Part shown: positions 1 to 64,000 of the stretch, one piece after another
Layout of the letters: each line of letters opens with the position of its first letter
Position numbering within the stretch: position 1 is the stretch's first letter
Assembly (NCBI RefSeq): GCF_044324785.1
Contig: NZ_CP172129.1
DNA: 64,000 nucleotides
Direction: 5' to 3' (one strand)
DNA from: Escherichia coli
Lineage (GTDB): Bacteria; Pseudomonadota; Gammaproteobacteria; Enterobacterales; Enterobacteriaceae
Translations under genes and position numbers: made by a program
Notes under the pieces: generated by a model
Databases searched by the model: none
What the model was told of the DNA's origin: nothing
The model's input: only the letters and a program-made list of their open reading frames with translations

Positions 1-9798: not shown

Positions 9799-12000
9799 AT
9801 GATGATAAGCAAAAAGTATACGCTTTGGGCTCTCAACCCACTGCTTCTTACCATGATGGCGCCAGCAGTCGCTCAACAAACCGATGATGAAACGTTCGTG
9901 GTGTCTGCCAACCGCAGCAATCGCACCGTAGCGGAGATGGCGCAAACCACCTGGGTTATCGAAAACGCCGAACTGGAACAGCAGATTCAGGGCGGCAAAG
10001 AGCTTAAAGACGCACTGGCTCAGCTGATCCCTGGCCTTGACGTCAGCAGCCGGAGCCGCACCAACTACGGTATGAATGTGCGTGGCCGCCCGCTGGTCGT
10101 GCTGGTTGACGGCGTGCGTCTCAACTCTTCACGTACCGACAGCCGACAACTGGACTCTATAGATCCTTTTAATATCGACCATATTGAAGTGATCTCCGGT
10201 GCGACGTCCCTGTACGGCGGCGGCAGTACCGGTGGCCTGATCAACATCGTGACCAAAAAAGGCCAGCCGGAAACCATGATGGAGTTTGAGGCTGGCACCA
10301 AAAGTGGCTTTAGCAGCAGTAAAGATCACGATGAACGCATTGCCGGAGCTGTCTCCGGCGGAAATGAGCATATCTCCGGACGTCTTTCCGTGGCATATCA
10401 GAAATTTGGCGGCTGGTTTGACGGTAACGGCGATGCCACCTTGCTTGATAACACCCAGACCGGCCTGCAGTACTCCGATCGGCTGGACATCATGGGAACT
10501 GGTACGCTGAACATCGATGAATCCCGGCAGCTTCAGTTGATCACACAGTACTATAAAAGCCAGGGCGACGACGATTACGGGCTTAATCTCGGGAAAGGCT
10601 TCTCTGCCATCAGAGGGACCAGCACGCCATTCGTCAGTAACGGGCTGAATTCCGACCGTATTCCCGGCACTGAGCGGCATTTGATCAGCCTGCAGTACTC
10701 TGACAGCGCTTTTCTGGGACAGGAGCTGGTCGGTCAGGTTTACTACCGCGATGAGTCGTTGCGATTCTACCCGTTCCCGACGGTAAATGCGAACAAACAG
10801 GTGACGGCTTTCTCTTCGTCACAGCAGGACACCGACCAGTACGGCATGAAACTGACTCTGAACAGCAAACCGATGGACGGCTGGCAAATCACCTGGGGGC
10901 TGGATGCTGATCATGAGCGCTTTACCTCCAACCAGATGTTCTTCGACCTGGCTCAGGCAAGCGCTTCCGGAGGGCTGAACAACAAGAAGATTTACACCAC
11001 CGGGCGCTATCCGTCGTATGACATCACCAACCTGGCGGCCTTCCTGCAATCAGGCTATGACATCAATAATCTCTTTACCCTCAACGGTGGCGTACGCTAT
11101 CAGTACACTGAAAACAAGATTGATGATTTCATCGGCTACGCGCAGCAACGGCAGATTGCCGCCGGGAAGGCTACATCCGCCGACGCCATTCCTGGCGGCT
11201 CAGTCGATTACGACAACTTCCTGTTCAACGCCGGTCTGCTGATGCACATCACCGAACGCCAGCAGGCATGGCTCAACTTCTCCCAGGGCGTGGAGCTGCC
11301 GGACCCGGGTAAATACTATGGTCGCGGCATCTATGGTGCTGCAGTGAACGGCCATCTTCCTCTAACAAAGAGTGTGAACGTCAGCGACAGCAAGCTGGAA
11401 GGCGTGAAAGTCGATTCTTATGAGCTGGGCTGGCGCTTTACTGGCAATAATCTGCGTACCCAAATCGCGGCCTACTATTCGATTTCTGATAAGAGCGTGG
11501 TGGCGAATAAAGATCTGACCATCAGCGTGGTGGACGACAAACGCCGTATTTACGGCGTGGAAGGTGCGGTGGACTACCTGATTCCTGATACTGACTGGAG
11601 TACCGGAGTGAACTTCAACGTGCTGAAAACTGAGTCGAAAGTGAACGGTACCTGGCAGAAATACGATGTGAAGACAGCAAGCCCATCAAAAGCGACAGCC
11701 TACATTGGCTGGGCACCGGACCCGTGGAGTCTGCGCGTGCAGAGCACCACCTCCTTTGACGTGAGCGACGCGCAGGGCTACAAGGTCGATGGCTATACCA
11801 CCGCGGATCTGCTCGGCAGTTATCAGCTTCCGGTGGGTACACTCAGCTTCAGCATTGAAAACCTCTTCGACCGTGACTACACCACTGTCTGGGGGCAGCG
11901 TGCACCACTGTACTACAGCCCGGGTTACGGCCCAGCGTCACTGTACGACTACAAAGGCAGGGGCCGAACCTTTGGTCTGAACTACTCTGTGCTGTTCTGA
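9799..12000 (+). CDS. iutA: TonB-dependent ferric aerobactin receptor IutA
   Basis: 733-aa ORF with signal peptide, TonB box ETFVVSA and C-terminal aromatic residue typical of outer-membrane beta-barrels. Confidence 0.9.
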   Translation: MMISKKYTLWALNPLLLTMMAPAVAQQTDDETFVVSANRSNRTVAEMAQTTWVIENAELEQQIQGGKELKDALAQLIPGLDVSSRSRTNYGMNVRGRPLVVLVDGVRLNSSRTDSRQLDSIDPFNIDHIEVISGATSLYGGGSTGGLINIVTKKGQPETMMEFEAGTKSGFSSSKDHDERIAGAVSGGNEHISGRLSVAYQKFGGWFDGNGDATLLDNTQTGLQYSDRLDIMGTGTLNIDESRQLQLITQYYKSQGDDDYGLNLGKGFSAIRGTSTPFVSNGLNSDRIPGTERHLISLQYSDSAFLGQELVGQVYYRDESLRFYPFPTVNANKQVTAFSSSQQDTDQYGMKLTLNSKPMDGWQITWGLDADHERFTSNQMFFDLAQASASGGLNNKKIYTTGRYPSYDITNLAAFLQSGYDINNLFTLNGGVRYQYTENKIDDFIGYAQQRQIAAGKATSADAIPGGSVDYDNFLFNAGLLMHITERQQAWLNFSQGVELPDPGKYYGRGIYGAAVNGHLPLTKSVNVSDSKLEGVKVDSYELGWRFTGNNLRTQIAAYYSISDKSVVANKDLTISVVDDKRRIYGVEGAVDYLIPDTDWSTGVNFNVLKTESKVNGTWQKYDVKTASPSKATAYIGWAPDPWSLRVQSTTSFDVSDAQGYKVDGYTTADLLGSYQLPVGTLSFSIENLFDRDYTTVWGQRAPLYYSPGYGPASLYDYKGRGRTFGLNYSVLF

Positions 12001-12073
12001 CCGGTATTCCTTTACAACAAAGGTACGCTGATATCAACATGGCCGCTGACAGCCAAGTTGATATCATATAATA

Positions 12074-12134
12074 CACGACATAATCTGTAGTCAGGGAGGA
12101 TAGACTCTTTACTGACTACAGATTATGTCGTGTT
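12074..12134. repeat. Perfect 22-bp inverted repeat with 17-nt spacer downstream of iutA
   Basis: acacgacataatctgtagtcag ... ctgactacagattatgtcgtgt read directly from the sequence. Confidence 0.6.
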
Positions 12135-12524
12135 CCGTGCTCATTTCCTCAAAAAATACAAGAAAAGAATTAGTATTCTAACAAAAAGTGAAATAAATTG
12201 TATCAAACTCCCTCTTTTAATCCTGTTGAGTAAATCAGCTTTTGCAATAGGATTGAAAGAGTGTAAGTGGAATCTCTTCCGGATACTCGTTACCACCGTG
12301 GCTAGAATATCTACGGCTGCGGGCCAGTAATAGATTAAGTGATAACAGCTGTCTGGAAATGTAGGGGCGTATCCACTAATCATAATCATTGTGAGATAAA
12401 TATTACGGGGCATTTTATAATGAATAAAATATACTCTCTAAAATATTGTCATATTACCAATACCATGAAGGTGATGCTGCCAACTTACTGATTTAGTGTA
12501 TGATGGTGTTTTTGAGGTGCTCCA

Positions 12525-12800
12525 GTGGCTTCTGTTTCTATCAGCTGTCCCTCCTGTTCAGCTACTGACGGGGTGGTGCGTAACGGCAAAAGCACCGCCG
12601 GACATCAGCGCTATCTCTGCTCTCACTGCCGTAAAACATGGCAACTGCAGTTCACTTACACCGCTTCTCAACCCGGTACGCACCAGAAAATCATTGATAT
12701 GGCCATGAATGGCGTTGGATGCCGGGCAACTGCCCGCATTATGGGCGTTGGCCTCAACACGATTTTACGTCACTTAAAAAACTCAGGCCGCAGTCGGTAA
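12525..12800 (+). CDS. insA: IS1 InsA
   Basis: 91-aa [94 protein letters not shown]. Confidence 0.9.
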
Positions 12801-13222
12801 CCTCGCGCATACAGCCGGGCAGTGACGTCATCGTCTGCGCGGAAATGGACGAACAGTGGGGCTATGTCGGGGCTAAATCGCGCCAGCGCTGGCTGTTTTA
12901 CGCGTATGACAGTCTCCGGAAGACGGTTGTTGCGCACGTATTCGGTGAACGCACTATGGCGACGCTGGGGCGTCTTATGAGCCTGCTGTCACCCTTTGAC
13001 GTGGTGATATGGATGACGGATGGCTGGCCGCTGTATGAATCCCGCCTGAAGGGAAAGCTGCACGTAATCAGCAAGCGATATACGCAGCGAATTGAGCGGC
13101 ATAACCTGAATCTGAGGCAGCACCTGGCACGGCTGGGACGGAAGTCGCTGTCGTTTTCAAAATCGGTGGAGCTGCATGACAAAGTCATCGGGCATTATCT
13201 GAACATAAAACACTATCAATAA
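12719..13222 (+). CDS. insB: IS1 InsB (expressed as InsAB' by frameshifting)
   Basis: 167-aa ORF overlapping insA in the -1 frame, canonical IS1 layout. Confidence 0.85.
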
Positions 13223-13399
13223 GTTGGAGTCATTACCGCCTTGACCATCAGATAGTTATTTTGGTGCTAGGGATACTGAGTGTGAACAGTTAGCGCGCGT
13301 CCTCGCCAGTTAGCTCGCTACGCTCGGTTACACGACGGCTACGAGTACTAGTGATAATTATTGACTGAGGTATGTGCTCTTCCTGTTTCCTTTTTTGAT

Positions 13400-13500
13400 G
13401 TGTTGCTCTCATTTTAAACAACTTTGCGGTTTTTTGACTACTTTGCAATTTTGTTGTTGCTTTGCAATAAAATGCAAGATTAAATGAAAATATGCAAAGC
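13400..13500 (+). promoter_or_regulatory. sopAB promoter/operator with repeated CTTTGC SopA-binding motifs
   Basis: ctttgcggttttttgactactttgcaattttgttgttgctttgcaataaaatgcaag directly upstream of sopA. Confidence 0.5.
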
Positions 13501-13512
13501 AATGATTAAAGG

Positions 13513-14688
13513 ATGTTCAGAATGAGACTCATGGAAACACTTAACCAGTGCATAAACGCTGGTCATGAAATGACGAAGGCTATCGCCATTGCACAGTTTA
13601 ATGATGACAGCCCGGAAGCGAGGAAAATCACCCGACGCTGGAGAATAGGTGAAGCAGCGGATTTAGTTGGAGTATCTTCTCAGGCTATCAGGGATGCCGA
13701 GAAAGCAGGCCGGCTACCGCACCCGGATATGGAAATACGAGGACGGGTTGAGCAACGTGTTGGTTATACAATTGAACAAATTAATCATATGCGTGACGTG
13801 TTTGGTACGAGACTACGACGTGCTGAAGACGTATTTCCGCCGGTGATTGGAGTTGCTGCTCATAAAGGGGGCGTTTACAAAACCTCTGTTTCTGTTCATC
13901 TTGCTCAGGATCTGGCTCTGAAGGGATTACGTGTTCTGCTCGTGGAAGGTAACGACCCCCAGGGAACAGCATCGATGTATCACGGCTGGGTGCCAGATCT
14001 TCATATTCATGCAGAGGATACTCTCCTTCCCTTCTATCTTGGGGAAAAGGACGATGTCACTTATGCAATAAAGCCTACTTGCTGGCCTGGGCTTGACATT
14101 ATTCCTTCCTGTTTGGCTCTGCACCGCATTGAAACTGAGCTAATGGGCAAATTTGATGAAGGTAAATTGCCCACCGATCCACACCTGATGCTCCGACTGG
14201 CCATTGAAACCGTCGCTCATGACTATGATGTCATTGTCATTGACAGCGCGCCTAACCTAGGTATCGGCACGATTAATGTTGTATGTGCTGCTGATGTGTT
14301 GATTGTCCCCACGCCTGCTGAGTTGTTCGACTACACTTCCGCTCTGCAGTTTTTCGATATGCTTCGTGATCTGCTCAAAAACGTAGATCTTAAAGGATTC
14401 GAGCCTGATGTACGTATTTTGCTTACCAAATACAGTAATAGTAATGGTTCTCAGTCCCCGTGGATGGAGGAGCAAATTCGGGACGCCTGGGGAAGCATGG
14501 TCCTAAAAAATGTTGTGCGTGAAACGGATGAAGTTGGTAAAGGTCAGATCCGGATGAGAACTGTTTTTGAACAGGCTATTGATCAACGCTCTTCAACAGG
14601 TGCCTGGAGAAATGCCCTTTCTATTTGGGAACCTGTCTGCAATGAAATTTTCGATCGTTTGATTAAACCACGCTGGGAGATTAGATAA
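13513..14688 (+). CDS. sopA: Partition ATPase SopA (ParA family)
   Basis: ORF contains [38 protein letters not shown] and Walker A KGGVYKTS; alternative start 9 nt downstream possible. Confidence 0.9.
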
Positions 14689-15659
14689 TGAAGCGTGCGC
14701 CTGTCATTCCAAAACATACGATTAAGACTCAACCGCTTGAAGATACTCCGTCATCGGCACCAGCTGCACCGATGGTGGATTCGTTAATTGCGCGCGTAGG
14801 AGCTATGGCTCGTGGCAATGCTATTACTTTGCCTGTATGTGGTAGGGACGTGAAATTTACCCTTGAGGTGCTCCGGGGAGATAGTGTTGAGAAGACCTCT
14901 CGGGTATGGTCAGGTAATGAACGTGACCAGGAACTGCTTACCGAAGACGCCCTGGATGATCTTATCCCTTCTTTTCTACTGACAGGTCAGCAGACACCAG
15001 CATTCGGTCGAAGAGTGTCTGGGGTCATAGAAATTGCCGATGGGAGCCGCCGTCGTAAAGCTGCTGCACTTACAGAAAGTGATTATCGAGTTCTGGTTGG
15101 TGAGCTGGATGATGAGCAGATGGCTGCATTGTCCAGATTGGGTAACGATTATAGGCCAACAAGTGCTTATGAACGTGGTCAGCGTTATGCAAGCCGATTG
15201 CAGAATGAATTTGCTGGAAATATTTCTGCGCTGGCTGATGCAGAAAATATTTCACGTAAGATTATTACCCGCTGTATCAACACAGCTAAACTGCCTAAAT
15301 CAGTTGTTGCTCTTTTTTCTCATCCCGGTGAACTATCTGCCCGGTCAGGTGATGCACTTCAAAGAGCTTTTACAGATAAAGAAGAATTACTTAAGCAGCA
15401 GGCATCTAACCTTCACGAGCAGAAAAAAGCAGGAGTGATATTTGAAGCTGAAGAAGTCATCACTCTTTTAACGTCTGTGCTTAAAACGTCATCTGCCTCA
15501 AGAACTAGCTTAAGCTCACGACATCAGTTTGCTCCTGGAGCGACAGTGTTGTACAAGGGCGATAAAATGGTGTTAAACCTAGATAGATCTCGTATTCCAA
15601 CTGAGTGTATAGAGAGAATTGAAGCCATTCTTAAGGAACTTGAAAAAGCGGCACTTTGA
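14688..15659 (+). CDS. sopB: Partition centromere-binding protein SopB (ParB family)
   Basis: 323-aa ORF overlapping sopA stop, followed by sopC repeats. Confidence 0.9.
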
Positions 15660-15750
15660 TGCGGCACGTTTTAGTCTACATTTATCTGTCTTTACTTAAT
15701 TTCCTTTAGCACAGGCTAGAAAACATAACTAACTGGCCTGAATATTATAT

Positions 15751-16094
15751 CTGGGACCACGGTCCCAGTTGTATTGTCGGTCTGATAATCAGTCTGGGAC
15801 CACGGTCCCACTCATATTGTCGGTCTGATAATCAGTCTGGGACCACGGTCCCACTCATATTGTTGGTCTGCTAATCAGTCTGGGACCACGGTCCCACTCA
15901 TATTGTCGGTCTGCTAATCAGTCTGGGACCACGGTCCCACTCATATTGTTGGTCTGATTATCGGTCTGGGACCACGGTCCCACTCATATTGTTAGTCTGA
16001 TAATCAGTCTGGGACCGCGGTCCCACTCGTATTGTTGGTCTGCTAATCAGTCTGGGACCACGGTCTCACTTGTATTGTCGATCTGATTATCAGC
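15751..16094. repeat. sopC: sopC centromere: 8 tandem 43-bp repeats
   Basis: Eight contiguous 43-bp units of ctgggaccacggtcccactcatattgtcggtctgataatcagt with minor variants, each containing the 7-bp inverted repeat TGGGACC/GGTCCCA. Confidence 0.9.
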
Positions 16095-16705
16095 GTGAGA
16101 CTACGATTCCATTAATGCCTGCCAGTGAGTGTGTGGAACATATCTTGGCCAGTGGCTTGGTCTGTGATGTGCTGCGTATACCGGGTGAACCGCCCCGCCG
16201 CTTGTTTGACCGCTATATTCTGCGGGAGTTTTCTTGGAGGCACGGGATGAAATCCGCAGCATGGCGGATGCCCTGGCAAAAATCCGGAAATGATGACGAT
16301 GGCGGGGAAAATCCCCGCCTTTTTCCTGCCGGTCCCCGGACAGAGCACAAAGGAAGTCGCCGCCGGCTCCGCTTTACCCGGCCATGCGGAGCATGGCCTT
16401 GTGGGGGTTCAGTTATGTGGACGTCGAGTCGTGTGCGGGCTGTGCCGTGCCTCCATCTTAGCCGGGCTGGCGTTGATGCAAGCAACTGTCTTAATGGGAG
16501 GCGGTTATCTGAAAAAAGTACGGGATAATATTATGGAATCGCCCATCTCAAGCAAAAAACTGACTCGCTTCGATACTACGCTGACAGGCTGTTTTGAGCG
16601 AGATATCTCTCGTGTCGGGCATCGACATTTTAAATGATTCTAAATAATATGAGCAGGGTCAGTCTTATTAAAGATTAAAACACCGGATAACAAGTTTTAT
16701 TGATT

Positions 16706-17281
16706 ATGGATGAAGAGAAAACTCGTGCTGAAGTGGCACACATAGAATTTATTTCATATGGTACGTCTCGAATTTTTGATAGGCGTATGAGATCCTTAGA
16801 CTGGAAGCGTAAGGTTGTCACCTTCCTTGGGGTCTTTGTTCCACTGATGATAGGTTGTGCAGTTTTATCATTCGGACTTGAAGCTCCATTTCTGCCGCTT
16901 TGCATCACAATTGCCGGTGTGGCAAGTATCATGCAATTGGGGTTCTCGCTGTGGTCTTTGGTTTCCGGATGGGATCGCTCATATAGTGATTGCATGGCTT
17001 CCGTTAAGGAAAATACAGCCATTTATAACCTAGCTGGTAGTGTTCGCAAGAAAATAGGTAAGCTTGACGAAGCCAAATTGGAAATTTTGATAGACGATTT
17101 GACGGAAAAATTTGAGCGAAGGGAGCAGGAAGACTTAACTTTGTGTGTGAGTGATAAAGAACTTCGTTATGCAAACCGTATGTCCTGTTTCTACTTCAAA
17201 AAAAAATGCCATATTTGTAATGTCGTTCCCCTAACTTTGAAACCGGGAAAATGTGTTTGTGATGGTTGTGGGAAATTTTAA
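16706..17281 (+). CDS. Hypothetical membrane protein: two predicted TM helices, charged helical region, C-terminal Cys cluster (CxxC...CxCxxC)
   Basis: ORF 16700..17281; AT-rich island; hydrophobic stretches VVTFLGVFVPLMIGCAVLSFGL and LPLCITIAGVASIMQLGFSLWSLV; C-terminal KKKCHICNVVPLTLKPGKCVCDGCGKF; no recalled homolog. Confidence 0.5.
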   Translation: MDEEKTRAEVAHIEFISYGTSRIFDRRMRSLDWKRKVVTFLGVFVPLMIGCAVLSFGLEAPFLPLCITIAGVASIMQLGFSLWSLVSGWDRSYSDCMASVKENTAIYNLAGSVRKKIGKLDEAKLEILIDDLTEKFERREQEDLTLCVSDKELRYANRMSCFYFKKKCHICNVVPLTLKPGKCVCDGCGKF

Positions 17282-17293
17282 CAAGGAGAACAT

Positions 17294-17506
17294 ATGAGTA
17301 GTGCAAAAATTCTTAACGCTTACTTCGAGGCTTCTGAAGAAGATCGAAAGGAGTTCCTACGGGTTCTTAGTCATTTTTATAAGGATAACCGAAGAGTACC
17401 TCTGCAAGAGGGCATGGAGAGCTTTGCCGTCAATGAAAGCATCCGTAAATCGCAGTCAATTAACTTTGCCCCTATGCAAGGTGGGTGTCCACTCTGCGGC
17501 AAGTAA
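17294..17506 (+). CDS. Hypothetical small protein (70 aa) with C-terminal CPLCGK motif, likely co-transcribed with the upstream gene
   Basis: Strong Shine-Dalgarno AAGGAG 6-8 nt upstream of ATG at 17294; 12-bp gap after upstream gene; hairpin terminator follows. Confidence 0.5.
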   Translation: MSSAKILNAYFEASEEDRKEFLRVLSHFYKDNRRVPLQEGMESFAVNESIRKSQSINFAPMQGGCPLCGK

Positions 17507-17510
17507 CGAC

Positions 17511-17545
17511 CAAAGCCGCTTGACTAGCGGCTTGATAGATTTCTT
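17511..17545 (+). terminator. Putative intrinsic terminator after the two-gene cassette
   Basis: aagccgcttgactagcggctt hairpin followed by T-rich tract gatagatttctttatatt. Confidence 0.4.
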
Positions 17546-17559
17546 TATATTGTAACTAG

Positions 17560-19000
<1,441 letters not shown>

Positions 19001-19139
19001 ACCCTCCAACTCCCGCCAGCCGTGTGTGTCAGGCTGCGGCTTCCCTTGCGCCCTTTGCATCCCCGCCTTATCGCCCGGCTTTTATGGAGGCACGGCACAG
19101 CCCGGTGTCGCGGAATATGTGAACAACGGAGGAAATCCC

Positions 19140-19565
19140 ATGCAGTATGCGAAACCTGTCACTCTGAATGTTGAAGAGTGCGACCGTCTGTCTTTTCTGC
19201 CTTACCTGTTTGGCAACGATTTTCTGTATGCCGAAGCATATGTGTACGCGCTGGCGCAAAAAATGATGCCGGAATATCAGGGAGGCTTCTGGCACTTCAT
19301 CCGCCTGCCGGACGGTGGCGGTTACATGATGCCGGATGGCGACCGTTTTCATCTGGTTAACGGTGAAAACTGGTTTGACCGCACGGTCAGTGCCGATGCC
19401 GCAGGCATCATTCTGACTTCCCTTGTGATTAACCGCCAGTTGTGGCTGTACCACGACAGCGGTAACGCAGGGCTGACACACCTGTACCGGATGCGTGATG
19501 CGCAGTTGTGGAGCCACATCGAATTTCACCCCGAATGTAACGCGATTTACGCGGCGCTGGACTGA
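19140..19565 (+). CDS. klcA: Antirestriction protein KlcA/ArdB family
   Basis: 141-aa protein (start trimmed from ORF 18960..19565 to MQYAKPV behind GGAGGA); motifs [53 protein letters not shown] parallel RK2 KlcA. Confidence 0.8.
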
Positions 19566-19654
19566 TTAACGGACGGGGCGGCAATGCCGCCCCTGTAAAG
19601 GAGACGAGAACATGTACTGTTAAAGAAATTATCCGCGATGTACTGGATACAGAC

Positions 19655-20026
19655 GTGCCGGACAGTGAATGCGTTTTTGCCGTGGTGCTGACCCGTGGGA
19701 ATGTGCGCCATATGGCTCAGGACTGGAACCTGTCAGACGATGAGCTGGAAACCGTCATGCAGCGGCTGGACGATGCTTTTGTATATGGCGCATGTGACAG
19801 AGTTGTTTCCGATATTGTCAATGAACTGATGGAGGAAAAGCGCGTAAACCGCCTTGTAACAGTCCCTGCGGTGCTGCTGGAAAAAGTGATGGTGATGGCT
19901 GGTAGTGAAATTTATCGCCTCCATGCTGTCGGGAGCGAGAACGGGGGCGACGGTGACGCATTTGTCAGGGAAGAACGTGAGATTATGCGGGTGATGCGTC
20001 AGGCGCTGGACGGGGAGAACGGGTAA
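19655..20026 (+). CDS. Hypothetical leading-region protein (123 aa, acidic)
   Basis: ORF from track; position between klcA and first Frpo-like repeat; start codon uncertain (GTG, frame open upstream). Confidence 0.45.
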   Translation: MPDSECVFAVVLTRGNVRHMAQDWNLSDDELETVMQRLDDAFVYGACDRVVSDIVNELMEEKRVNRLVTVPAVLLEKVMVMAGSEIYRLHAVGSENGGDGDAFVREEREIMRVMRQALDGENG

Positions 20027-20208
20027 TGAATATCAGCACGGAAACCCGCGAAATTCTGCGTAATTACAAAACCGTGATTAATGCGCGGCGTCGTGAGATG
20101 GGGCAGAAACCGCTCACCACCGCGCAGATTGTTGATGAAATCTGCGATTTTGTGACGAATCAGCAGGCGGTTTTCCTCGGTGGTCACTATATCCTTCAGG
20201 GCAGCTGA
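20026..20208 (+). CDS. Hypothetical small leading-region protein (60 aa)
   Basis: ORF overlapping upstream stop (ATGA), suggests translational coupling. Confidence 0.4.
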   Translation: MNISTETREILRNYKTVINARRREMGQKPLTTAQIVDEICDFVTNQQAVFLGGHYILQGS

Positions 20209-20442
20209 AACAGGTGATACAGGGCAGGCGGTGGAGGCCGCCTGTCAGCCCGCGCGAACCCCCCTGGCAGGCTGACGCCTGCCGGAAGGGAAGCGGGCCA
20301 CGCTGACGCGTCGCCCGTTACCCTTCCCGTTAGTGATGTGTCCGGAATGTTTTTTCTGATGTTATTTTTCTGTGGTTACCGTGTTTGTTATTGTTCTTCT
20401 TCTTTTTCCTCTTCCTCTTCTTTCCGTTCCTCTCCTGTTTAT

Positions 20443-20970
20443 GGCTTTTCCGGGCGTCCCCCTGGCGGGGCGGGCTGTCGTGAACGGAGCCAGCGGAGCT
20501 GTCTCCGCCCTGGCGGGCTTCCATCCCTGACGCGAAACCATGGCTTGCAGCGACCGTTCCGGTCGCGCCGCCTCTGTCGCGCCGTGGCCTGCGCTCCCGG
20601 CATCCCGGCAAAAGGCGCCGGAATGTAAGGAGCAACGCCGTTTCGCAAACCGCGCTTCACGTCGTTGCGGCGGGTCCCTGCTCATTGCCTGCCAAGTGCC
20701 ACACACCCGTATGAGTCCCTGTCGCCGGGGGCTGAGACAGCCACAACCTGCCGCACTGACTGTCCAGGGTAAATGAACAGCCCACAAAATTTTTTACCCA
20801 GAACCCGGTAAAAAATTTTGCGTTCTGCCCAGGACAGGTGCGTCAGGCCGTGGCAGTGATGCCCCTTGCGGCGAAGGTTCTCAAACGGGTGAAGTTCATA
20901 CCACAGGGAATACAGCAGCAGGTTCCCGCGAAACGTCAAAACCGCGGCTCCCGAAACTCAACGGGTGATG
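20443..20970 (+). repeat. Frpo/ssi-like repeat copy 1 (putative single-stranded DNA promoter), preceded by CT-rich tract
   Basis: About 530 bp nearly identical to copies at 23700-24230 and 29091-29630; begins ccttttccgggcgtccccctggcggggcgggctgtcgtgaacggagccagcggagc. Confidence 0.6.
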
Positions 20971-21201
20971 TTCTTTAAAAATCAGGATTTATTTCAGGCT
21001 CCGGCAATACGCATTTATTTGTTCTGTCAGTCATCCGGCTGGCAGGTAATGAGAACGCAGGAACAGAAGGAGGAAAACACCGGAAAGCGTCAGATGCAGA
21101 TATGAAAAAAGCAGGTCAGGGACCTGCTTAATCCACGCCGTAGAAATCGCCGCAATCGATTTTCACGGCTTCACTAACCTGTGTCATAAGGAGTTTCATT
21201 T

Positions 21202-21432
21202 ATGACAGTAAGTATTGTTTCACCTTCCGCAGCGGCTGTAAAGCCCCGCCGTCATCCCCGTTTCAGACGCGAAGACATCCCCGCGCCGGAAATTGACCCC
21301 GTGCTGAAAGCATTCGGGCGACACATAGCCCGGAGTTTTCACCGGGGACGTGGTGTACACATCCCCGCCATGAAAAACACGGCTTTCGGGCAGGTGCTCC
21401 GCACACTTGAACTGAAACGCGCTTTTAACTGA
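21202..21432 (+). CDS. Hypothetical small basic protein (76 aa), first gene downstream of Frpo-like copy 1
   Basis: ORF with AAGGAG-like SD (cataaggagtttcatttATG). Confidence 0.5.
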   Translation: MTVSIVSPSAAAVKPRRHPRFRREDIPAPEIDPVLKAFGRHIARSFHRGRGVHIPAMKNTAFGQVLRTLELKRAFN

Positions 21433-21483
21433 TGAGGTGAGCCGCCCCGCGAGGGGCGGCAACAGACGGAAGGAGAACATTTT

Positions 21484-22845
21484 ATGACATTAGCAGCAAT
21501 CACCATGACCGCCCCAGAAGCCGCCAGCCCTGTGCAGATGTACCGCGCGACCTACTCACCGGATGACAACAAACTGCGCCTGTATGCTGCGTCACGTCTT
21601 GACCCGGAGACGTATAAAAAAGTGCATGATGCCGGTTTTCGCTGGGCACCAAAACAGGCGCTGTTTGTGGCTCCAGCCTGGACACCGGGCCGGGAAGACG
21701 TGCTCCTCTCACTTGCCGGAGAGATTGAGGATGAAGACAGCACGCTCGCTGAACGTCAGGAAGCACGGGCGGAGCGGTTTACCGGATACAGCGGAAAGCG
21801 GGCCAGTGAATCCGCACAGGCACTTGATGAAGTGGAAAGACTGGCCGCGATGATCCCGCCCGGTCAGCCCATTCTTGTGGGGCATCACAGCGAACGCCGC
21901 GCCCGTCGTGATGCGCAGCGTATTGAAAACGGCATGAAACGTGCCGTGATGCTCGTTGAACGTGCGGAATACTGGGAAGAGCGGGCGCGGTCGGCACTGC
22001 TTCACGCGAAGTATAAAGAACGTCCGGACGTTCGCTGGCGTCGTATCAAAAAAATCGAAGCTGATTTGCGCAAGGCTGAAAAGACCATCGCGCAGTCGCA
22101 GAAATATCTGACGATATGGCGGGCTGAATCGCTGGATCTGAATATGGCAAAACTCATCAGTAGTCATGACCGTATCAGTGCCTGTTTCCCGCTGGATACG
22201 TATCCGCGCCCGGCAGAAAAAAGCCAGTATGAAGGAAGTCGATCGTTATGGTCGGCCCTGGATGATGACATCATCACCACGGAGCAGGCCCGCGAAATTG
22301 CGATCCGCTGTCATAAACGGCAGATTCAGCATCAGCAACGCTGGGTTAACCACTATCAGAACCGCCTGATCTATGAGCGTGCCATGCTGGACGAAAGCGG
22401 CGGCGTGGTTACCCGGACACAGGATTTTGAGCCGGGCGGACAGGTTTTCAGCCGGGGCGAGTGGCTGACCATCATCCGCGTGAACAAAAGCAACGGGACG
22501 GTGAGTTCAGTCACAACGCCGAATTACAGTTTTCTCGGGTACAGTGGCACGATGAAAGTGACGCCCGATCGCATTACGGACTACAAAGCACCATCGGCAG
22601 AAGAGGCTGCCGTCGCCAGTCAGGCCGCTAAGCGTCCGCCTGTTGTCAACTATCCGGGAGAAGGTTTCCGGGAAATGACAAAGGCACAGTGGGCTGCCCT
22701 GCCCCGGGACTGTAAGGCCGTGCGCAGTGTGGCAGAGGCAGAAGACCACGGGGCATATCGTTACCGCCGCACAATGGACAATAATTTCCGCCTGGTGAAT
22801 GTGTATATCACCGACATGAAGATTACGGAAATCCCACAGAAATAA
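21484..22845 (+). CDS. Conserved leading-region protein (453 aa), possibly DUF3560-like
   Basis: ORF from track with SD ggaaggagaacattttATG; family name is from memory and unverified. Confidence 0.55.
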   Translation: MTLAAITMTAPEAASPVQMYRATYSPDDNKLRLYAASRLDPETYKKVHDAGFRWAPKQALFVAPAWTPGREDVLLSLAGEIEDEDSTLAERQEARAERFTGYSGKRASESAQALDEVERLAAMIPPGQPILVGHHSERRARRDAQRIENGMKRAVMLVERAEYWEERARSALLHAKYKERPDVRWRRIKKIEADLRKAEKTIAQSQKYLTIWRAESLDLNMAKLISSHDRISACFPLDTYPRPAEKSQYEGSRSLWSALDDDIITTEQAREIAIRCHKRQIQHQQRWVNHYQNRLIYERAMLDESGGVVTRTQDFEPGGQVFSRGEWLTIIRVNKSNGTVSSVTTPNYSFLGYSGTMKVTPDRITDYKAPSAEEAAVASQAAKRPPVVNYPGEGFREMTKAQWAALPRDCKAVRSVAEAEDHGAYRYRRTMDNNFRLVNVYITDMKITEIPQK

Positions 22846-22892
22846 GGTATATCCTCCCGGGAAAATCCCCGGGGGATGACGGAGATAATGAC

Positions 22893-23456
22893 ATGTACAG
22901 TCAGTTAAGAGAACGTATCCGGCTGATGCGCGCAAGGCTGGATAACGCCGCGCCGGTTGCTGAAATCCGGGCTGAATCTCAGCTTTTTGTGACTCCTGCC
23001 CCGGTCTGTGATCGCCTGGTGACGCTGGCGGGGATCAGCAACCGTGATCACATTCTGGAACCCTCTGCCGGCACCGGGGCCATACTGCGGGCGATTAGGG
23101 ATACCGCGCCGGTAGCCATGTGTGATGCGGTGGAAATCAACAGCGGGCTGGTCCGGTATCTGCGGGAAAATTTTAACGGTGTCAGGGTTCAGTGTGGCGA
23201 CTTCATGGAATGGCAGCCGGTGCAGTATTACAGCCGGGTTATCATGAATCCGCCGTTCAGCCACGGGCAGGATATCCGGCATATCCTGCGGGCCTTTTCC
23301 CTGTTGCGTCCGGGTGGCGTGCTGGTCGCCGTCTGTCTCAACGGGCCACGCCAGCAGGAGAAGCTGTTACCGTTTTCTGACGTCCGCGAGGAGCTGCCGC
23401 GCGGCACATTTGCTTATACCGATGTCCCGACGATGATTATTCGTCTGCGTGCCTGA
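22893..23456 (+). CDS. Orphan DNA adenine-N6 methyltransferase
   Basis: SAM-binding motif I EPSAGTGAIL and catalytic motif IV NPPF present; no adjacent restriction endonuclease gene. Confidence 0.7.
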   Translation: MYSQLRERIRLMRARLDNAAPVAEIRAESQLFVTPAPVCDRLVTLAGISNRDHILEPSAGTGAILRAIRDTAPVAMCDAVEINSGLVRYLRENFNGVRVQCGDFMEWQPVQYYSRVIMNPPFSHGQDIRHILRAFSLLRPGGVLVAVCLNGPRQQEKLLPFSDVREELPRGTFAYTDVPTMIIRLRA

Positions 23457-23699
23457 AGACTCCGGGCAGGCGGGAGGATAAATGCTCGTCTGCCCGCGCC
23501 GGGAAAAGACCGCGCGCCGGTGGCGCTGAAAGGGGCCGCGCTCACGCGCCGCCCCTTTCATTACGCGGAAATTCTGCTGTGGGCTTCTGTCTTTTCAGAT
23601 CTGTCATTTGTCTGTTACTGATGATGTTCCTGCTACTGCTACTGTTTTTCTTTTTTCTGCTGCTCTGATTACTGTCTGTCTTGTTCTTCTTCTGCCTGT

Positions 23700-24230
23700 G
23701 CCTTTTCCGGGCGTCCCCCTGGCGGGGCGGGCTGTCGTGAACGGAGCCAGCGGAGCTGTCTCCGCCCTGGCGGGCTTCCATCCCTGACGCAAAACCCCTG
23801 GCTTGCAGCGACTGTTCCGGTCGCGCGCCTCTGTCGCGCCGTGGCCTGCGCTCCTGGCATCCCGGCAAAAGGCCGCCGGGATGTAAGGCGCAACGCCGTT
23901 TCGCAAACCGCGCTTCACGTCGTTGCGGCGGGTCCCTGCCCGTTGTTATGTCCGGTGCCATTCACCTGTTTAAGCCCCTGTCGCCGGGGGCAAAGACAGC
24001 CACAACCGTCTCCGCCAGTCCAGGGGTGAAATGCACATCCCGCAAAACTTTTTGCCCAAAAGCAGGCAAAAACTTTTGCGGTCTGCCCCCGGACAGTCGT
24101 TTCCTGCCGTGGCAGTGATGCCCCTTGCGGCGAAGGTTTTCAAAAAGGTGATGGTGAATACCGGAGGGAACAAAAGGCAGGTCCCCGCAAAACGTCAAAA
24201 CCGCGGCTCCCGAAACTCAAAAGATGATGG
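23700..24230 (+). repeat. Frpo/ssi-like repeat copy 2 (putative single-stranded DNA promoter), preceded by CT-rich tract
   Basis: Same 5' ~300 bp as copies 1 and 3, divergent central segment; directly upstream of ssb. Confidence 0.6.
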
Positions 24231-24261
24231 GGCTGAAAACATCAACAGAAGGAGACACATC

Positions 24262-25090
<829 letters not shown>

Positions 25091-25153
25091 GAGAGGTGCC
25101 GGACGGGAATGCGTCCGGCAGACATACAACCATCCCGGTCAAAGGAGAAATAT

Positions 25154-27112
25154 ATGTCGGTTACAGAGTCTAAGACAAAAACGGAGCGTAAATCCAGCCG
25201 TAAACCGTCAAAAGAGCAGGAGACTGCCCTGTCTGCCCTGCTGGCGCAGACGGCGGAAGTGAGCGTGCCGCTGGCCTCACTGATTAAATCACCACTGAAT
25301 GTGCGCACGGTGCCGTATTCTGCGGAGTCTGTCAGCGAACTGGCGGAGTCCATTAAGGGCGTTGGCCTGTTGCAGAATCTGGTCGTGCATACCCTGCCTG
25401 GTGACCGTTACGGTGTCGCCGCAGGTGGTCGCCGACTGGCTGCACTCAACATGCTGGCAGAGCGTGGCATCATTCCGGCTGACTGGCCTGTCCGTGTGAA
25501 GGTCATTCCGCAGGAGCTGGCGACGGCGGCATCAATGACTGAAAACGGTCATCGTCGGGATATGCACCCTGCTGAACAGATTGCCGGATTCCGCGCAATG
25601 GCGCAGGAAGGCAAAACACCTGCACAAATCGGTGATTTGCTGGGCTATTCACCCCGCTATGTCCAGCGAATGCTGAAACTGGCTGACCTTGCGCCTGTCA
25701 TCCTCGATGCGCTGGCAGAAGACCGCATCACTACCGAACACTGTCAGGCGCTGGCGCTGGAGAACGACACCGCGCGTCAGGTACAGGTGTTTGAAGCCGC
25801 CTGTCAGTCGGGATGGGGCGGAAAACCGGATGTGCGGGTTATCCGCAATCTGATTACGGAAAGTGAAGTGGCGGTGGCGGGGAACAGTAAATTCCGCTTC
25901 GTGGGGGCTGATGCTTTCTCACCTGACGAACTGCGTACTGATTTGTTCAGCGATGACGGGGACGGTTATGTCGACCGCGTGGCGCTCGATGCTGCCCTGC
26001 TGGAAAAACTCCAGGCTGTCGCTGAACACCTTCGGGAAGCCGAAGGCTGGGAATGGTGCGCCGGACGCATGGAGCCTGTCGGTGAGTGCCGTGAGGATGC
26101 CGGAACATACCGCTGTTTGCCGGAGCCGGACGCGGTGCTGACGGAGGCGGAAGAAGAACGCCTGAACGAACTGATGACGCGTTACGACGCGCTGGAAAAC
26201 CAGTGTGAGGAATCCGACCTGCTGGAAGCAGAAATGAAGCTGATGCGCTGCATGGCGAAGGTCAGAGCGTGGACGCCGGAGATGCGTACCGGAAGCGGTG
26301 TGGTGGTGTCCTGGCGTTACGGTAATGTGTGTGTCCAGCGTGGTGTGCAGTTGCGCAGCGAGGATGACGCGGCTGACGACGCTGACCGCACGGAACAGGT
26401 GCAGGAGAAAGCATCAGTGGAGGAAATCAGTCTGCCACTGCTGACGAAAATGTCTTCCGAACGCACGCTGGCAGTCCAGGCGGCACTCATGCAGCAACCG
26501 GACAAATCCCTGGCACTGCTGGCATGGACGCTCTGCCTGAATGTGTTTGGCAGCGGAGCGTACAGTAAACCAGCACAAATCAGCCTGGAATGTAAACATT
26601 ATTCGCTGACCAGCGATGCGCCGTCAGGGAAGGAAGGTGCCGCGTTCATGGCGATGATGGCAGAAAAAGCCCGTCTTGCGGCCCTGTTACCGGAGGGATG
26701 GTCACGGGACATGACGACGTTCCTGTCACTCAGTCAGGAGGTGCTGTTATCCCTGCTCAGTTTCTGCACCGCGTGCAGCATCCACGGCGTTCAGACCCGC
26801 GAGTGTGGTCACACGTCACGCAGCCCGCTGGACACGCTGGAGAGCGCCATCGGTTTTCACATGCGTGACTGGTGGCAGCCGACAAAAGCAAACTTCTTCG
26901 GACACCTGAAAAAGCCGCAGATTATCGCAGCTCTGAATGATGCCGGACTGTCCGGTGCCGCACGGGATGCAGAGAAGATGAAGAAAGGTGATGCGGCTGA
27001 ACATGCAGAGCACCATATGAAAGACAACCGCTGGGTGCCTGGCTGGATGTGTGCACCACATCCACAGACGGATACCACTGAACGCACCGATAACCTGGCT
27101 GATGCCGCCTGA
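25154..27112 (+). CDS. ParB-like nuclease domain protein of the leading region
   Basis: ORF 25109..27112, start set at MSVTESK behind AAAGGAG; N-terminal ParB/Srx-like region (GLLQNLVVHTLPGDRYGVAAGGRRLAALNML). Confidence 0.65.
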   Translation: MSVTESKTKTERKSSRKPSKEQETALSALLAQTAEVSVPLASLIKSPLNVRTVPYSAESVSELAESIKGVGLLQNLVVHTLPGDRYGVAAGGRRLAALNMLAERGIIPADWPVRVKVIPQELATAASMTENGHRRDMHPAEQIAGFRAMAQEGKTPAQIGDLLGYSPRYVQRMLKLADLAPVILDALAEDRITTEHCQALALENDTARQVQVFEAACQSGWGGKPDVRVIRNLITESEVAVAGNSKFRFVGADAFSPDELRTDLFSDDGDGYVDRVALDAALLEKLQAVAEHLREAEGWEWCAGRMEPVGECREDAGTYRCLPEPDAVLTEAEEERLNELMTRYDALENQCEESDLLEAEMKLMRCMAKVRAWTPEMRTGSGVVVSWRYGNVCVQRGVQLRSEDDAADDADRTEQVQEKASVEEISLPLLTKMSSERTLAVQAALMQQPDKSLALLAWTLCLNVFGSGAYSKPAQISLECKHYSLTSDAPSGKEGAAFMAMMAEKARLAALLPEGWSRDMTTFLSLSQEVLLSLLSFCTACSIHGVQTRECGHTSRSPLDTLESAIGFHMRDWWQPTKANFFGHLKKPQIIAALNDAGLSGAARDAEKMKKGDAAEHAEHHMKDNRWVPGWMCAPHPQTDTTERTDNLADAA

Positions 27113-27163
27113 TGAACAACCACACCGCCCCGCCGGAGACGGGGCAGCAGCAAGGGAGATACC

Positions 27164-27601
27164 GTGATGAAAACTGAACTGACCCTGAATGTATTACAGA
27201 CCATGAACGCACAGGAATATGAAGATATCAGGGCTGCCGGAAGTGATGAACGCCGTGAGCTGACACACGCCGTGATGCGGGAACTGGATGCGCCGGACAA
27301 CTGGACGATGAATGGCGAGTACGGCAGCGAGTTCGGCGGCTTTTTCCCCGTCCAGGTCCGTTTCACGCCTGCCCACGAACGTTTTCACCTGGCGTTATGT
27401 TCACCGGGTGATGTCTCCCAGGTCTGGGTGCTGGTTCTGGTGAATGCCGGTGGTGAGCCGTTTGCGGTGGTTCAGGTACAGCGGCGGTTTGCACCGGAAG
27501 CAGTCAGCCATTCACTGGCACTGGCGGCGTCACTGGATGCGCAGGGGTACAGCGTTAACGACATCATCCATATCCTGATGGCGGAAGGAGGTCAGGTATG
27601 A
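27164..27601 (+). CDS. psiB: Plasmid SOS inhibition protein PsiB
   Basis: [53 protein letters not shown]... recalled as PsiB; followed by overlapping psiA. Confidence 0.85.
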
Positions 27602-28317
27602 ACGCACGTTCACGGGCACTGGTTCCCCTCAGCACAGAGCAACAGGCCGCATGGCGGGCGGTGGCGGAGACGGAAAAACGCCGCCATCAGGGAAACACGC
27701 TGGCGGAATATCCGTATGCGGGAGCATTTTTCCGCTGTCTGAACGGAAGCCGCCGGATTTCGCTGTCTGACCTGCGATTTTTCATGCCGTCCCTGACCGC
27801 AGAAGAACTGCACGGCAACCGTCTTCAGTGGCTGTGTGCCATCGATGTGCTGATTGAAACACAGGGCGAGGTCTGCCTCCTTCCCCTTCCCGGCGATGCA
27901 GCAGAACGCTTGTTCCCGTCGGTGCGGTTTCGTGTCAGGGAACGCAGTCGCCATAAATCCGCGCTGGTCATGCAGAAGTACAGCCGCCAGCAAGCGAGGG
28001 AGGCAGAGCAGAAAGCCCGTGCGTACCAGGTGCTGGTTGCTCAGGCTGAAATCGAACTGGCATTTCATTCACCGGAAACAGTCGGAAGCTGGCATGCACG
28101 CTGGAGTGACCGGGTGGCAGAGCATGACCTGGAACCCCTGTTCTGGCAGTGGGGCGAGCGTTTTCCGTCACTGGCCGGAATGGAACGCTGGCAGTGGCAG
28201 GATATGCCATTCTGGCAGGTTATCGCGGAAGCCAGTCTGGCAGCCAGAGAGGCCGGTCATGCTGTCCGTGAGATGGAGCGGTGGATGGTGCCGAACAAAC
28301 TCCGGGAGGCAGCGTGA
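27598..28317 (+). CDS. psiA: Plasmid SOS inhibition protein PsiA
   Basis: 239-aa ORF overlapping psiB stop (ATGA), canonical psiB-psiA arrangement. Confidence 0.85.
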
Positions 28318-28469
28318 TGCGGCAATAATCACACGGATTACCCGTGAACTGGTTGAACGACCAGATTATTTTCAGGGAAAGTGAGTGTGGTCAGCGTGCA
28401 GGGATATGAGCTATGATGTGCCCGGCGCTTGAGGCTTTCTGCCTCATGACGTGAAGGTGGTTTGTTACC

Positions 28470-28545
28470 GTGTTGTGTGGCAGAAGGCAGAAAGCCCCGT
28501 AGTTAATTTTTCATTAACCCACGAGGCCCCCTGTATGTCTGATCA
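28470..28545 (-). ncRNA. sok: Sok/FlmB antisense RNA (position approximate)
   Basis: Inferred from the conserved hok/sok architecture (antisense to the mok leader); not directly delimited in sequence. Confidence 0.3.
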
Positions 28546-28750
28546 ACAACAGTATGGCCTCTTACCGTGCTTAATGCAAGGAGGAGTAAACCATGAAACT
28601 ACCGGGAAACGCCCTTATCTGGTGCGTATTAATCGTGTGCTGCACGTTGTTAATATTCACACTCCTGACCCGGAATCGTCTGTGCGAAGTCCGGCTGAAG
28701 GACGGATACAGGGAGGTTACGGCAAGTTTGGCTTACGAATCCAGCGGTAA
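28535..28750 (+). CDS. mok: Mok/FlmC (modulation of killing) reading frame overlapping hok
   Basis: ORF 28451..28750 overlaps hok in a different frame and ends 4 nt before the hok stop; start set at internal MSDQQQ. Confidence 0.5.
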
Positions 28751-28754
28751 GTAG
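28593..28754 (+). CDS. hok: Hok/FlmA family post-segregational killing toxin (53 aa)
   Basis: Translates [55 protein letters not shown] aaggagg upstream. Confidence 0.85.
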
Positions 28755-29090
28755 CAACCTGGAGGCGGGCGCAGGCCCGCCTTTTCAGGGCTGATGCTGG
28801 TCTGACTGCACTGAAGCGCCTTTATAAAGGGGCTGCTGGTTCGCCGGTGGCCCCTTTCTCCTTGCTGGCATTGTGCGGGCATGAACAACCAGACTGCCAG
28901 GAAGGCCGTTTCCCTCCGGGAACGGGGATGAACGTGCGCCTGCGGCGCCCGTTCTTTTCCCCCGCCTTCTCTGTTTATGACCTGTCAGAAATCACATCAC
29001 CTTCCCTTTGATTATTCTCTTTTTCCTCCTGTTCTGACTCTGATTACTGCTGCCCTGATTATTGTCTGTTTTGTTGTTCTCCTGCTTATG

Positions 29091-29630
29091 CCTTTTCCGG
29101 GCGTCCCCCTGGCGGGGCGGGCTGTCGTGAACGGAGCCAGCGGAGCTGTCTCCGCCCTGGCGGGCTTCCATCCCTGACGCGAAACCCCGGGCTTGCAGCG
29201 ACCGTTCCGGTCGCGCCGCCTCTGTCGCGCCGTGGCCTGCGCTCCCGGCATCCCGGCAAAAGGCCGCCGGGATGTAAGGGGCAACGCCGTTTCGCAAACC
29301 GCGCTTCACGTCGTTGCGGCGGGTTCCTGCCCGTTGTTGTGTCCGGTGCCATTCACCTGTTTAAGCCCCTGTCGCCGGGAGCTGATACAGCCACAACCTG
29401 CCGCACTGACTGTCCAGGGTAAATGAACAGCCCACAAAATTTTTTACCCAAAACCCGGTAAAAAATTTTGCGTTCTGCCCAGGACAGGTGCGTCAGGCCG
29501 TGGCAGTGATGCCCCTTGCGGCGAAGGTTCTCAAACAGGTGATGGTGAATACCGGAGGGAACAAACGGCAGGTCCCCGCAAAACGTCAAAACCGCGGCTC
29601 CCGAAACTCAACAGATGATGGGGGCTGAAA
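29091..29630 (+). repeat. Frpo/ssi-like repeat copy 3 (putative single-stranded DNA promoter), preceded by CT-rich tract
   Basis: Near-identical to copy 1 over its full length; directly upstream of ORF 29653. Confidence 0.6.
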
Positions 29631-29652
29631 ACCAGAGAGAGGAGAAAGCAGG

Positions 29653-29940
29653 ATGAGTACCCGAAATATCCACGTTAACATCGCGTCGTACACGCTTCTT
29701 GTTGCCGGGAAGAAAAAATACACCGGGGAAGAGTGGGACGTCCTGGAATTCAGCAGCCTGACTGAGCTGAAAAAATATCGCAAAAGCCACCCGGAAAAGA
29801 TGGCCTTCAGCTATAGCTATGCGCTCAGCCGGGGTGTGGATACGCAGTTCCGCCATATCAACATTGCGGAAGCCGATCACTTCAAACAGTTCCTGCGTCA
29901 GATTAAGCGTACCGGCCTCGATATCCGGGCTATCTGCTGA
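29653..29940 (+). CDS. Hypothetical leading-region protein (95 aa)
   Basis: ORF from track immediately downstream of Frpo-like copy 3. Confidence 0.5.
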   Translation: MSTRNIHVNIASYTLLVAGKKKYTGEEWDVLEFSSLTELKKYRKSHPEKMAFSYSYALSRGVDTQFRHINIAEADHFKQFLRQIKRTGLDIRAIC

Positions 29941-30058
29941 CCGGATGTGATGAATATCCCTCCTGATTGTTGCAATCTTGTTAATGGAGATCGGGAGGGA
30001 TGATATTAAGCGGAAAAATTTTTTATTAAATTTATTCTTTCATAAAGGAGTAGCTGTT

Positions 30059-30880
30059 ATGCGATTAGCTTCCCGTTTTGGTCGGTATAATTCCATCCGC
30101 CGTGAACGTCCTTTAACGGATGATGAATTAATGCAGTTTGTGCCTTCGGTGTTTTCCGGTGATAAACATGAGTCCCGGAGTGAACGTTATACGTATATTC
30201 CAACAATCAATATCATCAATAAGTTACGTGATGAAGGTTTCCAGCCATTCTTTGCCTGTCAGAGTCGGGTTCGTGATTTGGGACGTCGCGAATACAGTAA
30301 ACATATGTTACGTCTTCGCAGGGAAGGGCATATTAACGGGCAGGAAGTTCCTGAAATTATCCTGCTTAATTCACATGATGGTTCATCCAGTTATCAGATG
30401 ATCCCCGGAATTTTTCGTTTTGTCTGCACAAATGGCCTGGTGTGCGGAAATAATTTTGGCGAAATCCGCGTTCCACATAAAGGTGATATTGTCGGGCAGG
30501 TTATCGAGGGAGCGTATGAAGTGCTCGGTGTCTTTGATAAGGTCACTGATAATATGGAGGCGATGAAAGAAATTCATCTTAACAGTGACGAGCAACATTT
30601 ATTTGGCAGAGCTGCACTGATGGTCAGGTATGAAGATGAAAATAAAACGCCGGTGACGCCTGAACAGATAATTACTCCCCGTCGTCGGGAGGATAAACAG
30701 AACGATCTCTGGACAACCTGGCAGCGGGTTCAGGAGAATATGATAAAAGGTGGATTATCGGGGCGAAGTGCCTCCGGGAAAAATACCAGGACAAGAGCCA
30801 TTACAGGTATTGATGGTGATATAAGAATCAACAAAGCATTATGGATGATTGCCGAACAGTTCAGGGAGTGGAAGTCGTGA
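30059..30880 (+). CDS. Conserved leading-region protein, possibly DUF932 family
   Basis: ORF 29978..30880, start set at MRLASRFGRYNS behind aaaggag; strong terminator follows; family name from memory, unverified. Confidence 0.5.
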   Translation: MRLASRFGRYNSIRRERPLTDDELMQFVPSVFSGDKHESRSERYTYIPTINIINKLRDEGFQPFFACQSRVRDLGRREYSKHMLRLRREGHINGQEVPEIILLNSHDGSSSYQMIPGIFRFVCTNGLVCGNNFGEIRVPHKGDIVGQVIEGAYEVLGVFDKVTDNMEAMKEIHLNSDEQHLFGRAALMVRYEDENKTPVTPEQIITPRRREDKQNDLWTTWQRVQENMIKGGLSGRSASGKNTRTRAITGIDGDIRINKALWMIAEQFREWKS

Positions 30881-30890
30881 TAATATAGGT

Positions 30891-30925
30891 AAAGCCCCGA
30901 AAAATTTTCGGGGCTTTACTTATAT
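30891..30925 (+). terminator. Intrinsic terminator
   Basis: aaagccccgaaaaattttcggggcttt hairpin followed by T-rich stretch. Confidence 0.55.
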
Positions 30926-31175
30926 TGTCATCCTTCGGCATTGCTATGTCGTCTGATATGCCTCAATTTCATCAACTGGCTTTTCGGTAGTCTGTAAATA
31001 TTGTGCCCGCGAAAAATGGTCTGGCAGGAGGCTACGCAGTTACCGGATATATATAATATGGGTTCCCGCTTTGCGGGGCTTCGGCCAGTCAGCATTATCA
31101 CTCATATGATATTTTTGTGTGTGGCCTTCCATGCCGCTGTCGCGGCATAACCGGTATTTGACAATGTATACAATA

Positions 31176-31685
31176 TTAATTGTTCTGCACACTGTTCATT
31201 TGGGAAAGTGATTTCTTCGTGGTCGGAACCCGGATACCTTTACTGCTTTTTATCCCGGTATAAATCCGGTAAACATCTGATGCGTAGGCAAGACGCCTCT
31301 GGTTCTGGCGTTCGGTTTTCCTGAATCCGGCATTGTATGCACCAACGGCCTCCCAGGTGACGCCCCATTTTTTAAATGCTATTGCCAGATAATAAGCACC
31401 GGTATAAATGTTCATGCAGGGATCTGTTGTCATATGTTCCGGCTTAATTCCGTAGCGGGCCAGTTCGTTAAAATGCTGGGAATCTACCTGCATCAGTCCG
31501 CTGCCATATCCCGTTACCGGATTAATACCGATGGCATTAACCCGGTAACGGGATTCTTGCCATGATATTGCTCTCAGTAAATCAGGATCTATTTTGTAAT
31601 CCCTGCCTGCAAGATCAAAGCAATCAGTGGCCAGACAGATCTCATTTATAAACATCAGGCAGATGGCTAACATCCATTTTTTCAT
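31176..31685 (-). CDS. Lytic transglycosylase (F orf169/gene X homolog)
   Basis: 169-aa secreted protein with SLT-domain motifs (ISWQESRY ... GLMQV ... AYNAG); located next to oriT as in F. Confidence 0.8.
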
Positions 31686-31699
31686 TTTTCCACCTCTGG

Positions 31700-32099
31700 T
31701 GACTTTATCCGTAAATAATTTAACTCACTCCACAAAAAGGCTCAACAGGTTGGTGGTTCTCACCACCAAAAGCACCACACCCCACGCAAAAACAAGTTTT
31801 TGCTGATTTTTCTTTATAAATAGAGTGTTATGAAAAATTAGTTTCTCTTACTCTCTTTATGATATTTAAAAAAGCGGTGTCGGCGCGGCTACAACAACGC
31901 GCCGACACCGTTTTGTAGGGGTGGTACTGACTATTTTTATAAAAAACATTATTTTATATTAGGGGGGGCTGCTAGCGGCGCGGTGTGTTTTTTTATAGGA
32001 TACCGCTAGGGGCGCTGCTAGCGGTGCGTCCCTGTTTGCATTATGAATTTTAGTGTTTCGAAATTAACTTTATTTTATGTTCAAAAAAGGTAATCTCTA
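31700..32099. other. oriT: Origin of transfer oriT with nic region and TraM binding sites
   Basis: caccacaccccacgcaaaaacaag is the complement of the F-type nic sequence GCGTGGGGTGTGGTG (nick near 31776 on minus strand); downstream palindromes gcggtgtcggcgcgg...ccgacaccg and ataccgctaggggcgctgctagcggtgcg resemble R100-type TraM sites. Confidence 0.75.
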
Positions 32100-32483
32100 A
32101 TGGCTAAGGTGAACCTGTATATCAGCAATGATGCCTATGAAAAAATAAATGCGATTATTGAGAAGCGTCGACAGGAAGGGGCAAGGGAAAAAGATGTCAG
32201 TTTTTCAGCAACAGCTTCAATGCTTCTTGAACTGGGGCTTCGTGTACATGAGGCTCAGATGGAGCGTAAAGAGTCTGCATTTAATCAGACTGAGTTTAAT
32301 AAATTGCTTCTTGAATGCGTTGTAAAAACACAATCATCAGTAGCGAAAATTTTGGGTATTGAGTCTCTCAGTCCTCATGTCTCCGGAAATCCAAAGTTTG
32401 AATATGCCAATATGGTTGAAGATATCAGGGAGAAGGTATCATCTGAGATGGAACGATTTTTTCCAAAAAATGATGATGAATAA
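32100..32483 (+). CDS. traM: Relaxosome accessory protein TraM
   Basis: 127-aa ORF MAKVNLYISNDAYEKINAIIEKRRQEGAREKDVSFSATASMLLELGLRV... Confidence 0.9.
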   Translation: MAKVNLYISNDAYEKINAIIEKRRQEGAREKDVSFSATASMLLELGLRVHEAQMERKESAFNQTEFNKLLLECVVKTQSSVAKILGIESLSPHVSGNPKFEYANMVEDIREKVSSEMERFFPKNDDE

Positions 32484-32589
32484 AAGAAATTTGACTTCGT
32501 TCAAATATCAGAGTTTTTATGATTTAAAAAGGTGACAGTACGAAAGATAATTAGTATATTAATTACGTGGTTAATGCCACGTTAAAATT

Positions 32590-32668
32590 TGAAATTGAAA
32601 ATCGCCGATGCAGGGAGACGTGAACTCCCTGCATCGACTGTCCATAGAATCCTTTGTGAGGAGGTTCC
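32590..32668 (-). ncRNA. finP: FinP antisense RNA (position approximate)
   Basis: Stem-loop cgatgcaggga-gacgtgaac-tccctgcatcg and a second hairpin covering the traJ SD lie in the traJ leader; FinP is antisense to this region in F-like plasmids. Confidence 0.45.
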
Positions 32669-32669
32669 T

Positions 32670-33359
32670 ATGTATCCGATGGATCGTATTCAACAAAAAC
32701 ATGCTCGTCAAATAGATCTGCTGGAAAATCTGACGGCAGTTATTCAGGATTATCCAAATCCAGCCTGTATCAGGGACGAAACTGGAAAATTTATTTTTTG
32801 CAATACGCTGTTTCATGAGTCATTTCTTACACAAGATCAAAGTGCTGAAAAATGGCTTCTGTCGCAGAGAGATTTTTGTGAATTGATCTCTGTCACAGAG
32901 ATGGAAGCATATAGGAATGAGCATACGCATCTTAATCTTGTAGAGGATGTTTTTATTCAGAACAGATTCTGGACAATATCTGTCCAGTCATTTCTTAATG
33001 GACACAGAAATATTATTCTGTGGCAATTTTATGATGCTGCTCATGTTCGTCATAAAGACAGTTATAATCAAAAAACGATTGTCAGTGATGATATCAGAAA
33101 TATAATCAGAAGAATGAGTGATGATTCTTCTGTATCATCATATGTAAATGATGTCTTTTACTTATATAGCACCGGAATCAGTCATAATGCTATAGCAAGA
33201 ATATTAAATATATCCATCTCCACATCAAAGAAACACGCATCTCTGATATGCGACTACTTCTCTGTTTCTAATAAAGATGAGTTAATTATCTTACTCTACA
33301 ATAAAAAGTTTATTTATTATTTATACGAGAAAGCTATGTGTATCATAAATACGCGTTAA
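32670..33359 (+). CDS. traJ: Transfer operon activator TraJ
   Basis: ORF 32589..33359, start set at MYPMDRIQQKHARQIDLLENL behind gaggaggttcct. Confidence 0.85.
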   Translation: MYPMDRIQQKHARQIDLLENLTAVIQDYPNPACIRDETGKFIFCNTLFHESFLTQDQSAEKWLLSQRDFCELISVTEMEAYRNEHTHLNLVEDVFIQNRFWTISVQSFLNGHRNIILWQFYDAAHVRHKDSYNQKTIVSDDIRNIIRRMSDDSSVSSYVNDVFYLYSTGISHNAIARILNISISTSKKHASLICDYFSVSNKDELIILLYNKKFIYYLYEKAMCIINTR

Positions 33360-33451
33360 TAAGGTGTTAATAAAATATAGACTTTCCGTCTATTTACCTT
33401 TTCTGATTATTCTGCAAACATAAGTGGTAACCAGAAGATAAACAGCGGGAG

Positions 33452-33853
33452 GTGTTATTGAAAAGATTTGGTACACGTTCTGCAACAGGTAAGATGGTAA
33501 AACTAAAATTACCTGTAGATGTGGAAAGTCTATTAATTGAGGCAAGTAACAGAAGCGGAAGAAGTCGATCGTTTGAGGCAGTAATAAGACTTAAAGATCA
33601 TCTTCACCGCTATCCAAAGTTTAACAGGGCAGGGAATATCTATGGTAAGTCGCTGGTTAAGTATCTGACAATGCGTCTGGATGATGAAACTAACCAGCTA
33701 CTTATTGCAGCCAAAAATCGTAGTGGATGGTGTAAAACAGATGAGGCTGCAGACAGAGTTATTGATCATTTGATCAAGTTTCCTGATTTTTATAACTCGG
33801 AGATATTCAGGGAGGCAGATAAAGAGGAAGATATAACATTTAATACACTCTAG
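33452..33853 (+). CDS. traY: Relaxosome protein TraY
   Basis: KRFGTRSATGKMVKLKLPVDVESLLIEASNRSGRSRSFEAVIRLKDHL, duplicated ribbon-helix-helix. Confidence 0.9.
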   Translation: MLLKRFGTRSATGKMVKLKLPVDVESLLIEASNRSGRSRSFEAVIRLKDHLHRYPKFNRAGNIYGKSLVKYLTMRLDDETNQLLIAAKNRSGWCKTDEAADRVIDHLIKFPDFYNSEIFREADKEEDITFNTL

Positions 33854-33885
33854 TTTTATTCATTTATCCGAAATTGAGGTAACTT

Positions 33886-34251
33886 ATGAATGCTGTTTTA
33901 AGTGTTCAGGGTGCTTCTGCGCCCGTCAAAAAGAAGTCGTTTTTTTCCAAATTCACTCGTCTGAATATGCTTCGCCTGGCTCGCGCAGTGATCCCGGCTG
34001 CTGTTCTGATGATGTTCTTCCCGCAGCTGGCGATGGCCGCCGGCAGCAGTGGTCAGGACCTGATGGCAAGCGGTAACACCACGGTTAAGGCGACCTTCGG
34101 TAAGGACTCCAGTGTTGTTAAATGGGTTGTTCTGGCTGAAGTTCTGGTCGGTGCTGTCATGTACATGATGACCAAAAACGTCAAGTTCCTGGCCGGTTTT
34201 GCCATCATCTCTGTATTTATTGCTGTGGGTATGGCCGTCGTTGGCCTCTGA
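33886..34251 (+). CDS. traA: Propilin TraA (F-pilin precursor)
   Basis: 121-aa ORF with long leader ending ...[30 protein letters not shown] and hydrophobic C-terminal half. Confidence 0.9.
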
Positions 34252-34265
34252 CAGGAAATAAAACG

Positions 34266-34577
34266 ATGTCGGGAGACGAGAATAAACTTAAGAAATATCG
34301 TTTCCCGGAAACACTGACCAACCAGAGCCGCTGGTTTGGCCTGCCACTGGATGAACTGATCCCCGCAGCAATCTGTATTGGCTGGGGTATCACAACATCG
34401 AAATATCTGTTCGGTATTGGTGCAGCGGTTCTGGTTTATTTCGGGATTAAAAAACTGAAAAAAGGGCGGGGCAGTTCCTGGTTACGTGACCTGATTTACT
34501 GGTATATGCCAACAGCCCTGCTGCGCGGTATTTTTCATAATGTTCCCGATTCGTGTTTCCGGCAGTGGATTAAATAG
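34266..34577 (+). CDS. traL: Pilus assembly protein TraL
   Basis: Position after traA; small membrane protein. Confidence 0.85.
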
Positions 34578-34598
34578 AACTGATACCAGGATTGTTAT

Positions 34599-35165
34599 AT
34601 GGAACACGGTGCCCGTTTAAGTACCAGTCGTGTAATGGCCATCGCCTTTATATTTATGTCAGTGCTTATTGTTCTCAGCCTCTCTGTTAACGTCATTCAG
34701 GGGATGAATAACTACCGTCTTCAGAATGAGCAACGCACTGCCGTGACGCCAATGGCATTTAATGCCCCCTTTGCCGTGTCACAGAACAGTGCCGACGCCT
34801 CTTATTTACAGCAGATGGCGCTGTCATTTATTGCCCTCCGTCTGAATGTTTCATCAGAAACCGTCGATGCCTCACATCAGGCGCTTCTGCAATATATCCG
34901 CCCGGGCGCACAGAACCAGATGAAAGTTATTCTGGCTGAAGAAGCGAAGCGTATTAAAAACGATAACGTGAACTCAGCCTTTTTCCAGACCAGTGTTCGT
35001 GTCTGGCCTCAGTATGGCCGTGTGGAAATTCGAGGTGTGCTTAAAACCTGGATTGGTGATTCAAAACCTTTCACTGATATCAAACATTACATCCTTATTC
35101 TGAAGCGGGAAAACGGGGTGACCTGGCTGGATAATTTCGGGGAAACAGACGATGAGAAAAAATAA
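34599..35165 (+). CDS. traE: Pilus assembly protein TraE
   Basis: 188-aa ORF, operon position. Confidence 0.85.
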
Positions 35166-35880
35166 TACGGCAATAATATTCGGCAGCCTGTTTTTTTCCT
35201 GCAGCGTGATGGCCGCAAACGGTACGCTGGCCCCCACCGTGGTGCCAATGGTGAACGGTGGTCAGGCCAGTATTGCCATCAGCAATACCAGCCCGAATCT
35301 GTTTACCGTTCCCGGTGATCGGATTATCGCCGTGAACAGTCTGGATGGTGCCCTGACCAATAATGAGCAGACCGCCTCCGGCGGTGTGGTGGTTGCCACC
35401 GTCAACAAAAAGCCCTTTACGTTCATTCTGGAAACAGAACGTGGTCTGAATCTTTCCATTCAGGCCGTTCCCCGTGAAGGCGCGGGGCGTACCATTCAGC
35501 TGGTCAGTGACCTGCGCGGAACCGGAGAAGAAGCCGGTGCGTGGGAAACGTCCACGCCTTACGAATCCCTGCTTGTGACCATCAGCCAGGCCGTCCGTGG
35601 CGGAAAATTACCCGCAGGCTGGTATCAGGTCCCAGTGACAAAGGAAACCCTGCAGGCCCCGGCGGGGCTGTCTTCAGTGGCAGATGCCGTATGGACGGGG
35701 AATCACCTGAAGATGGTCCGCTTTGCCGTGGAAAATAAAACGCTGTCTGCCCTGAATATCCGGGAAAGTGACTTCTGGCAGCCGGGAACCCGTGCCGTGA
35801 TGTTCAGCCAGCCTGCCAGCCAGTTACTGGCAGGTGCGCGCATGGATGTGTATGTCATCCGTGACGGGGAGGGCAACTGA
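35152..35880 (+). CDS. traK: Secretin-like pilus assembly protein TraK
   Basis: 242-aa ORF, signal peptide, operon position. Confidence 0.85.
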
Positions 35881-37307
35881 TGGCCAGTATCAATACCATT
35901 GTGAAACGCAAGCAGTACCTGTGGCTGGGGATTGTGGTTGTCGGTACAGCCTCCGCGATTGGTGGGGCACTGTATCTGTCTGATGTGGACATGTCCGGTA
36001 ACGGTGAAACCGTGGCTGAACAGGAGCCTGTGCCGGATATGACCGGTGTGGTGGATACGACCTTTGATGACAAGGTGCGTCAGCATGCCACCACCGAGAT
36101 GCAGGTGACGGCAGCGCAGATGCAGAAGCAGTATGAGGAAATCCGTCGTGAGCTGGATGTTCTGAACAAACAGCGCGGTGATGACCAGCGTCGTATTGAA
36201 AAGTTGGGACAGGACAATGCCGCCCTGGCAGAGCAGGTAAAAGCCCTGGGTGCTAATCCCGTCACGGCGACCGGTGAGCCTGTACCGCAGATGCCTGCCT
36301 CACCGCCCGGCCCGGAAGGCGAACCACAGCCAGGAAACACCCCCGTATCCTTCCCGCCGCAGGGCAGCGTTGCTGTTCCACCGCCGACGGCGTTTTATCC
36401 CGGGAATGGTGTCACGCCACCACCACAGGTGACGTACCAGTCTGTGCCGGTGCCTAACCGGATACAGCGTAAGGTGTTTACCCGTAATGAGGGAAAACAG
36501 GGACCATCACTGCCGTACATTCCGTCAGGAAGTTTTGCGAAAGCCATGCTGATTGAAGGGGCGGATGCCAATGCCTCTGTCACCGGTAATGAATCCACGG
36601 TGCCGATGCAGCTGCGTATCACCGGCCTGGTGGAAATGCCGAACAGCAAGACGTATGACGCAACGGGATGTTTTGTGGGTCTGGAAGCCTGGGGGGATGT
36701 GTCCAGTGAGCGTGCCATTGTACGCACCCGCAATATCAGTTGCCTGAAGGACGGCAAAACTATTGATATGCCGATTAAGGGGCATGTCAGCTTCCGGGGT
36801 AAAAACGGTATCAAGGGCGAAGTGGTGATGCGTAACGGCAAAATCCTCGGCTGGGCATGGGGCGCGGGATTTGTTGACGGTATTGGTCAGGGAATGGAGC
36901 GCGCCTCCCAGCCGGCTGTCGGGCTGGGTGCCACAGCCGCTTACGGGGCTGGTGATGTCCTGAAAATGGGTATCGGTGGCGGCGCATCGAAAGCCGCACA
37001 GACGCTCAGTGACTACTACATCAAACGTGCCGAACAGTATCACCCGGTGATACCGATTGGTGCGGGCAACGAAGTGACCGTGGTGTTCCAGGACGGCTTC
37101 CAGCTGAAAACCGTGGAAGAGATGGCGCTGGAACGCACGCAGAGCAGAGCGGAAGAAGACAATCCGGAAAGTCCGGTTCCTGTTCCGCCATCGGCTGAAA
37201 GTCATCTTAACGGCTTTAATACTGACCAGATGCTGAAGCAGCTGGGCAACCTGAATCCGCAGCAGTTTATGTCCGGCAGCCAGGGAGGGGGCAACGATGG
37301 CAAATAA
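35880..37307 (+). CDS. traB: Type IV secretion core protein TraB (VirB10-like)
   Basis: 475-aa ORF with proline-rich region. Confidence 0.9.
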   Translation: MASINTIVKRKQYLWLGIVVVGTASAIGGALYLSDVDMSGNGETVAEQEPVPDMTGVVDTTFDDKVRQHATTEMQVTAAQMQKQYEEIRRELDVLNKQRGDDQRRIEKLGQDNAALAEQVKALGANPVTATGEPVPQMPASPPGPEGEPQPGNTPVSFPPQGSVAVPPPTAFYPGNGVTPPPQVTYQSVPVPNRIQRKVFTRNEGKQGPSLPYIPSGSFAKAMLIEGADANASVTGNESTVPMQLRITGLVEMPNSKTYDATGCFVGLEAWGDVSSERAIVRTRNISCLKDGKTIDMPIKGHVSFRGKNGIKGEVVMRNGKILGWAWGAGFVDGIGQGMERASQPAVGLGATAAYGAGDVLKMGIGGGASKAAQTLSDYYIKRAEQYHPVIPIGAGNEVTVVFQDGFQLKTVEEMALERTQSRAEEDNPESPVPVPPSAESHLNGFNTDQMLKQLGNLNPQQFMSGSQGGGNDGK

Positions 37308-37887
37308 TATGTCGTCCCGTCAGGCGTGCCATGCCGCCCGGTATGTTGTCGCCCGGGTTCTGCGAGGACTGTTCTGGTGTCTGAAGTACACCGTCATTCT
37401 GCCACTGGCCACAATGGCCCTGATGACTCTGTTTGTTTTATGGAAGGACAACACCACGCCGGGGAAATTACTGGTTAAGGAGATTAACTTCGTAAGACAA
37501 ACAGCACCTGCCGGACAGTTCCCGGTCAGTGAATGCTGGTTTTCTTCCTCTGATTCTTCAGGCAGATCAGAAATACAGGGTATCTGCCATTACCGCGCGG
37601 CTGATGCTGCAGATTATGTCAGGGAGACTGACCGGTCACTGATGCAACTGGTCACCGCATTATGGGCAACACTGGCACTGATGTATGTCTCGCTGGCAGC
37701 GATCACCGGGAAATATCCGGTGCGACCCGGAAAAATGAAATGTATCCGGGTGGTAACCGCAGATGAACATCTGAAGGAAGTTTATACGGAAGACGCTTCC
37801 CTGCCGGGAAAAATCAGGAAATGCCCTGTTTATCTTCCTGATGACAGAACAAACAGAAACAACGGAGATAAAAATGAACATGCGTAA
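37297..37887 (+). CDS. traP: Conjugal transfer protein TraP
   Basis: 196-aa membrane protein, operon position. Confidence 0.8.
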   Translation: MANNMSSRQACHAARYVVARVLRGLFWCLKYTVILPLATMALMTLFVLWKDNTTPGKLLVKEINFVRQTAPAGQFPVSECWFSSSDSSGRSEIQGICHYRAADAADYVRETDRSLMQLVTALWATLALMYVSLAAITGKYPVRPGKMKCIRVVTADEHLKEVYTEDASLPGKIRKCPVYLPDDRTNRNNGDKNEHA

Positions 37888-38071
37888 TATTAATGTTATT
37901 ACAGCCCTCTCTGTGCCGGGTAAAACCGTGTCAGATGATTTTATGCATGCTGTTCTCAGTAACTGCGCCACAAGAATCGTACTTCCTGCACCGGAGAAAT
38001 TCGGTTCTGAGTCATTGCCGGACAATTTTAATATGACTGCTGTCGGTGTGATGAAGAATTCAGAAATATAA
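37874..38071 (+). CDS. trbD: Conjugal transfer protein TrbD
   Basis: ORF 37841..38071, start set at MNMRNINVITALSV (65 aa). Confidence 0.7.
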   Translation: MNMRNINVITALSVPGKTVSDDFMHAVLSNCATRIVLPAPEKFGSESLPDNFNMTAVGVMKNSEI

Positions 38072-38082
38072 GGAACCCTTCG

Positions 38083-38334
38083 ATGAATAAGCTGGTTTCT
38101 GATGGCAGCGTCAAAAAAATAAATTATCCGGTGCTGTATGAGTCCGGAATAACACCTCCGTTATGTGAAGTCAGTGCACCAGAACCTGATGCGGGTGGGA
38201 AACGCATTGTGGCATATGTTTATAAATCATCACGGAGTACGGTTTTTGAAAATCCTGACATTGTAAAAACCTGTACGGTCAGGGATTTGAAGAAGGATTT
38301 TGTGAACTGCGATGAGAAAGGTGAGGGACAATGA
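38083..38334 (+). CDS. trbG: Conjugal transfer protein TrbG
   Basis: 83-aa ORF, operon position. Confidence 0.75.
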   Translation: MNKLVSDGSVKKINYPVLYESGITPPLCEVSAPEPDAGGKRIVAYVYKSSRSTVFENPDIVKTCTVRDLKKDFVNCDEKGEGQ

Positions 38335-38846
38335 AACAGATTTCTTTCTTTATTCCTCTGCTGGGGACCTTATTACTTTCCGGCTGTGCCGGAACCAGTA
38401 CGGAATTTGAGTGTAACGCCACCACATCCGATACCTGTATGACGATGGAGCAGGCCAATGAGAAGGCCAAAAAACTGGAGCGGTCCTCAGAAGCAAAGCC
38501 GGTTGCGGCATCACTGCCGCGCCTGGCTGAAGGGAACTTCCGGACAATGCCGGTGCAGACCGTCACCGCGACCACTCCGTCCGGCAGCAGACCTGCGGTG
38601 ACAGCACATCCGGAGCAGAAACTGCTGGCACCTCGCCCGCTGTTTACCGCTGCCCGGGAAGTGAAAACGGTTGTTCCGGTCAGTTCAGTTACGCCGGTAA
38701 CACCTCCTCGTCCGCTAAGAACGGGTGAGCAGACGGCAGCATTATGGATAGCGCCTTATATTGATAACCAGGATGTTTATCATCAGCCATCCAGCGTGTT
38801 TTTTGTTATTAAACCGTCTGCGTGGGGAAAACCACGTATTAATTAA
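38331..38846 (+). CDS. traV: Lipoprotein TraV
   Basis: Lipobox LLSGCAG, 171 aa. Confidence 0.9.
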   Translation: MKQISFFIPLLGTLLLSGCAGTSTEFECNATTSDTCMTMEQANEKAKKLERSSEAKPVAASLPRLAEGNFRTMPVQTVTATTPSGSRPAVTAHPEQKLLAPRPLFTAAREVKTVVPVSSVTPVTPPRPLRTGEQTAALWIAPYIDNQDVYHQPSSVFFVIKPSAWGKPRIN

Positions 38847-38980
38847 CTGGCCCTGAAGTTGTATATCAGCCGGCAATGCCGGCGGGCTTTCTGTATTCAA
38901 AATCTGCCTGTAAAACGAGTGCCCTGTGCGTGAAAAGGGATGGGCGGTAGCGTGTCAGAATATGTCGGGAGGAATATTCC

Positions 38981-39202
38981 GTGAGTGATGAAGCCGATGA
39001 AGCATATTCAGTGACAGAACAACTGACCATGACAGGAATAAACCGGATACGCCAGAAAATAAATGCTCATGGTATTCCTGTTTATCTCTGTGAAGCATGC
39101 GGAAATCCTATTCCGGAAGCCCGGCGGAAAATATTTCCCGGTGTGACGTTGTGCGTTGAATGTCAGGCGTATCAGGAAAGACAGAGAAAACATTATGCAT
39201 AA
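38981..39202 (+). CDS. traR: DksA/TraR-family zinc-finger protein TraR
   Basis: C4 zinc finger CEACGNPIPEARRKIFPGVTLCVECQ. Confidence 0.9.
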   Translation: MSDEADEAYSVTEQLTMTGINRIRQKINAHGIPVYLCEACGNPIPEARRKIFPGVTLCVECQAYQERQRKHYA

Positions 39203-39361
39203 GTCAGTCGCAGAACATAGTGATTTAATTCCGGATGAACATGAGTGGATATTCAGAAAACAGAAATCTTTGTATATGCGCCGGGAAATGGCGCGTTAAT
39301 TACAGGTATTCCCTTCATGGCTACCGCATTTCTCGCTTTATTTTTCAACTAAGGAATTCAT

Positions 39362-41989
39362 GTGAATAACCCACTTGAGGCCGTCACTCAGGCGGTTAAC
39401 TCCCTCGTCACAGCACTGAAACTGCCTGACGAATCCGCAAAGGCCAATGAAGTTCTGGGCGAAATGAGCTTCCCGCAGTTCAGCCGTCTGCTGCCGTACC
39501 GTGATTACAACCAGGAATCCGGTCTGTTCATGAATGACACCACGATGGGCTTTATGCTGGAAGCCATTCCCATCAATGGGGCGAATGAGTCCATTGTGGA
39601 GGCCCTCGATCACATGCTGCGCACCAAACTGCCGCGCGGTATTCCGTTGTGTATCCATCTGATGTCCAGTCAGCTGGTTGGTGACAGGATTGAATACGGG
39701 CTGCGTGAGTTCTCCTGGTCAGGTGAACAGGCTGAACGGTTTAACGCCATTACCCGGGCCTATTATATGAAAGCGGCAGCGACACAGTTTCCGCTGCCGG
39801 AGGGGATGAATCTGCCCCTGACCCTGCGCCATTACCGGGTGTTTATCTCGTACTGTTCTCCTTCGAAGAAAAAAAGCCGGGCCGACATTCTGGAAATGGA
39901 AAACCTGGTGAAAATCATCCGGGCGTCGTTACAGGGGGCCAGTATCACCACACAGACGGTGGATGCACAGGCCTTTATCGATATTGTCGGGGAGATGATT
40001 AACCATAACCCGGACTCCCTGTACCCGAAAAGACGCCAGCTGGACCCGTATTCTGATCTGAATTATCAGTGTGTGGAGGACAGTTTTGACCTGAAAGTCC
40101 GGGCTGATTACCTGACGCTGGGCCTGCGTGAGAGCGGCAGGAACAGTACGGCCCGCATCCTGAATTTCCATCTGGCCCGTAACCCGGAAATCGCTTTTTT
40201 GTGGAACATGGCCGACAACTACAGCAACCTGCTGAACCCGGAGTTGTCCATCTCCTGCCCGTTCATCCTGACGCTGACTCTGGTGGTGGAAGACCAGGTG
40301 AAAACCCACAGCGAAGCCAACCTGAAGTACATGGACCTGGAGAAAAAGTCGAAGACCTCCTATGCCAAATGGTTTCCGTCCGTGGAGAAAGAAGCGAAGG
40401 AGTGGGGGGAACTGCGTCAGCGGCTGGGCTCCGGTCAGTCCTCTGTCGTGTCCTACTTCCTCAACATCACAGCCTTCTGCAAGGACAATAATGAAACGGC
40501 ACTGGAAGTGGAGCAGGACATCCTGAACAGCTTCCGTAAAAACGGTTTTGAGCTGATTTCACCGCGCTTTAACCACATGCGCAATTTCCTGACCTGTCTG
40601 CCCTTTATGGCCGGGAAAGGGTTGTTTAAACAGCTGAAAGAGGCCGGAGTGGTACAGCGCGCAGAGAGCTTTAATGTGGCCAACCTGATGCCGTTAGTGG
40701 CGGATAACCCCCTGACACCGGCAGGTCTGCTGGCACCCACCTACCGTAACCAGCTGGCGTTTATCGATATTTTCTTCCGGGGGATGAATAACACCAACTA
40801 TAACATGGCGGTCTGTGGCACCTCCGGGGCCGGTAAAACCGGGCTGATACAGCCACTTATCCGCAGCGTGCTGGACTCCGGAGGCTTTGCCGTGGTGTTC
40901 GACATGGGGGATGGATACAAGTCCCTGTGTGAGAACATGGGCGGGGTGTATCTGGACGGTGAAACCCTGCGCTTTAACCCGTTTGCGAACATCACCGATA
41001 TTGACCAGTCAGCGGAGCGTGTCCGTGACCAGCTGTCGGTGATGGCCAGCCCCAACGGTAACCTGGATGAAGTGCATGAAGGTCTGCTGCTGCAGGCAGT
41101 CAGGGCATCATGGCTGGCCAAAGAGAACAGGGCACGTATTGATGACGTGGTGGATTTCCTGAAAAACGCCAGTGACAGCGAGCAGTATGCCGAGTCACCG
41201 ACCATCCGCAGCCGTCTGGACGAAATGATTGTGCTGCTTGACCAGTACACTGCTAACGGCACTTATGGCCAGTATTTCAACTCCGATGAGCCGTCCCTGC
41301 GGGATGATGCGAAAATGGTGGTGCTGGAGCTGGGCGGACTGGAAGACCGTCCGTCCCTGCTGGTTGCGGTGATGTTCAGCCTTATCATTTACATTGAGAA
41401 CCGGATGTACCGCACGCCGCGTAACCTCAAGAAACTGAACGTCATTGATGAAGGCTGGCGTCTGCTGGACTTCAAAAATCACAAGGTCGGTGAATTTATT
41501 GAGAAAGGCTACCGTACCGCCCGCCGTCATACCGGTGCCTATATCACCATCACCCAGAACATCGTCGACTTTGACTCTGACAAGGCCTCCAGTGCGGCCC
41601 GTGCAGCATGGGGTAACTCCTCCTACAAAATTATCCTCAAACAGAGTGCGAAGGAGTTCGCGAAATACAACCAGCTGTATCCGGACCAGTTCCTGCCACT
41701 GCAGCGTGACATGATTGGTAAGTTCGGTGCGGCCAAAGATCAGTGGTTCAGTTCCTTCCTGCTGCAGGTGGAAAACCATTCCTCCTGGCACCGCCTGTTT
41801 GTGGACCCGTTAAGCCGCGCCATGTACAGCTCTGACGGCCCGGATTTTGAGTTTGTGCAGCAGAAACGTAAAGAGGGGCTGAGTATTCATGAGGCAGTGT
41901 GGCAGCTGGCGTGGAAGAAGTCAGGGCCGGAGATGGCTTCGCTGGAAGCCTGGCTGGAAGAACATGAGAAATACAGGAGTGTTGCATGA
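39362..41989 (+). CDS. traC: Type IV secretion ATPase TraC (VirB4-like)
   Basis: 875-aa ORF, Walker A GTSGAGKT, GTG start. Confidence 0.9.
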   Translation: MNNPLEAVTQAVNSLVTALKLPDESAKANEVLGEMSFPQFSRLLPYRDYNQESGLFMNDTTMGFMLEAIPINGANESIVEALDHMLRTKLPRGIPLCIHLMSSQLVGDRIEYGLREFSWSGEQAERFNAITRAYYMKAAATQFPLPEGMNLPLTLRHYRVFISYCSPSKKKSRADILEMENLVKIIRASLQGASITTQTVDAQAFIDIVGEMINHNPDSLYPKRRQLDPYSDLNYQCVEDSFDLKVRADYLTLGLRESGRNSTARILNFHLARNPEIAFLWNMADNYSNLLNPELSISCPFILTLTLVVEDQVKTHSEANLKYMDLEKKSKTSYAKWFPSVEKEAKEWGELRQRLGSGQSSVVSYFLNITAFCKDNNETALEVEQDILNSFRKNGFELISPRFNHMRNFLTCLPFMAGKGLFKQLKEAGVVQRAESFNVANLMPLVADNPLTPAGLLAPTYRNQLAFIDIFFRGMNNTNYNMAVCGTSGAGKTGLIQPLIRSVLDSGGFAVVFDMGDGYKSLCENMGGVYLDGETLRFNPFANITDIDQSAERVRDQLSVMASPNGNLDEVHEGLLLQAVRASWLAKENRARIDDVVDFLKNASDSEQYAESPTIRSRLDEMIVLLDQYTANGTYGQYFNSDEPSLRDDAKMVVLELGGLEDRPSLLVAVMFSLIIYIENRMYRTPRNLKKLNVIDEGWRLLDFKNHKVGEFIEKGYRTARRHTGAYITITQNIVDFDSDKASSAARAAWGNSSYKIILKQSAKEFAKYNQLYPDQFLPLQRDMIGKFGAAKDQWFSSFLLQVENHSSWHRLFVDPLSRAMYSSDGPDFEFVQQKRKEGLSIHEAVWQLAWKKSGPEMASLEAWLEEHEKYRSVA

Positions 41990-42372
41990 CCACAACGCAA
42001 AAAACGACTGACGTTACAGCCCCCCGACGCAGCCACTGGTGGTGGACGGTGCCGGGATGCCTGGCAATGGTGTTACTGAACGCAGCCATCAGTTACGGCA
42101 TTGTCAGACTGAACGCACCGGTGACTGCCGCCTTCAACATGAAACAGACCGTGGATGCGTTTTTTGACAGCGCCAGTCAGAAACAACTGTCAGAAGCACA
42201 GTCAAAAGCCCTTTCAGCGCGTTTTAACACGGCACTGGAAGCCAGCCTGCAGGCATGGCAGCAGAAACACCACGCGGTCATTCTGGTGTCGCCTGCCGTG
42301 GTACAGGGGGCTCCGGATATCACCCGGGAAATCCAGCAGGATATCGCCCGGCGAATGAGGGCGGAGCCATGA
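41986..42372 (+). CDS. trbI: Conjugal transfer protein TrbI
   Basis: 128-aa ORF overlapping traC stop. Confidence 0.85.
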   Translation: MTTTQKTTDVTAPRRSHWWWTVPGCLAMVLLNAAISYGIVRLNAPVTAAFNMKQTVDAFFDSASQKQLSEAQSKALSARFNTALEASLQAWQQKHHAVILVSPAVVQGAPDITREIQQDIARRMRAEP

Positions 42373-43001
42373 GATGCCGGGGGCTGATTGCCCTGCTGAT
42401 ATGGGGGCAGAGTGTGGCCGCCGCCGATCTTGGTACCTGGGGCGATCTGTGGCCGGTAAAGGAGCCGGACATGCTGACGGTGATCATGCAGCGCCTGACG
42501 GCACTGGAGCAGTCCGGTGAGATGGGCCGGAAAATGGATGCCTTTAAGGAGCGGGTGATCCGCAACAGTCTGCGGCCCCCTGCCGTGCCCGGTATCGGAC
42601 GCACGGAGAAATACGGCAGCCGGTTGTTTGACCCGTCCGTCAGACTGGCTGCGGATATCCGGGATAACGAAGGGCGGGTGTTTGCCCGTCAGGGTGAAGT
42701 GATGAATCCGCTGCAGTATGTTCCTTTTAACCAGACGCTGTATTTCATCAATGGCGATGATCCGGCGCAGGTGGCCTGGATGAAACGCCAGACGCCGCCC
42801 ACACTGGAGAGCAAAATTATCCTCGTGCAGGGCAGTATCCCGGAGATGCAGAAGTCTCTGGACAGCCGTGTTTACTTTGACCAGAACGGTGTGCTCTGCC
42901 AGCGCCTCGGCATTGATCAGGTCCCGGCACGGGTGAGCGCCGTTCCCGGCGATCGCTTCCTGAAGGTGGAATTTATTCCGGCAGAGGAGGGCAGAAAATG
43001 A
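42369..43001 (+). CDS. traW: Pilus assembly protein TraW
   Basis: ORF 42255..43001, start set at MRCRGLIALLIWGQSVAA (210 aa). Confidence 0.85.
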   Translation: MRCRGLIALLIWGQSVAAADLGTWGDLWPVKEPDMLTVIMQRLTALEQSGEMGRKMDAFKERVIRNSLRPPAVPGIGRTEKYGSRLFDPSVRLAADIRDNEGRVFARQGEVMNPLQYVPFNQTLYFINGDDPAQVAWMKRQTPPTLESKIILVQGSIPEMQKSLDSRVYFDQNGVLCQRLGIDQVPARVSAVPGDRFLKVEFIPAEEGRK

Positions 43002-43990
43002 AGCGAAGCCTGTGGCTGCTGATGTTATTCCTTCTCGCCGGTCATGTCCCTGCAGCGTCTGCGGATTCTGCCTGTGAGGGGCGTTTTGTAAACCCGATCA
43101 CGGATATCTGCTGGAGCTGTATTTTCCCGCTCTCGCTGGGCAGTATCAAAGTCAGTCAGGGTAAGGTCCCCGACACGGCGAACCCGTCGATGCCCATTCA
43201 GATTTGTCCGGCACCGCCGCCGCTGTTCAGGCGTATCGGGCTGGCCATTGGTTACTGGGAGCCGATGGCGCTGACGGACGTCACCCGATCACCGGGATGC
43301 ATGGTTAACCTGGGCTTCAGCCTGCCGGCTTTTGGTAAAACGGCACAGGGAACGGCGAAAAAGGATGAGAAGCAGGTGAACGGGGCGTTCTATCACGTTC
43401 ACTGGTACAAATACCCGCTGACGTACTGGCTTAACATCATCACATCGCTGGGCTGTCTGGAAGGTGGTGACCTGGATATCGCTTATCTTTCTGAAATCGA
43501 CCCCACCTGGACGGACAGCAGCCTGACCACCATTCTCAATCCGGAAGCTGTCATCTTTGCCAATCCGATAGCACAGGGGGCCTGTGCAGCAGATGCCATT
43601 GCCAGCGCCTTTAATATGCCTCTCGATGTTCTGTTCTGGTGTGCCGGTTCGCAGGGCAGTATGTACCCGTTCAATGGCTGGGTGAGTAATGAGTCCAGTC
43701 CGTTGCAGTCCTCCCTGCTGGTCAGTGAACGCATGGCGTTCAAGCTGCACCGTCAGGGCATGATTATGGAAACCATCGGGAAAAATAACGCCGTCTGTAA
43801 TGAATATCCGTCCCCAATCCTGCCCAAAGAACGCTGGCGTTACCAGATGGTGAATATGTACCCGGACAGCGGACAGTGCCACCCGTTCGGGCGCAGTGTG
43901 ACCCGCTGGGAAACCGGGAAAAATCCGCCCAATACAAAGAAAAACTTCGGCTACCTGATGTGGCGTAAACGTAACTGTGTCTTCCTGTGA
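42998..43990 (+). CDS. traU: Conjugal DNA transfer protein TraU
   Basis: 330-aa ORF with signal peptide. Confidence 0.9.
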   Translation: MKRSLWLLMLFLLAGHVPAASADSACEGRFVNPITDICWSCIFPLSLGSIKVSQGKVPDTANPSMPIQICPAPPPLFRRIGLAIGYWEPMALTDVTRSPGCMVNLGFSLPAFGKTAQGTAKKDEKQVNGAFYHVHWYKYPLTYWLNIITSLGCLEGGDLDIAYLSEIDPTWTDSSLTTILNPEAVIFANPIAQGACAADAIASAFNMPLDVLFWCAGSQGSMYPFNGWVSNESSPLQSSLLVSERMAFKLHRQGMIMETIGKNNAVCNEYPSPILPKERWRYQMVNMYPDSGQCHPFGRSVTRWETGKNPPNTKKNFGYLMWRKRNCVFL

Positions 43991-43995
43991 GGTGA

Positions 43996-44637
43996 ATGAT
44001 GAAGCTGAGTATGAAATCTCTGGCAGCACTGCTGATGATGCTGAACGGGGCGGTTATGGCGTCAGAAAACGTGAACACTCCTGAAAACCGCCAGTTCCTG
44101 AAGCAGCAGGAAAATTTAAGCAGACAACTGCGTGAAAAACCTGACCATCAGCTGAAAGCCTGGGCGGAGAAGCAGGTGCTGGAAAACCCCCTTCAGCGTT
44201 CAGATAACCATTTCCTGGATGAGCTGGTTCGTAAACAGCAGGCTTCGCAGGACGGGAAACCCCGGCAGGGTGCTCTGTATTTTGTGTCGTTTTCCATTCC
44301 CGAAGAGGGGCTGAAACGAATGCTGGGCGAAACCCGGCACTACGGTATACCCGCCACACTGCGGGGCATGGTGAACAATGACCTGAAGACCACCGCTGAA
44401 GCCGTGCTGTCCCTGGTGAAAGACGGCGCGACTGATGGTGTTCAGATCGACCCGACGCTGTTTTCACAGTACGGCATTCGCAGTGTACCGGCACTGGTGG
44501 TGTTCTGCAGTCAGGGATACGACATCATCCGGGGAAACCTGCGGGTCGGCCAGGCGCTGGAGAAAGTGGCCGCCACGGGTGACTGCCGGCAGGTGGCTCA
44601 TGATTTACTGGCAGGGAAAGGAGTTTCCGGGAAATGA
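43996..44637 (+). CDS. trbC: Pilus assembly protein TrbC
   Basis: 213-aa ORF with signal peptide. Confidence 0.85.
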   Translation: MMKLSMKSLAALLMMLNGAVMASENVNTPENRQFLKQQENLSRQLREKPDHQLKAWAEKQVLENPLQRSDNHFLDELVRKQQASQDGKPRQGALYFVSFSIPEEGLKRMLGETRHYGIPATLRGMVNNDLKTTAEAVLSLVKDGATDGVQIDPTLFSQYGIRSVPALVVFCSQGYDIIRGNLRVGQALEKVAATGDCRQVAHDLLAGKGVSGK

Positions 44638-46442
44638 AACGTATTTTACCTCTGATACTGGCTCTGGTTGCCGGCATGGCACAGGCTGACAGCAACAGTG
44701 ATTACCGGGCCGGTTCTGATTTTGCTCACCAGATCAAAGGGCAGGGAAGCAGCAGTATTCAGGGCTTTAAGCCACAGGAGAGTATCCCCGGCTATAACGC
44801 GAATCCGGACGAGACAAAATACTACGGTGGCGTGACTGCCGGCGGGGATGGCGGCCTGAAAAATGACGGCACCACGGAATGGGCGACCGGTGAAACCGGA
44901 AAAACCATCACAGAGTCATTCATGAACAAGCCGAAAGACATTCTTTCACCGGATGCACCGTTTATCCAGACCGGCAGGGATGTGGTGAACCGGGCTGACA
45001 GCATTGTGGGAAACACCGGGCAGCAGTGCAGTGCGCAGGAGATTAGCCGGAGTGAATACACGAATTACACCTGTGAGCGGGATTTACAGGTGGAGCAGTA
45101 CTGCACACGAACTGCCCGTATGGAGCTGCAGGGGAGTACCACATGGGAAACCCGGACGCTGGAGTATGAAATGAGTCAGCTACCTGCACGTGAAGTGAAT
45201 GGTCAGTATGTTGTCTCCATTACCTCTCCCGTTACCGGTGAAATTGTCAATGCGCATTACAGCTGGAGTCGTACTTACCTGCAGAAGAGTGTACCTATGA
45301 CAATTACAGTACTGGGAACCCCACTGAGCTGGAATGCCAAATACTCAGCAGATGCCTCATTTACACCAGTACAGAAAACACTGACTGCCGGTGTTGCTTT
45401 TACGTCATCTCACCCCGTCCGGGTCGGGAATACAAAATTCAAACGTCATACGGCAATGAAGCTGCGTCTGGTTGTCAGGGTAAAAAAAGCCTCGTACACC
45501 CCGTATGTTGTCTGGTCTGAAAGCTGCCCGTTCAGCAAGGAGCTGGGGAAACTGACAAAAACAGAATGTACGGAGGCTGGCGGGAACAGGACGCTGGTGA
45601 AAGACGGTCAGTCATACAGCATGTACCAGAGCTGCTGGGCATACCGGGACACGTATGTCACACAGTCAGCAGACAAGGGAACCTGTCAGACCTACGCCGA
45701 CAATCCTGCCTGTACCCTGGTGTCACACCAGTGCACCTTTTACTCCGAAGAAGGTGCCTGTCTGCATGAATATGCCACGTACTCCTGTGAGTCAAAAACA
45801 TCCGGGAAAGTGATGGTCTGTGGGGGAGACGTCTTCTGTCTCGATGGCGAATGCGATAAGGCTCAGAGCGGGAAGAGTAATGATTTTGCCGAAGCCGTTT
45901 CTCAGCTGGCGGCACTGGCCGCAGCAGGTAAGGATGTTGCGGCGCTGAACGGGGTGGATGTCCGTGCTTTCACCGGTCAGGCGAAATTTTGTAAGAAGGC
46001 TGCAGCCGGATACAGCAACTGCTGTAAGGACAGCGGCTGGGGACAGGATATCGGGCTGGCCAAATGCAGCAGTGATGAAAAAGCCCTGGCTAAAGCAAAA
46101 TCAAACAAACTGACCGTCAGTGTCGGAGAGTTCTGTTCGAAGAAAGTGCTGGGTGTCTGCCTGGAGAAAAAACGCAGTTACTGTCAGTTTGATTCGAAGC
46201 TGGCGCAGATAGTCCAGCAGCAGGGGCGCAACGGACAGCTGCGTATCAGTTTTGGCAGTGCGAAGCATCCTGACTGTCGGGGGATTACGGTTGATGAGCT
46301 GCAGAAAATTCAGTTCGACAGACTGGATTTCACTAACTTCTACGAAGACCTGATGAATAACCAGAAAATCCCGGACAGTGGTGTTCTGACGCAGAAAGTG
46401 AAAGAGCAGATTGCTGACCAGCTGAAACAGGCAGGACAGTAA
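44634..46442 (+). CDS. traN: Mating pair stabilization protein TraN
   Basis: 602-aa cysteine-rich outer-membrane protein. Confidence 0.9.
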   Translation: MKRILPLILALVAGMAQADSNSDYRAGSDFAHQIKGQGSSSIQGFKPQESIPGYNANPDETKYYGGVTAGGDGGLKNDGTTEWATGETGKTITESFMNKPKDILSPDAPFIQTGRDVVNRADSIVGNTGQQCSAQEISRSEYTNYTCERDLQVEQYCTRTARMELQGSTTWETRTLEYEMSQLPAREVNGQYVVSITSPVTGEIVNAHYSWSRTYLQKSVPMTITVLGTPLSWNAKYSADASFTPVQKTLTAGVAFTSSHPVRVGNTKFKRHTAMKLRLVVRVKKASYTPYVVWSESCPFSKELGKLTKTECTEAGGNRTLVKDGQSYSMYQSCWAYRDTYVTQSADKGTCQTYADNPACTLVSHQCTFYSEEGACLHEYATYSCESKTSGKVMVCGGDVFCLDGECDKAQSGKSNDFAEAVSQLAALAAAGKDVAALNGVDVRAFTGQAKFCKKAAAGYSNCCKDSGWGQDIGLAKCSSDEKALAKAKSNKLTVSVGEFCSKKVLGVCLEKKRSYCQFDSKLAQIVQQQGRNGQLRISFGSAKHPDCRGITVDELQKIQFDRLDFTNFYEDLMNNQKIPDSGVLTQKVKEQIADQLKQAGQ

Positions 46443-46465
46443 GGTAGGGAAAATAACCGGGGAAA

Positions 46466-46726
46466 ATGATGAAAGTCATATTCACGTCGAACCGTTTTAT
46501 TGATTTTCTTATCCGGCTTTTGATTACAGCGATTGTCATTTCCCCGGTAATTATCTGGTCGTGGGATACGGTAAAAGAAACCACTGCAGGTGAGATACTT
46601 GCTGCTGCTTTCGTTATTTTTTACTCCGGTGTGCTCCTGTTTATTCTGTATTTTTGTTTTTCTGCCCTGACTGACCTGCAGAAACCTGATGAAAGAAAAA
46701 GTGATGAAAGGAATGAAGATGAATAA
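46466..46726 (+). CDS. trbE: Conjugal transfer protein TrbE
   Basis: 86-aa membrane ORF between traN and traF. Confidence 0.8.
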   Translation: MMKVIFTSNRFIDFLIRLLITAIVISPVIIWSWDTVKETTAGEILAAAFVIFYSGVLLFILYFCFSALTDLQKPDERKSDERNEDE

Positions 46727-47462
46727 AGCATTACTGCCACTGTTACTCTGCTGCTTTATTTTTCCGGCGTCAGGAAAAGATGCAGGCTGGCAGTGGTATA
46801 ACGAGAAAATAAATCCGAAGGAAAAAGAAAATAAACCAGTACCTGCAGCCCCCCGTCAGGAGCCGGACATTATGCAGAAACTGGCCGCACTGCAGACGGC
46901 AACAAAGCGGGCGCTGTACGAAGCTATTCTGTATCCCGGCGTGGATAATTTTGTGAAATATTTCCGGCTGCAGAATTACTGGACTCAGCAGGCCGGGCTT
47001 TTCACCATGAGCGCCAAAAAAGCCATGCTGGCGCATCCCGAACTGGACTATAACCTGCAGTACAGCCATTACAACGGCACGGTCCGGAACCAGCTGGCGG
47101 CAGACCAGGTGCAGCAGCGACAGGCCATTGCGAAACTGGCTGAACACTACGGCATCATGTTCTTTTACCGGGGGCAGGGCCCCATCGACGGGCAGCTGGC
47201 GCAGGTCATTAATGGCTTCAGGGATACCTATGGTCTGAGTGTTATTCCCGTTTCCGTGGATGGCGTGATTAATCCGCTGTTGCCGGATTCCCGGACTGAC
47301 CAGGGGCAGGCGCAGCGCCTCGGCGTGAAATATTTCCCGGCCATGATGCTGGTTGACCCGAAACAGGGCAGTGTTCGCCCGTTATCATACGGTTTTATTT
47401 CGCAGGACGACCTGGCAAAACAATTCCTGAACGTTTCTGAAGATTTTAAACCCAATTTTTAA
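46719..47462 (+). CDS. traF: Pilus assembly protein TraF (thioredoxin-like fold)
   Basis: ORF 46689..47462, start set at MNKALLPLLLCCFIFPASG (247 aa). Confidence 0.85.
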   Translation: MNKALLPLLLCCFIFPASGKDAGWQWYNEKINPKEKENKPVPAAPRQEPDIMQKLAALQTATKRALYEAILYPGVDNFVKYFRLQNYWTQQAGLFTMSAKKAMLAHPELDYNLQYSHYNGTVRNQLAADQVQQRQAIAKLAEHYGIMFFYRGQGPIDGQLAQVINGFRDTYGLSVIPVSVDGVINPLLPDSRTDQGQAQRLGVKYFPAMMLVDPKQGSVRPLSYGFISQDDLAKQFLNVSEDFKPNF

Positions 47463-47477
47463 TCGCGGATTTGATTT

Positions 47478-47825
47478 ATGAGTGAAGATTGTTTGAAAAT
47501 GTTTACAGGTGTTGTTCTGTTAATATTTGTCATTATTGCCGGTTATTTCTTTTCTGAGCGTAATGACAGGAAAATGTTTCTCCTGAGCTCACTGGTTTTC
47601 CTTGTTATTAATATCGCGTGTTTATATGTGCTGACTGCCAGTCTCTGGTTTCTGTGTGGTGCAATTATGAATCAGGGCGCAGCAATGGTTGTTCCAATGG
47701 TTATTGGCTCATTACCGAACGTTACGAGCTTCGACGGGTTCAGAAGAATATTTATCTGTATTATGTTGTCATCAGTATGGTCCGGAGTGATGTGGTTTTT
47801 TATAAGGGGGCTTATGACAGGCTAA
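47478..47825 (+). CDS. trbA: Conjugal transfer protein TrbA
   Basis: 115-aa membrane ORF, operon position. Confidence 0.8.
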   Translation: MSEDCLKMFTGVVLLIFVIIAGYFFSERNDRKMFLLSSLVFLVINIACLYVLTASLWFLCGAIMNQGAAMVVPMVIGSLPNVTSFDGFRRIFICIMLSSVWSGVMWFFIRGLMTG

Positions 47826-47943
47826 GTCATATAAAACGGTAATAAAAACCATACAAAATAATGAGGTTGATCTGATTAATATCACACAAACGCGAATATT
47901 ACAGACATAAATACTCTCATGTAAATAATAACCGGAGTTTAAC

Positions 47944-48228
47944 ATGATAAGTAAACGCAGATTCTCTTTACCCCGGCTTGATATTACGGGAATGTGGGTA
48001 TTTTCCCTGGGTGTCTGGTTTCATATCGTCGCCCGTCTTGTTTACAGCAAACCCTGGATGGCTTTTTTTCTGGCGGAGTTGATTGCGGCCATCCTTGTGC
48101 TGTTCGGCGCATACCAGGTGCTGGATGCATGGATTGCCCGTGTCAGCCGGGAAGAGCGTGAGGCACTGGAAGCCAGGCAACAGGCCATGATGGAAGGGCA
48201 GCAGGAGGGCAGACATGTCTCTCATTAA
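47944..48228 (+). CDS. traQ: Pilin chaperone TraQ
   Basis: 94-aa ORF MISKRRFSLPRLDITGMWVFSLGVWFHIVARLVYSKPW. Confidence 0.85.
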   Translation: MISKRRFSLPRLDITGMWVFSLGVWFHIVARLVYSKPWMAFFLAELIAAILVLFGAYQVLDAWIARVSREEREALEARQQAMMEGQQEGRHVSH

Positions 48229-48760
48229 ATCACTGTTGTTCACCCTGTTGCTGGCAGCCGCTGCCGTGCAGGCCTCCACCCGGGATGAAATTGAACGACT
48301 CTGGAATCCGCAGGGCATGGCCGCGCAGCCTGCACAACCGGCAGCAGGCACGTCAGCCAGGACAGAAAAGCCGGCTCCCCGCTGGTTCCGCCTCAGCAAC
48401 GGCAGGCAGGTTAACCTGGCCGACTGGAAGGTGGTGCTGTTTATGCAGGGGCATTGCCCTTACTGTCACCAGTTTGACCCGGTACTGAAACAGCTGGCAC
48501 AGCAGTACGGCTTTTCCGTTTTTCCCTACACCCTGGATGGTCAGGGGGATACCGCCTTTCCGGAAGCATTACCGGTGCCACCGGACGTGATGCAGACCTT
48601 CTTCCCGAATATCCCGGTGGCCACACCGACCACCTTCCTGGTCAACGTCAACACGCTTGAGGCATTACCGCTTTTACAGGGGGCAACGGATGCCGCCGGT
48701 TTTATGGCGCGGATGGATACCGTTCTGCAGATGTACGGAGGAAAAAAAGGTGCGAAATAA
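48215..48760 (+). CDS. trbB: Thioredoxin-like disulfide isomerase TrbB
   Basis: CPYC active-site motif, signal peptide. Confidence 0.85.
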   Translation: MSLIKSLLFTLLLAAAAVQASTRDEIERLWNPQGMAAQPAQPAAGTSARTEKPAPRWFRLSNGRQVNLADWKVVLFMQGHCPYCHQFDPVLKQLAQQYGFSVFPYTLDGQGDTAFPEALPVPPDVMQTFFPNIPVATPTTFLVNVNTLEALPLLQGATDAAGFMARMDTVLQMYGGKKGAK

Positions 48761-49052
48761 GCAGGTGGTGTTACTCATTGCCGGAATATCCGGCATCGCG
48801 ACGGGAATAATCGTCAGCCTGAATATCCCCTTTATCCATCAGGGGCTTTTTTATCCCGCCAGCCCTGTAGAAATTGTCGTTTCGCTGTGCCTTACCTTTT
48901 CTGTTTCTGTTGTGTTTTTTGTGGGGGCAATTGTGGGATGGATTTCGGTGTCTGAAATATATTACAGCCGCAGGACTGGACGGAAATATCGGGATATTCC
49001 TGCTGAAATGTCGTATGCGCCGGGAGAACAAATTAAGGGAGGGCAAGAATGA
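48750..49052 (+). CDS. trbJ: Conjugal transfer membrane protein TrbJ (trbJ/trbF region; start uncertain)
   Basis: ORF 48657..49052; GTG at 48750 overlaps the trbB stop and precedes VRNKQVVLLIAGISGIATGIIVSL. Confidence 0.6.
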   Translation: MRNKQVVLLIAGISGIATGIIVSLNIPFIHQGLFYPASPVEIVVSLCLTFSVSVVFFVGAIVGWISVSEIYYSRRTGRKYRDIPAEMSYAPGEQIKGGQE

Positions 49053-50425
49053 TGCCACGCATTAAACCTCTTCTGGTTCTTTGTGCTGCTTTACTGACGG
49101 TCACACCCGCAGCGTCAGCGGATGTGAACAGCGACATGAATCAGTTCTTTAACAAGCTGGGCTTCGCCTCCAATACCACACAGCCGGGCGTCTGGCAGGG
49201 GCAGGCCGCCGGTTATGCTTACGGTGGCTCCCTGTATGCCCGTACTCAGGTCAAAAATGTTCAGCTGATTTCCATGACGCTGCCGGATATCAATGCCGGA
49301 TGTGGCGGCATCGACGCCTATCTCGGCTCGTTCAGTTTTATTAATGGCGAGCAGCTGCAGCGTTTTGTTAAGCAGATTATGAGCAATGCTGCCGGTTACT
49401 TTTTTGACCTTGCCCTGCAGACAACGGTGCCGGAAATCAAAACCGCAAAAGACTTCCTGCAGAAAATGGCAAGCGACATTAACAGTATGAACCTCAGTTC
49501 CTGCCAGGCTGCACAGGGGATTATCGGCGGGCTCTTCCCCCGGACGCAGGTGTCCCAGCAGAAAGTCTGTCAGGACATTGCCGGTGAGAGCAATATTTTT
49601 GCTGACTGGGCGGCTTCCCGGCAGGGATGTACCGTTGGCGGGAAATCTGACAGTGTCAGGGATAAAGCCAGCGACAAGGATAAGGAGCGGGTGACCAAAA
49701 ACATCAACATCATGTGGAATGCGCTTTCCAAAAACAGAATGTTTGACGGCAACAAAGAGCTGAAAGAGTTTGTGATGACGCTGACCGGCTCACTGGTGTT
49801 TGGGCCTAACGGCGAAATCACACCCTTGTCAGCCAGAACCACTGACCGCTCAATTATCCGGGCCATGATGGAAGGCGGCACAGCAAAAATTTATCACTGC
49901 AACGATTCTGATAAATGCCTGAAAGTGGTGGCAGACACACCGGTGACCATCAGCCGGGATAATGCACTGAAGTCTCAGATTACTAAACTTCTGGCCAGCA
50001 TTCAGAACAAGGCTGTCAGTGACACGCCTCTGGATGACAAGGAAAAAGGCTTTATTTCCAGTACCACCATCCCCGTCTTCAAATACCTGGTTGACCCGCA
50101 GATGCTCGGTGTTTCCAACAGTATGATTTACCAGCTGACGGACTATATCGGTTACGACATCCTGCTGCAGTACATTCAGGAGCTGATACAGCAGGCCAGG
50201 GCGATGGTGGCCACAGGAAATTATGACGAAGCAGTTATCGAACATATTAACGACAACATGAATGATGCCACCCGGCAGATTGCGGCGTTTCAGTCACAGG
50301 TGCAGGTACAGCAGGATGCGCTGCTGGTTGTCGATCGTCAGATGAGCTACATGCGTCAGCAGCTTTCCGCCCGCATGCTCAGTCGTTACCAGAACAACTA
50401 TCACTTCGGAGGGAGCACGCTGTGA
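49049..50425 (+). CDS. traH: Pilus assembly protein TraH
   Basis: 458-aa ORF with signal peptide. Confidence 0.9.
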   Translation: MMPRIKPLLVLCAALLTVTPAASADVNSDMNQFFNKLGFASNTTQPGVWQGQAAGYAYGGSLYARTQVKNVQLISMTLPDINAGCGGIDAYLGSFSFINGEQLQRFVKQIMSNAAGYFFDLALQTTVPEIKTAKDFLQKMASDINSMNLSSCQAAQGIIGGLFPRTQVSQQKVCQDIAGESNIFADWAASRQGCTVGGKSDSVRDKASDKDKERVTKNINIMWNALSKNRMFDGNKELKEFVMTLTGSLVFGPNGEITPLSARTTDRSIIRAMMEGGTAKIYHCNDSDKCLKVVADTPVTISRDNALKSQITKLLASIQNKAVSDTPLDDKEKGFISSTTIPVFKYLVDPQMLGVSNSMIYQLTDYIGYDILLQYIQELIQQARAMVATGNYDEAVIEHINDNMNDATRQIAAFQSQVQVQQDALLVVDRQMSYMRQQLSARMLSRYQNNYHFGGSTL

Positions 50426-53243
50426 ATGAAGTTTATGTGATTGCCGGTGGTGAGTGGTTGCGGAATAACCTGAACGCCATTGCCGCCTTTATGGGAACCA
50501 GGACGTGGGATTCCATTGAAAAAATTGCGCTCACATTGTCTGTTCTCGCGGTGGCCGTGATGTGGGTACAGCGGCACAACGTGATGGATTTGCTGGGCTG
50601 GGTGGCCGTGTTTGTGCTTATCAGCCTGCTGGTTAATGTCCGCACATCGGTGCAGGTTATTGATAACAGTGACCTGGTCAAAGTTCACCGGGTGGATAAT
50701 GTGCCGGTCGGACTGGCGATGCCACTTTCACTGACGACCCGTATCGGGCATGCAATGGTGGCCAGTTACGAGATGATCTTCACGCAACCGGACAGCGTCA
50801 CCTACAGCAAAACGGGGATGCTGTTTGGCGCAGAACTGGTATCAAAAAGCACCGACTTTTTGTCCCGGAATCCGGAAATCACCAATCTTTTCCAGGATTA
50901 TGTGCAGAACTGCGTGATGGGGGATATTTACCTGAACCACAAATATACGCTGGAGGAGCTGATGGCCTCCGCTGATCCCTACACGCTGATTTTTTCCCGC
51001 CCCAGCCCGCTGCGGGGCGTTTATGACAGCAATAATAATTTCGTAACCTGTAAGGACGCTTCGGTTTCGCTGAAAGACAAGCTGAATCTGGACACACAGA
51101 GTGGCGGAAAAACCTGGCATTATTATGCCCAGCAGCTATTTGGCGGACGCCCTGATCCTAACCTGCTGTTCAGTACGCTGATTGGCGACAGTTACAGTTA
51201 CTTCTATGGCTCAAGTAAATCAGCCAGCCAGATCATCCGCCAGAATGTCACCATCAATGCGCTGAAGGAGGGGATCACCAGTTATGCCGCACGTAATGGT
51301 GATTCGGCCAGCCTGGTGAATCTGGCCACCACGTCATCGATGGAGAAACAACGTCTGGCACATGTCTCCATCGGTCATGTGGCGATGCGGACACTGCCCA
51401 TGACGCAGACCATCCTGACGGGGATCGCCATCGGTATTTTCCCGCTCCTGGTACTGGCGGCTGTCTTCAACAAACTGACGCTGTCCGTCCTGAAAGGCTA
51501 TGTGTTTGCCCTGATGTGGTTGCAGTCATGGCCAATGTTGTACGCCATTCTGAACAGCGCCATGACATTTTATGCAAAGCAGAATGGTGCACCGGTGGTG
51601 CTCTCGGAAATTTCACAGATACAGCTGAAATACTCCGATCTGGCTTCCACTGCCGGGTATCTTTCCATGATGATCCCGCCATTATCCTGGATGATGGTCA
51701 GGGGGCTCGGGGCAGGATTTTCCAGTGTGTACAGCCATTTCGCTTCCTCTGCTATCAGCCCGACCGCCAGTGCAGCAGGCAGTGTGGTTGACGGTAATTA
51801 CTCCTACGGCAACATGCAGACGGAAAACGTGAACGGCTTCAGCTGGAGCACCAACAGCACCACGTCGTTTGGTCAGATGATGTACCAGACCGGCAGTGGC
51901 GCAACCGCCACACAGACCCGTGACGGTAATATGGTGATGGATGCAAGCGGAGCGATGTCCCGGTTACCGGTCGGCATCAATGCAACGCGTCAGATTGCGG
52001 CGGCACAACAGGAAATGGCCCGGGAAGCATCGAACAGAGCAGAAAGTGCCCTGCATGGGTTCAGCAGCAGTATTGCCAGTGCCTGGAACACGCTCAGTCA
52101 GTTTGGTTCTAACCGGGGGAGCAGTGATTCTGTCACCGGTGGTGCTGACAGCACGATGAGTGCACAGGACTCCATGATGGCCAGCCGTATGCGCAGTGCA
52201 GTGGAAAGCTATGCGAAGGCGCATAATATCAGTAATGAGCAGGCGACTCAGGAACTGGCATCAACAAGTACCAGGCTATCTGGTGGAATGTATGCTGATG
52301 CTCATGCTGAATGGGGGGTTAAACCTAAAATTCTTGGTGTTGGTGGTGGGGTAGGCATCAGAGGTGGATTTAAGGGGAGCCTGGATGCAACGGATGATGA
52401 CTCACATTCAGCAAGTAGTGGCAGCAGGGCTACCCATGATGCTCGCCATGATATCGATGCTAAAGCCAGTAAGGACTTTAAAGAGGCCAGCGATTACTTT
52501 ACCAGTCGCAAAGTCAGTGAATCCGGCAGCCATACTGACAATAATGCCGATTCCCGCGTGGACCAGTTGTCTGCAGCCCTGAACTCAGCGAAACAGAGTT
52601 ACGACCAGTACACGACGAATATGACCCGCAGCCATGAATATGCTGAAATGGCATCCCGTACTGAAAGCATGAGTGGGCAGATGAGCGAAGATTTGTCGCA
52701 ACAGTTTGCACTGTATGTGATGAAACACGCACCGCAGGATGCCGAAGCTATTCTGACAAACACCAGTTCACCGGAGATTGCAGAACGCCGTCGGGCGATG
52801 GCATGGTCTTTTGTTCAGGAACAGGTGCAGCCTGGTGTTGATAATGCCTGGCGTGAATCCCGTGGGGATATTGGTAAAGGAATGGAGAGCGTACCTTCGG
52901 GTGGTGGCAGCCAGGATATTATTGCTGACCATCAGGGGCATCAGGCCATTATTGATCAAAGAACGCAGGACAGTAATATCCGTAATGATGTAAAACATCA
53001 GGTTGATAATATGGTCACAGAATATAAAGGGAATATCGGAGATACTCAGAATAGTATTCATGGCGAAGAAAATATTGTAGACAGACAATATTCAGAGTTA
53101 AAAAATAATCACAAACAGGAAGAAATTCAACAAAACAACAGATATAATGAAGAAAATAAACGACAGAAATTAATGCCAACACCGTCTGAAGATGCATTAA
53201 AACAGATGGTGGATGATAAGAAAGAACGATTGAAGGGGCCATT

Positions 53244-53247
<4 letters not shown>
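50422..53247 (+). CDS. traG: Mating pair stabilization/pilus assembly protein TraG
   Basis: 941-aa polytopic membrane protein. Confidence 0.9.
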
Positions 53248-54944
<1,697 letters not shown>

Positions 54945-54965
54945 TTAGTTAAAAGGATATTTTGG

Positions 54966-55697
54966 ATGAAAACAAAAAAATTGATGATGGTTGCACTGGT
55001 CAGTTCCACTCTGGCCCTTTCAGGGTGTGGTGCGATGAGCACAGCAATCAAGAAGCGTAACCTTGAGGTGAAGACTCAGATGAGTGAGACCATCTGGCTT
55101 GAACCCGCCAGCGAACGCACGGTATTTCTGCAGATCAAAAACACGTCTGATAAAGACATGAGTGGGCTGCAGGGCAAAATTGCTGATGCTGTGAAAGCAA
55201 AAGGATATCAGGTGGTGACTTCTCCGGATAAAGCCTACTACTGGATTCAGGCGAATGTGCTGAAGGCCGATAAGATGGATCTGCGGGAGTCTCAGGGATG
55301 GCTGAACCGTGGTTATGAGGGCGCAGCAGTTGGTGCAGCGTTAGGTGCCGGTATCACCGGATATAATTCCAGTTCTGCCGGTGCCACACTCGGTGTGGGC
55401 CTTGCTGCCGGTCTGGTGGGTATGGCTGCAGATGCGATGGTGGAAGATGTGAACTATACCATGATCACGGATGTGCAGATTGCAGAGCGTACTAAGGCAA
55501 CGGTGACAACGGATAATGTTGCCGCCCTGCGTCAGGGCACATCAGGTGCGAAAATTCAGACCAGTACTGAAACAGGTAACCAGCATAAATACCAGACCCG
55601 TGTGGTCTCAAATGCGAACAAGGTTAACCTGAAATTTGAAGAGGCGAAGCCTGTTCTCGAAGACCAGCTGGCCAAATCAATCGCAAATATTCTCTGA
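54966..55697 (+). CDS. traT: Surface exclusion / serum resistance lipoprotein TraT
   Basis: ORF 54855..55697, start set at [35 protein letters not shown] (lipobox LSGC). Confidence 0.9.
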
Positions 55698-55949
55698 TTA
55701 TCTTCCGGAGGCTGGTCTGACCGGCCTCCTGACTGACGCCTCGCTTTGCTCGTTGTCCAACCCCGGAAAGAAATAAAATAAATTTTATTTCTCCCCGGCG
55801 TTTCCGAAATAAATATGAAAACACTGAGCGGTTGTGCAAATTCTTTGTGCGACCGTGAAGTGTTGCCGGCGAAGCCGGAATTTAACGGTTATTAATCTTT
55901 TCATCATTAATAATCAGTCCGACTGACTTTTTTTCTTCGGAATATCATC

Positions 55950-58103
55950 ATGAGTTTTAACGCAAAGGATATGACCCAGGGCGGTCAGATTGCGTCCATG
56001 CGTATCCGCATGTTCAGCCAGATCGCCAATATCATGCTTTACTGCCTGTTTATTTTTTTCTGGATACTCGTTGGTCTGGTTTTATGGGTAAAAATAAGCT
56101 GGCAGACGTTTGTGAACGGCTGTATTTACTGGTGGTGTACCACGCTGGAAGGCATGCGGGATTTAATCAAGTCCCAGCCGGTATATGAGATCCAGTATTA
56201 CGGCAAAACCTTCCGGATGAACGCTGCTCAGGTACTGCATGATAAATATATGATCTGGTGCGGAGAGCAGCTATGGTCCGCATTCGTTCTGGCTACAGTT
56301 GTGGCACTGGTTATTTGCCTGATTACCTTCTTTGTTGTCTCCTGGATTCTGGGGCGTCAGGGTAAACAACAGAGCGAAAATGAAGTCACAGGTGGTCGTC
56401 AGCTGACGGAGAACCCGAAAGACGTTGCCCGGATGCTGAAAAAAGACGGCAAGGACTCCGATATCCGGATTGGCGACCTGCCGATTATCCGGGATTCCGA
56501 AATCCAGAACTTCTGTCTGCACGGCACGGTCGGGGCCGGTAAGTCGGAAGTTATCCGTCGTCTGGCCAACTACGCCCGTCAGCGTGGAGATATGGTGGTG
56601 ATTTATGACCGTTCAGGGGAATTTGTTAAAAGTTACTATGATCCCTCCATCGATAAAATCCTGAATCCGCTGGATGCCCGCTGTGCCGCCTGGGATTTGT
56701 GGAAGGAGTGCCTGACACAGCCGGATTTTGATAATACCGCGAACACGCTGATCCCGATGGGCACAAAAGAGGACCCGTTCTGGCAGGGTTCAGGACGTAC
56801 CATTTTTGCGGAAGCGGCGTACCTGATGCGTAATGACCCCAACCGCAGCTACAGCAAACTGGTGGACACACTGCTTTCCATCAAAATCGAAAAACTGCGT
56901 ACCTTCCTGCGTAATTCACCGGCGGCCAACCTGGTGGAAGAGAAAATTGAGAAAACGGCGATTTCCATCCGTGCTGTGCTGACCAACTACGTGAAAGCCA
57001 TCCGTTACCTGCAGGGGATTGAGCATAACGGTGAGTCTTTTACCATCCGTGACTGGATGCGGGGTGTCCGGGAAGATCAGAAAAACGGCTGGCTGTTTAT
57101 CTCGTCGAATGCCGACACCCATGCCTCCCTGAAGCCGGTGATCTCCATGTGGCTGTCCATTGCCATTCGTGGTCTGCTGGCAATGGGAGAAAACCGTAAC
57201 CGTCGTGTGTGGTTTTTCTGTGATGAGCTACCCACGTTACACAAACTGCCGGACCTGGTGGAGATCCTGCCGGAAGCCCGTAAGTTCGGTGGCTGTTATG
57301 TGTTTGGTATCCAGTCCTATGCCCAGCTGGAAGATATCTACGGTGAGAAAGCGGCTGCCACGCTGTTTGACGTCATGAACACCCGTGCCTTTTTCCGTTC
57401 TCCCAGCCATAAGATTGCAGAGTTCGCTGCCGGTGAGATTGGTGAGAAAGAGCACCTGAAAGCCAGCGAGCAGTACTCCTACGGTGCTGATCCGGTACGT
57501 GACGGGGTATCGACCGGTAAGGATATGGAGCGCCAGACGCTGGTCAGTTATTCCGACATTCAGTCTCTGCCGGATTTGACCTGTTATGTCACCCTGCCCG
57601 GACCGTATCCGGCAGTAAAACTCTCACTGAAATATCAGGCACGTCCGAAGGTTGCCCCTGAGTTTATTCCGCGTGACATCAACCCGGAAATGGAGAACCG
57701 CCTGAGCGCCGTACTTGCCGCAAGGGAAGCAGAAGGTCGTCAGATGGCCAGCCTCTTCGAACCGGATGTGCCGGAGGTTGTTTCCGGAGAAGACGTGACT
57801 CAGGCTGAACAGCCGCAACAGCCGGTGTCTCCTGCCATCAACGATAAGAAGTCAGATTCAGGTGTGAATGTTCCGGCAGGGGGGATCGAGCAGGAGCTGA
57901 AAATGAAACCGGAAGAAGAGATGGAACAGCAACTGCCACCCGGGATCAGTGAATCCGGTGAAGTGGTGGATATGGCCGCTTATGAGGCATGGCAACAGGA
58001 AAATCATCCGGACATCCAGCAGCAGATGCAGCGTCGTGAAGAGGTGAACATTAATGTGCACCGGGAGCGCGGGGAGGATGTTGAGCCGGGAGATGATTTC
58101 TGA
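55950..58103 (+). CDS. traD: Type IV coupling protein TraD
   Basis: 717-aa ORF, Walker [10 protein letters not shown]-terminal QQP-rich region ending DDF. Confidence 0.9.

Positions 58104-64000: not shown

Follow-up and report, generated by a model that had tools for sequence, protein, structure and literature searches.

The SopABC partition locus and its neighbouring IS1 on a ColV-type plasmid of Escherichia coli

Sop systems and the plasmid lineage

In plasmid F (NC_002483, 49.6–52.5 kb), the sopABC locus (ParABS-F) is preceded by repE and incC. SopA is a ParA-type Walker ATPase with an N-terminal HTH. Its operator has been defined as three direct CTTTGC hexamers with 19-bp spacing and an inverted hexamer 28 bp beyond (PMC8465637). 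Sop centromeres with 3–17 repeats occur, and one repeat is sufficient (PMC3177203). The sopC homologues in the survey of Pillet et al. 2011 (p1658/97, pAPEC-1, pColBM, pECOS88, pVir68 and others) have 3–17 repeats, including 8-repeat arrays with six consensus sites; they belong to the same Sop subfamily as the locus described here and differ from it only in repeat number and unit order, and p1658/97 has the same IS1–sop junction. Two ColV-type plasmids provide the wider context. pRK100, sequenced by hybrid assembly, has functional RepFIB and RepFIIA replicons and a copy number of about 1.3–1.7, and its sequence was conserved from 1990 to 2017 (PMC8978152). In pEC302/04 the sit and iuc genes lie between inverted copies of IS1, without target-site duplication (PMC4707298).

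We analysed a 64-kb stretch of E. coli DNA (the window). It is 99.99% identical to pRK100 over about 60 kb, aligning from shiF via iuc/iutA, sop and the leading region into tra as far as traI; the window has an IS26-sul2-repC(IncQ) segment at 1–2796 and an ISKpn26 insertion at 53750–54944, neither of which pRK100 has at these positions. Over 12000–16500, which covers the 8-unit sopC as well as the IS1 junctions, pRK100, pCERC5 and pCERC4 (CP060383, KU664810 and KU578032) are 100% identical to it. Aerobactin genes (iucABCD-iutA) and an F-like tra region lie on one molecule, as in ColV-type plasmids. The cvaABC/cvi operon, RepFIB and RepFII are carried by the 99.99%-identical pRK100, in which RepFIB RepA and IncFII RepA are both present; the window's 64 kb does not extend to them. 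The source lineage replicates from RepFIB and RepFII, without repE.

We conclude that the region is very probably the partition locus, normal and intact, of a ColV-Ia virulence plasmid of the pRK100/pCERC type with RepFIB and RepFII; it is a SopABC (type Ia ParABS) system with an IS1 fixed alongside and a sopC that is contracted and expected to be functional. The IS1–sopABC junction of the ColV plasmid is real, ordinary and previously known. The significance is small and mainly one of annotation: the sop locus is complete, and typical of a ColV lineage that is very common.

To the right of IS1, sopA, sopB and sopC follow in that order, and all parts of the Sop system are present in the window and conserved. 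An F-homologous region upstream of sopA (13297–13521, + strand) includes the sopAB promoter-operator, with CTTTGC at 13422, 13441 and 13460 and GCAAAG, in inverted orientation, at 13494; these are spaced 19/19/34, exactly as in F. The type Ia ParA ATPase gene sopA (13522–14688, + strand, 388 aa) matches the NCBIfam SopA equivalog NF010259 over its full length at 872 bits (cut-off 725), and its product is 99.7% identical to F SopA, with one residue changed (K2R). The gene for the ParB-family centromere-binding protein, sopB (14688–15659, + strand, 323 aa; NCBIfam NF010252 / PRK13698, Pfam SopB_HTH), scores 636 bits against a cut-off of 274 for NF010252, and SopB is 96% identical to its F counterpart (12 residues differ). 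Its ATG overlaps the sopA stop codon (14685–14690), and both this overlap and the gene order are as in F. At a dS of about 0.25 relative to F, dN/dS is 0.004 for sopA and 0.07 for sopB, that is, both genes are under purifying selection.

In such a system SopB would bind sopC at its 16-bp inverted repeats and assemble the partition complex, SopA, as a Walker ATPase, would segregate the plasmid copies, and SopA would also repress its own promoter via the four CTTTGC hexamers. Purifying selection and the persistence of pRK100-type plasmids suggest that the sop locus stabilises this low-copy plasmid. The literature, the conservation of the locus and the persistence of the lineage likewise suggest that partition is unaffected by eight repeats or by the adjacent IS1.

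IS1 and its junction with sop

To the left of the sop locus lies iutA (9799–12000, + strand), encoding the ferric aerobactin receptor and the last gene of iucABCD-iutA; we assigned it from the open reading frame list and from the iutA annotation in identical plasmids, and it gives the context on the left of IS1. IS1 elements are about 768 bp long and end in imperfect terminal inverted repeats of about 23 bp. The element at 12470–13237 (+ strand) is a complete, IS1A-like IS1 of 768 bp (NCBIfam IS1 transposase; Pfam InsA and DDE_Tnp_IS1) with the termini GGTGATGCTGCCAACTTACTGAT and GGTAATGACTCCAACTTATTGAT, its imperfect terminal inverted repeats being IRL at 12470–12492 and IRR at 13215–13237. 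It contains insA (12525–12800) and the insB' frame (12719–13222), with matches to Pfam Zn_ribbon_InsA, HTH_Tnp_IS1 and DDE_Tnp_IS1 and to NCBIfam transpos_IS1, and the A6C frameshift site of IS1, TTAAAAAAC, at about 12775–12777. From the end of IS1 it is 185 bp to the first operator hexamer and 284 bp to the sopA ATG (13522), in agreement with a preliminary description of this DNA that placed IS1 160–260 bp upstream of the sopAB operator.

A target duplication of 8–9 bp is the mark of a simple IS1 insertion. No 9-bp duplication surrounds this IS1 (left flank TACCATGAA, right flank GCCTTGACC), and none surrounds the whole IS1-sit-iuc-IS1 unit in one of the plasmids compared (L001); the differing flanks point to a later rearrangement at IS1 and leave the identity of the element as IS1 unaffected. 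The IS1-flanked sit/aerobactin module of pColV-K30 and pEC302/04 has the same arrangement as the window, iucABCD-iutA followed by IS1, and the lack of a target duplication matches what is reported for pEC302/04 (PMC4707298). Near-identical plasmids have another IS1, in inverted orientation, past sitA; in our sequence this upstream IS1 of the module either lies beyond the window or has been replaced by the IS26 region. The IS1 beside sop is very probably the 'downstream' IS1 of the IS1-flanked sit/aerobactin module, well known from ColV plasmids.

A lineage-specific 59-bp segment (13238–13296, + strand) separates IS1 from the point at which F homology starts; in PLSDB it is restricted to the 588 plasmids that carry the sop allele of the window, and a sensitive search found no other homologues. 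We counted junctions in the 588 PLSDB records with the 63-nt IS1-adjacent segment, scoring the IS1 junction at ≥80% coverage, and found it in 585 of them. Among complete E. coli genomes it is present in 597 of 5,426, a lineage accounting for about 11% of them, and the identical junction spans E. coli, Salmonella, Shigella and Klebsiella. A junction common to so many plasmids and genomes must be old, not recent. We also sought an IS1-free version of the sop allele, from which the ancestral upstream DNA could be recovered, and there was none in PLSDB; the one apparent IS1-less exception that we inspected, H130, has the IS1 after all. The whole 4.5-kb region is 100% identical, in one piece, in at least 30 complete plasmids.

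The two sides of the element differ. On the IRR side there is a single junction, while on the IRL side at least seven different junctions occur in 19 plasmids, three of them nested endpoints no more than 40 bp downstream of iutA. The IRR junction with sop is probably ancient and fixed within the lineage, and the IRL side would have been reworked many times via IS1-adjacent deletions and recombination between IS1 copies. As a fixed element, this IS1 marks a cargo-rearrangement hot spot. A bolder version of this, which we consider unlikely, is that the invariant junction serves as a permanent docking or recombination point at which cargo (aerobactin/sit, a microcin J25-like cluster, other DNA) is swapped yet always stays linked to sop, the only partition locus active on the plasmid, IS1 possibly also insulating PsopAB from neighbouring transcription.

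A slightly less likely alternative still is that the fixed IS1 is functional for sop, for example by insulating PsopAB from Fur-regulated read-through from iutA or by providing an outward promoter, so that the junction is kept by selection and not by descent alone. The invariance of the IRR junction next to a variable IRL side would fit this, as would the polarity of IS1 insertions and a terminator-like site that our scan placed on the + strand inside the 3' part of IS1. However, common descent and the need for an intact sop explain the invariance equally well, F and other Sop plasmids work without IS1, and the promoter scan found no + strand promoter-like site at the right end of IS1. The promoter and terminator scans around IS1 gave counts not above those of shuffled sequence, and we excluded them from the evidence.

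Relation to F and the RepFIA replicon

Homology to F is confined to 13297–16121 of the window. The two sop loci are 92.5% identical as DNA, with a dS of 0.25–0.27 and near-identical proteins; at this divergence the sop module of the window is a separate allele and not F's own copy. Unlike in F, repE and incC do not precede it: tblastn with F RepE, CcdA, CcdB and ResD gave no match in the window, and none of the F 19-bp iterons (incB/incC) was found there at up to three mismatches. The preliminary description was therefore right that the RepFIA replication region is absent from the window. RepE and Ccd are also absent from the whole of pRK100 by tblastn, and a missing RepFIA beside sop is the usual condition for these RepFIB/RepFII plasmids. 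PLSDB's MOB-suite typing labels pRK100 and some of its relatives 'IncFIA'. We rejected this label as a sign of a repE replicon, since F RepE in tblastn and the 40–56 kb region of F in blastn match the sop module only.

The same description implied that IS1 had taken the place of the RepFIA region normally found before sopA. In its full form, this would make the locus an F-derived RepFIA-sop region that recently lost repE/incC by IS1 insertion or deletion, leaving the partition and incompatibility module compromised. RepFIA is indeed missing, and an IS1 without target duplication means that some rearrangement happened. Nevertheless, we regard such a history as very improbable. The F homology begins 59 bp past IS1, and in F the last incC iteron is about 110 bp upstream of the corresponding point, so there is no visible cutting of the RepFIA region by IS1 here; the sop DNA and that of F have diverged to a dS of about 0.25; pRK100 lacks repE (PMC8978152); and the junction, shared unchanged by about 585 plasmids and 597 genomes, is old and fixed, with variation on the iutA side and not on the sop side. 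Nor does the module look compromised, the operator and genes being intact and under strong purifying selection. An ancient RepFIA linkage of the sop allele is formally possible.

An effect on incompatibility had also been suggested. This is reasonable but trivial. The replication-based determinants (incB/incC) are absent. The SopB sites are identical to those of F, and centromere-based (IncD-type) incompatibility should therefore remain. Taken as a whole, the earlier interpretation is partly supported and for the most part unsupported.

The sopC array

Tandem Repeats Finder reports 8.0 copies of 43 bp with 92% matching at 15750–16093 (+ strand); we take this 344-bp array, with the unit order ABCDEFGH, as the sopC centromere. 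The 16-bp SopB site TGGGACCACGGTCCCA, which F shares along with the 43-bp repeats, is perfect in six units; of the other two, one is altered by a central A>G change and the other by an arm mismatch. Matches to the site number 15, against 0.05 expected by chance, and are located only in sopC. As in F, a degenerate terminal unit follows (16094–16136, + strand), the homologue of the unit counted as F's twelfth repeat. The preliminary description gave sopC as 8 repeats against 12 in F. The array is indeed shorter and has eight units, but the figure of 12 does not compare like with like: F counted by the same criterion has 11 units, the classical twelfth being its degenerate terminal unit, so that the comparison is 8 with 11 or 9 with 12, and the difference is three units, not four.

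Among 18 sampled relatives sopC has between 6 and 15 units, most often 12 (9 of 18). The modal array is ABKLGDDDEFGH, from which ABCDEFGH can be derived by formation of a K/G hybrid unit (C) and reduction of DDD to D. BLAST identity bands mix copy numbers and cannot be used for counting exact 8-unit arrays, and we used instead a 129-nt signature across hybrid unit C, which is present at ≥99% identity in 54 of 625 PLSDB records. The eight-unit sopC would be a heritable contraction of the modal twelve-unit array via unequal recombination between repeats, and the array frequencies together with the hybrid unit suggest that the direction was from 12 to 8 units rather than from 8 to 12.

That the eight repeats instead arose in assembly, through the collapse of a 12-unit array in short reads, is most improbable: short-read assemblies can collapse tandem 43-bp repeats, and twelve is the modal number, but the array is merely 344 bp long and no simple truncation, having a specific hybrid unit in a fixed order, the signature in 54 independent plasmid records marks a real inherited contraction, and at least 30 complete plasmids, among them pCERC5 and the hybrid-assembled pRK100 (PMC8978152), match the whole 4.5 kb exactly. 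Since Sop centromeres differ greatly in copy number and a single repeat is enough, normal function is expected of the contracted array; on the same grounds (PMC3177203) the suggestion that eight repeats might lower partition efficiency is not supported. The number of sopC repeats is a fast-varying character, with no known functional consequence, and the order of the units might be used as a fine-scale marker of ColV sublineages.

Organization of the sop locus and its divergence from F

We read the layout of the locus from the sequence at 11000-17000, the ORF list and Tandem Repeats Finder. The gene iutA (9799-12000) is followed by 469 bp of non-coding or remnant DNA, a complete IS1 on the plus strand (12470-13237), 284 bp of intergenic DNA, sopA (13522-14688), sopB (14688-15659), a 90-bp spacer and the centromere sopC, which consists of eight tandem 43-bp repeats (15750-16093; 8.0 copies, 92% matches in Tandem Repeats Finder). 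The preliminary description of an IS1 close to the sop operator and a short sopC was correct, as seen from this layout, the SopB sites and the 185 bp that separate IS1 from the first CTTTGC hexamer downstream.

SopA and SopB both score above their NCBIfam equivalog cut-offs (872 vs 725 bits and 636 vs 274 bits, respectively). Comparison with the 40-56 kb region of plasmid F (NC_002483; fetched as L002, with its own coordinates) yields homology only in 13297-16121, at 92.5% identity. The promoter-operator is as in F: CTTTGC occurs three times in direct and once in inverted orientation, at the identical spacing of 19/19/34, the hexamer arrangement described for PparAB-F (PMC8465637). Over sopAB (13522-15659, compared with L002 9790-11927), a single residue separates SopA from its F counterpart, and sopA shows 58 synonymous changes to 1 non-synonymous (dS 0.25, dN/dS 0.004); SopB differs at 12 residues (dN/dS 0.07). 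The divergence of sopAB from F, together with purifying selection, rules out a recently damaged copy of F's sop; this is instead an old allele that evolves separately under strong purifying selection. The dN/dS of 0.004 for sopA indicates a degree of constraint that is unusual among plasmid genes, and half of the SopB changes are grouped within residues 12-24.

Homology to F ends at about 16121, which places a second module boundary there. Just past sopC, 16290-17281 holds a 115-aa ORF that matches no family and a TIGR04402 protein ('mobilome CxxCx(11)CxxC'), with ISEc32 (IS110 family) beyond them at 17767-18738.

RepFIA and the parent plasmid

RepFIA had been described as missing upstream of sopA, and it is: the 64-kb window contains no homologues of RepE, CcdA/B or ResD and no F iterons, even with up to 3 mismatches allowed. 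The incC iterons of F stop near L002 9457, and homology to the window begins at L002 9567; on the window side, the 59 bp that separate IS1 from the homologous region (13238-13296) resemble neither F nor IS1. The iteron-based IncFIA determinants are absent from the locus.

The arrangement of F, with RepFIA preceding sopA, does not hold for this lineage. At least 30 complete plasmids share the 4.5 kb at 12000-16500 as one uninterrupted match of 100% identity, among them the ColV-Ia plasmids pRK100 (CP060383), pCERC5 (KU664810) and pCERC4 (KU578032), and pRK100 as a whole aligns with the window at 99.99% identity, over 2797-53749 and 54945-64000. Besides colicin Ia and an F-like tra region, pRK100 has cvaABC/cvi, iro, iss, sit and iuc/iutA. 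For replication it encodes a RepFIB RepA and an IncFII RepA, and RepE and Ccd have no tblastn match anywhere in it; sop without adjoining RepFIA is therefore the normal state of the lineage. Both replicons, RepFIB and RepFIIA, are functional, the copy number is ~1.3-1.7, and pRK100-type isolates were near-identical from 1990 to 2017 (PMC8978152). MOB-suite typing in the plasmid database PLSDB gives 'IncFIA' for NZ_CP060383.1, NZ_CP023363.1, NC_025179.1 and others; with no repE found in pRK100 by tblastn, this designation seems to reflect a typing artefact.

The window differs from pRK100 at 1-2796, where it has sul2, a fragment of an IncQ-type repC and a complete IS26 (1977-2796). The IS26 directly adjoins a shiF-like MFS gene, located upstream of iucA, and cuts off that gene's 3' end. 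It also carries a 1,195-bp IS5-family element (ISKpn26-like) in the traS/traT region (53750-54944), flanked by a 4-bp TTAG duplication. This insertion is missing from pRK100 and was not found in exactly this form in any PLSDB plasmid; it may be polar on the tra genes distal to it.

The sopC array and expected function

The 16-bp SopB site TGGGACCACGGTCCCA is perfect in six sopC units, and the remaining two have a central A>G and an arm mismatch, respectively; the 64 kb contain no such site outside sopC. By one criterion for both plasmids (43-bp register, at least 55% identity to consensus), the count is 11 units in F and 8 in the window. The classical twelfth repeat of F is a degenerate terminal unit (CGTGAGACTACGATTCCA...) with a homologue in the window at 16094-16136. 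The array is thus indeed shorter than that of F, but like for like by three units, not the four first reported.

Array sizes in 18 related plasmids are 6, 8, 9, 10, 11, 12 (n=9), 14 (n=2) and 15 (n=2) units. With each distinct unit coded by one letter, the modal array reads ABKLGDDDEFGH and that of the window ABCDEFGH. Unit C has its left part as in K and its right part as in G, and only one D remains of DDD, so two unequal-recombination steps would account for the loss of four units. Comparable changes are seen in other arrays (deletion ABKLGH, duplication ABDABKLG...). Assembly collapse of the repeats, an earlier worry, is ruled out by a 129-nt probe over units B-C-D, found at ≥99% identity in 54 of 625 records: the eight-unit array is real, an inherited minority allele (~9%) of the pRK100 sublineage. 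Sop centromeres with 3-17 repeats, including those of p1658/97, pAPEC-1, pColBM and pECOS88, were reported by Pillet et al., who judged repeat number unimportant, citing that a single repeat suffices (PMC3177203).

The cis and trans components of the F-type partition system are all present and conserved. SopB would load onto six to eight sopC sites and then spread, and SopA would partition the complexes and repress PsopAB at the hexamers, the locus probably serving a RepFIB/RepFII plasmid at one to two copies per cell. Among the pRK100 annotations listed, there is no ParA- or ParM-type partition gene besides sopA. As the SopB sites are identical to those of F, the locus is expected to show centromere-based incompatibility towards plasmids with an F-type sop. 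The initial interpretation of the locus is largely not supported.

IS1 and its junctions

The IS1-sop configuration is already known and very common. The element is 768 bp long, with terminal repeats imperfect as usual for IS1 and two reading frames matching InsA and the IS1 DDE transposase. Its 9-bp flanks are unlike (TACCATGAA vs GCCTTGACC), with no target duplication, so IS1 is not in a simple insertion site. It leaves intact the ~85-bp operator and 125 bp of conserved DNA upstream of it.

The 63-nt stretch on the right-hand side of IS1 is shared by 588 PLSDB plasmids; in 585 of these, a probe bridging it and the end of IS1 is covered, and the weakest match, inspected individually, also has IS1. 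The junction is found in 597 of 5,426 complete E. coli genomes and, in PLSDB, on Salmonella, Shigella and Klebsiella plasmids. The 59-bp segment at 13238-13296 has no further homologue in PLSDB, and hence there is no IS1-free ancestor to compare.

The IRR-side junction is identical in all 19 fetched plasmids; on the IRL side these have at least seven distinct junctions, comprising three nested endpoints in the 40 bp after iutA, two distinct ones next to 1.5-kb hypothetical genes, one at a lasso-peptide (microcin J25-like) cluster and one at sitD. Such variation is the pattern we would expect of IS1-promoted adjacent deletions and recombination between IS1 copies. In two ColV-type relatives (L009, NC_025179.1; L013, NZ_CP097727.1), a microcin J25-like lasso-peptide cyclase and ABC exporter replace iutA to the left of the sop-linked IS1. 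In pRK100 and in L001, a related plasmid, another IS1, in inverted orientation, is located on the far side of sitA, giving the classical IS1-flanked sit/aerobactin arrangement, which was reported to lack target duplications in pEC302/04 and has been traced back to pColV-K30 (PMC4707298).

About 70 bp past the iutA stop, at 12073-12133, the two 22-bp arms of a perfect inverted repeat enclose a 17-nt loop; the structure could act as a terminator or bind a protein. At 12420-12469, the start of an ORF (MNKIYSLKYCHITNTM...) is interrupted after 16 codons by the left end of IS1; in other plasmids IS1 abuts this ORF sequence 19 or 39 bp further upstream. The ORF start may resemble the extended signal peptide of autotransporters.

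Follow-up and report, generated by a model that had tools for sequence, protein, structure and literature searches.

An orphan RepFIB-type E/F iteron pair downstream of iutA, a candidate RepA-binding site

Overview

The perfect palindrome that lies downstream of iutA in the 64-kb stretch of Escherichia coli DNA analyzed here (hereafter, the window) corresponds, as judged from its sequence, to the inverted iteron pair E/F of the RepFIB replicon, here in orphan form. We consider it fairly probable that this relic is a candidate RepA-binding control-iteron site that may still titrate or handcuff RepA. The element is new as an orphan; the RepFIB iterons themselves are already known. Below we describe the palindrome and its distribution, its homology to RepFIB, its separation from repA and the history of the DNA around it, and weigh the other explanations where the evidence bears on them.

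Results and Discussion

A single perfect palindrome 3' of iutA

A repeat search of the window placed the two arms at 12073-12094 (reading ACACGACATAATCTGTAGTCAG on the plus strand) and 12112-12133, with 22 of 22 positions complementary and a spacer of 17 nt. The perfect 22-bp palindrome and 17-nt spacer reported in an earlier note on this DNA were therefore recovered, and the span given there (12074-12134) is corrected by one base to the left. The palindrome starts 72 nt past the stop codon of iutA (ORF 9799-12000, 733 codons, named from its identity with annotated records), on the sense strand, and 336 nt ahead of an IS1 end at 12470. It is the sole perfect repeat among the 13 close inverted repeats of at least 14 nt in the window, and, by a rough analytic estimate, about 1e-7 repeats of this kind (22 bp, perfect and close) would be expected by chance in 64 kb. 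The arm sequence had no match elsewhere in the 64-kb window even when three mismatches were allowed, and none of 100 dinucleotide shuffles yielded any arm match. When folded as RNA, the palindrome reaches -40.6 kcal/mol (z = -9.8), with a small inner stem inside the 17-nt spacer. Imperfect inverted repeats occur at other places in the window: a 24-nt repeat (96%, 19-nt spacer) at 3269-3335 lies within a shiF-like MFS gene (ORF 2745-3893, minus strand), and a 21-nt repeat (CAGCCCACAAAATTTTTTACC / GGTAAAAAATTTTGCGTTCTG) is present in two identical copies 8.6 kb apart (20778-20827 and 29428-29477).

In 832 plasmid records the 74 nt are matched at 99% identity or above, and 887 complete E. coli genomes also contain them, indicating that the palindrome is no assembly artefact. 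In a set of 5426 E. coli genomes, palindrome-related sequence was located at 4930 plasmid and 56 chromosomal places; genomes that have it carry it at a median of one place. In the plasmid collection and these 5426 genomes, palindrome-type sequence has two contexts only, after iutA and after repA; thus, the search of related genomes proposed in the earlier note finds the palindrome again behind iutA (the 832 records) and, in diverged form, behind repA. Hundreds of ColV-type plasmids, which carry RepFIB as well, have the palindrome in identical form.

The arms match RepFIB iterons E and F

With the 74-nt palindrome as query, approximately 2100 plasmid records matched at 80-90% identity at places without iutA. 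These matches begin right after the RepFIB initiator gene, annotated 'RepB family plasmid replication initiator', the product of which, RepA, belongs to Pfam Rep_3 (PF01051-type initiator). Past the repA stop, the RepFIB sequence reads TGA-AC-ATAAACTGTAGTCAG-N17-CTGACTACAGTTTAT, and the arm motif recurs further downstream as direct repeats, indicating that the arms are iterons. The right arm (12112-12133, plus strand, CTGACTACAGATTATGTCGTGT) resembles iteron F and has its 15-nt core at 12112-12126; the left arm (12073-12094), which gives the same CTGACTACAGATTATGTCGTGT when read on the minus strand and has its 15-nt core at 12080-12094, resembles iteron E and aligns to the iteron behind the repA stop in two RepFIB loci (L004 and L006).

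The homology covers the whole of the E-spacer-F unit. The inner 49 nt of the palindrome (12078-12126, plus strand) are identical to RepFIB (L004 979-1027) at 43 of 49 positions (88%), over a stretch that begins immediately 3' of the repA stop codon, and the match has an E-value of 5e-8 in 7.3 Gb of plasmids, an E-value of 2e-11 locally and z = 19.5 relative to shuffles. The spacer (12095-12111, plus strand, GGAGGATAGACTCTTTA) is homologous to the RepFIB E-F spacer (ATAAGAGAGACTCTTTA), with an equal length of 17 nt, 13 of 17 identical positions and complete identity over the last 10 nt (AGACTCTTTA). The native pair, the first two of iterons E-K on F, P307, pO157 and ColV plasmids, also has the same 15-nt core (CTGACTACAG-N-TTAT), the same orientation (E inverted relative to F), the same spacer length with an identical 10-nt right half, and core centres that are likewise 32 bp (about three helical turns) apart. 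The core CTSACTRYAGNTTAT, a consensus derived from the E. coli RepFIB iterons of loci L005 and L006, matches each window arm with 0 mismatches, and the two arms are the only sites in the 64-kb window with at most one mismatch to it; one unrelated site with two mismatches lies at 18525, and a 178-kb Klebsiella plasmid has no further core site at one mismatch or fewer. The two differences between the arms and RepFIB form a mirrored pair at the single variable core position, N, which is A in the window arms and not T or C as in RepFIB E/F. A Lelliottia iteron also has A there, and the position varies among genuine iterons too. A protein-binding site was one of the options raised for the palindrome in the earlier note, and it gains support from the perfect match of the arms to the RepFIB iteron core and from the homology of the unit to the E/F pair.

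An inverted iteron pair just past repA recurs in 80 RepFIB-family loci of other species, with spacers of 3-29 nt. Where the RepA of these loci is at least 75% identical to that of RepFIB, their iterons differ from the window arm at 4-7 of 22 positions (4-6 in all but one locus); where RepA is at most 69% identical, there are 6-9 mismatches, mostly 7-9, the shuffled level being about 8. Thus, within the 80-locus comparison the iteron type of the arms is confined to the RepFIB clade of initiators. In RepE and pi-like initiators one monomer covers approximately 19-22 bp, a footprint that, by analogy, would equal the length of an arm here.

The correspondence with the native pair has limits at its outer ends. 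The outer 5-7 nt of the window arms are unrelated to the RepFIB flanks and yet symmetric, giving 22-bp arms as compared to the approximately 15 bp of native pairing, and simple descent from E/F leaves this symmetry beyond the RepFIB-homologous part unaccounted for. A chimeric query made of the repA 3' end and the palindrome retrieved no closer natural RepFIB allele, none of 4347 records having an E/F pair with fewer than six mismatches. In the native RepFIB loci (L004 976-1030 and L009-L033), the repA stop lies 2-8 nt before the left arm or inside it, and the right arm continues into TTTATATT; the native E/F pair may double as a repA terminator.

The iteron pair is separated from repA

RepFIB contains two sets of iterons, an upstream set (BCDD') at the origin and the downstream FIB iterons E-K, which control replication; the EFGHIJ block alone on a P15A vector displaces the pO157 FIB replicon (PMC11983097). 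In other iteron plasmids, control arrays outside the origin are in principle Rep-binding repeats by which the initiator is titrated or handcuffed and incompatibility is expressed (in part, PMC11983097). RepFIB, aerobactin and Sit make up the constant region of ColV and ColBM plasmids (PMC4707298), and our literature search found no relevant link between aerobactin and iterons.

Unlike the native E/F pair, the window pair is not beside repA and is not followed by iterons G-K. RepFIB repA is absent from the 64-kb window, there are no further iteron-like sites near 12134-12467, and instead of a position directly 3' of repA within an iteron array, the pair has iutA and 72 nt of its own flank where repA would be. 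On a plasmid identical to the window around iutA, RepFIB is 18 kb away. All of the sampled records with an intact palindrome (22 of 22) have another RepFIB-type match in the same record, a count that we read as co-residence of the palindrome with RepFIB.

Diverged copies and the history of the iutA flank

The palindrome is altered in Klebsiella virulence plasmids. The copy on pCR-HvKP1-VIR (L003 3174-3240) has a tandem duplication of AGATTA (6 nt) and a G>A substitution in the right arm, and its fold is weakened from -40.6 to -30.7 kcal/mol. This form is carried by approximately 600 plasmid records. The Rep of the Klebsiella plasmid itself has 58% identity to RepFIB RepA, and its iterons differ.

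The chromosomal aerobactin islands carry a different flank. The last 600 nt of iutA are 99.7-100% identical among the window, Klebsiella and a chromosomal island, whereas the flank from 2 nt past the iutA stop is 65% identical between the window and the chromosomal allele (boundary at 12000-12002; L002, L090 and L103). The reverse combination is found in E. fergusonii, in which a divergent iutA (84%) is followed by a window-type flank (91%), and an IutA type of 89% identity also has the chromosomal flank allele. Because the identities of gene and flank conflict among the window, the chromosomal island and E. fergusonii, we take the 3' flank to consist of two old alleles that recombined onto different iutA genes.

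Low as its identity is, the chromosomal flank allele keeps collinearity with the window through the palindrome. The similarity is weak but significant (z = 5.6), its score being reached by 0 of 500 shuffles; three control regions were null in the same test. A degenerate right arm (CTGAATAACATTATGTCTGT) can be recognised in it at the corresponding position, and six of the seven differences between the window and RepFIB E/F are common to the chromosomal copy, indicating that the latter is a decayed sister rather than unrelated DNA. A break in plasmid-chromosome homology exactly at the left edge of the palindrome was considered as well and was rejected, since low-identity scoring shows collinearity and the real discontinuity is the iutA stop. 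The unit has 0 lineage-specific changes in the window and 13-14 in the chromosomal allele, an asymmetry that comes from a single comparison in a window-anchored alignment, the left half of which is aligned differently by MAFFT, and that is not proof of selection.

No iteron is present in the unrelated flanks of the chromosomal aerobactin loci of C. koseri, Salmonella, Cedecea, Kluyvera and Pseudocitrobacter, indicating that the iteron module belongs to the mobile E. coli/Klebsiella locus. Across three lineages only, the unit is intact together with RepFIB (ColV-type plasmids), bears damage in the virulence plasmids of Klebsiella, which have no RepFIB-clade Rep, and has decayed in the chromosomal allele; this pattern is consistent with, and no proof of, continued RepA binding on ColV-type plasmids.

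A candidate control-iteron site and its closest alternatives

How the orphan pair could act is suggested by the native replicon. In a normal RepFIB, the E/F unit begins 2 nt past the repA stop and more iterons follow; together these are bound by the initiator RepA, and replication is restrained by titration and handcuffing. In the window, the E-spacer-F unit occurs alone, 72 bp past iutA. On ColV-type plasmids RepA would be expected to bind both arms still, in which case the site would constitute a small extra control-iteron pair, serving as a weak RepA sink, a handcuffing partner or an IncFIB determinant, and the palindrome would have no necessary part in iutA expression. Attachment of the E/F unit to the mobile aerobactin locus presumably predates the divergence of the two 3'-flank alleles, and the relic has stayed intact on RepFIB-bearing plasmids and decayed elsewhere. 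The site probably binds RepA still, adding marginally to the pool of control iterons. Against this explanation, a single pair falls far short of the block for which incompatibility has been shown, and the usual context of the family is missing, with neither an adjacent repA nor iterons G-K; the extra symmetry of the arms and the lack of a closer natural E/F allele also count against it.

It is possible, if doubtful, that the palindrome has the same origin in RepFIB E/F but is an inert fossil, with the site unbound or without effect, and that its perfection stems from the youth of the ColV lineage or from arm-to-arm template-switch correction of a quasi-palindrome, not from selection. An orphan without repA or other iterons is what such a fossil would look like; the Klebsiella duplication and substitution are close to the neutral rate of the surroundings, the E. 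coli copies are so nearly clonal that their identity tells little, and the symmetric 5-7 nt beyond the homology would fit extension of a palindrome by template switching. Less easily explained by inertness is that both 15-nt cores are perfect in the window even though the chromosomal sister lost them (0 as compared to 13-14 changes), and that the adjoining flank is just 65% identical between the two alleles.

A somewhat more tentative proposal goes in the opposite direction, namely that the orphan pair is a selected, working cis-element, a docking site for RepFIB RepA inside the aerobactin locus that would feed into copy control or incompatibility of RepFIB plasmids. Under this same proposal the element would be kept intact while the locus rides on RepFIB plasmids and would decay after a move to the chromosome or to a plasmid with another initiator.

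Transcript structures downstream of iutA

A strong stem-loop just 3' of a gene and on its sense strand is also what Rho-independent terminators and 3' stabiliser hairpins look like. Accordingly, the 22-bp stem could be an RNA element of the iutA transcript that terminates transcription or blocks 3' exonucleases, stabilising aerobactin mRNA; we regard this as improbable, a minor possibility that could coexist with either RepA binding or inertness. The very strong fold and the location 72 nt past the stop mean that any read-through transcript would form the stem. Nevertheless, in contrast to a terminator, with its GC-rich stem, short loop, U-tract and conservation with the upstream gene, the palindrome has an AT-rich stem (41% GC), a 17-nt loop, the sequence TCCGTGCTCATTTCC and no U-tract after the stem, and is not conserved with iutA, since neither the chromosomal flank allele nor the loci of other genera have it. 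A terminator scan of both strands over 12000-12200 found nothing at the palindrome or at the neighboring hairpin described below, and an Rfam search of 11000-13500 at E up to 10 returned chance-level hits only, none near a gathering score and none a match for the palindrome.

The structure that is conserved is another one, hairpin 1, which lies between iutA and the palindrome (arms 12029-12043 and 12052-12066, 15 nt with one mismatch). It is present in both flank alleles with differing arm sequences, three pairs having changed on both sides in a compensatory manner, and 87% of cells are paired as compared to 22-50% when the partners are slid. Hairpin 1 likewise lacks a U-tract; it is likely the real 3' structure of the iutA transcript. 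Taken with the empty scan and the missing U-tract, its conservation and the absence of the palindrome from other aerobactin lineages speak against the terminator that the earlier note had offered as one option.

A mosaic between iutA and IS1

The interval between iutA and IS1 had been described as an AT-rich spacer. The AT-rich context is borne out (26-43% GC over 12000-12450), but the interval is in fact a mosaic of fragments. iutA's own flank, including hairpin 1, is followed by the E-spacer-F unit and then by approximately 170 nt of AT-rich sequence (12134-12304, 26-40% GC). This third segment is met solely in linkage with iutA, its ORFs have no Pfam hit, and it shows no similarity to RepFIB loci. 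The fourth fragment (12305-12375) comes from an IS2-like (IS3-family) element, of which it is the terminal ~70 nt, and has 85-90% identity to the IS ends of many plasmids; homology to the Klebsiella virulence plasmid stops 11 nt past this terminus. The fifth comprises the promoter region of a SPATE-type autotransporter gene together with its first 16 codons; this gene start (12420-12469, MNKIYSLKYCHITNTM) is truncated at 12470 by the IS1 end (GGTGATGCTGCC). Over 30 nt it shares 90% identity with the start of sat, the gene found after iutA in chromosomal islands, and an autotransporter gene 3' of iutA may be an old arrangement; the 23-aa stub itself had no hit in Pfam. The sole recurrence of the IS1-proximal 77 nt is in a scrap flanked by IS1 (L007), and an E. 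albertii plasmid has only the first autotransporter codons in common with the IS1-proximal flank. Elsewhere on this plasmid, the sit/crcB region, which precedes the aerobactin locus in NZ_CP023363.1, a plasmid otherwise identical to this one, has been replaced, and at the opening of the window (422-2751) an IncQ-type RepC gene (Pfam RepC, E = 6e-145) abuts an IS26-type transposase.

This setting bears on two further explanations. It is very unlikely that the palindrome marks a recombination hotspot or a recombinase site, that is, a junction produced by breakage of a cruciform or hairpin, or the target of a RepFIB-linked tyrosine recombinase. Only the palindromic unit is common to RepFIB, with homology ending within a few nt of the arm ends, a tyrosine recombinase gene adjoins the RepFIB iterons, and there has clearly been recombination between gene and flank close to the iutA stop; against this, the arms consist of the iteron motif that is also used as direct repeats and are thus Rep sites, the collinearity of the chromosomal flank allele means that the palindrome edge is no simple breakpoint, and the 17-nt spacer is unlike the core expected for a tyrosine recombinase. 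Such core sites are typically 6-8 nt.

Scarcely credible, finally, is a miniature mobile-element remnant with the arms as terminal inverted repeats, the former being an option in the earlier note, or a dispersed palindrome of the REP/ERIC type. The perfect arms, short interior and IS-rich surroundings (IS1 at 12470, the IS2-like end at 12305-12375) would suit such an element, but there is no flanking direct (target-site) duplication (TCATATAAT as compared to TCCGTGCTC), the window and each replicon hold one copy, and that copy is always beside iutA or repA in the 5426 E. coli genomes. REP, ERIC and BIME families have many copies per chromosome, as compared to only 56 chromosomal places in all of these genomes.

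Comparison with other Rep-binding sites

Control iteron arrays outside the origin exist in incC of F (RepFIA) and in incA of P1. The window palindrome would be like these in principle, as Rep-binding repeats that do not fire replication, but incC and incA consist of five to nine direct repeats beside rep, whereas the window has one inverted pair, and the nearest RepFIB is approximately 18 kb from a window-type pair on a comparable plasmid. The operators of Rep_3 replicons (repE of F; repA of pPS10 and pSC101) are palindromes of iteron sequence that are bound by the initiator. These operators are made of partial, closely spaced half-iterons, overlap the rep promoter and are bound by dimers; in the window, by contrast, both iterons are full-length, 17 nt separate them and a rep promoter is absent.

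Implications

Descent from RepFIB E/F accounts for a conspicuous palindrome that has gone unannotated in E. coli and Klebsiella virulence plasmids, of which well over a thousand sequenced examples carry it. With the palindrome assigned to this origin, the question of where the iutA transcript ends moves to a different, covarying hairpin (12029-12066). The palindrome also records in its sequence that the mobile aerobactin locus was long ago physically linked to a RepFIB-type replicon, and this footprint, faintly seen in chromosomal pathogenicity islands, argues for a plasmid ancestry of the islands. If RepA still binds, the pair would be an extra control or incompatibility determinant relevant to the copy number of ColV plasmids, and it would bear on plasmid-curing designs that rely on the FIB downstream iterons. 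Were the orphan pair a selected element, a virulence locus would carry with it a piece of replication control that ties it to one plasmid family.

Follow-up and report, generated by a model that had tools for sequence, protein, structure and literature searches.

Class 2 single-stranded DNA (ssDNA) promoters were described on the IncI1 plasmid pESBL, upstream of klcA and ardA, by Wen et al. (2025; PMC12672017), who report start sites mapped by 5′ RACE in early transconjugants and a shutdown of the promoter upon conversion to double-stranded DNA. In the same account, promoters of classes 2 and 3 are conserved in F, upstream of genes homologous to those for KlcA and M.EcoGIX, and classes 1 and 2 are regarded as unrelated in sequence. 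In F, the element is called ssp2 in a 2026 preprint (10.64898/2026.01.09.698686), which locates it in the interval from yffB to yfgB and reports that it drives yfgB, which encodes an ArdB protein 93% identical to ArdB of R64. The preprint also describes the ssp2 stem-loop as a replication roadblock that holds up complementary-strand synthesis until UvrD resolves it, with the result that early expression is prolonged. The stall is placed at the base of the stem, the roadblock is attributed to ssp2 alone and not to class 1, and ssp2 is reported to drive an antirestriction gene and slow the conversion of the leading region, and in this way to help F to establish itself in foreign hosts.

Class 1 elements (Frpo/ssiD, and ssi1-3 of ColIb-P9) share the underlying principle, namely that a hairpin in the transferred strand rebuilds a duplex promoter that functions only in ssDNA and lies in the leading region, upstream of establishment genes, but the genes downstream of class 1 are ssb, psiB, and ygeA, whereas those downstream of class 2 are antirestriction genes and methylases. 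Samuel et al. (2024; PMC11541004) listed additional elements, Frpo' 4, Frpo* 1, and Frpo* 3, which are computational candidates from an insect-gut metagenome element that were grouped with Frpo despite having no sequence similarity to class 1.

The window analyzed here is a 64,000-nucleotide stretch of Escherichia coli DNA that belongs to an F-like plasmid: sopA (13513-14688) and sopB (14688-15659) are followed by sopC, and collinearity with F extends from sopA across the leading region as far as traM, traJ, and traY. An earlier note had described the segment at 16095-16640 as a GC-rich stretch following sopC, and had offered a degraded gene remnant or a structured noncoding region as its explanation. 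The GC content is indeed 0.59-0.62 over 16200-16500, compared with 0.36-0.50 in both flanks, and the 43-bp repeats of sopC (15707 to ~16110) immediately precede the segment. When we carried out the nucleotide comparison with F-like plasmids that the note had suggested, we found that 16123-16482 is common to at least 5,000 plasmid records with ~88-91% identity, and the segment is thus no chance feature. Over its full 546 bp, the segment has 100% identity to p1658/97 and hundreds of further plasmids, the widely shared part is confined to query positions 29-388 (window 16123-16482), and alignment to relatives places both a deletion junction (~16123) and an insertion boundary (16482/16483) inside the interval.

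The segment is a composite of sopC flank, gene relic, terminator, promoter arm, and insertion sequence (IS) end. Each explanation in the earlier note therefore applies to one part of it: there is a gene remnant at 16123-16293 (a frameshifted, 5′-truncated 258-aa gene) but not in the remainder, and there is structured noncoding DNA at 16326-16482, although not as a self-contained structure, because its partner arm lies 2.6 kb away; neither fits 16483-16640, which is the 158-bp end of an IS110-family unit. We consider it very probable that the segment contains the tail of a gene, its terminator, and half of a class 2 ssDNA promoter (ssp2) that is split by ISEc32 and serves an antirestriction gene. 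The homology of the two promoter halves, the split, the fold and its covariation, and the fixed association with antirestriction genes come from the present analysis; that the element acts as a promoter and a roadblock in F and pESBL is taken from the literature; and the positions of the boxes and the start site in the window copy, and any activity of the split copy, are matters of inference. The segment is wholly accounted for by known kinds of feature and, as the promoter family was published in 2024-2026, it holds no novelty of its own. Its value lies in the annotation that it corrects and in the split ssp2 and the association between IS110 and class 2 promoters that it exposes. An Rfam scan of 15000-30000 (E ≤ 1) returned only sok, AS-pc01, and a chance miRNA, with nothing in the segment or in the noncoding end of the IS.

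The sopC repeat array and its flank occupy 15707-16122 and include at least seven direct repeats. Homology of this region to F and pJJ1886_5 extends to 16090-16124, and the first 28 bp of the segment (16095-16122) are sopC flank. Abutting sopC is a 171-bp frameshifted stub (16123-16293, plus strand), a pseudogene fragment that retains ~57 codons from the 3′ end of a 258-aa gene and lacks the 5′ end. By BLASTP, 29 of 46 residues (63%) are identical to residues 193-238 of the 258-aa protein of pJJ1886_5, and DNA alignment shows that a 1-nt deletion shifts the frame ahead of the shared stop codon (16291-16293). In a chromosomally integrated copy, the PGAP/RefSeq label for the same stretch is “frameshifted; incomplete; missing N-terminus.” The parent gene, which is apparently yffB of F, lies ahead of the antirestriction gene in plasmids of the F-like and IncI1 types, and its product matched no Pfam or NCBIfam family. 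Relative to pJJ1886_5, ~3.7 kb is absent at the deletion junction (one hypothetical gene, genes for a DNA methylase and DUF1380, and the bulk of the 258-aa gene); relative to F, the window lacks positions 6355-10171 of the F sequence (L055). Beyond the stub, a terminator scan identified an intrinsic-terminator-like hairpin, GGCGGGGAAAATCCCCGCC, followed by T5 (16301-16325, plus strand; hairpin 16301-16319, T run up to 16325), which is kept in pJJ1886_5 and ColIb-P9 and is the terminator of the upstream 258-aa gene.

The remainder of the shared sequence continues on the far side of an insertion. Window positions 16123-16482 correspond to 4001-4361 of pJJ1886_5 (89% identity) and 18910-19699 correspond to 4359-5153, with 94% identity between 18910-19139 and 4359-4588; in F, the matching intervals are 10171-10527 (87% identity to 16123-16482) and 10525-12601 (92% identity to 18910-20961). 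Because both flanks are collinear with uninterrupted pJJ1886_5, the 2,427 bp between them (16483-18909) are an insertion. Bounded by the 258-aa gene on one side and the antirestriction gene on the other, the uninterrupted element occupies an unannotated gap in pJJ1886_5, pNY9_3, F, and ColIb-P9. In the window, homology, pairing, and covariation define the left half of the promoter at 16326-16482 (minus strand; the 3′ part on the transferred strand), and homology defines the right half at 18910-19139 (minus strand), which comprises the apical region together with the template arm (19046-19104) and the leader. The gene that follows (19140-19565, plus strand) begins 35 nt past the end of the right half of the stem and encodes an ArdB/KlcA-type protein homologous to YfgB/YubI (PF03230, E = 1.8e-26; “antirestriction protein” in PGAP).

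In ColIb-P9, which we used as the IncI1 proxy for pESBL, the interval upstream of the klcA-type gene shares 96% identity with the pJJ1886_5 element and the one upstream of ardA shares 94%. As the window element is homologous to the class 2 copies of F and, through ColIb-P9, of IncI1, and as its placement is that published for ssp2, we identify it as an ssp2 homolog; it lies in the leading region, upstream of an antirestriction gene, with the transferred strand as template. Like ssp2 of F and IncI1, the window copy has a place flanked by the 258-aa gene and the ArdB/KlcA gene, has the same strand, and would take the form of a stem-loop with the −35 and −10 boxes in the stem. Unlike ssp2 elsewhere, it is cut beside the −35 box by the 2,427-bp ISEc32, and its upstream gene is reduced to the 171-bp stub. 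Frpo' 4 (Samuel et al., 2024, Supplementary Table 2) aligns with the window element arm for arm, and the two have both arms and the core CCCTTGCAT-N-GCCCGGCTAAGATGGAG-CACGGC in common; the architecture recurs in Frpo* 1 and Frpo* 3, which show compensatory changes in the stem.

The two halves contain an inverted repeat in which 16436-16467 pairs with 19073-19104 (32 nt, 91% complementary), and in the window copy the arms are perfectly complementary over 21 bp. The non-template arm (16436-16482) reads CCCTTGCATCAACGCCAGCCCGGCTAAGATGGAGGCACGGCACAGCCCG on the minus strand. On this strand we placed a −35-like hexamer, TTGCAT (16481 down to 16476), and a −10-like hexamer, TAAGAT (16460 down to 16455), by reading the sequence. 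TTGCAT agrees with TTGACA at three of six positions, and the gap between the hexamers on the non-template arm is 15 nt, which is below the 16-18 nt of standard promoters. Three mismatched bases of the stem (A·A, A·A, and G·A) fall within the −10 box. When the minus strand of the intact pJJ1886_5 element was folded as ssDNA, the predicted energy was −104 kcal/mol (z = −4.67), and none of 100 shuffled sequences was as stable. No double-stranded sigma-70 promoter was found at 18700-19200.

Because the window is oriented like F, the minus strand is the transferred strand, and the leading-region genes are consequently templated by the transferred strand; this orientation agrees with the conclusion of Samuel et al. 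that leading-region genes can be transcribed from the T-strand. During conjugation, the minus strand would enter the recipient and, in uninterrupted relatives, form a stem-loop of ~250-300 nt. Within it, the equivalent of 16436-16482 would act as the non-template strand and supply TTGCAT and TAAGAT, while the arm at 19046-19104, paired with it, would act as the template. Host RNA polymerase would then initiate near 19092, which gives a predicted leader of about 45-48 nt that carries a GGAGG Shine-Dalgarno motif and leads up to the ATG at 19140, and the antirestriction gene (19140-19565) would be transcribed ahead of complementary-strand synthesis. The stem-loop would also be expected to stall complementary-strand synthesis until it is unwound by UvrD, as published for F.

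A blastn search of plasmids with the element yielded at least 5,000 records, but the matches listed were all 90-100% identical and offered no diversity, and so we gathered the family by scanning genome contigs with a degenerate pattern derived from the conserved arm. On one arm, the pattern held CTTG, GCCCGGCTA, T, and CACGG constant, so that conservation of those columns is built in, and it left the partner arm free. The scan found 60 instances at 48 loci, nearly all in Enterobacterales. In an alignment of 51 distinct intact instances and the pJJ1886_5 element (A2, n = 52), 97.2% of the cells in 26 stem pairs were standard pairs, and compensatory changes were present in eight pairs (95 cells); none of 500 shuffles reached these values for pairing and compensation. 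As a control, we slid the partner arm by 1-3 columns, which reduced pairing to 32-46%. Across the family, the first downstream gene begins 40-50 nt past the template arm. On the basis of Pfam scans of representatives, this gene belongs to one of four families in 42 of 43 cases: N6/N4 DNA methylase (16), ArdA (13), ArdB/KlcA type (10), or DUF1281 (3). The remaining case is an unassigned 84-aa ORF.

The insertion that separates the two halves in the window is ISEc32 (16483-18909, minus strand), an IS110-family unit of 2,427 bp whose insertion is clean by comparison with pJJ1886_5, pNY9_3, and F. It was inserted at a CTT core directly upstream of the −35 box, the last 158 bp of the segment (16483-16640) are its right end, and its junctions read GTATC/CTTATAT... 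and ...ACAGTTG/CTTGCAT (here and below, a slash marks the junction). The DEDD recombinase (the ISEc32 transposase; 17767-18738, minus strand) matched PF01548 (E = 3.7e-19), PF02371 (E = 1e-15), and NF033542, “IS110 family RNA-guided transposase” (198.7 bits, with a cut-off of 140). The left noncoding end (18739-18909, minus strand; 171 nt) is a predicted bridge RNA on the evidence of a consensus fold and guide covariation. Two passenger genes lie between the recombinase and the right end, on the strand opposite to the recombinase. One of them (16700-17281, plus strand), called by PGAP, encodes a mobilome CxxCx(11)CxxC protein (TIGR04402, E = 8.7e-55), and a sigma-70-like site is present nearby at 16622-16650; the other, present in the ORF list and in PGAP, is a 70-aa ORF (17294-17506, plus strand) that matched no Pfam or NCBIfam family.

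As a unit, these 2,427 bp are found in 364 plasmid records. Among 5,426 complete E. coli genomes, 325 carry ISEc32, the median being one copy, and 338 of its 341 places are on plasmids; the chromosomal copy that we examined is the same plasmid segment in integrated form. There were no independent insertion sites among the 341 places, and ISEc32 in E. coli has the appearance of one insertion that has been inherited. The case for site specificity consequently rests on related elements in other genera and in metagenomes. In the literature, ISEc32 has received passing mention in surveys.

Several other explanations of the segment can be weighed against a split ssp2. The earlier note had judged that none of three overlapping ORFs looks like a real protein; all three are present (16070-16528, plus strand, 152 aa; 16213-16485, minus strand, 90 aa; and 16290-16637, plus strand, 115 aa), and none matched a Pfam or NCBIfam family. 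The first starts in sopC, crosses the gene relic, and goes on out of frame, and the second lies antisense to these parts. The sole similarity at the protein level is that of the 46-aa C-terminal relic ahead of the frameshift, which gives one frame a homolog of a weak kind, the relic of a C terminus and no gene. PGAP calls the 115-aa ORF (WP_001350917.1) as a CDS in most plasmids with the split arrangement, but we think it very unlikely that this ORF or either of the others encodes a real small protein, given that 16290-16637 spans the junction at 16482/16483, with its first 64 codons supplied by the terminator and promoter arm and its last 51 by the IS end, that the homologous interval has no annotated CDS in the insertion-free pJJ1886_5, pNY9_3, F, and ColIb-P9, and that the constraint conserved at 16436-16482 is pairing with the distant arm. 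The hypothetical protein is a chimera across the IS junction and an annotation artefact, and the annotation that it carries in hundreds of plasmids should give way to a pseudogene fragment, a regulatory feature (one arm of an ssDNA promoter), and the boundary of an IS. We can also set aside the proposal that the element is a diverged copy of class 1 Frpo/ssiD. Three class 1 Frpo-type repeats are present in the window (20362-20985, 23619-24244, and 29009-29635), the region, strand logic, and size are similar, and pEC14-2 joins 16482 straight to the second of these repeats at 23880. However, the junction in pEC14-2 involves 8 nt of microhomology only, and a sensitive blastn comparison of the restored element with the three repeats gave best E-values of 0.08-0.24, which are not significant and in keeping with the separation of the two classes by Wen et al.; we rejected this proposal as highly improbable. 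Another alternative is an element acting mainly as a priming or single-strand initiation site, or as a replication barrier to complementary-strand synthesis, and not as a promoter. Class 1 Frpo transcripts are reported to prime DNA synthesis (Masai and Arai, 1997), and the 2026 preprint describes the ssp2 roadblock as structural and independent of transcription. These roles are additive and not exclusive, as a mapped start site and an ssp2-dependent function of yfgB have been reported (PMC12672017; 10.64898/2026.01.09.698686), and the constant distance of 40-50 nt to the antirestriction start codons fits a promoter; we therefore regard a mainly nonpromoter role as unlikely.

A further alternative takes the segment to be debris only, a dead gene fragment next to half of a promoter that was inactivated by the IS in this plasmid lineage. 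The insertion site lies between ...GCGTATC and CTTGCAT..., and because this falls immediately beyond the −35 box, it leaves both boxes and their complements intact. In favor of debris, the insertion enlarges the hairpin loop from ~160 nt to ~2.6 kb, the template arm enters the recipient 2.6 kb before its partner, and the leading region is already eroded, having lost the methylase operon that lay upstream and the greater part of the 258-aa gene. Against it, the hexamers and their complements are untouched, the 21-bp perfect complementarity of the arms remains, and the arms are predicted to pair even across the IS: in a minimum-energy fold of the 2,861-nt interrupted strand, 45 bp form between 19046-19104 and 16436-16485, under a model that ignores SSB and kinetics. 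The arrangement is present in 325 of 5,426 complete E. coli genomes with at least 99% identity, which fits tolerance of the split element and equally fits hitch-hiking. We regard debris as a serious possibility that falls somewhat short of being probable, and we judge “still partly functional” and “inactivated” to be roughly comparable as descriptions of the split ssp2. The lineage that carries it, ~6% of complete E. coli genomes, amounts to a natural test of whether a hairpin of this kind tolerates a loop on the kilobase scale.

Whether or not the split ssp2 still works, elements related to ISEc32 are found elsewhere at exactly the same position, beside the −35 box, in diverged hairpins. In Enterobacter cancerogenus, a 3,237-bp element whose recombinase is 65% identical to that of ISEc32 has the junctions ...AGCTTCC/ and /CTTGTTTGCG. 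A 3,379-bp element from a metagenome (L064) has the junctions ...AAGCTTCC/ and /CTTGCAGGCG, and an incomplete element from another metagenome contig (L065) has the junction ...GCGAACC/. At two Pantoea loci, we looked for left ends of the IS and found none; it is only through their right-end junctions (...ACAGTTG/CTTGTTTGCG) that these copies are informative. The empty site is visible in two uninterrupted relatives (L013 and L045).

The left noncoding ends of these elements align, and within them two segments vary together with the target flanks of each element. The first (GCGAACC, AGCUUCC, or AAGCUUCC) reads in the same sense as the left flank, and the second is complementary to the right flank (AUGCAAG, AAACAAG, or CGGCAAG, facing CTTGCAT, CTTGTTT, or CTTGCAG, respectively). 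Thus, GCGAACC with AUGCAAG fits the target GCG(A/T)ACC/CTTGCAT, AGCUUCC with AAACAAG fits AGCTTCC/CTTGTTT, and AAGCUUCC with CGGCAAG fits AAGCTTCC/CTTGCAG at six of seven positions. A consensus fold of five left ends contains a stem (columns 40-57 with 101-117) that has three compensatory pairs and encloses both guide segments, and ACAGUUG, a sequence identical to the terminus of the right end, sits in a second loop. The ends thus display two loops, guides that match the target and donor flanks, and a shared core, and the predicted bridge RNA of ISEc32 would have GCGAACC and AUGCAAG as its target guides and ACAGUUG as its donor guide. Covariation of this kind indicates, at the level of sequence, that class 2 promoters are targeted by bridge RNAs.

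The left end of ISEc32 agrees with the layout and strand rule of the IS621 bridge RNA (Durrant et al., 2024; PMC11208160). As in IS621 and the IS110 family described there, ISEc32 has a DEDD recombinase, a 171-nt left end with two internal loops, one segment in the sense of the left flank and one complementary to the right flank that includes the core, no inverted repeats, and a short core (CTT) at both junctions. Unlike IS621, whose natural targets are REP elements, the ISEc32-type elements would have a plasmid ssDNA-promoter hairpin as their natural target; they are also units of 2.4-3.4 kb, with passenger genes in the interval from the recombinase to the right end. Our search of the literature found no paper that links IS110 elements or bridge RNAs to plasmid leading regions, and the guide-matched association between this IS110 clade and class 2 ssDNA promoters has apparently gone undescribed so far. 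The recurrent guide-matched insertions document a natural target of bridge-RNA recombinases on conjugative plasmids.

We think it reasonably likely, if by no means secure, that ISEc32 and its Enterobacter, Pantoea, and metagenome relatives form a cargo-carrying IS110 clade whose bridge RNAs are programmed for the flank of the class 2 −35 box, which would be the natural landing site of the clade. With the same degree of reserve, a split ssp2 may still fire and stall strand conversion with 2.4-3.4 kb of passenger DNA in its loop, and the deletion in pEC14-2 may be a by-product of the recombinase. The ends of that deletion lie exactly at the IS core and at CTTACATC, a look-alike of the IS left end inside Frpo2.

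The IS110-family relatives of the ISEc32 unit that splits the class 2 promoter hairpin of this plasmid share an identical insertion point, just 5′ of CTTG in the −35 box. This comparison covered the ISEc32 unit itself (window 16483–18909), an element in Enterobacter cancerogenus (L039, 8881–12117), two metagenome loci (L064 and L065), and two Pantoea loci (L009, near 9447, and L010, near 7839). The hosts of these same-site insertions are diverged class 2 ssDNA-promoter hairpins from several genera. Within the left-end RNA of the elements, two segments change in step with the target flanks of the element that carries them, as would be expected of the predicted guides of a bridge RNA.

The passenger-bearing IS110 units are 2.4–3.4 kb in size. 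Their passenger genes occupy the stretch from the recombinase gene to the right end and run antiparallel to the recombinase gene, in the same direction as the genes of the leading region. In the ISEc32 unit, the passengers (window 16700–17506) are a CxxCx(11)CxxC "mobilome" protein together with a 70-aa ORF; those of the E. cancerogenus element (10056–12112) are a methyl-accepting chemotaxis protein-like ORF, judged by reading its sequence, and a 111-aa ORF.

In two plasmids, the left promoter arm is fused directly to the second Frpo-type repeat, with loss of the IS together with about 5 kb of the leading region. The junction in one of them, pEC14-2 (3381–3388), corresponds to window position 16482 joined to 23880. 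The breakpoint is exactly the IS core (AAG/CTT), and at this point the transferred strand of the Frpo-type repeat reads CTTACATC, which is 1 base off the IS left end, CTTATATC. The position of the break and the likeness of the repeat to the IS left end suggest that the IS recombinase excised the element aberrantly.

In the non-template arm of the class 2 stem (window 16455–16481), 15 nt separate the −35-like and −10-like boxes, whereas their complements in the template arm (window 19055–19084) are about 19 nt apart, a difference caused by an asymmetric internal loop in the stem. Opposite the first T of the TTG in the −35-like box, 34 of the 52 family members have G and 17 have A. The arm motif CTTGCAT-N-GCCCGGTTAACGT-N-CACGG is also found in a hairpin upstream of the DUF1281/methylase operon in F (6702, minus strand) and ColIb-P9 (31763); this hairpin is presumably ssp3, the class 3 promoter already published. 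This shared motif contrasts with the source paper's description of class 3 as unlike all other hairpins. Neither the presumed ssp3 nor its operon is present in the window, where F 6355–10171 has no counterpart.

The classical class 1 repeat of the Frpo/ssiD type occurs three times in the window, in copies of about 620 nt each that lie upstream of a 76-aa ORF and DUF3560 (20362–20985), ssb (23619–24244), and ygeA/ygeB-type genes (29009–29635), whereas two copies have been described for F. Rfam matches above the gathering score identified AS-pc01, antisense to pHK01_035 (21106–21207, minus strand), and sok, the antitoxin RNA belonging to a hok/sok-type module (28423–28595, plus strand).

Enterobacterial plasmid leading-region sequences also occur in assemblies with Gram-positive labels: Streptomyces morookaense (L006 and L007), a Collinsella MAG (L026), and a Lachnospiraceae MAG (L051). 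One of these sequences carries the ISEc32 junction. Their presence in these assemblies is most likely due to contamination or mis-binning.

What the first reader, a model, noticed from the sequence alone, without database searches (positions are those of the whole stretch)
19655..30880. Leading region as a probable anti-defence island with several uncharacterised genes
Between klcA and oriT, known establishment genes (klcA, orphan methyltransferase, ssb, psiB-psiA, hok/mok/sok) are interspersed with genes I cannot assign: 19655-20026, 20026-20208, 21202-21432, 21484-22845, 24857-25090, ParB-like 25154-27112, 29653-29940 and 30059-30880. Leading regions are enriched in anti-restriction, anti-CRISPR and anti-SOS functions, so these are plausible anti-defence candidates.
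Basis: inference. Interest (0 to 1): 0.55.

Follow-up and report, generated by a model that had tools for sequence, protein, structure and literature searches.

The report
F-like plasmid leading region, already catalogued
This stretch is the well-known "leading region" of an F-type conjugative resistance plasmid, the first DNA to enter a new host; its unnamed genes are real, but all belong to catalogued families, and one is reported to reprogram the host rather than block its defences.

Summary
All eight ORFs exist at the stated coordinates, are conserved, and are annotated in identical plasmids. One exception: 19655-20026 is the remnant of a DUF1380 gene whose start was destroyed by a 5-bp deletion.

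The region is the canonical leading region of an IncF (MOBF) plasmid, and 19655-30880 is 100% identical to many E. coli plasmids. Every gene lies on the + strand, so the transferred (-) strand is the template. Three ~550-nt hairpins homologous to F Frpo1/Frpo2 each head an operon.

The "unassignable" ORFs are known families:
- DUF1380/YcgB
- a 60-aa ORF
- orf76 (pHK01_035, covered by the antisense RNA AS-pc01)
- DUF3560/YdbA
- DUF905/YfjA
- YfjB = HerB
- YgeA (ORF95)
- YgeB (DUF932/ORF273)

The anti-defence-island idea is the published thesis of Samuel et al. (Nature 2024), whose table lists at least five of these families by name. It is only partly supported here. HerB is reported as a host-transcription reprogrammer. 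YgeA matters even in isogenic matings. No unassigned ORF matched a defence-system model, and no anti-defence library was available.

New minor points: this lineage carries a split klcA single-strand promoter and an SSB without its C-terminal tip, and DUF3560 is tightly syntenic with a methyltransferase that lacks a recognition domain.

Verdict: already known, low interest.

The parts
16442..16481 (-). Distal arm of the class-2 single-strand DNA promoter hairpin (F ssp2) that normally sits just upstream of klcA
   Evidence: Matches the distal arm in F with 2 mismatches. Collinear with F up to about 16481.
16482..18905 (.). A ~2.4-kb insertion that splits the ssp2 hairpin. It carries a CxxCx11CxxC 'mobilome' protein (16700-17281, +), a 70-aa ORF (17294-17506, +) and an IS110-family ISEc32 transposase (17767-18738, -).
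   Evidence: The junction is present in 334 of 4888 plasmid records.
18913..19139 (-). Proximal part of the ssp2 hairpin and the klcA leader
   Evidence: Homology with F resumes here. Alone it folds no better than shuffled sequence, z +1.8. Joining the two arms in silico restores a long hairpin, -91.7 kcal/mol, z -4.6. The F version gives -111 kcal/mol, z -6.6.
19140..19565 (+). klcA (F yfgB), a KlcA/ArdB-family anti-restriction protein
   Evidence: 2KMG KlcA E 5e-18 and 2WJ9 ArdB E 2e-8. PHROG anti-restriction family E 2e-20. 97% identical to F.
19612..20026 (+). DUF1380 (YcgB-family) gene with a 5-bp deletion directly after ATG-TAC. The protein is acidic (pI 4.45).
   Evidence: The deletion allele is in 325 of the 5000 best-matching plasmid records.
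20026..20208 (+). Conserved 60-aa ORF with no family assignment
   Evidence: 97% identical to F, with 9 synonymous versus 2 non-synonymous codon differences. Found in at least 5000 plasmids. No hit in NCBIfam, PHROGs, PADLOC or Pfam.
20330..20985 (-). Frpo/ssi class-1 single-strand DNA promoter homologue, copy A, upstream of orf76-DUF3560-methyltransferase
   Evidence: Direct repeats. Aligns with F Frpo1 and Frpo2. The T-strand folds at -152.7 kcal/mol, z -8.4.
21106..21207 (-). AS-pc01 antisense RNA (Rfam RF02875), complementary to the ribosome-binding site and start codon of orf76, ending in an intrinsic terminator
   Evidence: 105 bits against a gathering score of 79. A promoter-like site lies at 21242-21214 and a terminator at 21129-21109. 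Conserved at the same position in Entomohabitans and Citrobacter loci.
21202..21432 (+). orf76 (pHK01_035 homologue), a very basic 76-aa protein (pI 11.9) with a weak HU-like signal
   Evidence: Found in at least 5000 plasmids and down to 68% identity in other genera. 25 synonymous versus 11 non-synonymous codon differences. Pfam HU-CCDC81 E 0.029, and one record carries that name.
21484..22845 (+). DUF3560 protein (YdbA family), 453 aa. It has an N-terminal alpha/beta domain, a long helical hairpin (the DUF3560 domain, residues 89-206), a helical middle domain, a small beta-barrel and a C-terminal domain.
22893..23456 (+). Orphan 187-aa N6-adenine-type methyltransferase (FVTP, LEPSAGTGA, NPPF at 119-122) with no target-recognition domain
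   Evidence: Only the M.TaqI catalytic domain aligns. Unrelated to F's methylase. Lies directly downstream of DUF3560 in all 15 related loci where the sequence downstream of DUF3560 could be examined, interrupted in one of them.
23590..24244 (-). Frpo class-1 single-strand DNA promoter homologue, copy B (the F Frpo2 position), upstream of ssb-yfjA-herB-psiB-psiA
   Evidence: Folds at -145.8 kcal/mol, z -7.2.
24262..24894 (+). Plasmid ssb with a 1-bp deletion after 24790. The C-terminal DDIPF tip is replaced by an out-of-frame tail.
   Evidence: The allele is in 116 of 998 matching plasmid records.
24857..25090 (+). yfjA (YubL), a DUF905/UPF0401 protein
   Evidence: Pfam E 1e-30. Solved relative is E. 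coli YkfF, 2HJJ, E 2.5e-18. 99% identical to F. Zygotically induced in F.
25154..27112 (+). yfjB = herB, a ParB-like CTP-binding host-expression reprogrammer
   Evidence: 94% identical to F over all 652 aa. The ParB N-terminal and HTH region matches Spo0J, Noc and ParB structures. Residues R94, E130, R168, R172 and K175, named in PMC13370423, are all present (read).
27167..28317 (+). psiB (27167-27601) and psiA (27598-28317), SOS inhibition genes
28423..28754 (+). hok/mok/sok (flm-type) type I toxin-antitoxin locus
   Evidence: Rfam sok, 92.7 bits. Hok coding sequence.
28980..29635 (-). Frpo class-1 single-strand DNA promoter homologue, copy C (the F Frpo1 position), upstream of ygeA-ygeB
   Evidence: Folds at -158 kcal/mol, z -9.0.
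29653..29940 (+). ygeA (ORF95), a basic 95-aa protein restricted to plasmids of Enterobacterales
   Evidence: 97% identical to F. Only 142 protein clusters and no Pfam family.
30059..30880 (+). ygeB (YubP, ORF273), a DUF932 protein
   Evidence: Pfam E 3e-52. 5589 cluster representatives. AlphaFold2 pLDDT 94.8. No informative structural relative. Invariant residues H82, C123, N125, H140, E226 and G231.
31176..31685 (-). ygfA (orf169), a lytic transglycosylase and the only gene here on the opposite strand
31769..31785 (-). oriT nick-site sequence GTGGGGTGT/GGTGCTTT. It identifies the - strand as the transferred strand.
   Evidence: Exact match, none expected by chance.

Best explanation
Window 19.1-31.8 kb is the canonical leading region of an F-like (IncFIA/FIB, MOBF, MPF_F) conjugative plasmid.

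How it works. Transfer starts at the nick in oriT (31769-31785, - strand). The - strand enters the recipient 5' first, so ygeB, ygeA, hok, psiA, psiB, herB, yfjA, ssb, the methyltransferase, DUF3560, orf76, orf60, DUF1380 and klcA arrive in that order. All of these genes are on the + strand, so the incoming single strand is their template. Three ~550-nt T-strand hairpins homologous to F Frpo1/Frpo2 act as promoters that work only on single-stranded DNA. They drive three operons for a few minutes until complementary-strand synthesis turns them off (zygotic induction).

A fourth operon (klcA-DUF1380-orf60) normally uses a different hairpin promoter (ssp2). In this plasmid lineage that hairpin is split by a 2.4-kb insertion, and the DUF1380 gene is frameshifted.

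What the operons encode. The products are a mixture:
- Counter-defence: KlcA against type I restriction, an orphan adenine methyltransferase, and PsiB with SSB against SOS induction.
- Stabilisation: hok/sok.
- Host manipulation: HerB.
- Families still without a function: DUF1380, orf60, orf76, DUF3560, DUF905, YgeA and YgeB/DUF932.

Shown here: the anatomy, the homologies, the hairpins, strand and orientation, and the lesions. Taken from the literature on F and pESBL: zygotic expression, promoter activity, and the HerB, KlcA and PsiB functions. Inferred: that the same holds for this plasmid.
For: - 100% identity over 11.2 kb to many IncF plasmids, and synteny with F.
- Nick sequence on the - strand. 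All genes are on the + strand.
- Three repeat copies align with F Frpo1 and Frpo2 at 87% mean column identity. Their T-strands fold with z-scores of -9.0, -8.4 and -7.2.
[quoted passage not shown] Six single-strand-promoter operons in pESBL, including a class-2 promoter upstream of klcA, are reported in PMC12672017.
- HerB orthology and function.
- KlcA, DUF905, DUF932 and DUF3560 family matches.
- Leading-region family ranks in Samuel et al..
Against: - Nothing here measures expression. Promoter activity of copy A, which has no equivalent at that position in F, is inferred from homology and fold alone.
- The split ssp2, the frameshifted DUF1380 and the tip-less SSB show that part of the module may not work in this plasmid as it does in F.
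- Seven families still have no demonstrated function, so 'mixture' is partly a statement of ignorance.
Confidence: 0.9

Rival explanations
1. One reading: most or all of the eight unassigned ORFs are dedicated anti-defence proteins (anti-restriction, anti-CRISPR, anti-SOS and similar).
For: - They sit among klcA, an orphan methyltransferase and psiB, in the region shown statistically to be enriched for anti-defence genes.
- DUF1380 is small and acidic (pI 4.45), like many DNA-mimic inhibitors.
- Samuel et al. tag DUF932 as 'anti-restriction', on a single structural match to P1 Hdf among 4661 family members.
- In F, loss of the promoter of the klcA operon lowers transfer into defended hosts 21-fold or more.
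Against: - HerB is reported to act on host transcription, and its deletion did not change the transconjugant frequency in the matings tested.
- The ygeA deletion phenotype appears in standard K-12 matings, which I read as isogenic.
- This lineage has lost intact DUF1380 yet is widespread.
Confidence: 0.1
2. The DUF3560 protein and the 187-aa methyltransferase form one functional module. DUF3560 would supply the DNA (probably single-stranded DNA) binding or loading that the recognition-domain-less methyltransferase lacks. The incoming strand would then be adenine-methylated before restriction enzymes see duplex DNA. orf76 and the antisense RNA AS-pc01 would be accessory or regulatory.
For: - The methyltransferase lies directly downstream of DUF3560 in all 15 related loci where the sequence downstream of DUF3560 could be examined, interrupted in one. 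The loci span Escherichia to Pantoea and Erwinia, down to 61% and 49% identity.
- The methyltransferase has DNA N6A motifs but aligns only with the catalytic domain of M.TaqI, and at 187 aa has no room for a recognition domain.
- The same methyltransferase domain occurs inside giant multi-domain phage and plasmid proteins.
- Samuel et al. annotate the DUF3560 family through a structural match to a 'methyltransferase domain protein'.
- The pair has its own Frpo copy.
- Single-strand-specific leading-region methyltransferases are precedented by M.EcoGIX.
Against: - There is no direct evidence of interaction.
- Synteny within one order may reflect shared ancestry of the whole leading region, because neighbouring genes are also conserved.
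- Non-specific methyltransferases such as M.EcoGII need no partner.
- The DUF3560 model has only moderate confidence and no recognisable DNA-binding fold.
Confidence: 0.3
3. YgeA and YgeB are a mutually dependent pair (regulator with effector, or antidote with toxin-like protein). They would act in an early DNA-processing or establishment step common to all recipients, not against a specific defence system.
For: - In F, deleting ygeA gives 3.9% transconjugants, whereas deleting Frpo1 together with ygeAB gives 33%. ygeB alone could not be deleted.
- The two genes form the first operon to enter the recipient, behind Frpo copy C.
- YgeB has a confident globular model, an invariant H/C/N/H/E set and several near-invariant arginines, which suggests an enzyme or nucleic-acid binder.
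- DUF932 is very widespread (5589 representatives), while YgeA is confined to Enterobacterales plasmids. That pattern fits a lineage-specific modulator.
Against: - The genetics comes from one paper, without complementation data that I saw.
- No toxin, antitoxin or enzyme fold was recognised.
- Whether the invariant residues cluster in space could not be tested with the tools available.
Confidence: 0.3
4. Some of the small ORFs (orf60, orf76, ygeA) are not genes but chance ORFs in structured intergenic DNA.
For: They are short and match no Pfam or NCBIfam family.
Against: - Conserved in thousands of plasmids and across genera, with an excess of synonymous changes for orf60 and orf76. ygeA differs from F at only 2 synonymous and 3 non-synonymous codons, so its support comes from the points below.
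- A YgeA-sfGFP fusion is produced in F transconjugants.
- orf76 has its own Shine-Dalgarno sequence and a dedicated antisense RNA.
Confidence: 0.03

Closest known systems
Leading region of plasmid F (NC_002483, about 56.7-66.2 kb): yfgB/klcA, DUF1380, ssb, yfjA, yfjB/herB, psiB, psiA, flm, ygeA, ygeB, ygfA, with Frpo1, Frpo2 and ssp2
   Same: Same gene order and orientation. Proteins are 82-99% identical. Frpo copies B and C correspond to Frpo2 and Frpo1. Same nick sequence.
   Different: - The window has an extra Frpo copy plus orf76-DUF3560-methyltransferase between orf60 and ssb, which F lacks at that position.
- Its methyltransferase is unrelated to F's M.EcoGIX-like methylase.
- The ssp2 hairpin is split by a 2.4-kb insertion, DUF1380 is frameshifted, and SSB lacks its tip.
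IncI1 leading regions (ColIb-P9, R64, pESBL) with ssi1-3 and class 2/3 single-strand promoters
   Same: Operons driven by single-strand promoters that encode ssb, a ParB-like YfhA, psiB-psiA, klcA or ardA, a methyltransferase and DUF905 (ykfF).
   Different: - A different plasmid backbone (MOBP, IncI).
- ardA and M.EcoGIX are present there and absent here.
- Loss of yfhA increased transfer in one host strain, which shows that effects depend on context.
Anti-defence islands of leading regions (Samuel et al., Nature 2024)
   Same: Position next to oriT, strand bias, Frpo promoters, and a mixture of anti-restriction, methyltransferase, SSB, PsiB, toxin-antitoxin and uncharacterised families. At least five of the unassigned families are named in their top-100 table.
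   Different: No anti-CRISPR or ArdA is detectable here. At least one 'uncharacterised' member (ParB-like/HerB) now has a reported function that is not anti-defence.
CP4-57 / CP4-6-type chromosomal islands of E. coli K-12 (YfjQ/YafZ = DUF932, YkfF = DUF905, YfjX/YafX = ArdB-like)
   Same: The same trio of families travels together. The solved YkfF structure (2HJJ) is the closest structural relative of YfjA. YafZ-like names occur in the DUF932 family of Samuel et al..
   Different: Those are integrated elements, not plasmids. Gene order and neighbours (GTPase, RadC, CbtA/CbeA) differ. This comparison rests on my own knowledge and was not tested here.

Membership tests
F-like plasmid leading region with zygotic (single-strand promoter) operons | Lies immediately on the first-transferred side of the oriT nick | tested here: met
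   Nick sequence at 31769-31785 on the - strand, so the region 31.7 to 19.1 kb follows it 5' to 3' on that strand.
F-like plasmid leading region with zygotic (single-strand promoter) operons | Genes are co-oriented so that the transferred strand is the template | tested here: met
   All 14 protein genes from klcA to ygeB are on the + strand. Only ygfA and the antisense RNA AS-pc01 are on the - strand.
F-like plasmid leading region with zygotic (single-strand promoter) operons | Frpo/ssi-type long hairpins on the T-strand upstream of operons | tested here: met
   Three copies homologous to F Frpo1 and Frpo2, with z-scores of -7.2 to -9.0 against shuffled sequence.
F-like plasmid leading region with zygotic (single-strand promoter) operons | Early, transient expression in transconjugants only | not testable with these tools
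   Shown for the F and pESBL homologues in the literature.
Anti-defence island (Samuel et al. 2024) | [quoted passage not shown] | tested here: met
   klcA, orphan N6A methyltransferase and psiB/psiA.
Anti-defence island (Samuel et al. 2024) | The unassigned neighbours themselves inhibit defence systems | tested here: inconclusive
   No sequence or fold similarity to a known anti-defence protein. HerB has a reported function that is not anti-defence. No dedicated anti-defence library was available, and the question needs experiments.
HerB (YfjB) family of ParB-like host reprogrammers | All four domains D1-D4 are covered | tested here: met
   94% identity to F YfjB over residues 1-652 in one ungapped stretch.
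HerB (YfjB) family of ParB-like host reprogrammers | CTP-binding Box II arginine (R94), Mg/hydrolysis E130, and HTH residues R168, R172 and K175 | tested here: met
   Read directly from the translation: GGRRLAA at 91-97, MTENG at 128-132, and R168, R172, K175. Compared.
HerB (YfjB) family of ParB-like host reprogrammers | Chromosome binding and transcriptional reprogramming | not testable with these tools
   Preprint data for the F protein only.
KlcA/ArdB anti-restriction proteins | Full-length sequence similarity to characterised KlcA or ArdB | tested here: met
   2KMG E 5e-18 over residues 5-141, and 2WJ9 E 2e-8.
KlcA/ArdB anti-restriction proteins | Expressed from its single-strand promoter (ssp2) on entry | tested here: not met
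   A 2.4-kb insertion separates the hairpin arms. Whether pairing across the insertion still works is unknown.
Gamma-class N6-adenine DNA methyltransferase | Motif X (FxTP), motif I (xEPxxGxG) and motif IV (NPPF/Y), in that order | tested here: met
   FVTP at 32-35, LEPSAGTGA at 55-63 and NPPF at 119-122 (sequence). Aligned to M.TaqI residues 22-122.
Gamma-class N6-adenine DNA methyltransferase | A target-recognition domain | tested here: not met
   The protein ends at residue 187. Nothing aligns with the C-terminal domain of M.TaqI.
Bacterial SSB | Acidic C-terminal tip (DDIPF) for partner recruitment | tested here: not met
   A 1-bp deletion relative to F changes ...SDDIPF-stop into ...SDDTRSERL... 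plus 37 residues.
Pfam DUF932 / DUF3560 / DUF905 | A significant match to the family model | tested here: met
   E 2.8e-52, 1e-36 and 1.4e-30 respectively.
Pfam DUF1380 | A significant match to the family model | tested here: not met
   The Pfam scan listed no DUF1380 match at any E-value. The name comes from NCBI annotation of identical plasmids and from 82% identity to F's DUF1380 protein.
hok/sok type I toxin-antitoxin | Sok RNA and a Hok ORF | tested here: met
   Rfam RF01794, 92.7 bits. Hok/Gef coding sequence.

The most novel reading that the evidence does not exclude
The DUF3560 protein (YdbA) may be the obligatory DNA-loading or targeting partner of a methyltransferase that has no recognition domain. 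Together they would form a two-protein module, zygotically expressed and gated by an antisense RNA, that methylates the incoming single strand. This would be a second, mechanistically distinct route to pre-emptive methylation alongside M.EcoGIX.

A related point: about 330 plasmids have lost the klcA promoter hairpin and DUF1380 but keep this module. That suggests the two anti-restriction routes can substitute for each other.
Probability: 0.2. Interest if true: 0.5.

Novelty: already known. Interest (0 to 1): 0.2.

Why it matters
IncF plasmids carry a large share of acquired resistance genes in E. coli, and the minutes after DNA entry are a bottleneck for their spread.

The genes flagged here are the ones the field already lists as the main unknowns of that step.

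Three points could be useful to a specialist:
1. Natural variants exist in which the klcA single-strand promoter is split, DUF1380 is frameshifted and SSB has lost its interaction tip. These are ready-made 'mutants' in successful clinical plasmids.
2. The strict DUF3560-methyltransferase synteny, together with the absence of a recognition domain in the methyltransferase, gives a testable function for one orphan family.
3. HerB shows that 'leading region' does not automatically mean 'anti-defence'.

Tried and rejected
- **PADLOC, NCBIfam and PHROGs on all ten proteins.** No model of a known defence system matched any unassigned ORF, and no anti-defence library was available. PHROG matches were to families of unknown function.
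- **Sequence search of solved structures.** Nothing was found for DUF3560, YgeB, YgeA, orf60, orf76 or DUF1380. The only real hit was YkfF (2HJJ) for DUF905. The other hits to my concatenated query were artefacts of the Gly-Ser linkers.
- **Possible DUF905-like domain inside the DUF3560 protein.** A PHROG match at E 0.0034 suggested this. Profile comparison rejected it, with probability 0.5%.
- **Methyltransferase as a homologue of F's M.EcoGIX-like methylase.** Rejected: BLASTP found no significant similarity.
- **Is orf76 always linked to DUF3560?** No. It was not detected in the Cedecea, Hafnia, Buttiauxella, Mixta, Pantoea and Erwinia loci. In the one Pantoea locus whose ORFs I listed, no separate small ORF precedes DUF3560.
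- **Polyvalent-protein paper (PMC5512222).** It does not mention any of these DUF families.
- **Distant full-length relatives of the DUF3560 protein for a deeper alignment.** The genome scan returned only Enterobacterales at 61% identity or more.

Full report
**What is there**

The interval 19655-30880 is 100% identical over its whole length to many E. coli IncF plasmids, for example pDB4277 (IncFIA/FIB, MOBF, MPF_F). More than 1000 plasmid records cover at least 80% of it. PGAP annotation of those records and comparison with plasmid F give the gene map below. Everything is on the + strand unless marked.

| Feature | Coordinates |
|---|---|
| klcA | 19140-19565 |
| DUF1380 | 19612-20026 |
| 60-aa ORF | 20026-20208 |
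| repeat A | ~20330-20985 |
| orf76 | 21202-21432 |
| DUF3560 | 21484-22845 |
| methyltransferase | 22893-23456 |
| repeat B | ~23590-24244 |
| ssb | 24262-24894 |
| yfjA (DUF905) | 24857-25090 |
| yfjB (ParB-like) | 25154-27112 |
| psiB, psiA | 27167-28317 |
| hok/sok | 28423-28754 |
| repeat C | ~28980-29635 |
| ygeA | 29653-29940 |
| ygeB (DUF932) | 30059-30880 |
| ygfA transglycosylase (- strand) | 31176-31685 |
| oriT, then traM | traM at 32100 |

The F nick sequence GTGGGGTGT/GGTGCTTT occurs once, at 31769-31785 on the - strand. The - strand is therefore the transferred strand. The region enters the recipient from ygeB towards klcA, and the incoming strand is the template for every gene in it.

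**Check of the observation**

The eight ORFs are real, and seven have exactly the annotated ends. The short ones are coding:
- orf76 and the 60-aa ORF each occur in at least 5000 plasmid records.
- They persist in other genera at 54-86% identity.
- They show more synonymous than non-synonymous codon changes: 25 versus 11, and 9 versus 2.

Two corrections are needed. First, the ORF 19655-20026 is the remnant of the DUF1380 gene. F reads ATG TAC TGT ACT GTT. The window lacks one TGTAC unit and reads ATG TAC TGT TAA. This allele is in 325 of the 5000 best-matching plasmid records. Second, the 'known' ssb has lost one base after 24790. The C-terminal ...DDIPF tip is replaced by an out-of-frame tail that runs into yfjA. 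That allele is in 116 of 998 records.

**The promoters**

The three ~650-bp direct repeats align with F Frpo1 and Frpo2 at 87% mean column identity. Their - strands fold into hairpins of several hundred nucleotides, at -146 to -158 kcal/mol and z = -7.2 to -9.0 against shuffled sequence. [quoted passage not shown] The window has a third copy, which heads orf76-DUF3560-methyltransferase. F lacks that block at this position.

Upstream of klcA, F has a different 240-nt hairpin (-111 kcal/mol, z -6.6). This is the class-2 promoter described in PMC12672017 and called ssp2 in a 2026 preprint. In the window only its proximal arm adjoins klcA. The distal arm lies at 16442-16481. Between the two arms sits a 2.4-kb insertion with an IS110-family transposase and two other ORFs. 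The klcA-proximal sequence alone folds no better than chance (z +1.8). Joining the arms in silico restores the hairpin (-91.7 kcal/mol, z -4.6). The junction is present in 334 of 4888 records. In F, deleting ssp2 lowers transfer into non-isogenic strains from 21-fold to undetectable. The anti-restriction arm of this plasmid's island may therefore be impaired. This last step is inference.

**The 'unassigned' ORFs**

- **ParB-like ORF.** It is 94% identical to F YfjB over all 652 residues. It keeps R94, E130, R168, R172 and K175. A July 2026 preprint renames YfjB as HerB. It describes a zygotically induced, CTP-binding dimer that binds the host chromosome at about 156 sites, changes about 870 transcripts and lowers the acquisition cost. 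It has no effect on short-term transfer frequency (PMC13370423). In IncI plasmids, loss of the homologue YfhA raised transfer in one host strain.
- **yfjA.** DUF905, E 1e-30. Its relative E. coli YkfF has a solved structure, 2HJJ, without a known function.
- **ygeA.** It has no family and is confined to Enterobacterales plasmids, in 142 clusters. In F, deleting ygeA drops conjugation to 3.9%, while deleting Frpo1 with ygeAB gives 33%. ygeB could not be deleted alone.
- **DUF3560 protein.** It gave a moderate model (pLDDT 74.8), dominated by a long helical hairpin. Fold hits were only generic.
- **orf76.** Very basic (pI 11.9), with a marginal HU-like signal. Its ribosome-binding site and start codon are covered by a known antisense RNA, AS-pc01 (Rfam RF02875, 105 bits). 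The RNA is conserved at the same position in two other genera.
- **DUF1380.** Acidic (pI 4.45), with no other clue.

**The methyltransferase module**

The 187-aa methyltransferase has the FxTP, LEPSAGTGA and NPPF motifs of DNA N6-adenine enzymes. It aligns only with the catalytic domain of M.TaqI, so it has no recognition domain. It is unrelated to F's M.EcoGIX-like methylase. In related loci from eleven genera, from Escherichia to Pantoea and Erwinia, it always lies directly downstream of DUF3560. That held in all 15 loci where the sequence downstream of DUF3560 could be examined; in one of them the gene is interrupted. Identity falls as low as 61% for DUF3560 and 49% for the methyltransferase. 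Samuel et al. annotate the DUF3560 family through a structural match to a 'methyltransferase domain protein'. I therefore propose, as inference only, that DUF3560 is the DNA-handling partner of this enzyme.

**Comparison with what is known, and verdict**

They describe leading regions as anti-defence islands in which a third of the top families are uncharacterised and 'probably anti-defence related'. Their Supplementary Table 1 ranks DUF905 second, DUF932/YgeB third, ParB fifth, DUF1380 seventh and DUF3560 twenty-eighth. The finding is therefore correct as a description but already known.

As an explanation it is only partly supported. Recognised counter-defence genes are present (klcA, the methyltransferase, psiB). 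HerB shows that at least one neighbour serves host reprogramming instead. The YgeA/YgeB genetics points to a general establishment role. Nothing I could compute assigns an anti-defence function to the rest.

The lineage-specific lesions and the DUF3560-methyltransferase linkage are the only additions. They are modest.

Noticed in passing
window 16442-19139: The hairpin of the class-2 single-strand DNA promoter upstream of klcA (F ssp2) is split by a ~2.4-kb insertion at 16482-18905. The insertion carries an IS110-family ISEc32 transposase, a CxxCx11CxxC 'mobilome' protein and a 70-aa ORF. Removing it in silico restores the hairpin. The junction is found in 334 of 4888 plasmid records.
   Followed up: yes
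window 19612-19623: A 5-bp deletion (one unit of a TGTAC tandem repeat) sits directly after the start of the DUF1380 gene and gives ATG TAC TGT TAA. NCBI annotation of identical plasmids instead calls a 153-aa protein from position 19565, where the codon is ATT. The allele is in 325 of the 5000 best-matching records.
   Followed up: yes
window 24790-24894: The plasmid ssb has a 1-bp deletion that removes the conserved C-terminal DDIPF tip and extends the ORF 37 residues into yfjA. The allele is present in 116 of 998 matching plasmid records. The tip-less SSB might still coat single-stranded DNA but fail to recruit host partners.
   Followed up: partly
window 21106-21207 (- strand): The Rfam antisense RNA AS-pc01 covers the Shine-Dalgarno sequence and start codon of orf76. 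The sense strand can also form an 8-bp hairpin (TGTCATAA...TTATGACA) around the same site. This suggests that leaky expression of the orf76-DUF3560-methyltransferase operon is repressed in established cells.
   Followed up: partly
window 21484-23456; loci L003, L005-L018: DUF3560 and the 187-aa methyltransferase without a recognition domain are adjacent in every related locus where the sequence downstream of DUF3560 could be examined, across eleven genera. In one Pantoea locus (L017) the methyltransferase is interrupted by about 1.3 kb.
   Followed up: partly
window 20362-20787, 23542-23961, 29086-29352 (- strand): Long ORFs on the - strand lie inside each Frpo repeat. One (23542-23949) is annotated as a hypothetical protein in RefSeq records. 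They coincide with the structured promoter DNA and are probably not genes.
   Followed up: no
window 30059-30880: In the YgeB/DUF932 alignment of 110 sequences at 37-49% identity, H82, C123, N125, H140, E226 and G231 are invariant and several arginines are nearly so. This suggests a metal or catalytic site. The spatial arrangement could not be checked.
   Followed up: partly
window 32565-32676: The traJ 5' UTR and the FinP antisense RNA are detected just beyond traM, as expected for an F-like fertility-inhibition system.
   Followed up: no
L015 3420-4000 (Pantoea agglomerans plasmid): The G+C-rich sequence directly upstream of the DUF3560 homologue folds significantly better than shuffled sequence on the template strand (z -4.4). 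It may be a divergent single-strand promoter. No orf76 homologue is present there.
   Followed up: partly

Follow-up and report, generated by a model that had tools for sequence, protein, structure and literature searches.

Which function can be assigned to three long direct repeats that lie, one after the other, between oriT and the more distant leading-region genes of an IncF plasmid? The repeats are found in a 64,000-nt stretch of Escherichia coli DNA (GCF_044324785.1, NZ_CP172129.1; hereafter the window, to whose first nucleotide all coordinates refer). A sequence-only reading had placed them at 20443-20970, 23700-24230 and 29091-29630 and interpreted them as single-stranded promoters of the Frpo/ssi type. 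The three copies (A, B and C), each ~620 bp long, were confirmed by a repeat search (Table 1); the earlier positions begin at the conserved module, end at the base of a hairpin and are good to ~10 nt. A three-way alignment of the copies (alignment A1) shows a mean column identity of 87%. Identity among the copies amounts to 98.8-100% in a first module (M1), for which copies A and C are identical, to 91.6-95.3% in a second module (M2), which contains 1-nt indels between copies, and to 76.8-88.4% in the hairpin. The predicted division into a near-identical 5′ and a divergent 3′ part is thus borne out by the identities of the individual modules, but the near-identical stretch measures ~200-250 bp and not 300 bp. 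The hairpin of copy C is a mosaic with a core resembling copy A and outer arms resembling copy B: outer arms and core have been exchanged between hairpin copies with the pairing retained. A segment of 701 bases around copy A is identical in more than 300 IncF plasmids, mostly at three places per record, and plasmid p1658/97 agrees with the window at 100% identity across these 701 bases.

[quoted passage not shown] Between the SLT gene and traM, we identified an exact 17/17 match to the F-type nic sequence GTGGGGTGT/GGTGCTTT on the minus strand (31769-31785); by chance, 0.17 matches would be expected at ≤3 mismatches. Since the nic site matches exactly on the minus strand, this strand is the transferred one and also serves as template for the genes that follow. 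The distance between nic site and copies is 2.2-11.4 kb, and the genes downstream of all three are encoded on the plus strand. The earlier statement that these genes occupy the strand entering first is right in the sense that the transferred minus strand is their template, and each copy indeed precedes a leading-region gene block of its own (Table 1). The block A genes are 96-98% identical to genes of pBSI055, and those of block C 98% identical to F genes. The element ISEc32 is situated near the repeats, at 17767-18738.

Table 1. Parts of the three repeats and the genes downstream of them (window coordinates; values in the remarks are in the order A, B, C unless stated).
Feature	Copy A	Copy B	Copy C	Strand	Remarks
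Direct repeat	20340-20957	23597-24216	28987-29607
In-register copy	20362-20985	23619-24244	29009-29635		repeat search
A-poor T/C-rich tract	20340-20442	23597-23699	28987-29089	+	pyrimidine fraction 0.79, 0.73, 0.73; A content 6.8% (A), 9.7% (B); A, low complexity; C, directly after terminator-like hairpin 28936-28948
M1 (84 nt)	20452-20535	23709-23792	29099-29182		multi-stem junction, helices P1-P5; covariance model R1, 90.9, 93.3, 90.9 bits
M2	20536-20639	23793-23897	29183-29288		three small G+C-rich hairpins (S3, S2, S1) between M1 and promoter hairpin; alignment A1, fold
Class 1 ssDNA promoter hairpin (Frpo/ssi type)	20640-20957	23898-24216	29289-29607	-	A, apex ~20800-20806; B, nearest of the three to original F Frpo (ssiD); C, at F Frpo1 position
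Candidate core, 3′ arm	20735-20777			-	candidate hexamer assignment
One-sided bulge (candidate)	20770-20777	24027-24035	29420-29427	-	A, TTCATTTA
-35-like element (candidate)	20761-20766	24017-24022	29411-29416	-	TGGACA, TGGACT, TGGACA
Extended -10-like element (candidate)	20735-20743	23994-24002	29385-29393	-	TGgCTGTCT, TGgCTGTCT, TGgCTGTAT; A, adjoins internal loop
Gene block	21202-23456	24262-28754	29653-30880	+	A, includes a 76-aa gene, RefSeq annotation of near-identical plasmid L001; B, annotation, from start of ssb (3′ end frameshifted) to hok/sok
DUF3560 gene	21484-22845			+
Class I SAM methyltransferase	22893-23456			+
DUF905 gene		24857-25090		+
ParB-like gene		25154-27112		+
psiB		27167-27601		+
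psiA		27598-28317		+
hok/sok		28423-28754		+	Rfam sok match
ygeA-like gene (95 aa)			29653-29940	+
DUF932/ygeB-like gene			30059-30880	+

As proposed, the copies are homologous to Frpo of F. Using F ssiD/Frpo as a reference (D90178; sequence from Samuel 2024, Supplementary Table 2), BLASTN aligned copy B with 96.6% identity over 351 nt (24232-23884, minus strand), while copies C and A reached 87.6% and 79.7%, respectively, both also on the minus strand. Folding of the minus strand resulted in an imperfect hairpin of ~320 nt for each copy, with energies between –92 and –101 kcal/mol (minimum free energies of –97.6, –92.1 and –99.6 kcal/mol for A, B and C) and stability z scores of about –7 in one run and –8.7 to –11.5 in another. 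The three copies also gave the three strongest folds (–84 to –88.5 kcal/mol) among 840 sliding 300-nt segments covering 21 kb, for which the mean was –43.6 kcal/mol (sd 12.7). The hairpin is present in each copy, but it sits in the divergent 3′ half and not in the near-identical 5′ part.

The pairing of this hairpin is conserved in related copies. In a set of 12 sequences, several of which are closely related, 87.1% of the hairpin cells are paired, compared with 39-48% if the partners are slid. Changes on both sides occur at 16 pairs (50 cells versus 23.8 ± 3.5 in shuffles), and none of 500 shuffles reached the observed covariation score. On the transferred strand, G.T outnumber A.C combinations (86 versus 32), an excess that is partly inherent, since one of the sequences served to derive the structure, and that is gone in the most distant homologues (24 versus 20).

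Taken together, the homology to ssiD, the strand within the leading region, the fold and the compensatory changes support the assignment of the repeats as three class 1 ssDNA promoter copies of the Frpo/ssi type, each occupying the 3′ ~320 nt. We propose, with a probability of about 0.93, that each repeat is the head of a leading-region cassette and that its 3′ part acts as such a promoter (Frpo/ssi/ssp1). The arrangement of three Frpo repeats and the hairpin promoter itself are already known. Repeats R1-R3 were described in 2013 in the IncI plasmid pO26-CRL125, with p1658/97 listed as a variant (PMC3817090), and the early-expression function of Frpo elements was shown between 2023 and 2025: Frpo1 and Frpo2 of F are needed for early expression, and deletion of either abolishes it (PMC9849209). 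For pESBL ssi1-3 as well as F Frpo1/Frpo2, strand-specific and transient promoter activity in recipients has been published. Such elements, now termed class 1 ssDNA promoters, have had their start sites mapped by 5′RACE; the methyltransferase operon of F and pESBL, however, is driven by a different promoter class (PMC12672017). By analogy to these reports, we expect promoter activity, dependence on the single-stranded state and use as primers also for the copies in the window, and copy A is probably active as a promoter, too.

According to this model, the minus strand would enter the recipient with its 5′ end first, starting from nic at ~31.78 kb, and the hairpins would fold on arrival in the order C, B, A. 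The apex-proximal part of the hairpin may mimic a double-stranded σ70 promoter: its apical stem is rich in A/T, TGGACA would form a –35-like duplex, and a –10-like element would lie at an internal loop containing mismatches. With the transferred strand as template, host RNA polymerase would then initiate within the hairpin and read through its 5′ arm and on into the genes behind it. Early and transient expression would be expected for the 76-aa gene, the DUF3560 gene and the methyltransferase (unit A), for ssb, the DUF905 gene, the ParB-like gene, psiB and psiA (unit B), and for the ygeA-like and ygeB-like genes (unit C). Synthesis of the complementary strand would abolish the hairpins and thereby switch the promoters off. 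Transcripts started at the hairpins could in addition serve as primers for this synthesis; primer use is supported by the published rifampicin sensitivity of early conversion downstream of ssp1/Frpo promoters, at the psiA and ygeB loci.

The hexamers used can be assigned as candidates. The candidate arrangement consists of TGGAC(A/T), a 17-bp helical spacer and TGgCTGT(C/A)T at the internal loop, with weak hexamer matches; the one-sided bulge of 8-10 nt is an alternative –10 candidate. A PWM scan revealed no strong conserved –35/–10 pair. Candidates close to the hairpin base are excluded by a published functional construct, which comprises the 5′ arm and, of the 3′ arm, only the apex-proximal region containing the candidate core; anti-CRISPR expression from it rescued transfer ~225-fold.

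Compared with the two elements of F, namely Frpo (ssiD), also called Frpo1/ssp1a, and a second one, Frpo2/ssp1b (Masai and Arai 1997; Couturier 2023, PMC9849209), the window copies are 80-97% homologous and share the ~320-nt hairpin, the strand and the position 5′ of ssb...psiA and of ygeA/ygeB. However, F carries two copies whereas the window plasmid carries three, copy A heads the 76-aa/DUF3560/methyltransferase block, which is not found at this position in F, and the hairpin variants are swapped, copy B being nearest to F Frpo1 and copy C to F Frpo2. Three imperfect direct repeats before leading-gene blocks are also found in ColIb-P9/R64 (ssi1-ssi3, IncI R1-R3; Bates 1999; Venturini 2013, PMC3817090). 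These have the apex, the one-sided bulge, the CCCTGGAC duplex and part of M2 in common with the window copies, but identity (~68-80%) is confined to the core, the outer arms differ, another upstream module stands in place of M1, and the backbone is MOBP/IncI instead of MOBF/IncF. Class 2 (ssp2, also "Frpo3") and class 3 promoters of F/pESBL (Wen 2025, PMC12672017; bioRxiv 10.64898/2026.01.09.698686) are likewise long hairpins of the transferred strand that drive leading-region operons, yet they share no sequence homology with class 1.

The near-identical 5′ stretch of ~200 bp forms a module separate from the promoter hairpin. This part and the CT tract are absent from the published functional Frpo construct; M1, M2 and the tract are accessory parts upstream of the promoter that are dispensable there. 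The pyrimidine-rich tracts noticed in the sequence-only reading are real, with a pyrimidine fraction of 0.73-0.79 versus 0.48 for the window, but they are only partly pyrimidine-rich: what had been called a CT-rich tract is a spacer that is poor in A and prone to repeats. An equally high pyrimidine fraction occurs in at most 0.3% of 103-nt segments (0.05% for the copy A tract, which is purine-rich on the transferred strand), the A content across the three tracts is 7-15%, and the tracts resemble one another at only 48-59% identity. Their counterparts in related plasmids contain tandem repeats of short units, (CTGCTA)n for example, as well as duplications of 18 nt.

M1, which is better conserved than any other part of the repeat, is a multi-stem junction whose stems covary across 56 distinct sequences. 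Its mismatch counts of 10 G.T and 11 A.C suggest that it folds at the DNA level. M1 also precedes ssb and anti-defence genes of Alpha- and Gammaproteobacteria; in distant Proteobacteria, it is placed 3′ of different long-hairpin classes, upstream of ardC, Antirestrict-family and ssb genes. The versions from ColIb-P9, Salmonella and an insect metagenome retain the stems of M2 with differing sequences. None of the Rfam 15 families, including STAXI, matched within the repeats at E ≤ 1 (positions 17000-33000 searched), and six distant M1 loci likewise gave no Rfam 15 match. Other structured single-strand signals are the sso elements of rolling-circle plasmids, priming sites of the phiX174/G4 type and Rfam STAXI. 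Their likeness to M1/M2 is conceptual only, as conserved folded elements with known or proposed action on ssDNA near ssb or antirestriction genes.

Based on these observations, tract, M1 and M2 could form a separate single-strand element, either a start site for the complementary strand, used by a primosome or primase and including an unstructured tract for loading, or a polymerase stall site or insulator at the cassette boundaries. We consider this possible but doubtful; it covers the 5′ half only and complements the promoter assignment. Both functions would tune the single-stranded lifetime of the neighbouring promoter. Such a role would fit the strong conservation and covariation of M1, its G.T to A.C ratio, which lacks an RNA-like G.U excess, and its occurrence beside different hairpin classes, and there is a precedent in ssp2, another leading-region hairpin, which was shown to block conversion. 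However, M1 is missing from the class 1 copies of ColIb-P9 and pKM41_2, which have a different module there, no sso or other known priming motif was recognised in M1/M2, the near-identity within the plasmid can also be explained by gene conversion, and the rifampicin-sensitive early conversion fits RNA-polymerase primers better than primase. As a working hypothesis, M1, M2 and the tract most likely mark a single-strand boundary between cassettes, as insulator/terminator or as DNA-processing site.

For the 3′ half, the hairpins might act as RNA, that is, as a structured 5′ leader or attenuator of transcripts from double-stranded promoters, and not as ssDNA promoters. Compensatory changes alone do not distinguish DNA from RNA, and RNA of the complementary sequence would fold into almost the same hairpin, with plus-strand folds of –76 to –89 kcal/mol. 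Nevertheless, the minus strand folds better by 9-13 kcal/mol (copy A: –84.7 kcal/mol on the plus strand) and contains more G.T pairs in its hairpins than the plus strand. A consensus scan of 20200-29800, which is a weak test, found no plus-strand σ70-like site within the repeats or directly 5′ of them. The published construct required both the T-strand and the leading region for its activity and worked neither as the complement nor in the lagging region, single-stranded Frpo recruited RNA polymerase in vitro (Masai and Arai 1997, as summarised in PMC9849209), and early expression ends once the DNA is double-stranded (PMC9849209). An RNA function in place of the ssDNA promoter is therefore very unlikely.

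Alternatively, the repeats could lack promoter function and be what is left of a mobile element (MITE, IS ends, transposon scar), as might be suspected from ~620-bp dispersed direct repeats with IS elements such as ISEc32 close by, from the presence of two copies on one 3.78-kb record and from an earlier speculation that the inter-repeat segment is possibly mobile (PMC3817090). We regard this as highly improbable: flanking terminal inverted repeats are absent, the sole inverted repeat being the hairpin apex, there is no transposase, and the internal ORFs, which lack NCBIfam matches, are not conserved, as indels of 1 nt disrupt them from one copy to the next. The findings that the sequence-only reading had named as refuting its proposal are thus absent. 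Moreover, the repeats keep a constant orientation and position with respect to oriT and the downstream genes in IncF, IncI and other plasmids, and the mosaic copies fit homologous recombination.

That the repeats encode small proteins, either minus-strand RefSeq hypothetical ORFs (e.g. 23542-23949) or a plus-strand ORF of tract and M1 ending in CATCCCTGA, is scarcely credible: hypothetical proteins are annotated over the copies in several plasmids, the frame through tract and M1 is open in all F-like copies and yields a hydrophobic peptide, and three tract length differences are multiples of 3, but the A-poor composition leaves every frame open by default, the long ORFs are broken by the 1-nt indels in M2 and have no NCBIfam match, M1 of divergent homologues carries an 8-nt deletion, the stop codon is not retained there, and substitutions are compensatory in stems, not synonymous.

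The class 2 hairpin 5′ of the antirestriction gene is interrupted in the window by a 2.4-kb insertion.

A repeat search over 19000-31000 returned three direct copies in register, A, B and C, confirming the three direct repeats proposed in the sequence-only reading, and a three-way alignment revealed a mean column identity of 87 % across them. From 5' to 3', each copy consists of a T/C-rich tract of ~100 nt (inter-copy identity 48-59 %), an 84-nt module termed M1 (98.8-100 %), a second module, M2, of ~105 nt (91.6-95.3 %) and a 3' part of ~320 nt containing the Frpo/ssi hairpin (76.8-88.4 %). The coordinates given in that reading and its pattern of a near-identical 5' and a divergent 3' part therefore hold, with the former spanning 200-250 bp rather than ~300 bp. 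The upstream tracts are also present, with a pyrimidine fraction of 0.73-0.79 that is matched by ≤0.3 % of the 103-nt windows of the whole stretch; their A content is 7-15 %, and "A-poor and T-rich" fits them better than "pyrimidine-rich".

Coordinates of the features in the window and in related plasmids
Feature	Sequence	Coordinates	Strand	Remark
Repeat copy A	window	20362-20985
Repeat copy B	window	23619-24244
Repeat copy C	window	29009-29635
M1, copy A	window	20452-20535
M1, copy B	window	23709-23792
M1, copy C	window	29099-29182
Hairpin, copy A	window	20640-20957	minus	single long imperfect hairpin
Hairpin, copy B	window	23898-24216	minus	single long imperfect hairpin
Hairpin, copy C	window	29289-29607	minus	single long imperfect hairpin
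Match to F ssiD, copy A	window	20959-20626	minus	79.7 % identity
Match to F ssiD, copy B	window	24232-23884	minus	96.6 % identity
Match to F ssiD, copy C	window	29624-29275	minus	87.6 % identity
nic sequence	window	31785-31769	minus	exact match
ssb	window	24262-24894	plus	3' of copy B
AS-pc01 antisense RNA	window	21106-21207	minus	Rfam, 105 bits
sok antitoxin RNA	window	28423-28595	plus	Rfam
traJ 5' UTR and FinP	window	32565-32676		start of tra operon
Class 2 hairpin, split	window	16251-16482 + 18910-19144
2.4-kb insertion	window	16483-18909
ISEc32	window	17767-18738	minus	within insertion
Antirestriction gene	window	19140-19565
Module replacing M1	ColIb-P9 (L003)	12331-12560
Module replacing M1	L007	~3043-3140
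Module replacing M1	pBSI055 (L004)	~10720-10811
Group II intron (ltrA)	pBSI055 (L004)	8413-10080		just upstream of pBSI055 copy A

The hairpin part is mosaic. Over the hairpin intervals in the table, copy C shares 96.6 % identity with copy A in its core, whereas in the outer arms it agrees with copy B (97-98.5 %). The arms of the mosaic copies vary in concert with pairing preserved, and hairpin types are swapped between positions relative to F. As judged from these alignments, the mosaic copies indicate recombination or gene conversion among the repeats. A 3780-bp E. coli "plasmid" record in PLSDB (NZ_CP083488.1) carries two module copies and could be either a circle excised via inter-repeat recombination or an assembly artefact. 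A mobile-element reading was rejected because no inverted repeats flank the copies (19000-31000). Likewise, minus-strand "hypothetical protein" ORFs and a + strand peptide spanning tract and M1 were rejected as coding, due to frameshifting indels, an 8-nt deletion, a non-conserved stop codon and changes that are compensatory rather than synonymous.

For comparison we used F ssiD (D90178), the original Frpo, from Supplementary Table 2 of Samuel et al. The minus strand of every copy matches this published sequence (79.7-96.6 % identity), which supports the interpretation as Frpo/ssi-type (class 1) single-stranded promoters. Frpo was defined in vitro by Masai and Arai (1997), as summarized in Couturier et al. 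(PMC9849209), where early expression from F depends on Frpo1 and Frpo2. Venturini et al. 2013 (PMC3817090) described three imperfect Frpo repeats, R1-R3, in the IncI plasmid pO26-CRL125, each preceding leading genes, and listed p1658/97 as a variant of this arrangement; p1658/97 is the top 100 % match for 701 bases around copy A. Samuel et al. (2024) reported 13,089 homologues in 6,006 elements, with activity depending on strand and position, and Wen et al. 2025 (PMC12672017) gave such elements the name class 1 ssDNA promoters and mapped where transcription starts in them. A 2026 preprint (bioRxiv 10.64898/2026.01.09.698686) supports transcripts serving as primers and shows conversion to double-stranded DNA being blocked by a class 2 hairpin. 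The repeats are Frpo-type elements: the observation is confirmed, its interpretation supported, and the element already known. Our analysis adds the placement of the promoter within the repeat, a third cassette compared to F, the mosaic copies and M1. The F plasmid has only two copies, whereas the window contains an extra cassette of copy A and three genes; pBSI055 and pKM41_2 share the three-cassette layout. The repeats represent a known switch of F-like resistance and virulence plasmids, which acts before the incoming strand is copied and serves early expression of SOS-inhibition, ssb and anti-defence genes. Recognizing them aids annotation, since RefSeq is blank at these places or shows spurious "hypothetical proteins".

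Folded with DNA parameters, the minus-strand hairpins reach -92 to -101 kcal/mol (z-scores of -7 against dinucleotide and -8.7 to -11.5 against mononucleotide shuffles) and beat the plus-strand fold by 9-13 kcal/mol, with more G.T pairs. When the minus strand was folded in 300-nt sliding segments across 12-33 kb, the copies gave the three deepest minima at -84 to -88.5 kcal/mol (mean -43.6, sd 12.7). Homologues from F, Klebsiella, Enterobacter, Citrobacter, Serratia, an insect metagenome and ColIb-P9 adopt the same fold. Based on a 12-sequence alignment with the copy C fold as structure, 87.1 % of the hairpin cells pair, compared to 39-48 % with slid partners. Both-side changes affect 16 pairs and 50 cells, a value reached by none of 500 shuffles (23.8 ± 3.5 cells). 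Folding of the transferred strand, the check suggested for the three repeats, hence yielded a stable conserved hairpin in every copy, with compensatory changes among the homologues. G.T outnumber A.C combinations on the transferred strand by 86 to 32, but this excess is partly built in, because one of the aligned sequences supplied the structure, and it is gone in the most distant homologues (24 vs 20). Biology and published experiments are therefore the main basis for assigning the strand.

Arm-by-arm diagrams revealed a series of features conserved from F to ColIb-P9. Read from apex to base, the 3' arm contains an A/T-rich apical stem (AAAATTTTTTACC / GGTAAAAAATTTT), an 8-10-nt bulge present in this arm only (TTCATTTA, TGCATTTCA, GTGCATCTCA), a duplex of CCC-TGGAC(A/T) pairing with (A/T)GTCC-GGG and, at 17 bp helical distance further, TGgCTGT(C/A)T adjoining a small internal loop. 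In the Frpo-acrIIA4 construct that Samuel et al. (2024) showed to work, the hairpin is limited to its 5' arm, its apex and the 3' arm to ...CCCCGGCGACAGGGAC. These limits place the core promoter in the apex-proximal part of the hairpin and render the outer 3' arm, M2, M1 and the tract dispensable for promoter activity. Accordingly, the promoter hairpin lies in the divergent 3' half of the repeat, and the near-identical 5' half drops out as a promoter. Boxes near the hairpin base, although best-ranked in a PWM scan, were excluded as lying outside the construct, and the 5'-arm -35/-10 candidates TTGACG and TTGAGA...CATCAC were rejected because their pairing partners are absent from it. To reach the genes, polymerase must travel along the 5' arm from the apex towards the base, which makes the 3' arm the non-template strand of the promoter. 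This accounts for boxes that seem to be "on the wrong strand" when the sequence is viewed linearly, and for a consensus scan of 20200-29800 that found no + strand sigma-70-like site within the repeats or just before them. We infer TGGACA as candidate -35 and TGgCTGT(C/A)T as candidate extended -10, with the bulge as an alternative, pre-melted -10 candidate.

The near-identical annotated copy from ATCC 11775 (L001; window coordinate = L001 + 6299) represents the leading region of a MOBF/MPF_F plasmid. In this annotation, sopAB, an antirestriction gene and a DUF1380 gene lie upstream of copy A, which is followed by a 76-aa gene, a DUF3560 gene and a SAM methyltransferase gene. Copy B precedes DUF905, ParB-like and hok genes, and copy C a 95-aa and a DUF932 gene, beyond which an SLT gene, oriT and traM/J/Y/A are located. 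Block B also includes ssb, psiB and psiA, which are missing from the L001 gene table and were placed by homology; based on homology to F and pBSI055, the ssb, DUF905, ParB-like, psiB, psiA, ygeA-like and ygeB-like genes are found at the expected places. The F nic sequence GTGGGGTGT/GGTGCTTT has an exact match on the minus strand, which identifies this strand as the one transferred. Its entry proceeds from ~31.78 kb toward lower coordinates, so that copies C, B and A arrive in this order, and it is the template for all + strand genes of the leading blocks. Nic site orientation and gene order thus bear out the claim that each repeat heads leading-region genes read off the entering strand. Over the 701 bases around copy A, >300 IncF plasmids from E. 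coli and Salmonella match the window at 100 % identity; >5000 records match this query, and most records among the matches listed have three places each.

Some further observations concern these blocks. The window ssb differs from F ssb by a 1-nt indel, and its protein lacks the ...DDIPF end, carries ~30 extra residues and has lost the C-terminal interaction tip. The indel may be real or a sequencing error, and may be the cause of the absent ssb CDS in the near-identical plasmid's gene table. The antisense RNA AS-pc01 overlaps the start of the 76-aa gene, and the first gene of cassette A may be under antisense control, too. The sok RNA lies beside a hok-family gene within cassette B. The traJ 5' UTR and FinP, as well as the intron of pBSI055, are included in the table.

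M1, the best-conserved part of the repeat, is a separate folded module and not the promoter. Its + strand layout is GGGCGTC-(hairpin)-CGGGCTGTCGTGAACGGAGCC-(hairpin)-GTCTCCGCC-(C..G hairpin)-GGCTTCCATCCC-TGACGC. A covariance model (R1) built on 33 sequences matched 73 instances among the collected loci, including Pseudomonas and Wenzhouxiangella, and exactly three in the window. Among 56 distinct sequences, 95.2 % of the M1 cells are paired (83.4 ± 0.5 shuffled, ≤57 % slid) and 14 of 23 pairs show both-side changes (125 cells vs 35.6 ± 4.2 in shuffles), in an alignment that was fitted to the model and favours structure in such counts. In the raw sequences, the closing stem covaries (GCGTC/GACGC, GCGAC/GTCGC, GCGAT/ATCGC, GCGCA/TGCGC, GCGCG/CGCGC, CCGCA/TGCGG). 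An inner helix changes from GGG/CCC to GCG/CGC, or to GG/CC upon loss of one pair. G.T and A.C mismatches are equally rare (10 vs 11), without strand preference. Unlike the pattern of G.U-tolerant functional RNAs, this fits a DNA-level structure and suggests that M1 folds as DNA. Folding energy favours the transferred strand in 33/33 sequences with DNA parameters, and the split is 22 vs 10 with RNA parameters, although a conserved core common to these sequences means that they do not count as independent. Judged by eye, the M1 junction fits neither a hammerhead-like nor a tRNA-like reading. M2 forms three small hairpins, whose stems are retained with other sequences in the versions from ColIb-P9, Salmonella and an insect metagenome.

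Searching 100,044 species genomes for exact occurrences of GCTGTCGTRAACGGAGCC returned 67 loci, with ~17 expected by chance. The downstream anchor GTCTCCGC follows in the same architecture in 61 of 87 pattern matches (these loci, the window and earlier loci). Such loci occur in Erwinia, Yersinia, Cedecea, Mixta, Raoultella and Intestinirhabdus, in Devosia, Methylocapsa, Bradyrhizobium, Stappia, Hyphomicrobium and Enhydrobacter, and in genome bins labelled Selenomonas and Veillonellaceae, where mis-binning is possible. M1 copies were also seen in Streptomyces morookaense contigs (L012-L014) and in Firmicutes/Actinobacteria bins (L018, L019, L029, L031, L048). Contamination or mis-binning is the probable source of the copies in L012-L014, L018, L019 and L031, which belong to the enterobacterial type and, in L014 and L031, are (nearly) the same as plasmid copies from E. 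coli/Klebsiella. The variant in L029 and L048 is a different one, leaving the Negativicutes label of these bins uncertain but not clearly wrong.

M1 is always followed 3' by a long transferred-strand hairpin of varying class and then a leading-type gene: ardC in Bradyrhizobium and Stappia (Pfam ArdcN, 1e-45), an Antirestrict-family gene in S. arizonae and Mixta (Pfam) or ssb in Erwinia. In NCBIfam, unlike Pfam, these downstream genes gave no match. M1 is not universal, as ColIb-P9 and pKM41_2 have a different module in its place. In some class 1 copies, another structured upstream module replaces M1, with GTCTCCGCC and GGGCTGTCG in opposite order.

Rfam 15 gave no family match at E ≤ 1 for the repeats (window 17000-33000) or six distant M1 loci, the searchable literature yielded nothing on the M1 core sequence, and a search on ardC and stem-loops only an unrelated repressor paper. 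M1 may be a real, so far undescribed element. At a probability of roughly 0.4, it would be a widespread structured ssDNA element that marks where early-expression cassettes begin on their upstream side, in conjugative plasmids and integrative elements of Enterobacterales, other Gammaproteobacteria and Alphaproteobacteria, possibly also of the Negativicutes bins. Such an element may be paired with several unrelated hairpin-promoter classes and may act apart from promoter activity, for example in priming, double-strand conversion or boundary read-through. A specific role in single-strand processing or as a boundary is less likely than not; if M1 does control processing of the incoming strand, it would offer a general, testable handle on plasmid establishment.

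The tract varies in related plasmids by short tandem units such as (CTGCTA)n, CTTCCTCTT repeats and 18-nt duplications, and is absent upstream of ColIb-P9 ssi3 and most non-enterobacterial M1 copies. In copy C, it begins directly after a terminator-like hairpin. It behaves as a low-complexity spacer unable to self-pair; more speculatively, it could serve to load Rho onto read-through RNA, or act as an unstructured loading zone on the single strand.

A class 2 hairpin (ssp2, "Frpo3") is located upstream of the antirestriction gene. It is split by the 2.4-kb insertion, which contains a CxxCx11CxxC gene, a small ORF and ISEc32. The F version of this hairpin folds with -95 kcal/mol, compared to only -54 for the window remnant.

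Follow-up and report, generated by a model that had tools for sequence, protein, structure and literature searches.

Orphan methyltransferases are enriched in plasmid leading regions (PMC11541004), and the favored explanation for such genes is that they protect incoming DNA in advance (PMC11541004, PMC7736820). The closest functional precedent, M.EcoGIX, is a promiscuous enzyme; it methylates the single strand that enters the recipient and shields pESBL against restriction (PMC7736820). In F and pESBL, class 1 single-stranded DNA (ssDNA) promoters drive the early operons of the leading region (PMC12672017). DUF3560 is listed as an uncharacterized but leading-region-enriched family (PMC11541004, Supplementary Table 1, family 28).

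In this study, we analyzed a 64,000-nucleotide stretch of Escherichia coli DNA (here called the window). It encodes a 187-amino-acid (aa) protein, YdcA, the product of the long-annotated IncF gene ydcA, in the portion of an IncF plasmid that is transferred first. Like M.EcoGIX and M.BceJIII, ydcA occupies an early-transferred position, is oriented so that the transferred strand serves as its template, has no partner endonuclease, and is predicted to be expressed early and transiently. However, M.EcoGIX belongs to the beta class (DPPY, PF01555) and has no detectable homology to YdcA. The activity of M.EcoGIX has been demonstrated (PMC7736820), whereas YdcA is known from its sequence and a predicted structure.

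Two other groups of described enzymes resemble YdcA. M.TaqI and EcoKI-type HsdM have in common with it a TP-capped N-terminal helix followed by motifs I, II, III, and IV (NPP[YF]) in that order, but target recognition depends on a C-terminal domain in M.TaqI and on HsdS in the case of HsdM, and YdcA (187 aa) has neither. Identity to this group is 22 to 24%. The methylases of DarB-type polyvalent proteins carry a homologous domain (E ≤ 1e-30) with the TP-capped helix and NPP[YF] (PMC5512222, section 14), and acting on DNA at its entry is a theme common to both. The DarB dyad differs in having an N-terminal LPD36 domain and a C-terminal SF2/SNF2 helicase, both of which are missing from YdcA, which ends at residue 187. 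In addition, polyvalent proteins are delivered together with the DNA, whereas YdcA is predicted to be made in the recipient, and its partner family, DUF3560, is not mentioned in PMC5512222.

The main new point of our analysis is that ydcA, as judged from sequence comparisons, does not stand alone and is paired with its upstream neighbor ydbA as a split enzyme. This result is a refinement and not a discovery, because the anti-restriction idea for leading-region orphan methyltransferases has been published and ydcA was already annotated. The searchable literature yielded no experiment on methylation or anti-restriction by YdcA or YdbA and no methylation motif tied to ydcA; yubD, ydcA, ydbA, and DUF3560 receive passing mentions only, namely, in a pS88 transcript table and among Klebsiella CRISPR spacer targets.

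YdcA as a predicted class I amino-methyltransferase

The features discussed below are listed in Table 1. The ydcA open reading frame (ORF) encodes exactly the protein that an earlier note on this DNA had described, with its EPSAGTGAIL and NPPF motifs. Motif I (LEPSAGTGAIL) occupies residues 55 to 65 and motif IV (MNPPF) residues 118 to 122. The motif order is gamma-like: EPSAGTG (residues 56 to 62) precedes NPPF (residues 119 to 122), and an acidic motif II and a motif III (DF) lie between them. YdcA matched the Pfam MTS family (PF05175) with 27.1 bits (gathering cutoff, 23; E = 3.9e-6), and the Pfam scan gave no match to the beta-class family PF01555 (N6_N4_Mtase, DPPY). A search of cluster representatives with YdcA returned 9926 proteins at E ≤ 1e-3, including 4849 at E ≤ 1e-10. 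The ORF is evidently not due to chance.

Table 1. Coordinates of the ydbA-ydcA cassette and surrounding features in the window
Feature	Position	Strand	Remarks
Frpo-like (class 1) single-strand promoter repeat, copy 1	20362..20985	-	Upstream of the ydbA-ydcA block; predicted promoter
Small 76-aa ORF	21202..21432	+	First gene after repeat copy 1; hypothetical protein in pECOS88; sub-threshold Pfam match
ydbA	21484..22845	+	453-aa DUF3560 protein; proposed non-catalytic partner (N-terminal half of split enzyme)
GC-rich hairpin in ydbA-ydcA spacer	22854..22875	+	Read from sequence; followed by Shine-Dalgarno GGAG at 22881-22884
ydcA	22893..23456	+	ATG start; 187-aa YdcA
Terminator-like GC hairpin and short T run	23532..23559	+	3' of ydcA; read from sequence
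Frpo-like repeat, copy 2	23619..24244	-	Opens next block: ssb, DUF905, ParB-like, psiB, psiA
F-type oriT nick-region sequence GCGTGGGGTGTGGTGC	31772..31787	-	Sole exact match in window; defines transferred strand and entry direction

In an alignment of 41 sequences (38 to 65% identity), nine residues of YdcA are invariant (E56, P57, G60, G62, E81, D103, M118, N119, and P121), and P120 and F122, together with L31, F32, T34, and P35, are at least 90% conserved. An inactivating mutation of catalytic residues, which the earlier note had named as evidence against its reading, was not seen; the SAM-binding and motif IV residues are intact. The conserved FVTP segment (residues 32 to 35) aligns with ETP of M.TaqI, that is, with the TP motif (motif X).

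The AF2 model of YdcA (pLDDT, 88.3) is confident for residues 30 to 187. It has an alternating beta/alpha core at residues 53 to 187 and a helix at residues 36 to 46, and it consists of the Rossmann core and the TP-capped helix only, with no target-recognition domain. Foldseek searches with this model gave 1333 methyltransferase-type matches in the PDB at E ≤ 0.001. YdcA is, by its sequence features, a class I SAM-dependent amino-methyltransferase and is predicted to be the catalytic half of a split enzyme.

Relatives of YdcA and its probable substrate

Among proteins of solved structure, the best match to YdcA was M.TaqI (E = 2e-5 for the single sequence and 5e-10 for the profile). The alignment brings motifs I and IV into register as well as the TP motif, which no other match aligns. 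TM-scores normalized to the query were highest for type I HsdM/PacII (0.69 to 0.73), and those for M.TaqI were 0.64 to 0.69. Sequence, profile, and predicted fold all group YdcA with TaqI/EcoKI-like adenine-N6 methyltransferases, and since the best match of known structure is M.TaqI, its chemistry is likely to be of the adenine-N6 type.

The second-best profile matches were the rRNA adenine methyltransferases Dim1/KsgA and Erm, which reached 40.2 bits, about 2 bits from M.TaqI (42.5 bits). These enzymes have in common with YdcA the class I fold and the adenine-N6 type of active site, and some database records name YdcA as KsgA/Dim1 or as an rRNA adenine methyltransferase. However, the Erm/KsgA alignment spans only the N-terminal ~100 residues, the C-terminal RNA-binding domain of these enzymes is missing from YdcA, and its TP motif aligns with that of M.TaqI and not with Erm/KsgA. 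YdcA also scored below the NCBIfam cutoffs for Erm (33.4 versus 212) and KsgA (29.0 versus 171) and below that of Pfam RrnaAD (19.8 versus 24). The fold search does not separate the two groups, since Foldseek places DNA and RNA adenine methyltransferases together. Because the rRNA enzymes score close to M.TaqI and Foldseek mixes both classes, the call of DNA versus RNA rests on context. Of the earlier claim of an adenine methyltransferase, the SAM-dependent amino-methyltransferase therefore stands and adenine N6 is likely by reference to M.TaqI, whereas DNA and rRNA enzymes are hardly separable by score. From the context we infer that the substrate is DNA.

Part of this context comes from phage and defense proteins. 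In PHROGs, the YdcA domain matched inside giant phage proteins with E values down to 3e-32, among them a virion protein of ~3800 aa from phage Epa33. One relative consists of a sliding-clamp domain fused to a DUF3560-methyltransferase. The best PADLOC match was mad2 (E = 2.1e-20), and the ten others were nine type II and one orphan DNA methyltransferase; the PADLOC library holds defense proteins only, and all matches of YdcA in it are DNA methyltransferases. Mad2 is part of the host defense system MADS and is not a plasmid establishment gene. YdcA residues 28 to 185 align with positions 269 to 443 of the 492-position Mad2 profile (PDLC04134). Membership of YdcA in MADS was ruled out, as the methyltransferase domain alone matches and the window contains no other mad genes. 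Free-standing phage relatives close to YdcA in size also occur, for example, in Vibrio phages (96% coverage, 33% identity).

ydbA and ydcA as proposed halves of a split enzyme

The genes ydbA and ydcA are adjacent, with 47 nucleotides (nt) between them, and lie in different frames. Among the YdcA relatives of at least 400 aa, 60 of 63 possess a YdbA-like N terminus, so that the methyltransferase domain forms the C terminus of a single protein, and Pfam detected DUF3560 in 8 of 10 long relatives sampled. YdbA is collinear with 41 fused proteins across all of its 453 residues. When a fused protein (P0146) was used as the query, 4981 of the best 5000 plasmid records covered at least 80% of it at a single location. 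The split arrangement is itself conserved: the pair is found at 53% identity in L007, with a 4-nt overlap of the genes in L009, in Serratia, and in metagenomic leading regions, and it is retained down to 45 to 53% identity. In lineages ranging from 100% to 45% identity, both ORFs are intact and every catalytic residue is present.

The description of ydcA as an orphan in the earlier note thus has to be revised: YdcA has no target-recognition domain and appears to supply the C-terminal half of an enzyme, with the product of the adjacent ydbA as its N-terminal half. We identify ydcA as the gene for the predicted catalytic half of a two-gene enzyme that is widespread, and not as a stand-alone orphan, and YdbA and YdcA would be expected to interact physically. 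For YdbA we propose a targeting role on the basis of the fusion, the adjacency, its basic pI, and its conserved arginines. DUF3560 may take the place of a target-recognition domain, but it is not known as one. Fold and profile searches recognized no DNA-binding fold in YdbA, and the DUF3560 fold had no relative among the solved (PDB) and predicted viral (BFVD) structures searched.

The ydbA-ydcA spacer contains a GC-rich hairpin followed by a Shine-Dalgarno sequence (Table 1), and an equivalent hairpin and GGAGG are present in the Serratia spacer. A programmed frameshift or read-through that fuses ydbA and ydcA was considered and rejected. There is an open frame overlap of ~60 nt followed by the hairpin, yet a canonical slippery heptamer is missing. 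YdcA begins at Met1 with a conserved N-terminal helix, and a Shine-Dalgarno sequence of its own precedes the gene; in Serratia, two in-frame stops separate ydbA from ydcA.

Leading-region context and Frpo-like repeats

The window contains a single exact copy of the F-type nick-region sequence (Table 1), which, from general knowledge of F oriT, we take to be the F nick site. Relative to this nick, ydcA lies ~8.3 kb inside the leading region, on the + strand, with the transferred (-) strand as its template. The leading-region location given in the earlier note is also borne out by the neighboring genes, which include those for an antirestriction protein (PF03230), ssb, a ParB-like protein, psiB, psiA, and DUF932. 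Around the cassette, the genes and elements are antirestriction, DUF1380, DUF3560, the Frpo repeat, ssb, DUF905, and ParB-like, and the cassette itself has the antirestriction gene on one side and ssb on the other. In the neighboring ORFs, scans with Pfam and PADLOC detected no restriction endonuclease, HsdS-like gene, or defense-system partner; as the earlier note had stated, no cognate nuclease was found among them.

The window carries three Frpo-like direct repeats of ~620 bp, versus two copies in F. Copy 1, upstream of ydbA, shares 90% identity with the repeat that precedes ssb in F, and its - (transferred) strand folds as a long imperfect hairpin (-153 kcal/mol; z = -7.0). By analogy with work on Frpo/ssi (PMC12672017), copy 1 may act as a promoter. 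A sigma-70 promoter scan upstream of ydbA gave nothing above chance, which fits a structure-dependent ssDNA promoter without proving one. On the 3' side, the cassette is bounded by copy 2, because this copy starts the next block of genes. The terminator-like hairpin between ydcA and copy 2 is called with low confidence because an automated scan made no + strand call there.

Proposed mechanism and alternative explanations

Taken as a whole, the reading that we favor, and to which we assign about an even chance, is that ydbA-ydcA encodes a DNA adenine methyltransferase in two parts, which is produced in the recipient at an early stage and blunts restriction. YdcA would provide SAM binding and an NPPF amino-methyltransferase active site with no target recognition of its own, and YdbA (DUF3560) would bind YdcA and supply substrate binding or targeting. 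With a Frpo-like hairpin of its own and the transferred strand as its template, the cassette would be expected to be transcribed from the entering single strand within minutes of the arrival of that strand in the recipient and to fall silent once the complementary strand is made. The presumed substrate is the adenine N6 of the plasmid's own DNA, modified with low sequence specificity, so that part of the incoming DNA may be protected before host restriction enzymes meet its duplex form. Regarding the role of DUF3560, we put forward tentatively that it may be a module loading the catalytic core onto entering ssDNA or onto the duplex-conversion machinery, which would result in broad, promiscuous m6A in the first minutes after transfer. 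In that case, YdbA-YdcA would be an adenine methyltransferase of a new type that dispenses with a recognition domain.

Two of the alternatives concern the relationship between the two genes. It is very unlikely, in our view, that YdcA works by itself as an orphan DNA adenine methyltransferase, with no relationship to the neighboring ydbA. Such a reading can appeal to the gene's own Shine-Dalgarno sequence and start codon, to its being a separate ORF in a frame different from that of ydbA, to the free-standing phage relatives of similar size (see the Vibrio phages above), and to a few plasmid records (H28 and H38) that list the methyltransferase without a DUF3560 annotation. It is countered by the missing target-recognition domain, by the preponderance of DUF3560 fusions among the long relatives, by adjacency and collinearity in nearly all of the best 5000 plasmid records, and by the retention of the split pair in distant lineages. 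Still less credible, to the point of being almost negligible, is the view that ydcA is a decaying remnant, left inactive when an ancestral gene fusion was split and now carried passively. The split form does contrast with a majority of fused forms, F has no cassette, and truncated and deletion variants are common in the databases, but both ORFs and the catalytic residues are conserved over the whole range of identity, a proper ribosome-binding site is kept at the split in E. coli and Serratia, and the gene is full-length in ~4000 plasmids.

The remaining alternatives accept the enzyme and differ in what it would modify and for what benefit. NPPF-type motifs occur also in RNA and protein amino-methyltransferases. 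We consider it unlikely, however, that YdbA-YdcA methylates host RNA or protein (rRNA or tRNA adenine, guanine N2, or glutamine) and thereby reprograms or disarms the recipient. Dim1/KsgA, Erm, HemK, TrmN, and Trm11 are among the close profile or fold matches, and YdcA, as a protein with no DNA recognition domain, resembles the minimal Erm37/Erm41 enzymes, but the NCBIfam scores fall far below their cutoffs, the best single match and the sole alignment of the TP motif are to M.TaqI, and all PADLOC matches are DNA methyltransferases, albeit in a library of defense proteins only. Relatives inside DarB-like polyvalent phage proteins and the sliding-clamp fusion argue in the same direction, as the polyvalent methylases have been read as DNA methylases (PMC5512222). 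A DNA methyltransferase that serves a purpose other than anti-restriction is a minor, though not trivial, possibility: it would label the entering strand for purposes of the plasmid itself, as in strand discrimination during complementary-strand synthesis, timing of the shut-off of leading genes, evasion of methyl-directed repair, or epigenetic control of plasmid genes. Regulatory roles are common for orphan methyltransferases (PMC7736820, introduction; PMC11602122, discussion), the cassette adjoins ssb and ParB-like genes for ssDNA handling, a sliding-clamp fusion exists, and deletion of an adenine methyltransferase in one tested plasmid had no restriction-specific effect (PMC11602122). Against this, the closest functional leading-region precedent, M.EcoGIX, protects against restriction (PMC7736820), an antirestriction gene is adjacent, the family is common to injected phage proteins linked to anti-restriction (PMC5512222), and plasmid-specific sites sensitive to methylation are not known.

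In E. coli and Klebsiella, genes for resistance and virulence are carried mainly by IncF plasmids. Should the pair methylate DNA on entry, as in the anti-restriction reading that we favor, it would be part of the IncF tool kit for crossing restriction barriers and would account for the frequently small effect of restriction on conjugation. If, in addition, the tentative reading of promiscuous m6A is true, the pair would solve the same problem as M.EcoGIX in a second way, with no evolutionary relationship between the two; it occurs in thousands of clinical IncF plasmids for resistance and virulence and, in single-chain form, in plasmids of betaproteobacteria. The fusion evidence offers the first functional lead for DUF3560.

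Distribution of the cassette

We found ydcA in at least 4040 PLSDB plasmids, and the gene is intact in 3986 of the 4040 plasmid matches. Many plasmids of the IncF type have ydbA-ydcA as a cassette in their leading region. The ydbA-ydcA cassette is absent from F itself and from many other IncF plasmids and is thus dispensable for transfer. F carries a 227-aa homolog of the M.EcoGIX family, annotated as "DNA methylase". The F gene yubD was ruled out as an equivalent of ydcA because it is a different, beta-class gene. A separate PF01555 gene is present in F, L007, and L010, and some plasmids hold both a PF01555 gene and ydbA-ydcA. In a betaproteobacterial MOBF/MPF_F plasmid, the fused form adjoins ssb, DUF945, kleA, and radC.

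Gene, motifs, and enzyme class of YdcA

The ydcA gene is an ATG-initiated ORF of 187 codons, the translation of which includes DHILEPSAGTGAILRAIRD and RVIMNPPFSHGQD (read from the ORF). Because the product matches the Pfam methyltransferase small domain above the cut-off (27.1 versus 23 bits), has 9926 relatives among exhaustively searched cluster representatives (E<=1e-3), and retains its motifs, ydcA is far from a chance ORF. In an alignment of 41 sequences (38-65% identity), the SAM-loop residues, the motif II acidic residue, the motif III D, and M118, N119, and P121 of motif IV are invariant, whereas at least 90% of the sequences share P120, F122, F104, and the LF.TP motif. The description of a 187-aa protein with SAM-binding and NPPF motifs in the earlier note is thus confirmed.

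The solved structure that YdcA matches best in sequence is that of M.TaqI (E=2e-5 for the single sequence and 5e-10 for the family profile), a gamma-class N6-adenine DNA methyltransferase, with an alignment spanning the TP motif, motif I, and NPPF/NPPY. A TP-capped N-terminal helix and NPP(Y/F) form the signature of EcoKI/TaqI-like adenine methylases, a group that includes the methylases found inside polyvalent proteins of phages and plasmids (PMC5512222). In PHROGs, the YdcA domain lies inside giant phage proteins (profiles of 1259-3925 positions; E down to 3e-32), and YdcA-like domains form part of a Pseudomonas phage Epa33 virion protein (~3800 aa) and a Shewanella phage X14 protein (~2740 aa). 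The top PADLOC match was Mad2 (2e-20), and the other ten were nine type II and one orphan DNA methyltransferase. The adenine-N6 chemistry implied by the earlier assignment is well supported by the M.TaqI match; DNA, judged from context, is only the probable substrate, because the Dim1/KsgA and Erm rRNA adenine methyltransferases trail M.TaqI by only ~2 bits in the profile search and Foldseek intermixes DNA and RNA enzymes (TM 0.6-0.73).

To read its site, M.TaqI needs a C-terminal domain of ~180 residues, and type I enzymes need HsdS. In contrast, YdcA is predicted to lack a recognition domain and has no HsdS: its AlphaFold model (mean pLDDT, 88.3; at least 90 in almost every 10-residue block of residues 30-187) comprises a low-confidence N-terminal helix (2-17), a linker, a TP-capped helix (36-46), and a seven-stranded core, with nothing beyond these parts.

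Fused and split forms of ydbA-ydcA

Of the 135 best newly listed cluster representatives, 63 reach 400 aa or more, and 60 of these carry the YdcA-like domain on the C-terminal side of a region with homology to YdbA, the product of the upstream gene; Pfam detected DUF3560 in 8 of 10 sampled long relatives. Full-length YdbA (453 aa) aligns with the N-terminal part of 41 fused proteins (33-52% identity), and the alignment resumes with YdcA past a variable, proline-rich linker. With a fused protein (P0146, 669 aa) as the query, 4981 of the 5000 best plasmid records covered at least 80% of it at one location, which means that the halves lie side by side and collinear in practically all of their occurrences. 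The single-chain form occurs in betaproteobacterial and Pseudomonas plasmids (e.g., among ssb, DUF945, kleA, and radC in a MOBF/MPF_F conjugative plasmid of [Acidovorax] ebreus), and the split form occurs in Enterobacterales.

The junction varies among the split forms. In the window, the genes lie in different frames with a 47-nt gap that contains a hairpin, and GGAG stands 8 nt upstream of the ydcA ATG. Between the Serratia genes lie two in-frame stops, a GC hairpin, and GGAGG; a metagenomic leading region (53% identity) has the pair in the window's gene order; and a relative at 45% identity shows a 4-nt overlap between the ORFs. The position of the GC-rich hairpin is conserved between E. coli and Serratia. 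The ydcA frame stays open for ~60 nt back into ydbA; a frameshift yielding fused YdbA-YdcA was considered, and no slippery site was found in the window. By these comparisons, ydcA is one half of a split gene, and the split is kept by selection, since both ORFs, all catalytic residues, and the ribosome-binding site are retained across such divergence. A two-subunit enzyme is the simplest reading.

The confident YdbA model (pLDDT 91.9) begins with a small alpha/beta domain and continues with long helices (~220 residues) holding DUF3560 and a conserved GQPILVGHHSE loop, a small beta-barrel, and a C-terminal alpha/beta domain. This basic protein (pI 9.1) has numerous conserved arginines and may bind or target the substrate; that role is the weakest link in the two-subunit reading.

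Plasmid context and Frpo-like repeats

The window is an IncF ColV-type plasmid, arranged from left to right as a group of large ORFs, the sop genes, an establishment-gene block, an SLT transglycosylase gene, and the tra operon (Table). The sequence GCGTGGGGTGTGGTGC, which we take to be the F-type nick-region motif, was found once as an exact match, on the minus strand. The minus strand is therefore the transferred strand, entering with descending coordinates from ~31.8 kb and serving as the template for plus-strand genes. The leading-region location given in the earlier note holds, with ydcA ~8.3 kb in. The neighboring genes are, in order, the antirestriction gene, the ORF at 19655-20026, ydbA, ydcA, ssb, and genes for DUF905, a ParB-like protein (667 aa), PsiB, PsiA, and DUF932.

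Table. Features of the window and of related loci
Feature	Coordinates (strand)	Remarks
Large ORFs	3966-12000	Presumably aerobactin genes, as in ColV plasmids
sopA and sopB counterparts	13513-15659	Window ORFs
ORF, 323 aa	17767-18738 (-)	Same location as the pECOS88 transposase of IS110-like ISEc32; inserted between sop and antirestriction genes, outer leading region
ArdB/KlcA-type antirestriction gene	18960-19565	PF03230
ORF	19655-20026	DUF1380 family protein per RefSeq in pECOS88; no match in window Pfam scan
Repeat 1	20362-20985
ydbA	21484-22845 (+)	DUF3560
ydbA-ydcA gap	22846-22892	Hairpin, 22854-22875; GGAG, 22881-22884
ydcA	22893-23456 (+)
ORF, 139 aa	23542-23961 (-)	Wholly within repeat 2
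Repeat 2	23619-24244
ssb, mechanical ORF	24031-24894 (+)	287 aa
Repeat 3	29009-29635
GCGTGGGGTGTGGTGC	31772-31787 (-)
Serratia locus L010, ydbA-ydcA hairpin region	7300-7344
Related locus L007, additional methyltransferase genes	2126-2806; 14378-15208
Serratia locus L010, additional methyltransferase gene	2319-2963

Three ~620-bp direct repeats in the window, versus two in F, are 81-92% identical to the Frpo-carrying repeats of F. On the transferred strand, repeat 1 forms a long hairpin (-153 kcal/mol; z=-7); it is followed by a 76-aa ORF, ydbA, and ydcA, and repeat 2 opens the ssb block, so the ydbA-ydcA cassette brings its own Frpo copy, which presumably acts as a promoter. Class 1 single-strand promoters of this kind switch on leading-region operons strongly but transiently in early transconjugants of F and pESBL (PMC12672017). 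Since direct repeats bracket the cassette and the extra repeat copy, homologous recombination between them could add or remove the cassette, which would fit its patchy presence in IncF plasmids, many of which, F included, carry neither gene.

For the minus-strand ORF in repeat 2, RefSeq lists a "hypothetical protein" as the pECOS88 counterpart; this ORF is probably not a real gene but part of a structured noncoding element. The 5' part of the mechanical ssb ORF likewise extends into this repeat; the SSB domain begins at residue 83, preceded by Met (MAVRGINKV...), and the true start is probably near 24265.

Candidate function and competing explanations

The best-supported explanation, in which we have roughly even confidence, is a two-part adenine DNA methyltransferase of low intrinsic specificity that would be expressed off the incoming strand and would pre-methylate plasmid DNA, reducing restriction. 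This role would parallel that of M.EcoGIX, a leading-region single-strand-specific methyltransferase to which YdbA-YdcA is unrelated (PMC7736820). The earlier note proposed a stand-alone orphan. "Orphan" is right in the restriction-modification sense, as Pfam and PADLOC scans of the ydcA neighbors found no nuclease and no restriction component, but the prevailing fusion to YdbA makes a stand-alone enzyme improbable.

A regulatory or replication-linked marking role seems unlikely. In one relative (P0202, 1018 aa), a DNA polymerase III beta (sliding-clamp) domain precedes the DUF3560-methyltransferase, and an ORF with the methyltransferase domain in phage ZS04 (match H83) is annotated as a processivity factor, which hints at possible movement of the enzyme along DNA or a link to replication. 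An RNA or protein target, with the near-equal rRNA methyltransferase scores on its side and the M.TaqI and PADLOC matches on the other, is rather unlikely, and a decaying remnant is hardly credible beside the selected split.

Distribution and rearrangement

At the DNA level, ydcA matches at least 4040 PLSDB plasmid records (80-100% identity), predominantly of E. coli and Klebsiella origin. The gene is already annotated (RefSeq, "class I SAM-dependent methyltransferase"), and an anti-restriction role for leading-region methyltransferases has been proposed before; the searchable literature yielded no experimental work on YdcA or YdbA, and the DUF3560/YdbA family is listed as uncharacterized (family 28, 1913 members; PMC11541004, Supplementary Table 1). 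What is new is the link from ydcA to DUF3560 seen in the fused and split forms, the absent recognition domain, the kinship with the phage giant-protein methylase domain, and the private Frpo copy. The "DNA methylase" of the F leading region is a different gene (227 aa), further upstream; it is the homologue of M.EcoGIX to which PMC12672017 refers. In Klebsiella pneumoniae, three chromosomal CRISPR spacers are reported to match the DUF3560 gene, and spacer matches are also reported for the SAM-methyltransferase gene and a hypothetical gene upstream of the latter (PMC6965323); hosts thus appear to target the cassette.

Related leading regions sometimes hold two or three different methyltransferases (i.e., beta-class PF01555 like that of F, ydbA-ydcA, and, in L007, N6_Mtase PF02384); ydbA-ydcA is apparently the only one in the window's leading region. 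E. coli databases also contain deletion variants joining part of YdbA straight to YdcA and hybrids joining YdcA to a PF01555 methylase fragment (P0121, 400 aa; P0109, 275 aa; and P0019 and P0101 are among these variants and hybrids), which suggests that the region is often rearranged.

Follow-up and report, generated by a model that had tools for sequence, protein, structure and literature searches.

The closest described systems are the transfer control regions of plasmid F, of R100, of R1-type plasmids and of IncF aerobactin/sit virulence plasmids such as 134q. In the F relaxosome structure, IHF occupies +23 to +60, the TraY sites lie between IHFa and sbmC, and the DNA from +95 to +138 contains sbmC; the same work contrasts the single ribbon-helix-helix (RHH) TraY of R1 with the F form (PMC12117103). 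[quoted passage not shown] TraM residues 3 and 5 determine specificity for the F or R100 sbmA, R100 TraM with the R3K/I5N change complements an F traM mutant 60,000-fold better, and the F sbmA motif is A(G/C)CG(G/C)T (PMC3159463). For the relaxase, a passage in PMC7826260 (citing Harley and Schildbach 2003) describes a two-residue TraI mutant that switches F specificity to R100. On the regulatory side, FinO binds stem-loop structures largely regardless of their sequence (PMC3105414), and among the group A F-like plasmids F alone is not finO+ (PMC5102898).

Here we describe the corresponding locus in a 64,000-nucleotide stretch of Escherichia coli DNA, referred to throughout as the window. We hold with very little doubt that it is the cis-acting transfer origin, with the adjacent regulatory switch, of a conjugative F-like plasmid (MOBF12 / MPF-F), and that it carries the F alleles and not those of R100 or R1. 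The oriT/traJ-FinP region is an already known textbook element, and it is common: among 4,757 plasmid records that match, approximately 1,100 reach 95% identity or more over the region (272 at 99% or more, 856 at 95-99%).

Layout of the transfer region

Our map of open reading frames (ORFs) places the segment from 31176 to 34251 in the canonical F-like order of gene X, oriT, traM, finP/traJ, traY and traA. For each part, its presence and position, its structure and its allele can be read directly from the window (Table 1). Gene X flanks oriT on the leading-region side, and F, R100 and the plasmid 134q (NZ_CP023363.1) each have an annotated SLT-domain protein in the corresponding position. One 500-nt tile had made gene X a candidate R100-like segment; its coding sequence has 19 nucleotide differences from F versus 27 from R100, and the candidate was rejected. 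The spacer between traM and traJ is 186 bp. An initial annotation of the window had recognized, from 31700 to 32670, an oriT with TraM sites followed by a traJ-finP control region. This functional identification is correct: the elements stand at or near the positions that it gave and far exceed chance expectation, and the interval ends on the A that opens the traJ start codon. Far downstream, traD directly abuts traI without a trbH/vapBC block, as in R100, and traX is cut by the end of the window at position 64000. Every tra ORF that we looked at is intact.

Table 1. Features of the transfer region, with coordinates in the window
Feature	Coordinates	Strand	Description and basis
Gene X / orf169	31176-31685	-	Lytic transglycosylase, 169-aa ORF; Pfam SLT, E 2.5e-22
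oriT	31686-32099		Non-coding, 414 bp
oriT core, transferred strand	31747-31803	-	Exact F match and inverted repeats
Putative IHFa site, then TraY sites sbyC and sbyA	31799-31870		AT-rich; placed by inference from PMC12117103
sbmC	31871-31914		TraM-binding palindrome nearest nic; inverted repeat, 17-nt arms, 94% complementary
sbmB and sbmA	31960-32030		TraM-binding repeats upstream of traM; direct and inverted repeats
traM	32100-32483	+	Relaxosome and TraD-docking protein, F allele with S98P; Pfam Tra_M, E 4e-55
Candidate traJ promoter	32532-32560	+	GTGACA, 17 nt, TATATT; consensus scan 10/12
traJ mRNA 5′ UTR	32565-32675	+	Rfam RF00243 (traJ_5), 124.8 bits, E 4e-22, gathering score 50
finP antisense RNA gene	32598-32676	-	SLI, spacer, SLII and U tail; Rfam RF00107, 97.3 bits, gathering score 45
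traJ	32670-33359	+	Activator of tra operon promoter PY, F allele
traY	33452-33853	+	Relaxosome accessory protein, tandem ribbon-helix-helix; Pfam TraY, two stretches
traA	33886-34251		Pilin
IS5-family insertion	53750-54944	+	In last codon of traS; 1195 bp, TTAG target duplication; Pfam DDE_Tnp_1, DUF772
traD	55950-58103	+	Coupling protein; C-terminal tail is the TraM docking site
traI	58103-63373	+	Relaxase/helicase, 1756 aa

Host plasmid and the insertion in traS

The host is not F but an IncF virulence plasmid of the aerobactin/sit kind. Besides IS1, sopAB and the leading region, sit and the aerobactin genes iucABCD-iutA are found in the left half of the window. IncF virulence plasmids of 134-155 kb from E. 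coli and Salmonella give 100% matches to the window. Plasmid 134q is 100% identical across 31700-32670 and almost the whole window, and it encodes the same TraM (WP_001151524.1) and TraJ; from 40000 to 64000 it is collinear and 100% identical apart from one insertion. In the 134q-like relatives traS has no IS5-family insertion and the first 2-2.8 kb of the window are different, and p1_21366 matches at full length but has an IS5-like element elsewhere in traS as well as further insertions. We defined the IS5-family insert against an otherwise identical plasmid, and the matching element is annotated in RefSeq as an ISKpn26-family transposase. Nucleotide comparison of traS found no similarity to F or R100.

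This insertion gives rise to the alternative that survives best, which we regard as possible though doubtful: that the control region is intact while self-transfer is inefficient. According to this reading, the element in traS cuts traT, traD and traI off the PY transcript, and oriT would mainly be mobilized in trans by a co-resident F-type system. The element lies outside the control region but does sit inside the long tra operon, upstream of all three genes, and is absent from otherwise identical plasmids; in favor of this reading, the tra genes have also been described as transcribed together over roughly 40 kb from one promoter (PMC5102898). The element may be polar on traT, traD and traI expression, but it points in the same direction as the operon, transcription could read through it or leave it outward, and the tra ORFs are intact as noted above. 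Weaker promoters of their own have also been reported for traT, traD and traI, which counts against this reading.

That the window is plasmid F itself, or a segment of an F-prime or Hfr, is hardly credible. From oriT to traA the identity to F is indeed 99.5-100%, yet the tra region as a whole reaches only 97.6%. Moreover, traS has no F match, the 3′ part of traG is divergent (83-94% identical to F), the trbH/vapBC and artA segments of F are missing, and the sit and aerobactin cargo is that of the 134-155-kb virulence plasmids. The finO gene of F is broken by IS3, whereas it is intact in the relatives of the window.

Comparison of the whole region with reference plasmids

The preferred reading, an F-like plasmid that carries the F alleles of the transfer origin and its switch, was examined against F (NC_002483), R100 (NC_002134) and pSLT (NC_003277). 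R1 was represented by PDB entries 1dp3 and 5n8o, which we take to be from R1, and by the R1-type plasmid pB-9427-3 (NZ_CP086262), retrieved with 1dp3 as the probe. The comparison with pED208 used the TraM protein chain 3on0.

A single 22-kb HSP aligns positions 25616-47871 collinearly with F at 97.6% identity. Over 31700-32670, the window is identical to F at 966 of 971 positions (99.5%), with four substitutions and one extra G. The corresponding values are 786 of 994 (79.1%) for R100 and 73.0% for pSLT, and the R1-type plasmid aligns only at the nic-proximal 110 bp and in the part from traM to traJ. None of R100, pSLT, the R1-type plasmid and the TraM of pED208 is closer to the window than F. 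The five differences from F fall at 31725, 31966, 31968 (the extra G, in sbmB), 32391 (S98P in TraM) and 32485. The R100 alignment stands at 87% up to 32720 and is then lost across traJ and traY. The initial annotation had taken this region to be R100-like and had named an alignment with F rather than R100 as the outcome that would overturn its view. Aligned allele by allele, oriT, traM, traJ, traY and traI group with F, so the R100-like reading is refuted by its own test.

The nic region

A 57-nt query made by joining the two F oligonucleotides of PMC3074121, and covering the hairpin, nic and the TraI site, has a single exact match in the window, with 0 expected. Read 5′ to 3′ on the transferred strand, this core consists of the hairpin GCAAAAAC/GTTTTTGC, the TraI recognition bases GCGTGGGGTGT, nic, GGTGCTTTTGG and the inverted repeat TTGGTGGT/ACCACCAA. 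The repeat finder locates the last of these at 31750-31769 and the other nic-flanking inverted repeat at 31786-31803. Since T141′ lies immediately 5′ to nic in F, nic is placed between 31777 and 31776 on the minus strand.

The nic core has the F form, 5′-GCGTGGGGTGT^GGTGC, with G at 145′ and 147′. The R100 core GCGTAGTGTGT differs from that of the window and F at two bases, which in the multiple alignment occur in R100 alone, and a search of the window for the R100 form GCGTAGTGTGT^GG returned no match with up to 1 mismatch allowed. The claim that the nic region resembles R100/R1 rather than F therefore does not hold for R100. The R1-type plasmid pB-9427-3 has the same core, GCGTGGGGTGT^GGTGC, as F and the window. 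The nic core thus sets R100 apart from F and R1 without telling those two from each other; it is TraM, TraY, TraJ, FinP and the accessory-protein part of oriT that firmly group the window with F.

IHF, TraY and TraM sites

Taking window position 31777 as +1, the F relaxosome structure allows the putative IHF and TraY sites to be placed between the core and sbmC. This stretch aligns with F with zero differences, whereas in R100 and the R1 type it either cannot be aligned or diverges strongly. Next to it, sbmC falls inside the interval that corresponds to +95 to +138. In the multiple alignment the window equals F in the IHF/TraY region, in sbmC and in sbmA, and both R100 and pSLT are highly divergent there. 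The TraM-binding palindromes, which had likewise been attributed to R100/R1, are thus of the F kind at sbmA and sbmC.

The repeat finder also detected repeats with GCTGCTAGCGG motifs at 31963-31988 and 31997-32028, the positions of sbmB and sbmA. The sbmA repeat carries ACCGCT...AGCGGT and is identical to F, whereas the pED208 type has a GANTC-type sbmA. Across the whole window the hexamer A(G/C)CG(G/C)T occurs 75 times versus 58 expected, a count that is uninformative. Two of the five differences from F lie in sbmB, namely T>G at 31966 and the extra G at 31968. A promoter scan of the plus strand from sbmA to traM, a stretch identical to F, found no strong consensus traM promoter.

Specificity proteins

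The proteins that act on these sites follow the same pattern. The relaxase domain of TraI is identical to F at 301 of 310 residues and to R100 at 286 of 310. It carries Q193/R201, and residues 185-205 are identical to F, where R100 has R193/Q201; residues 193 and 201 are reportedly the two that switch specificity. The relaxase domain of the R1-type TraI (PDB 5n8o) has the F-type segment at 185-206, as does the window.

TraM is identical to F at 126 of 127 residues, S98P being the sole change, compared with 114 of 127 for R100 and 100 of 127 (78.7%) for the R1 type. Its N-terminus, MAKVNLY, is that of F (K3/N5); R100 has MARVILY (R3/I5) and the R1 domain 1dp3 has K3/Q5. Over residues 2-54 it matches the N-terminal-domain chain 4qpo exactly, a chain that presumably comes from F, and residues 58-127 differ from the solved C-terminal-domain chain 2g7o only by S98P. 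The R1 N-terminal domain 1dp3 (AKVQAYVSDEIVYKIN..., AKVQAYVSDE...), to which the TraM N-terminal domain of pB-9427-3 is equal, is clearly divergent from the TraM of the window. The pED208 TraM (3on0) is more distant still, at 80.9 bits versus 139 for the top TraM chain, 2g7o.

TraY is identical to F at all 133 residues, with 26.3% identity to R100 and 27.8% to the R1 type; the R100 and R1-type proteins are single-domain and 75 aa long, while the window encodes the 133-aa tandem form. TraJ is likewise identical to F at 229 of 229 residues, versus 22.8% to R100, 23.3% to the R1 type and 22.3% to pSLT. It corresponds to RefSeq WP_000283385.1, the same in F and in the relatives, and its only PDB match is 4kqd, the N-terminal domain of F TraJ (PMC5102898). 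TraD is identical to F at 709 of 717 residues, including the last 45, and the TraA pilin at 121 of 121.

Some observations would fit an assignment of the oriT, the TraM sites and the traJ/finP alleles to the R100 or R1 group, served by TraI, TraM, TraY and FinP of that type: the general architecture, which is common to all F-like plasmids; the nic-proximal 110 bp, identical to the R1-type plasmid at 109 positions; a few distal tra tiles (41501, 43001 and 60501-61501) that are equally near or slightly nearer to R100 than to F; and the traD-traI junction. Against the identity values over the region, the missing R100 nic form, the F-type residues of TraI and TraM, the long TraY, the nearly unrelated TraJ proteins and the F-type FinP loops described below, this assignment is as good as excluded. 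By sequence, the relaxosome is instead predicted to have F-type specificity, with F forms of the nic core, TraI, TraM, TraY and the TraD tail, and the allele sets of the R100 and R1 types are absent, as are the TraM and sbmA of the pED208/IncFV type.

The traJ leader and FinP

The initial annotation had also proposed that the traJ leader carries FinP-complementary stem-loops, and this is borne out by Rfam matches to traJ_5 and FinP on opposite strands. The stem-loops of the leader are complementary to FinP, and the Shine-Dalgarno sequence AGGAGG and the ATG at 32670 lie within the second of them. [quoted passage not shown] It folds at -37.6 kcal/mol (z = -6.46), and 0 of 200 shuffled sequences fold as well; the terminator-like stem and U tail are at 32638-32604. 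A consensus scan gave a candidate finP promoter (TTGACG, 17 nt, TACGAT) at 32711-32683. The candidate traJ promoter is situated just upstream of the start of the Rfam traJ_5 match at 32565, and its identity with F suggests that it functions as such.

FinP is identical to F at 79 of 79 positions. The R100 FinP is identical at 74 of 79. Four of its five differences are in loops (one in SLI, three in SLII) and the fifth is in the stem of SLII, so that the stems are mostly conserved while both loops differ from the window. The pSLT FinP differs at 8 positions, and the R1-type FinP is identical at 67 of 77, again with both loops different.

finO and probable FinOP repression

The FinP-traJ antisense pair is intact and has the sequence of F. 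As the initial annotation had expected, the window ends before finO. Collinearity with 134q puts the gene approximately 1161-1721 nt past position 64000. In 134q the gene is intact, with 186 codons, and its product is 96.2% identical to R100 FinO. Because the binding of FinO is largely independent of sequence, an intact finO would be expected to work with an F-type FinP. FinOP-repressed transfer is the likely state of this plasmid by analogy with its relatives, although finO could be disrupted in this particular molecule. Since finO is outside the window, we infer FinO-dependent repression and do not read it from the DNA itself.

Proposed operation of the locus

Near-identity with F suggests that the origin and the switch are active, and they would then operate as follows. 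IHF and TraY would bind beside nic, and TraM would bind sbmA, sbmB and sbmC. TraI, guided by Q193/R201, would recognize GCGTGGGGTGT^GG on the minus strand and cut between 31777 and 31776. The traJ mRNA would begin near 32565, and its leader and start codon would be covered by the 79-nt antisense FinP from the opposite strand. With the help of the FinO chaperone, FinP would pair with the traJ leader and block the synthesis of TraJ, which would keep the PY-driven tra operon, from traY to traX, mostly off.

Implications

A further and rather improbable suggestion is that the plasmid is a relative of an 'ancestral, repressed' F module, that is, one which combines the F alleles of oriT, TraM, FinP, TraJ and TraY with an intact finO, and in which the changes in sbmB and TraM or the insertion in traS might alter transfer rates. 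If this were true, TraM autoregulation or docking to TraD might be retuned by TraM S98P and the G-run variant of sbmB, and the IS5-family insertion might release traT, traD and traI from control by TraJ and PY. The transfer rates of a widespread lineage of aerobactin virulence plasmids could change as a consequence.

For the F-like plasmid with F alleles that we favor, the meaning lies in compatibility and mobilization, on which an R100-like label would lead to wrong predictions. The F allele set predicts that the plasmid would be mobilized by TraI, TraY and TraM of the F type, not of the R100 type, and that its transfer would be repressed by an F-type FinP.

oriT control region and relaxosome

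The segment at 31700-32670, which holds oriT, the TraM sites, traM and the traJ/finP control region, differs from F (NC_002483) at five places, two of which could have functional effects. The first is in sbmB (31966-31968), where F GGGGTGC is replaced by GGGGGGGC through a T>G change and one extra G. The second is TraM S98P (32391), which falls in the tetramerisation/TraD-binding domain. Neither variant is private to this plasmid: many natural plasmids with a 100% match share both.

Comparison with R1-type sequences limits what the relaxase and its target can say. The R1-type plasmid L011 (NZ_CP086262.1) has the same nic core as F, and TraI of PDB entry 5n8o carries an F-type segment at residues 185-206, so that nic and TraI by themselves do not tell F and R1 apart. 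R100 (NC_002134) is the only one of the three that differs at these sites. The window lacks one base that F has shortly before the start codon of orf169 (gene X), within about 31680-31690. This deletion closes the 200-aa upstream extension that RefSeq annotates for F and R100, and the ORF has the classical 169 aa, as in 134q (NZ_CP023363.1), a closely related aerobactin/sit virulence plasmid.

Leading region and cargo

The left part was annotated by identity to relatives (see table). The sok match belongs to a post-segregational killing locus of the hok/sok type (flm-like) within the leading region, and relatives have a Hok/Gef gene annotated at the corresponding position. The part of 134q that corresponds to 1-25000 is immediately preceded by crcB and the sit genes. 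The best-matching plasmids are not collinear with the window over its first 2-2.8 kb.

Features located in the window
Feature	Position	Basis or detail
aerobactin genes iucABCD-iutA	left part, 1-25000	identity to annotated relatives
sopAB partition genes	left part, 1-25000	identity to annotated relatives
leading-region genes	left part, 1-25000	identity to annotated relatives
IS1 copy	about 12470-13237	identity to annotated relatives
sok antitoxin RNA	28423-28595	Rfam match, 92.7 bits
IS5-family element	53750-54944	1195 bp; transposase ORF 53818-54810

Transfer operon and entry exclusion

Between trbA and traQ (47871), the window lacks about 278 bp of the artA region of F. At 58103 the stop codon of traD overlaps the start codon of traI, and the trbH/vapBC block of F (~710 bp) is therefore absent from this junction, as it is in R100.

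The IS5-family element (terminal repeats GGAAGGTGCGAA; target duplication TTAG) is inserted at the last codon of traS, changing the TraS C-terminus from ...ESVS* to a different ending, and stands between the upstream operon and traT, traD and traI. Plasmids otherwise 100% identical to the window lack it. In the region 51000-53750, traS has no nucleotide match in F, R100 or pSLT (NC_003277), and traG reaches only 83-94% identity to F over its 3' third. Together, these two observations suggest that the entry-exclusion specificity differs from that of both F and R100, although the relaxosome is F-type.
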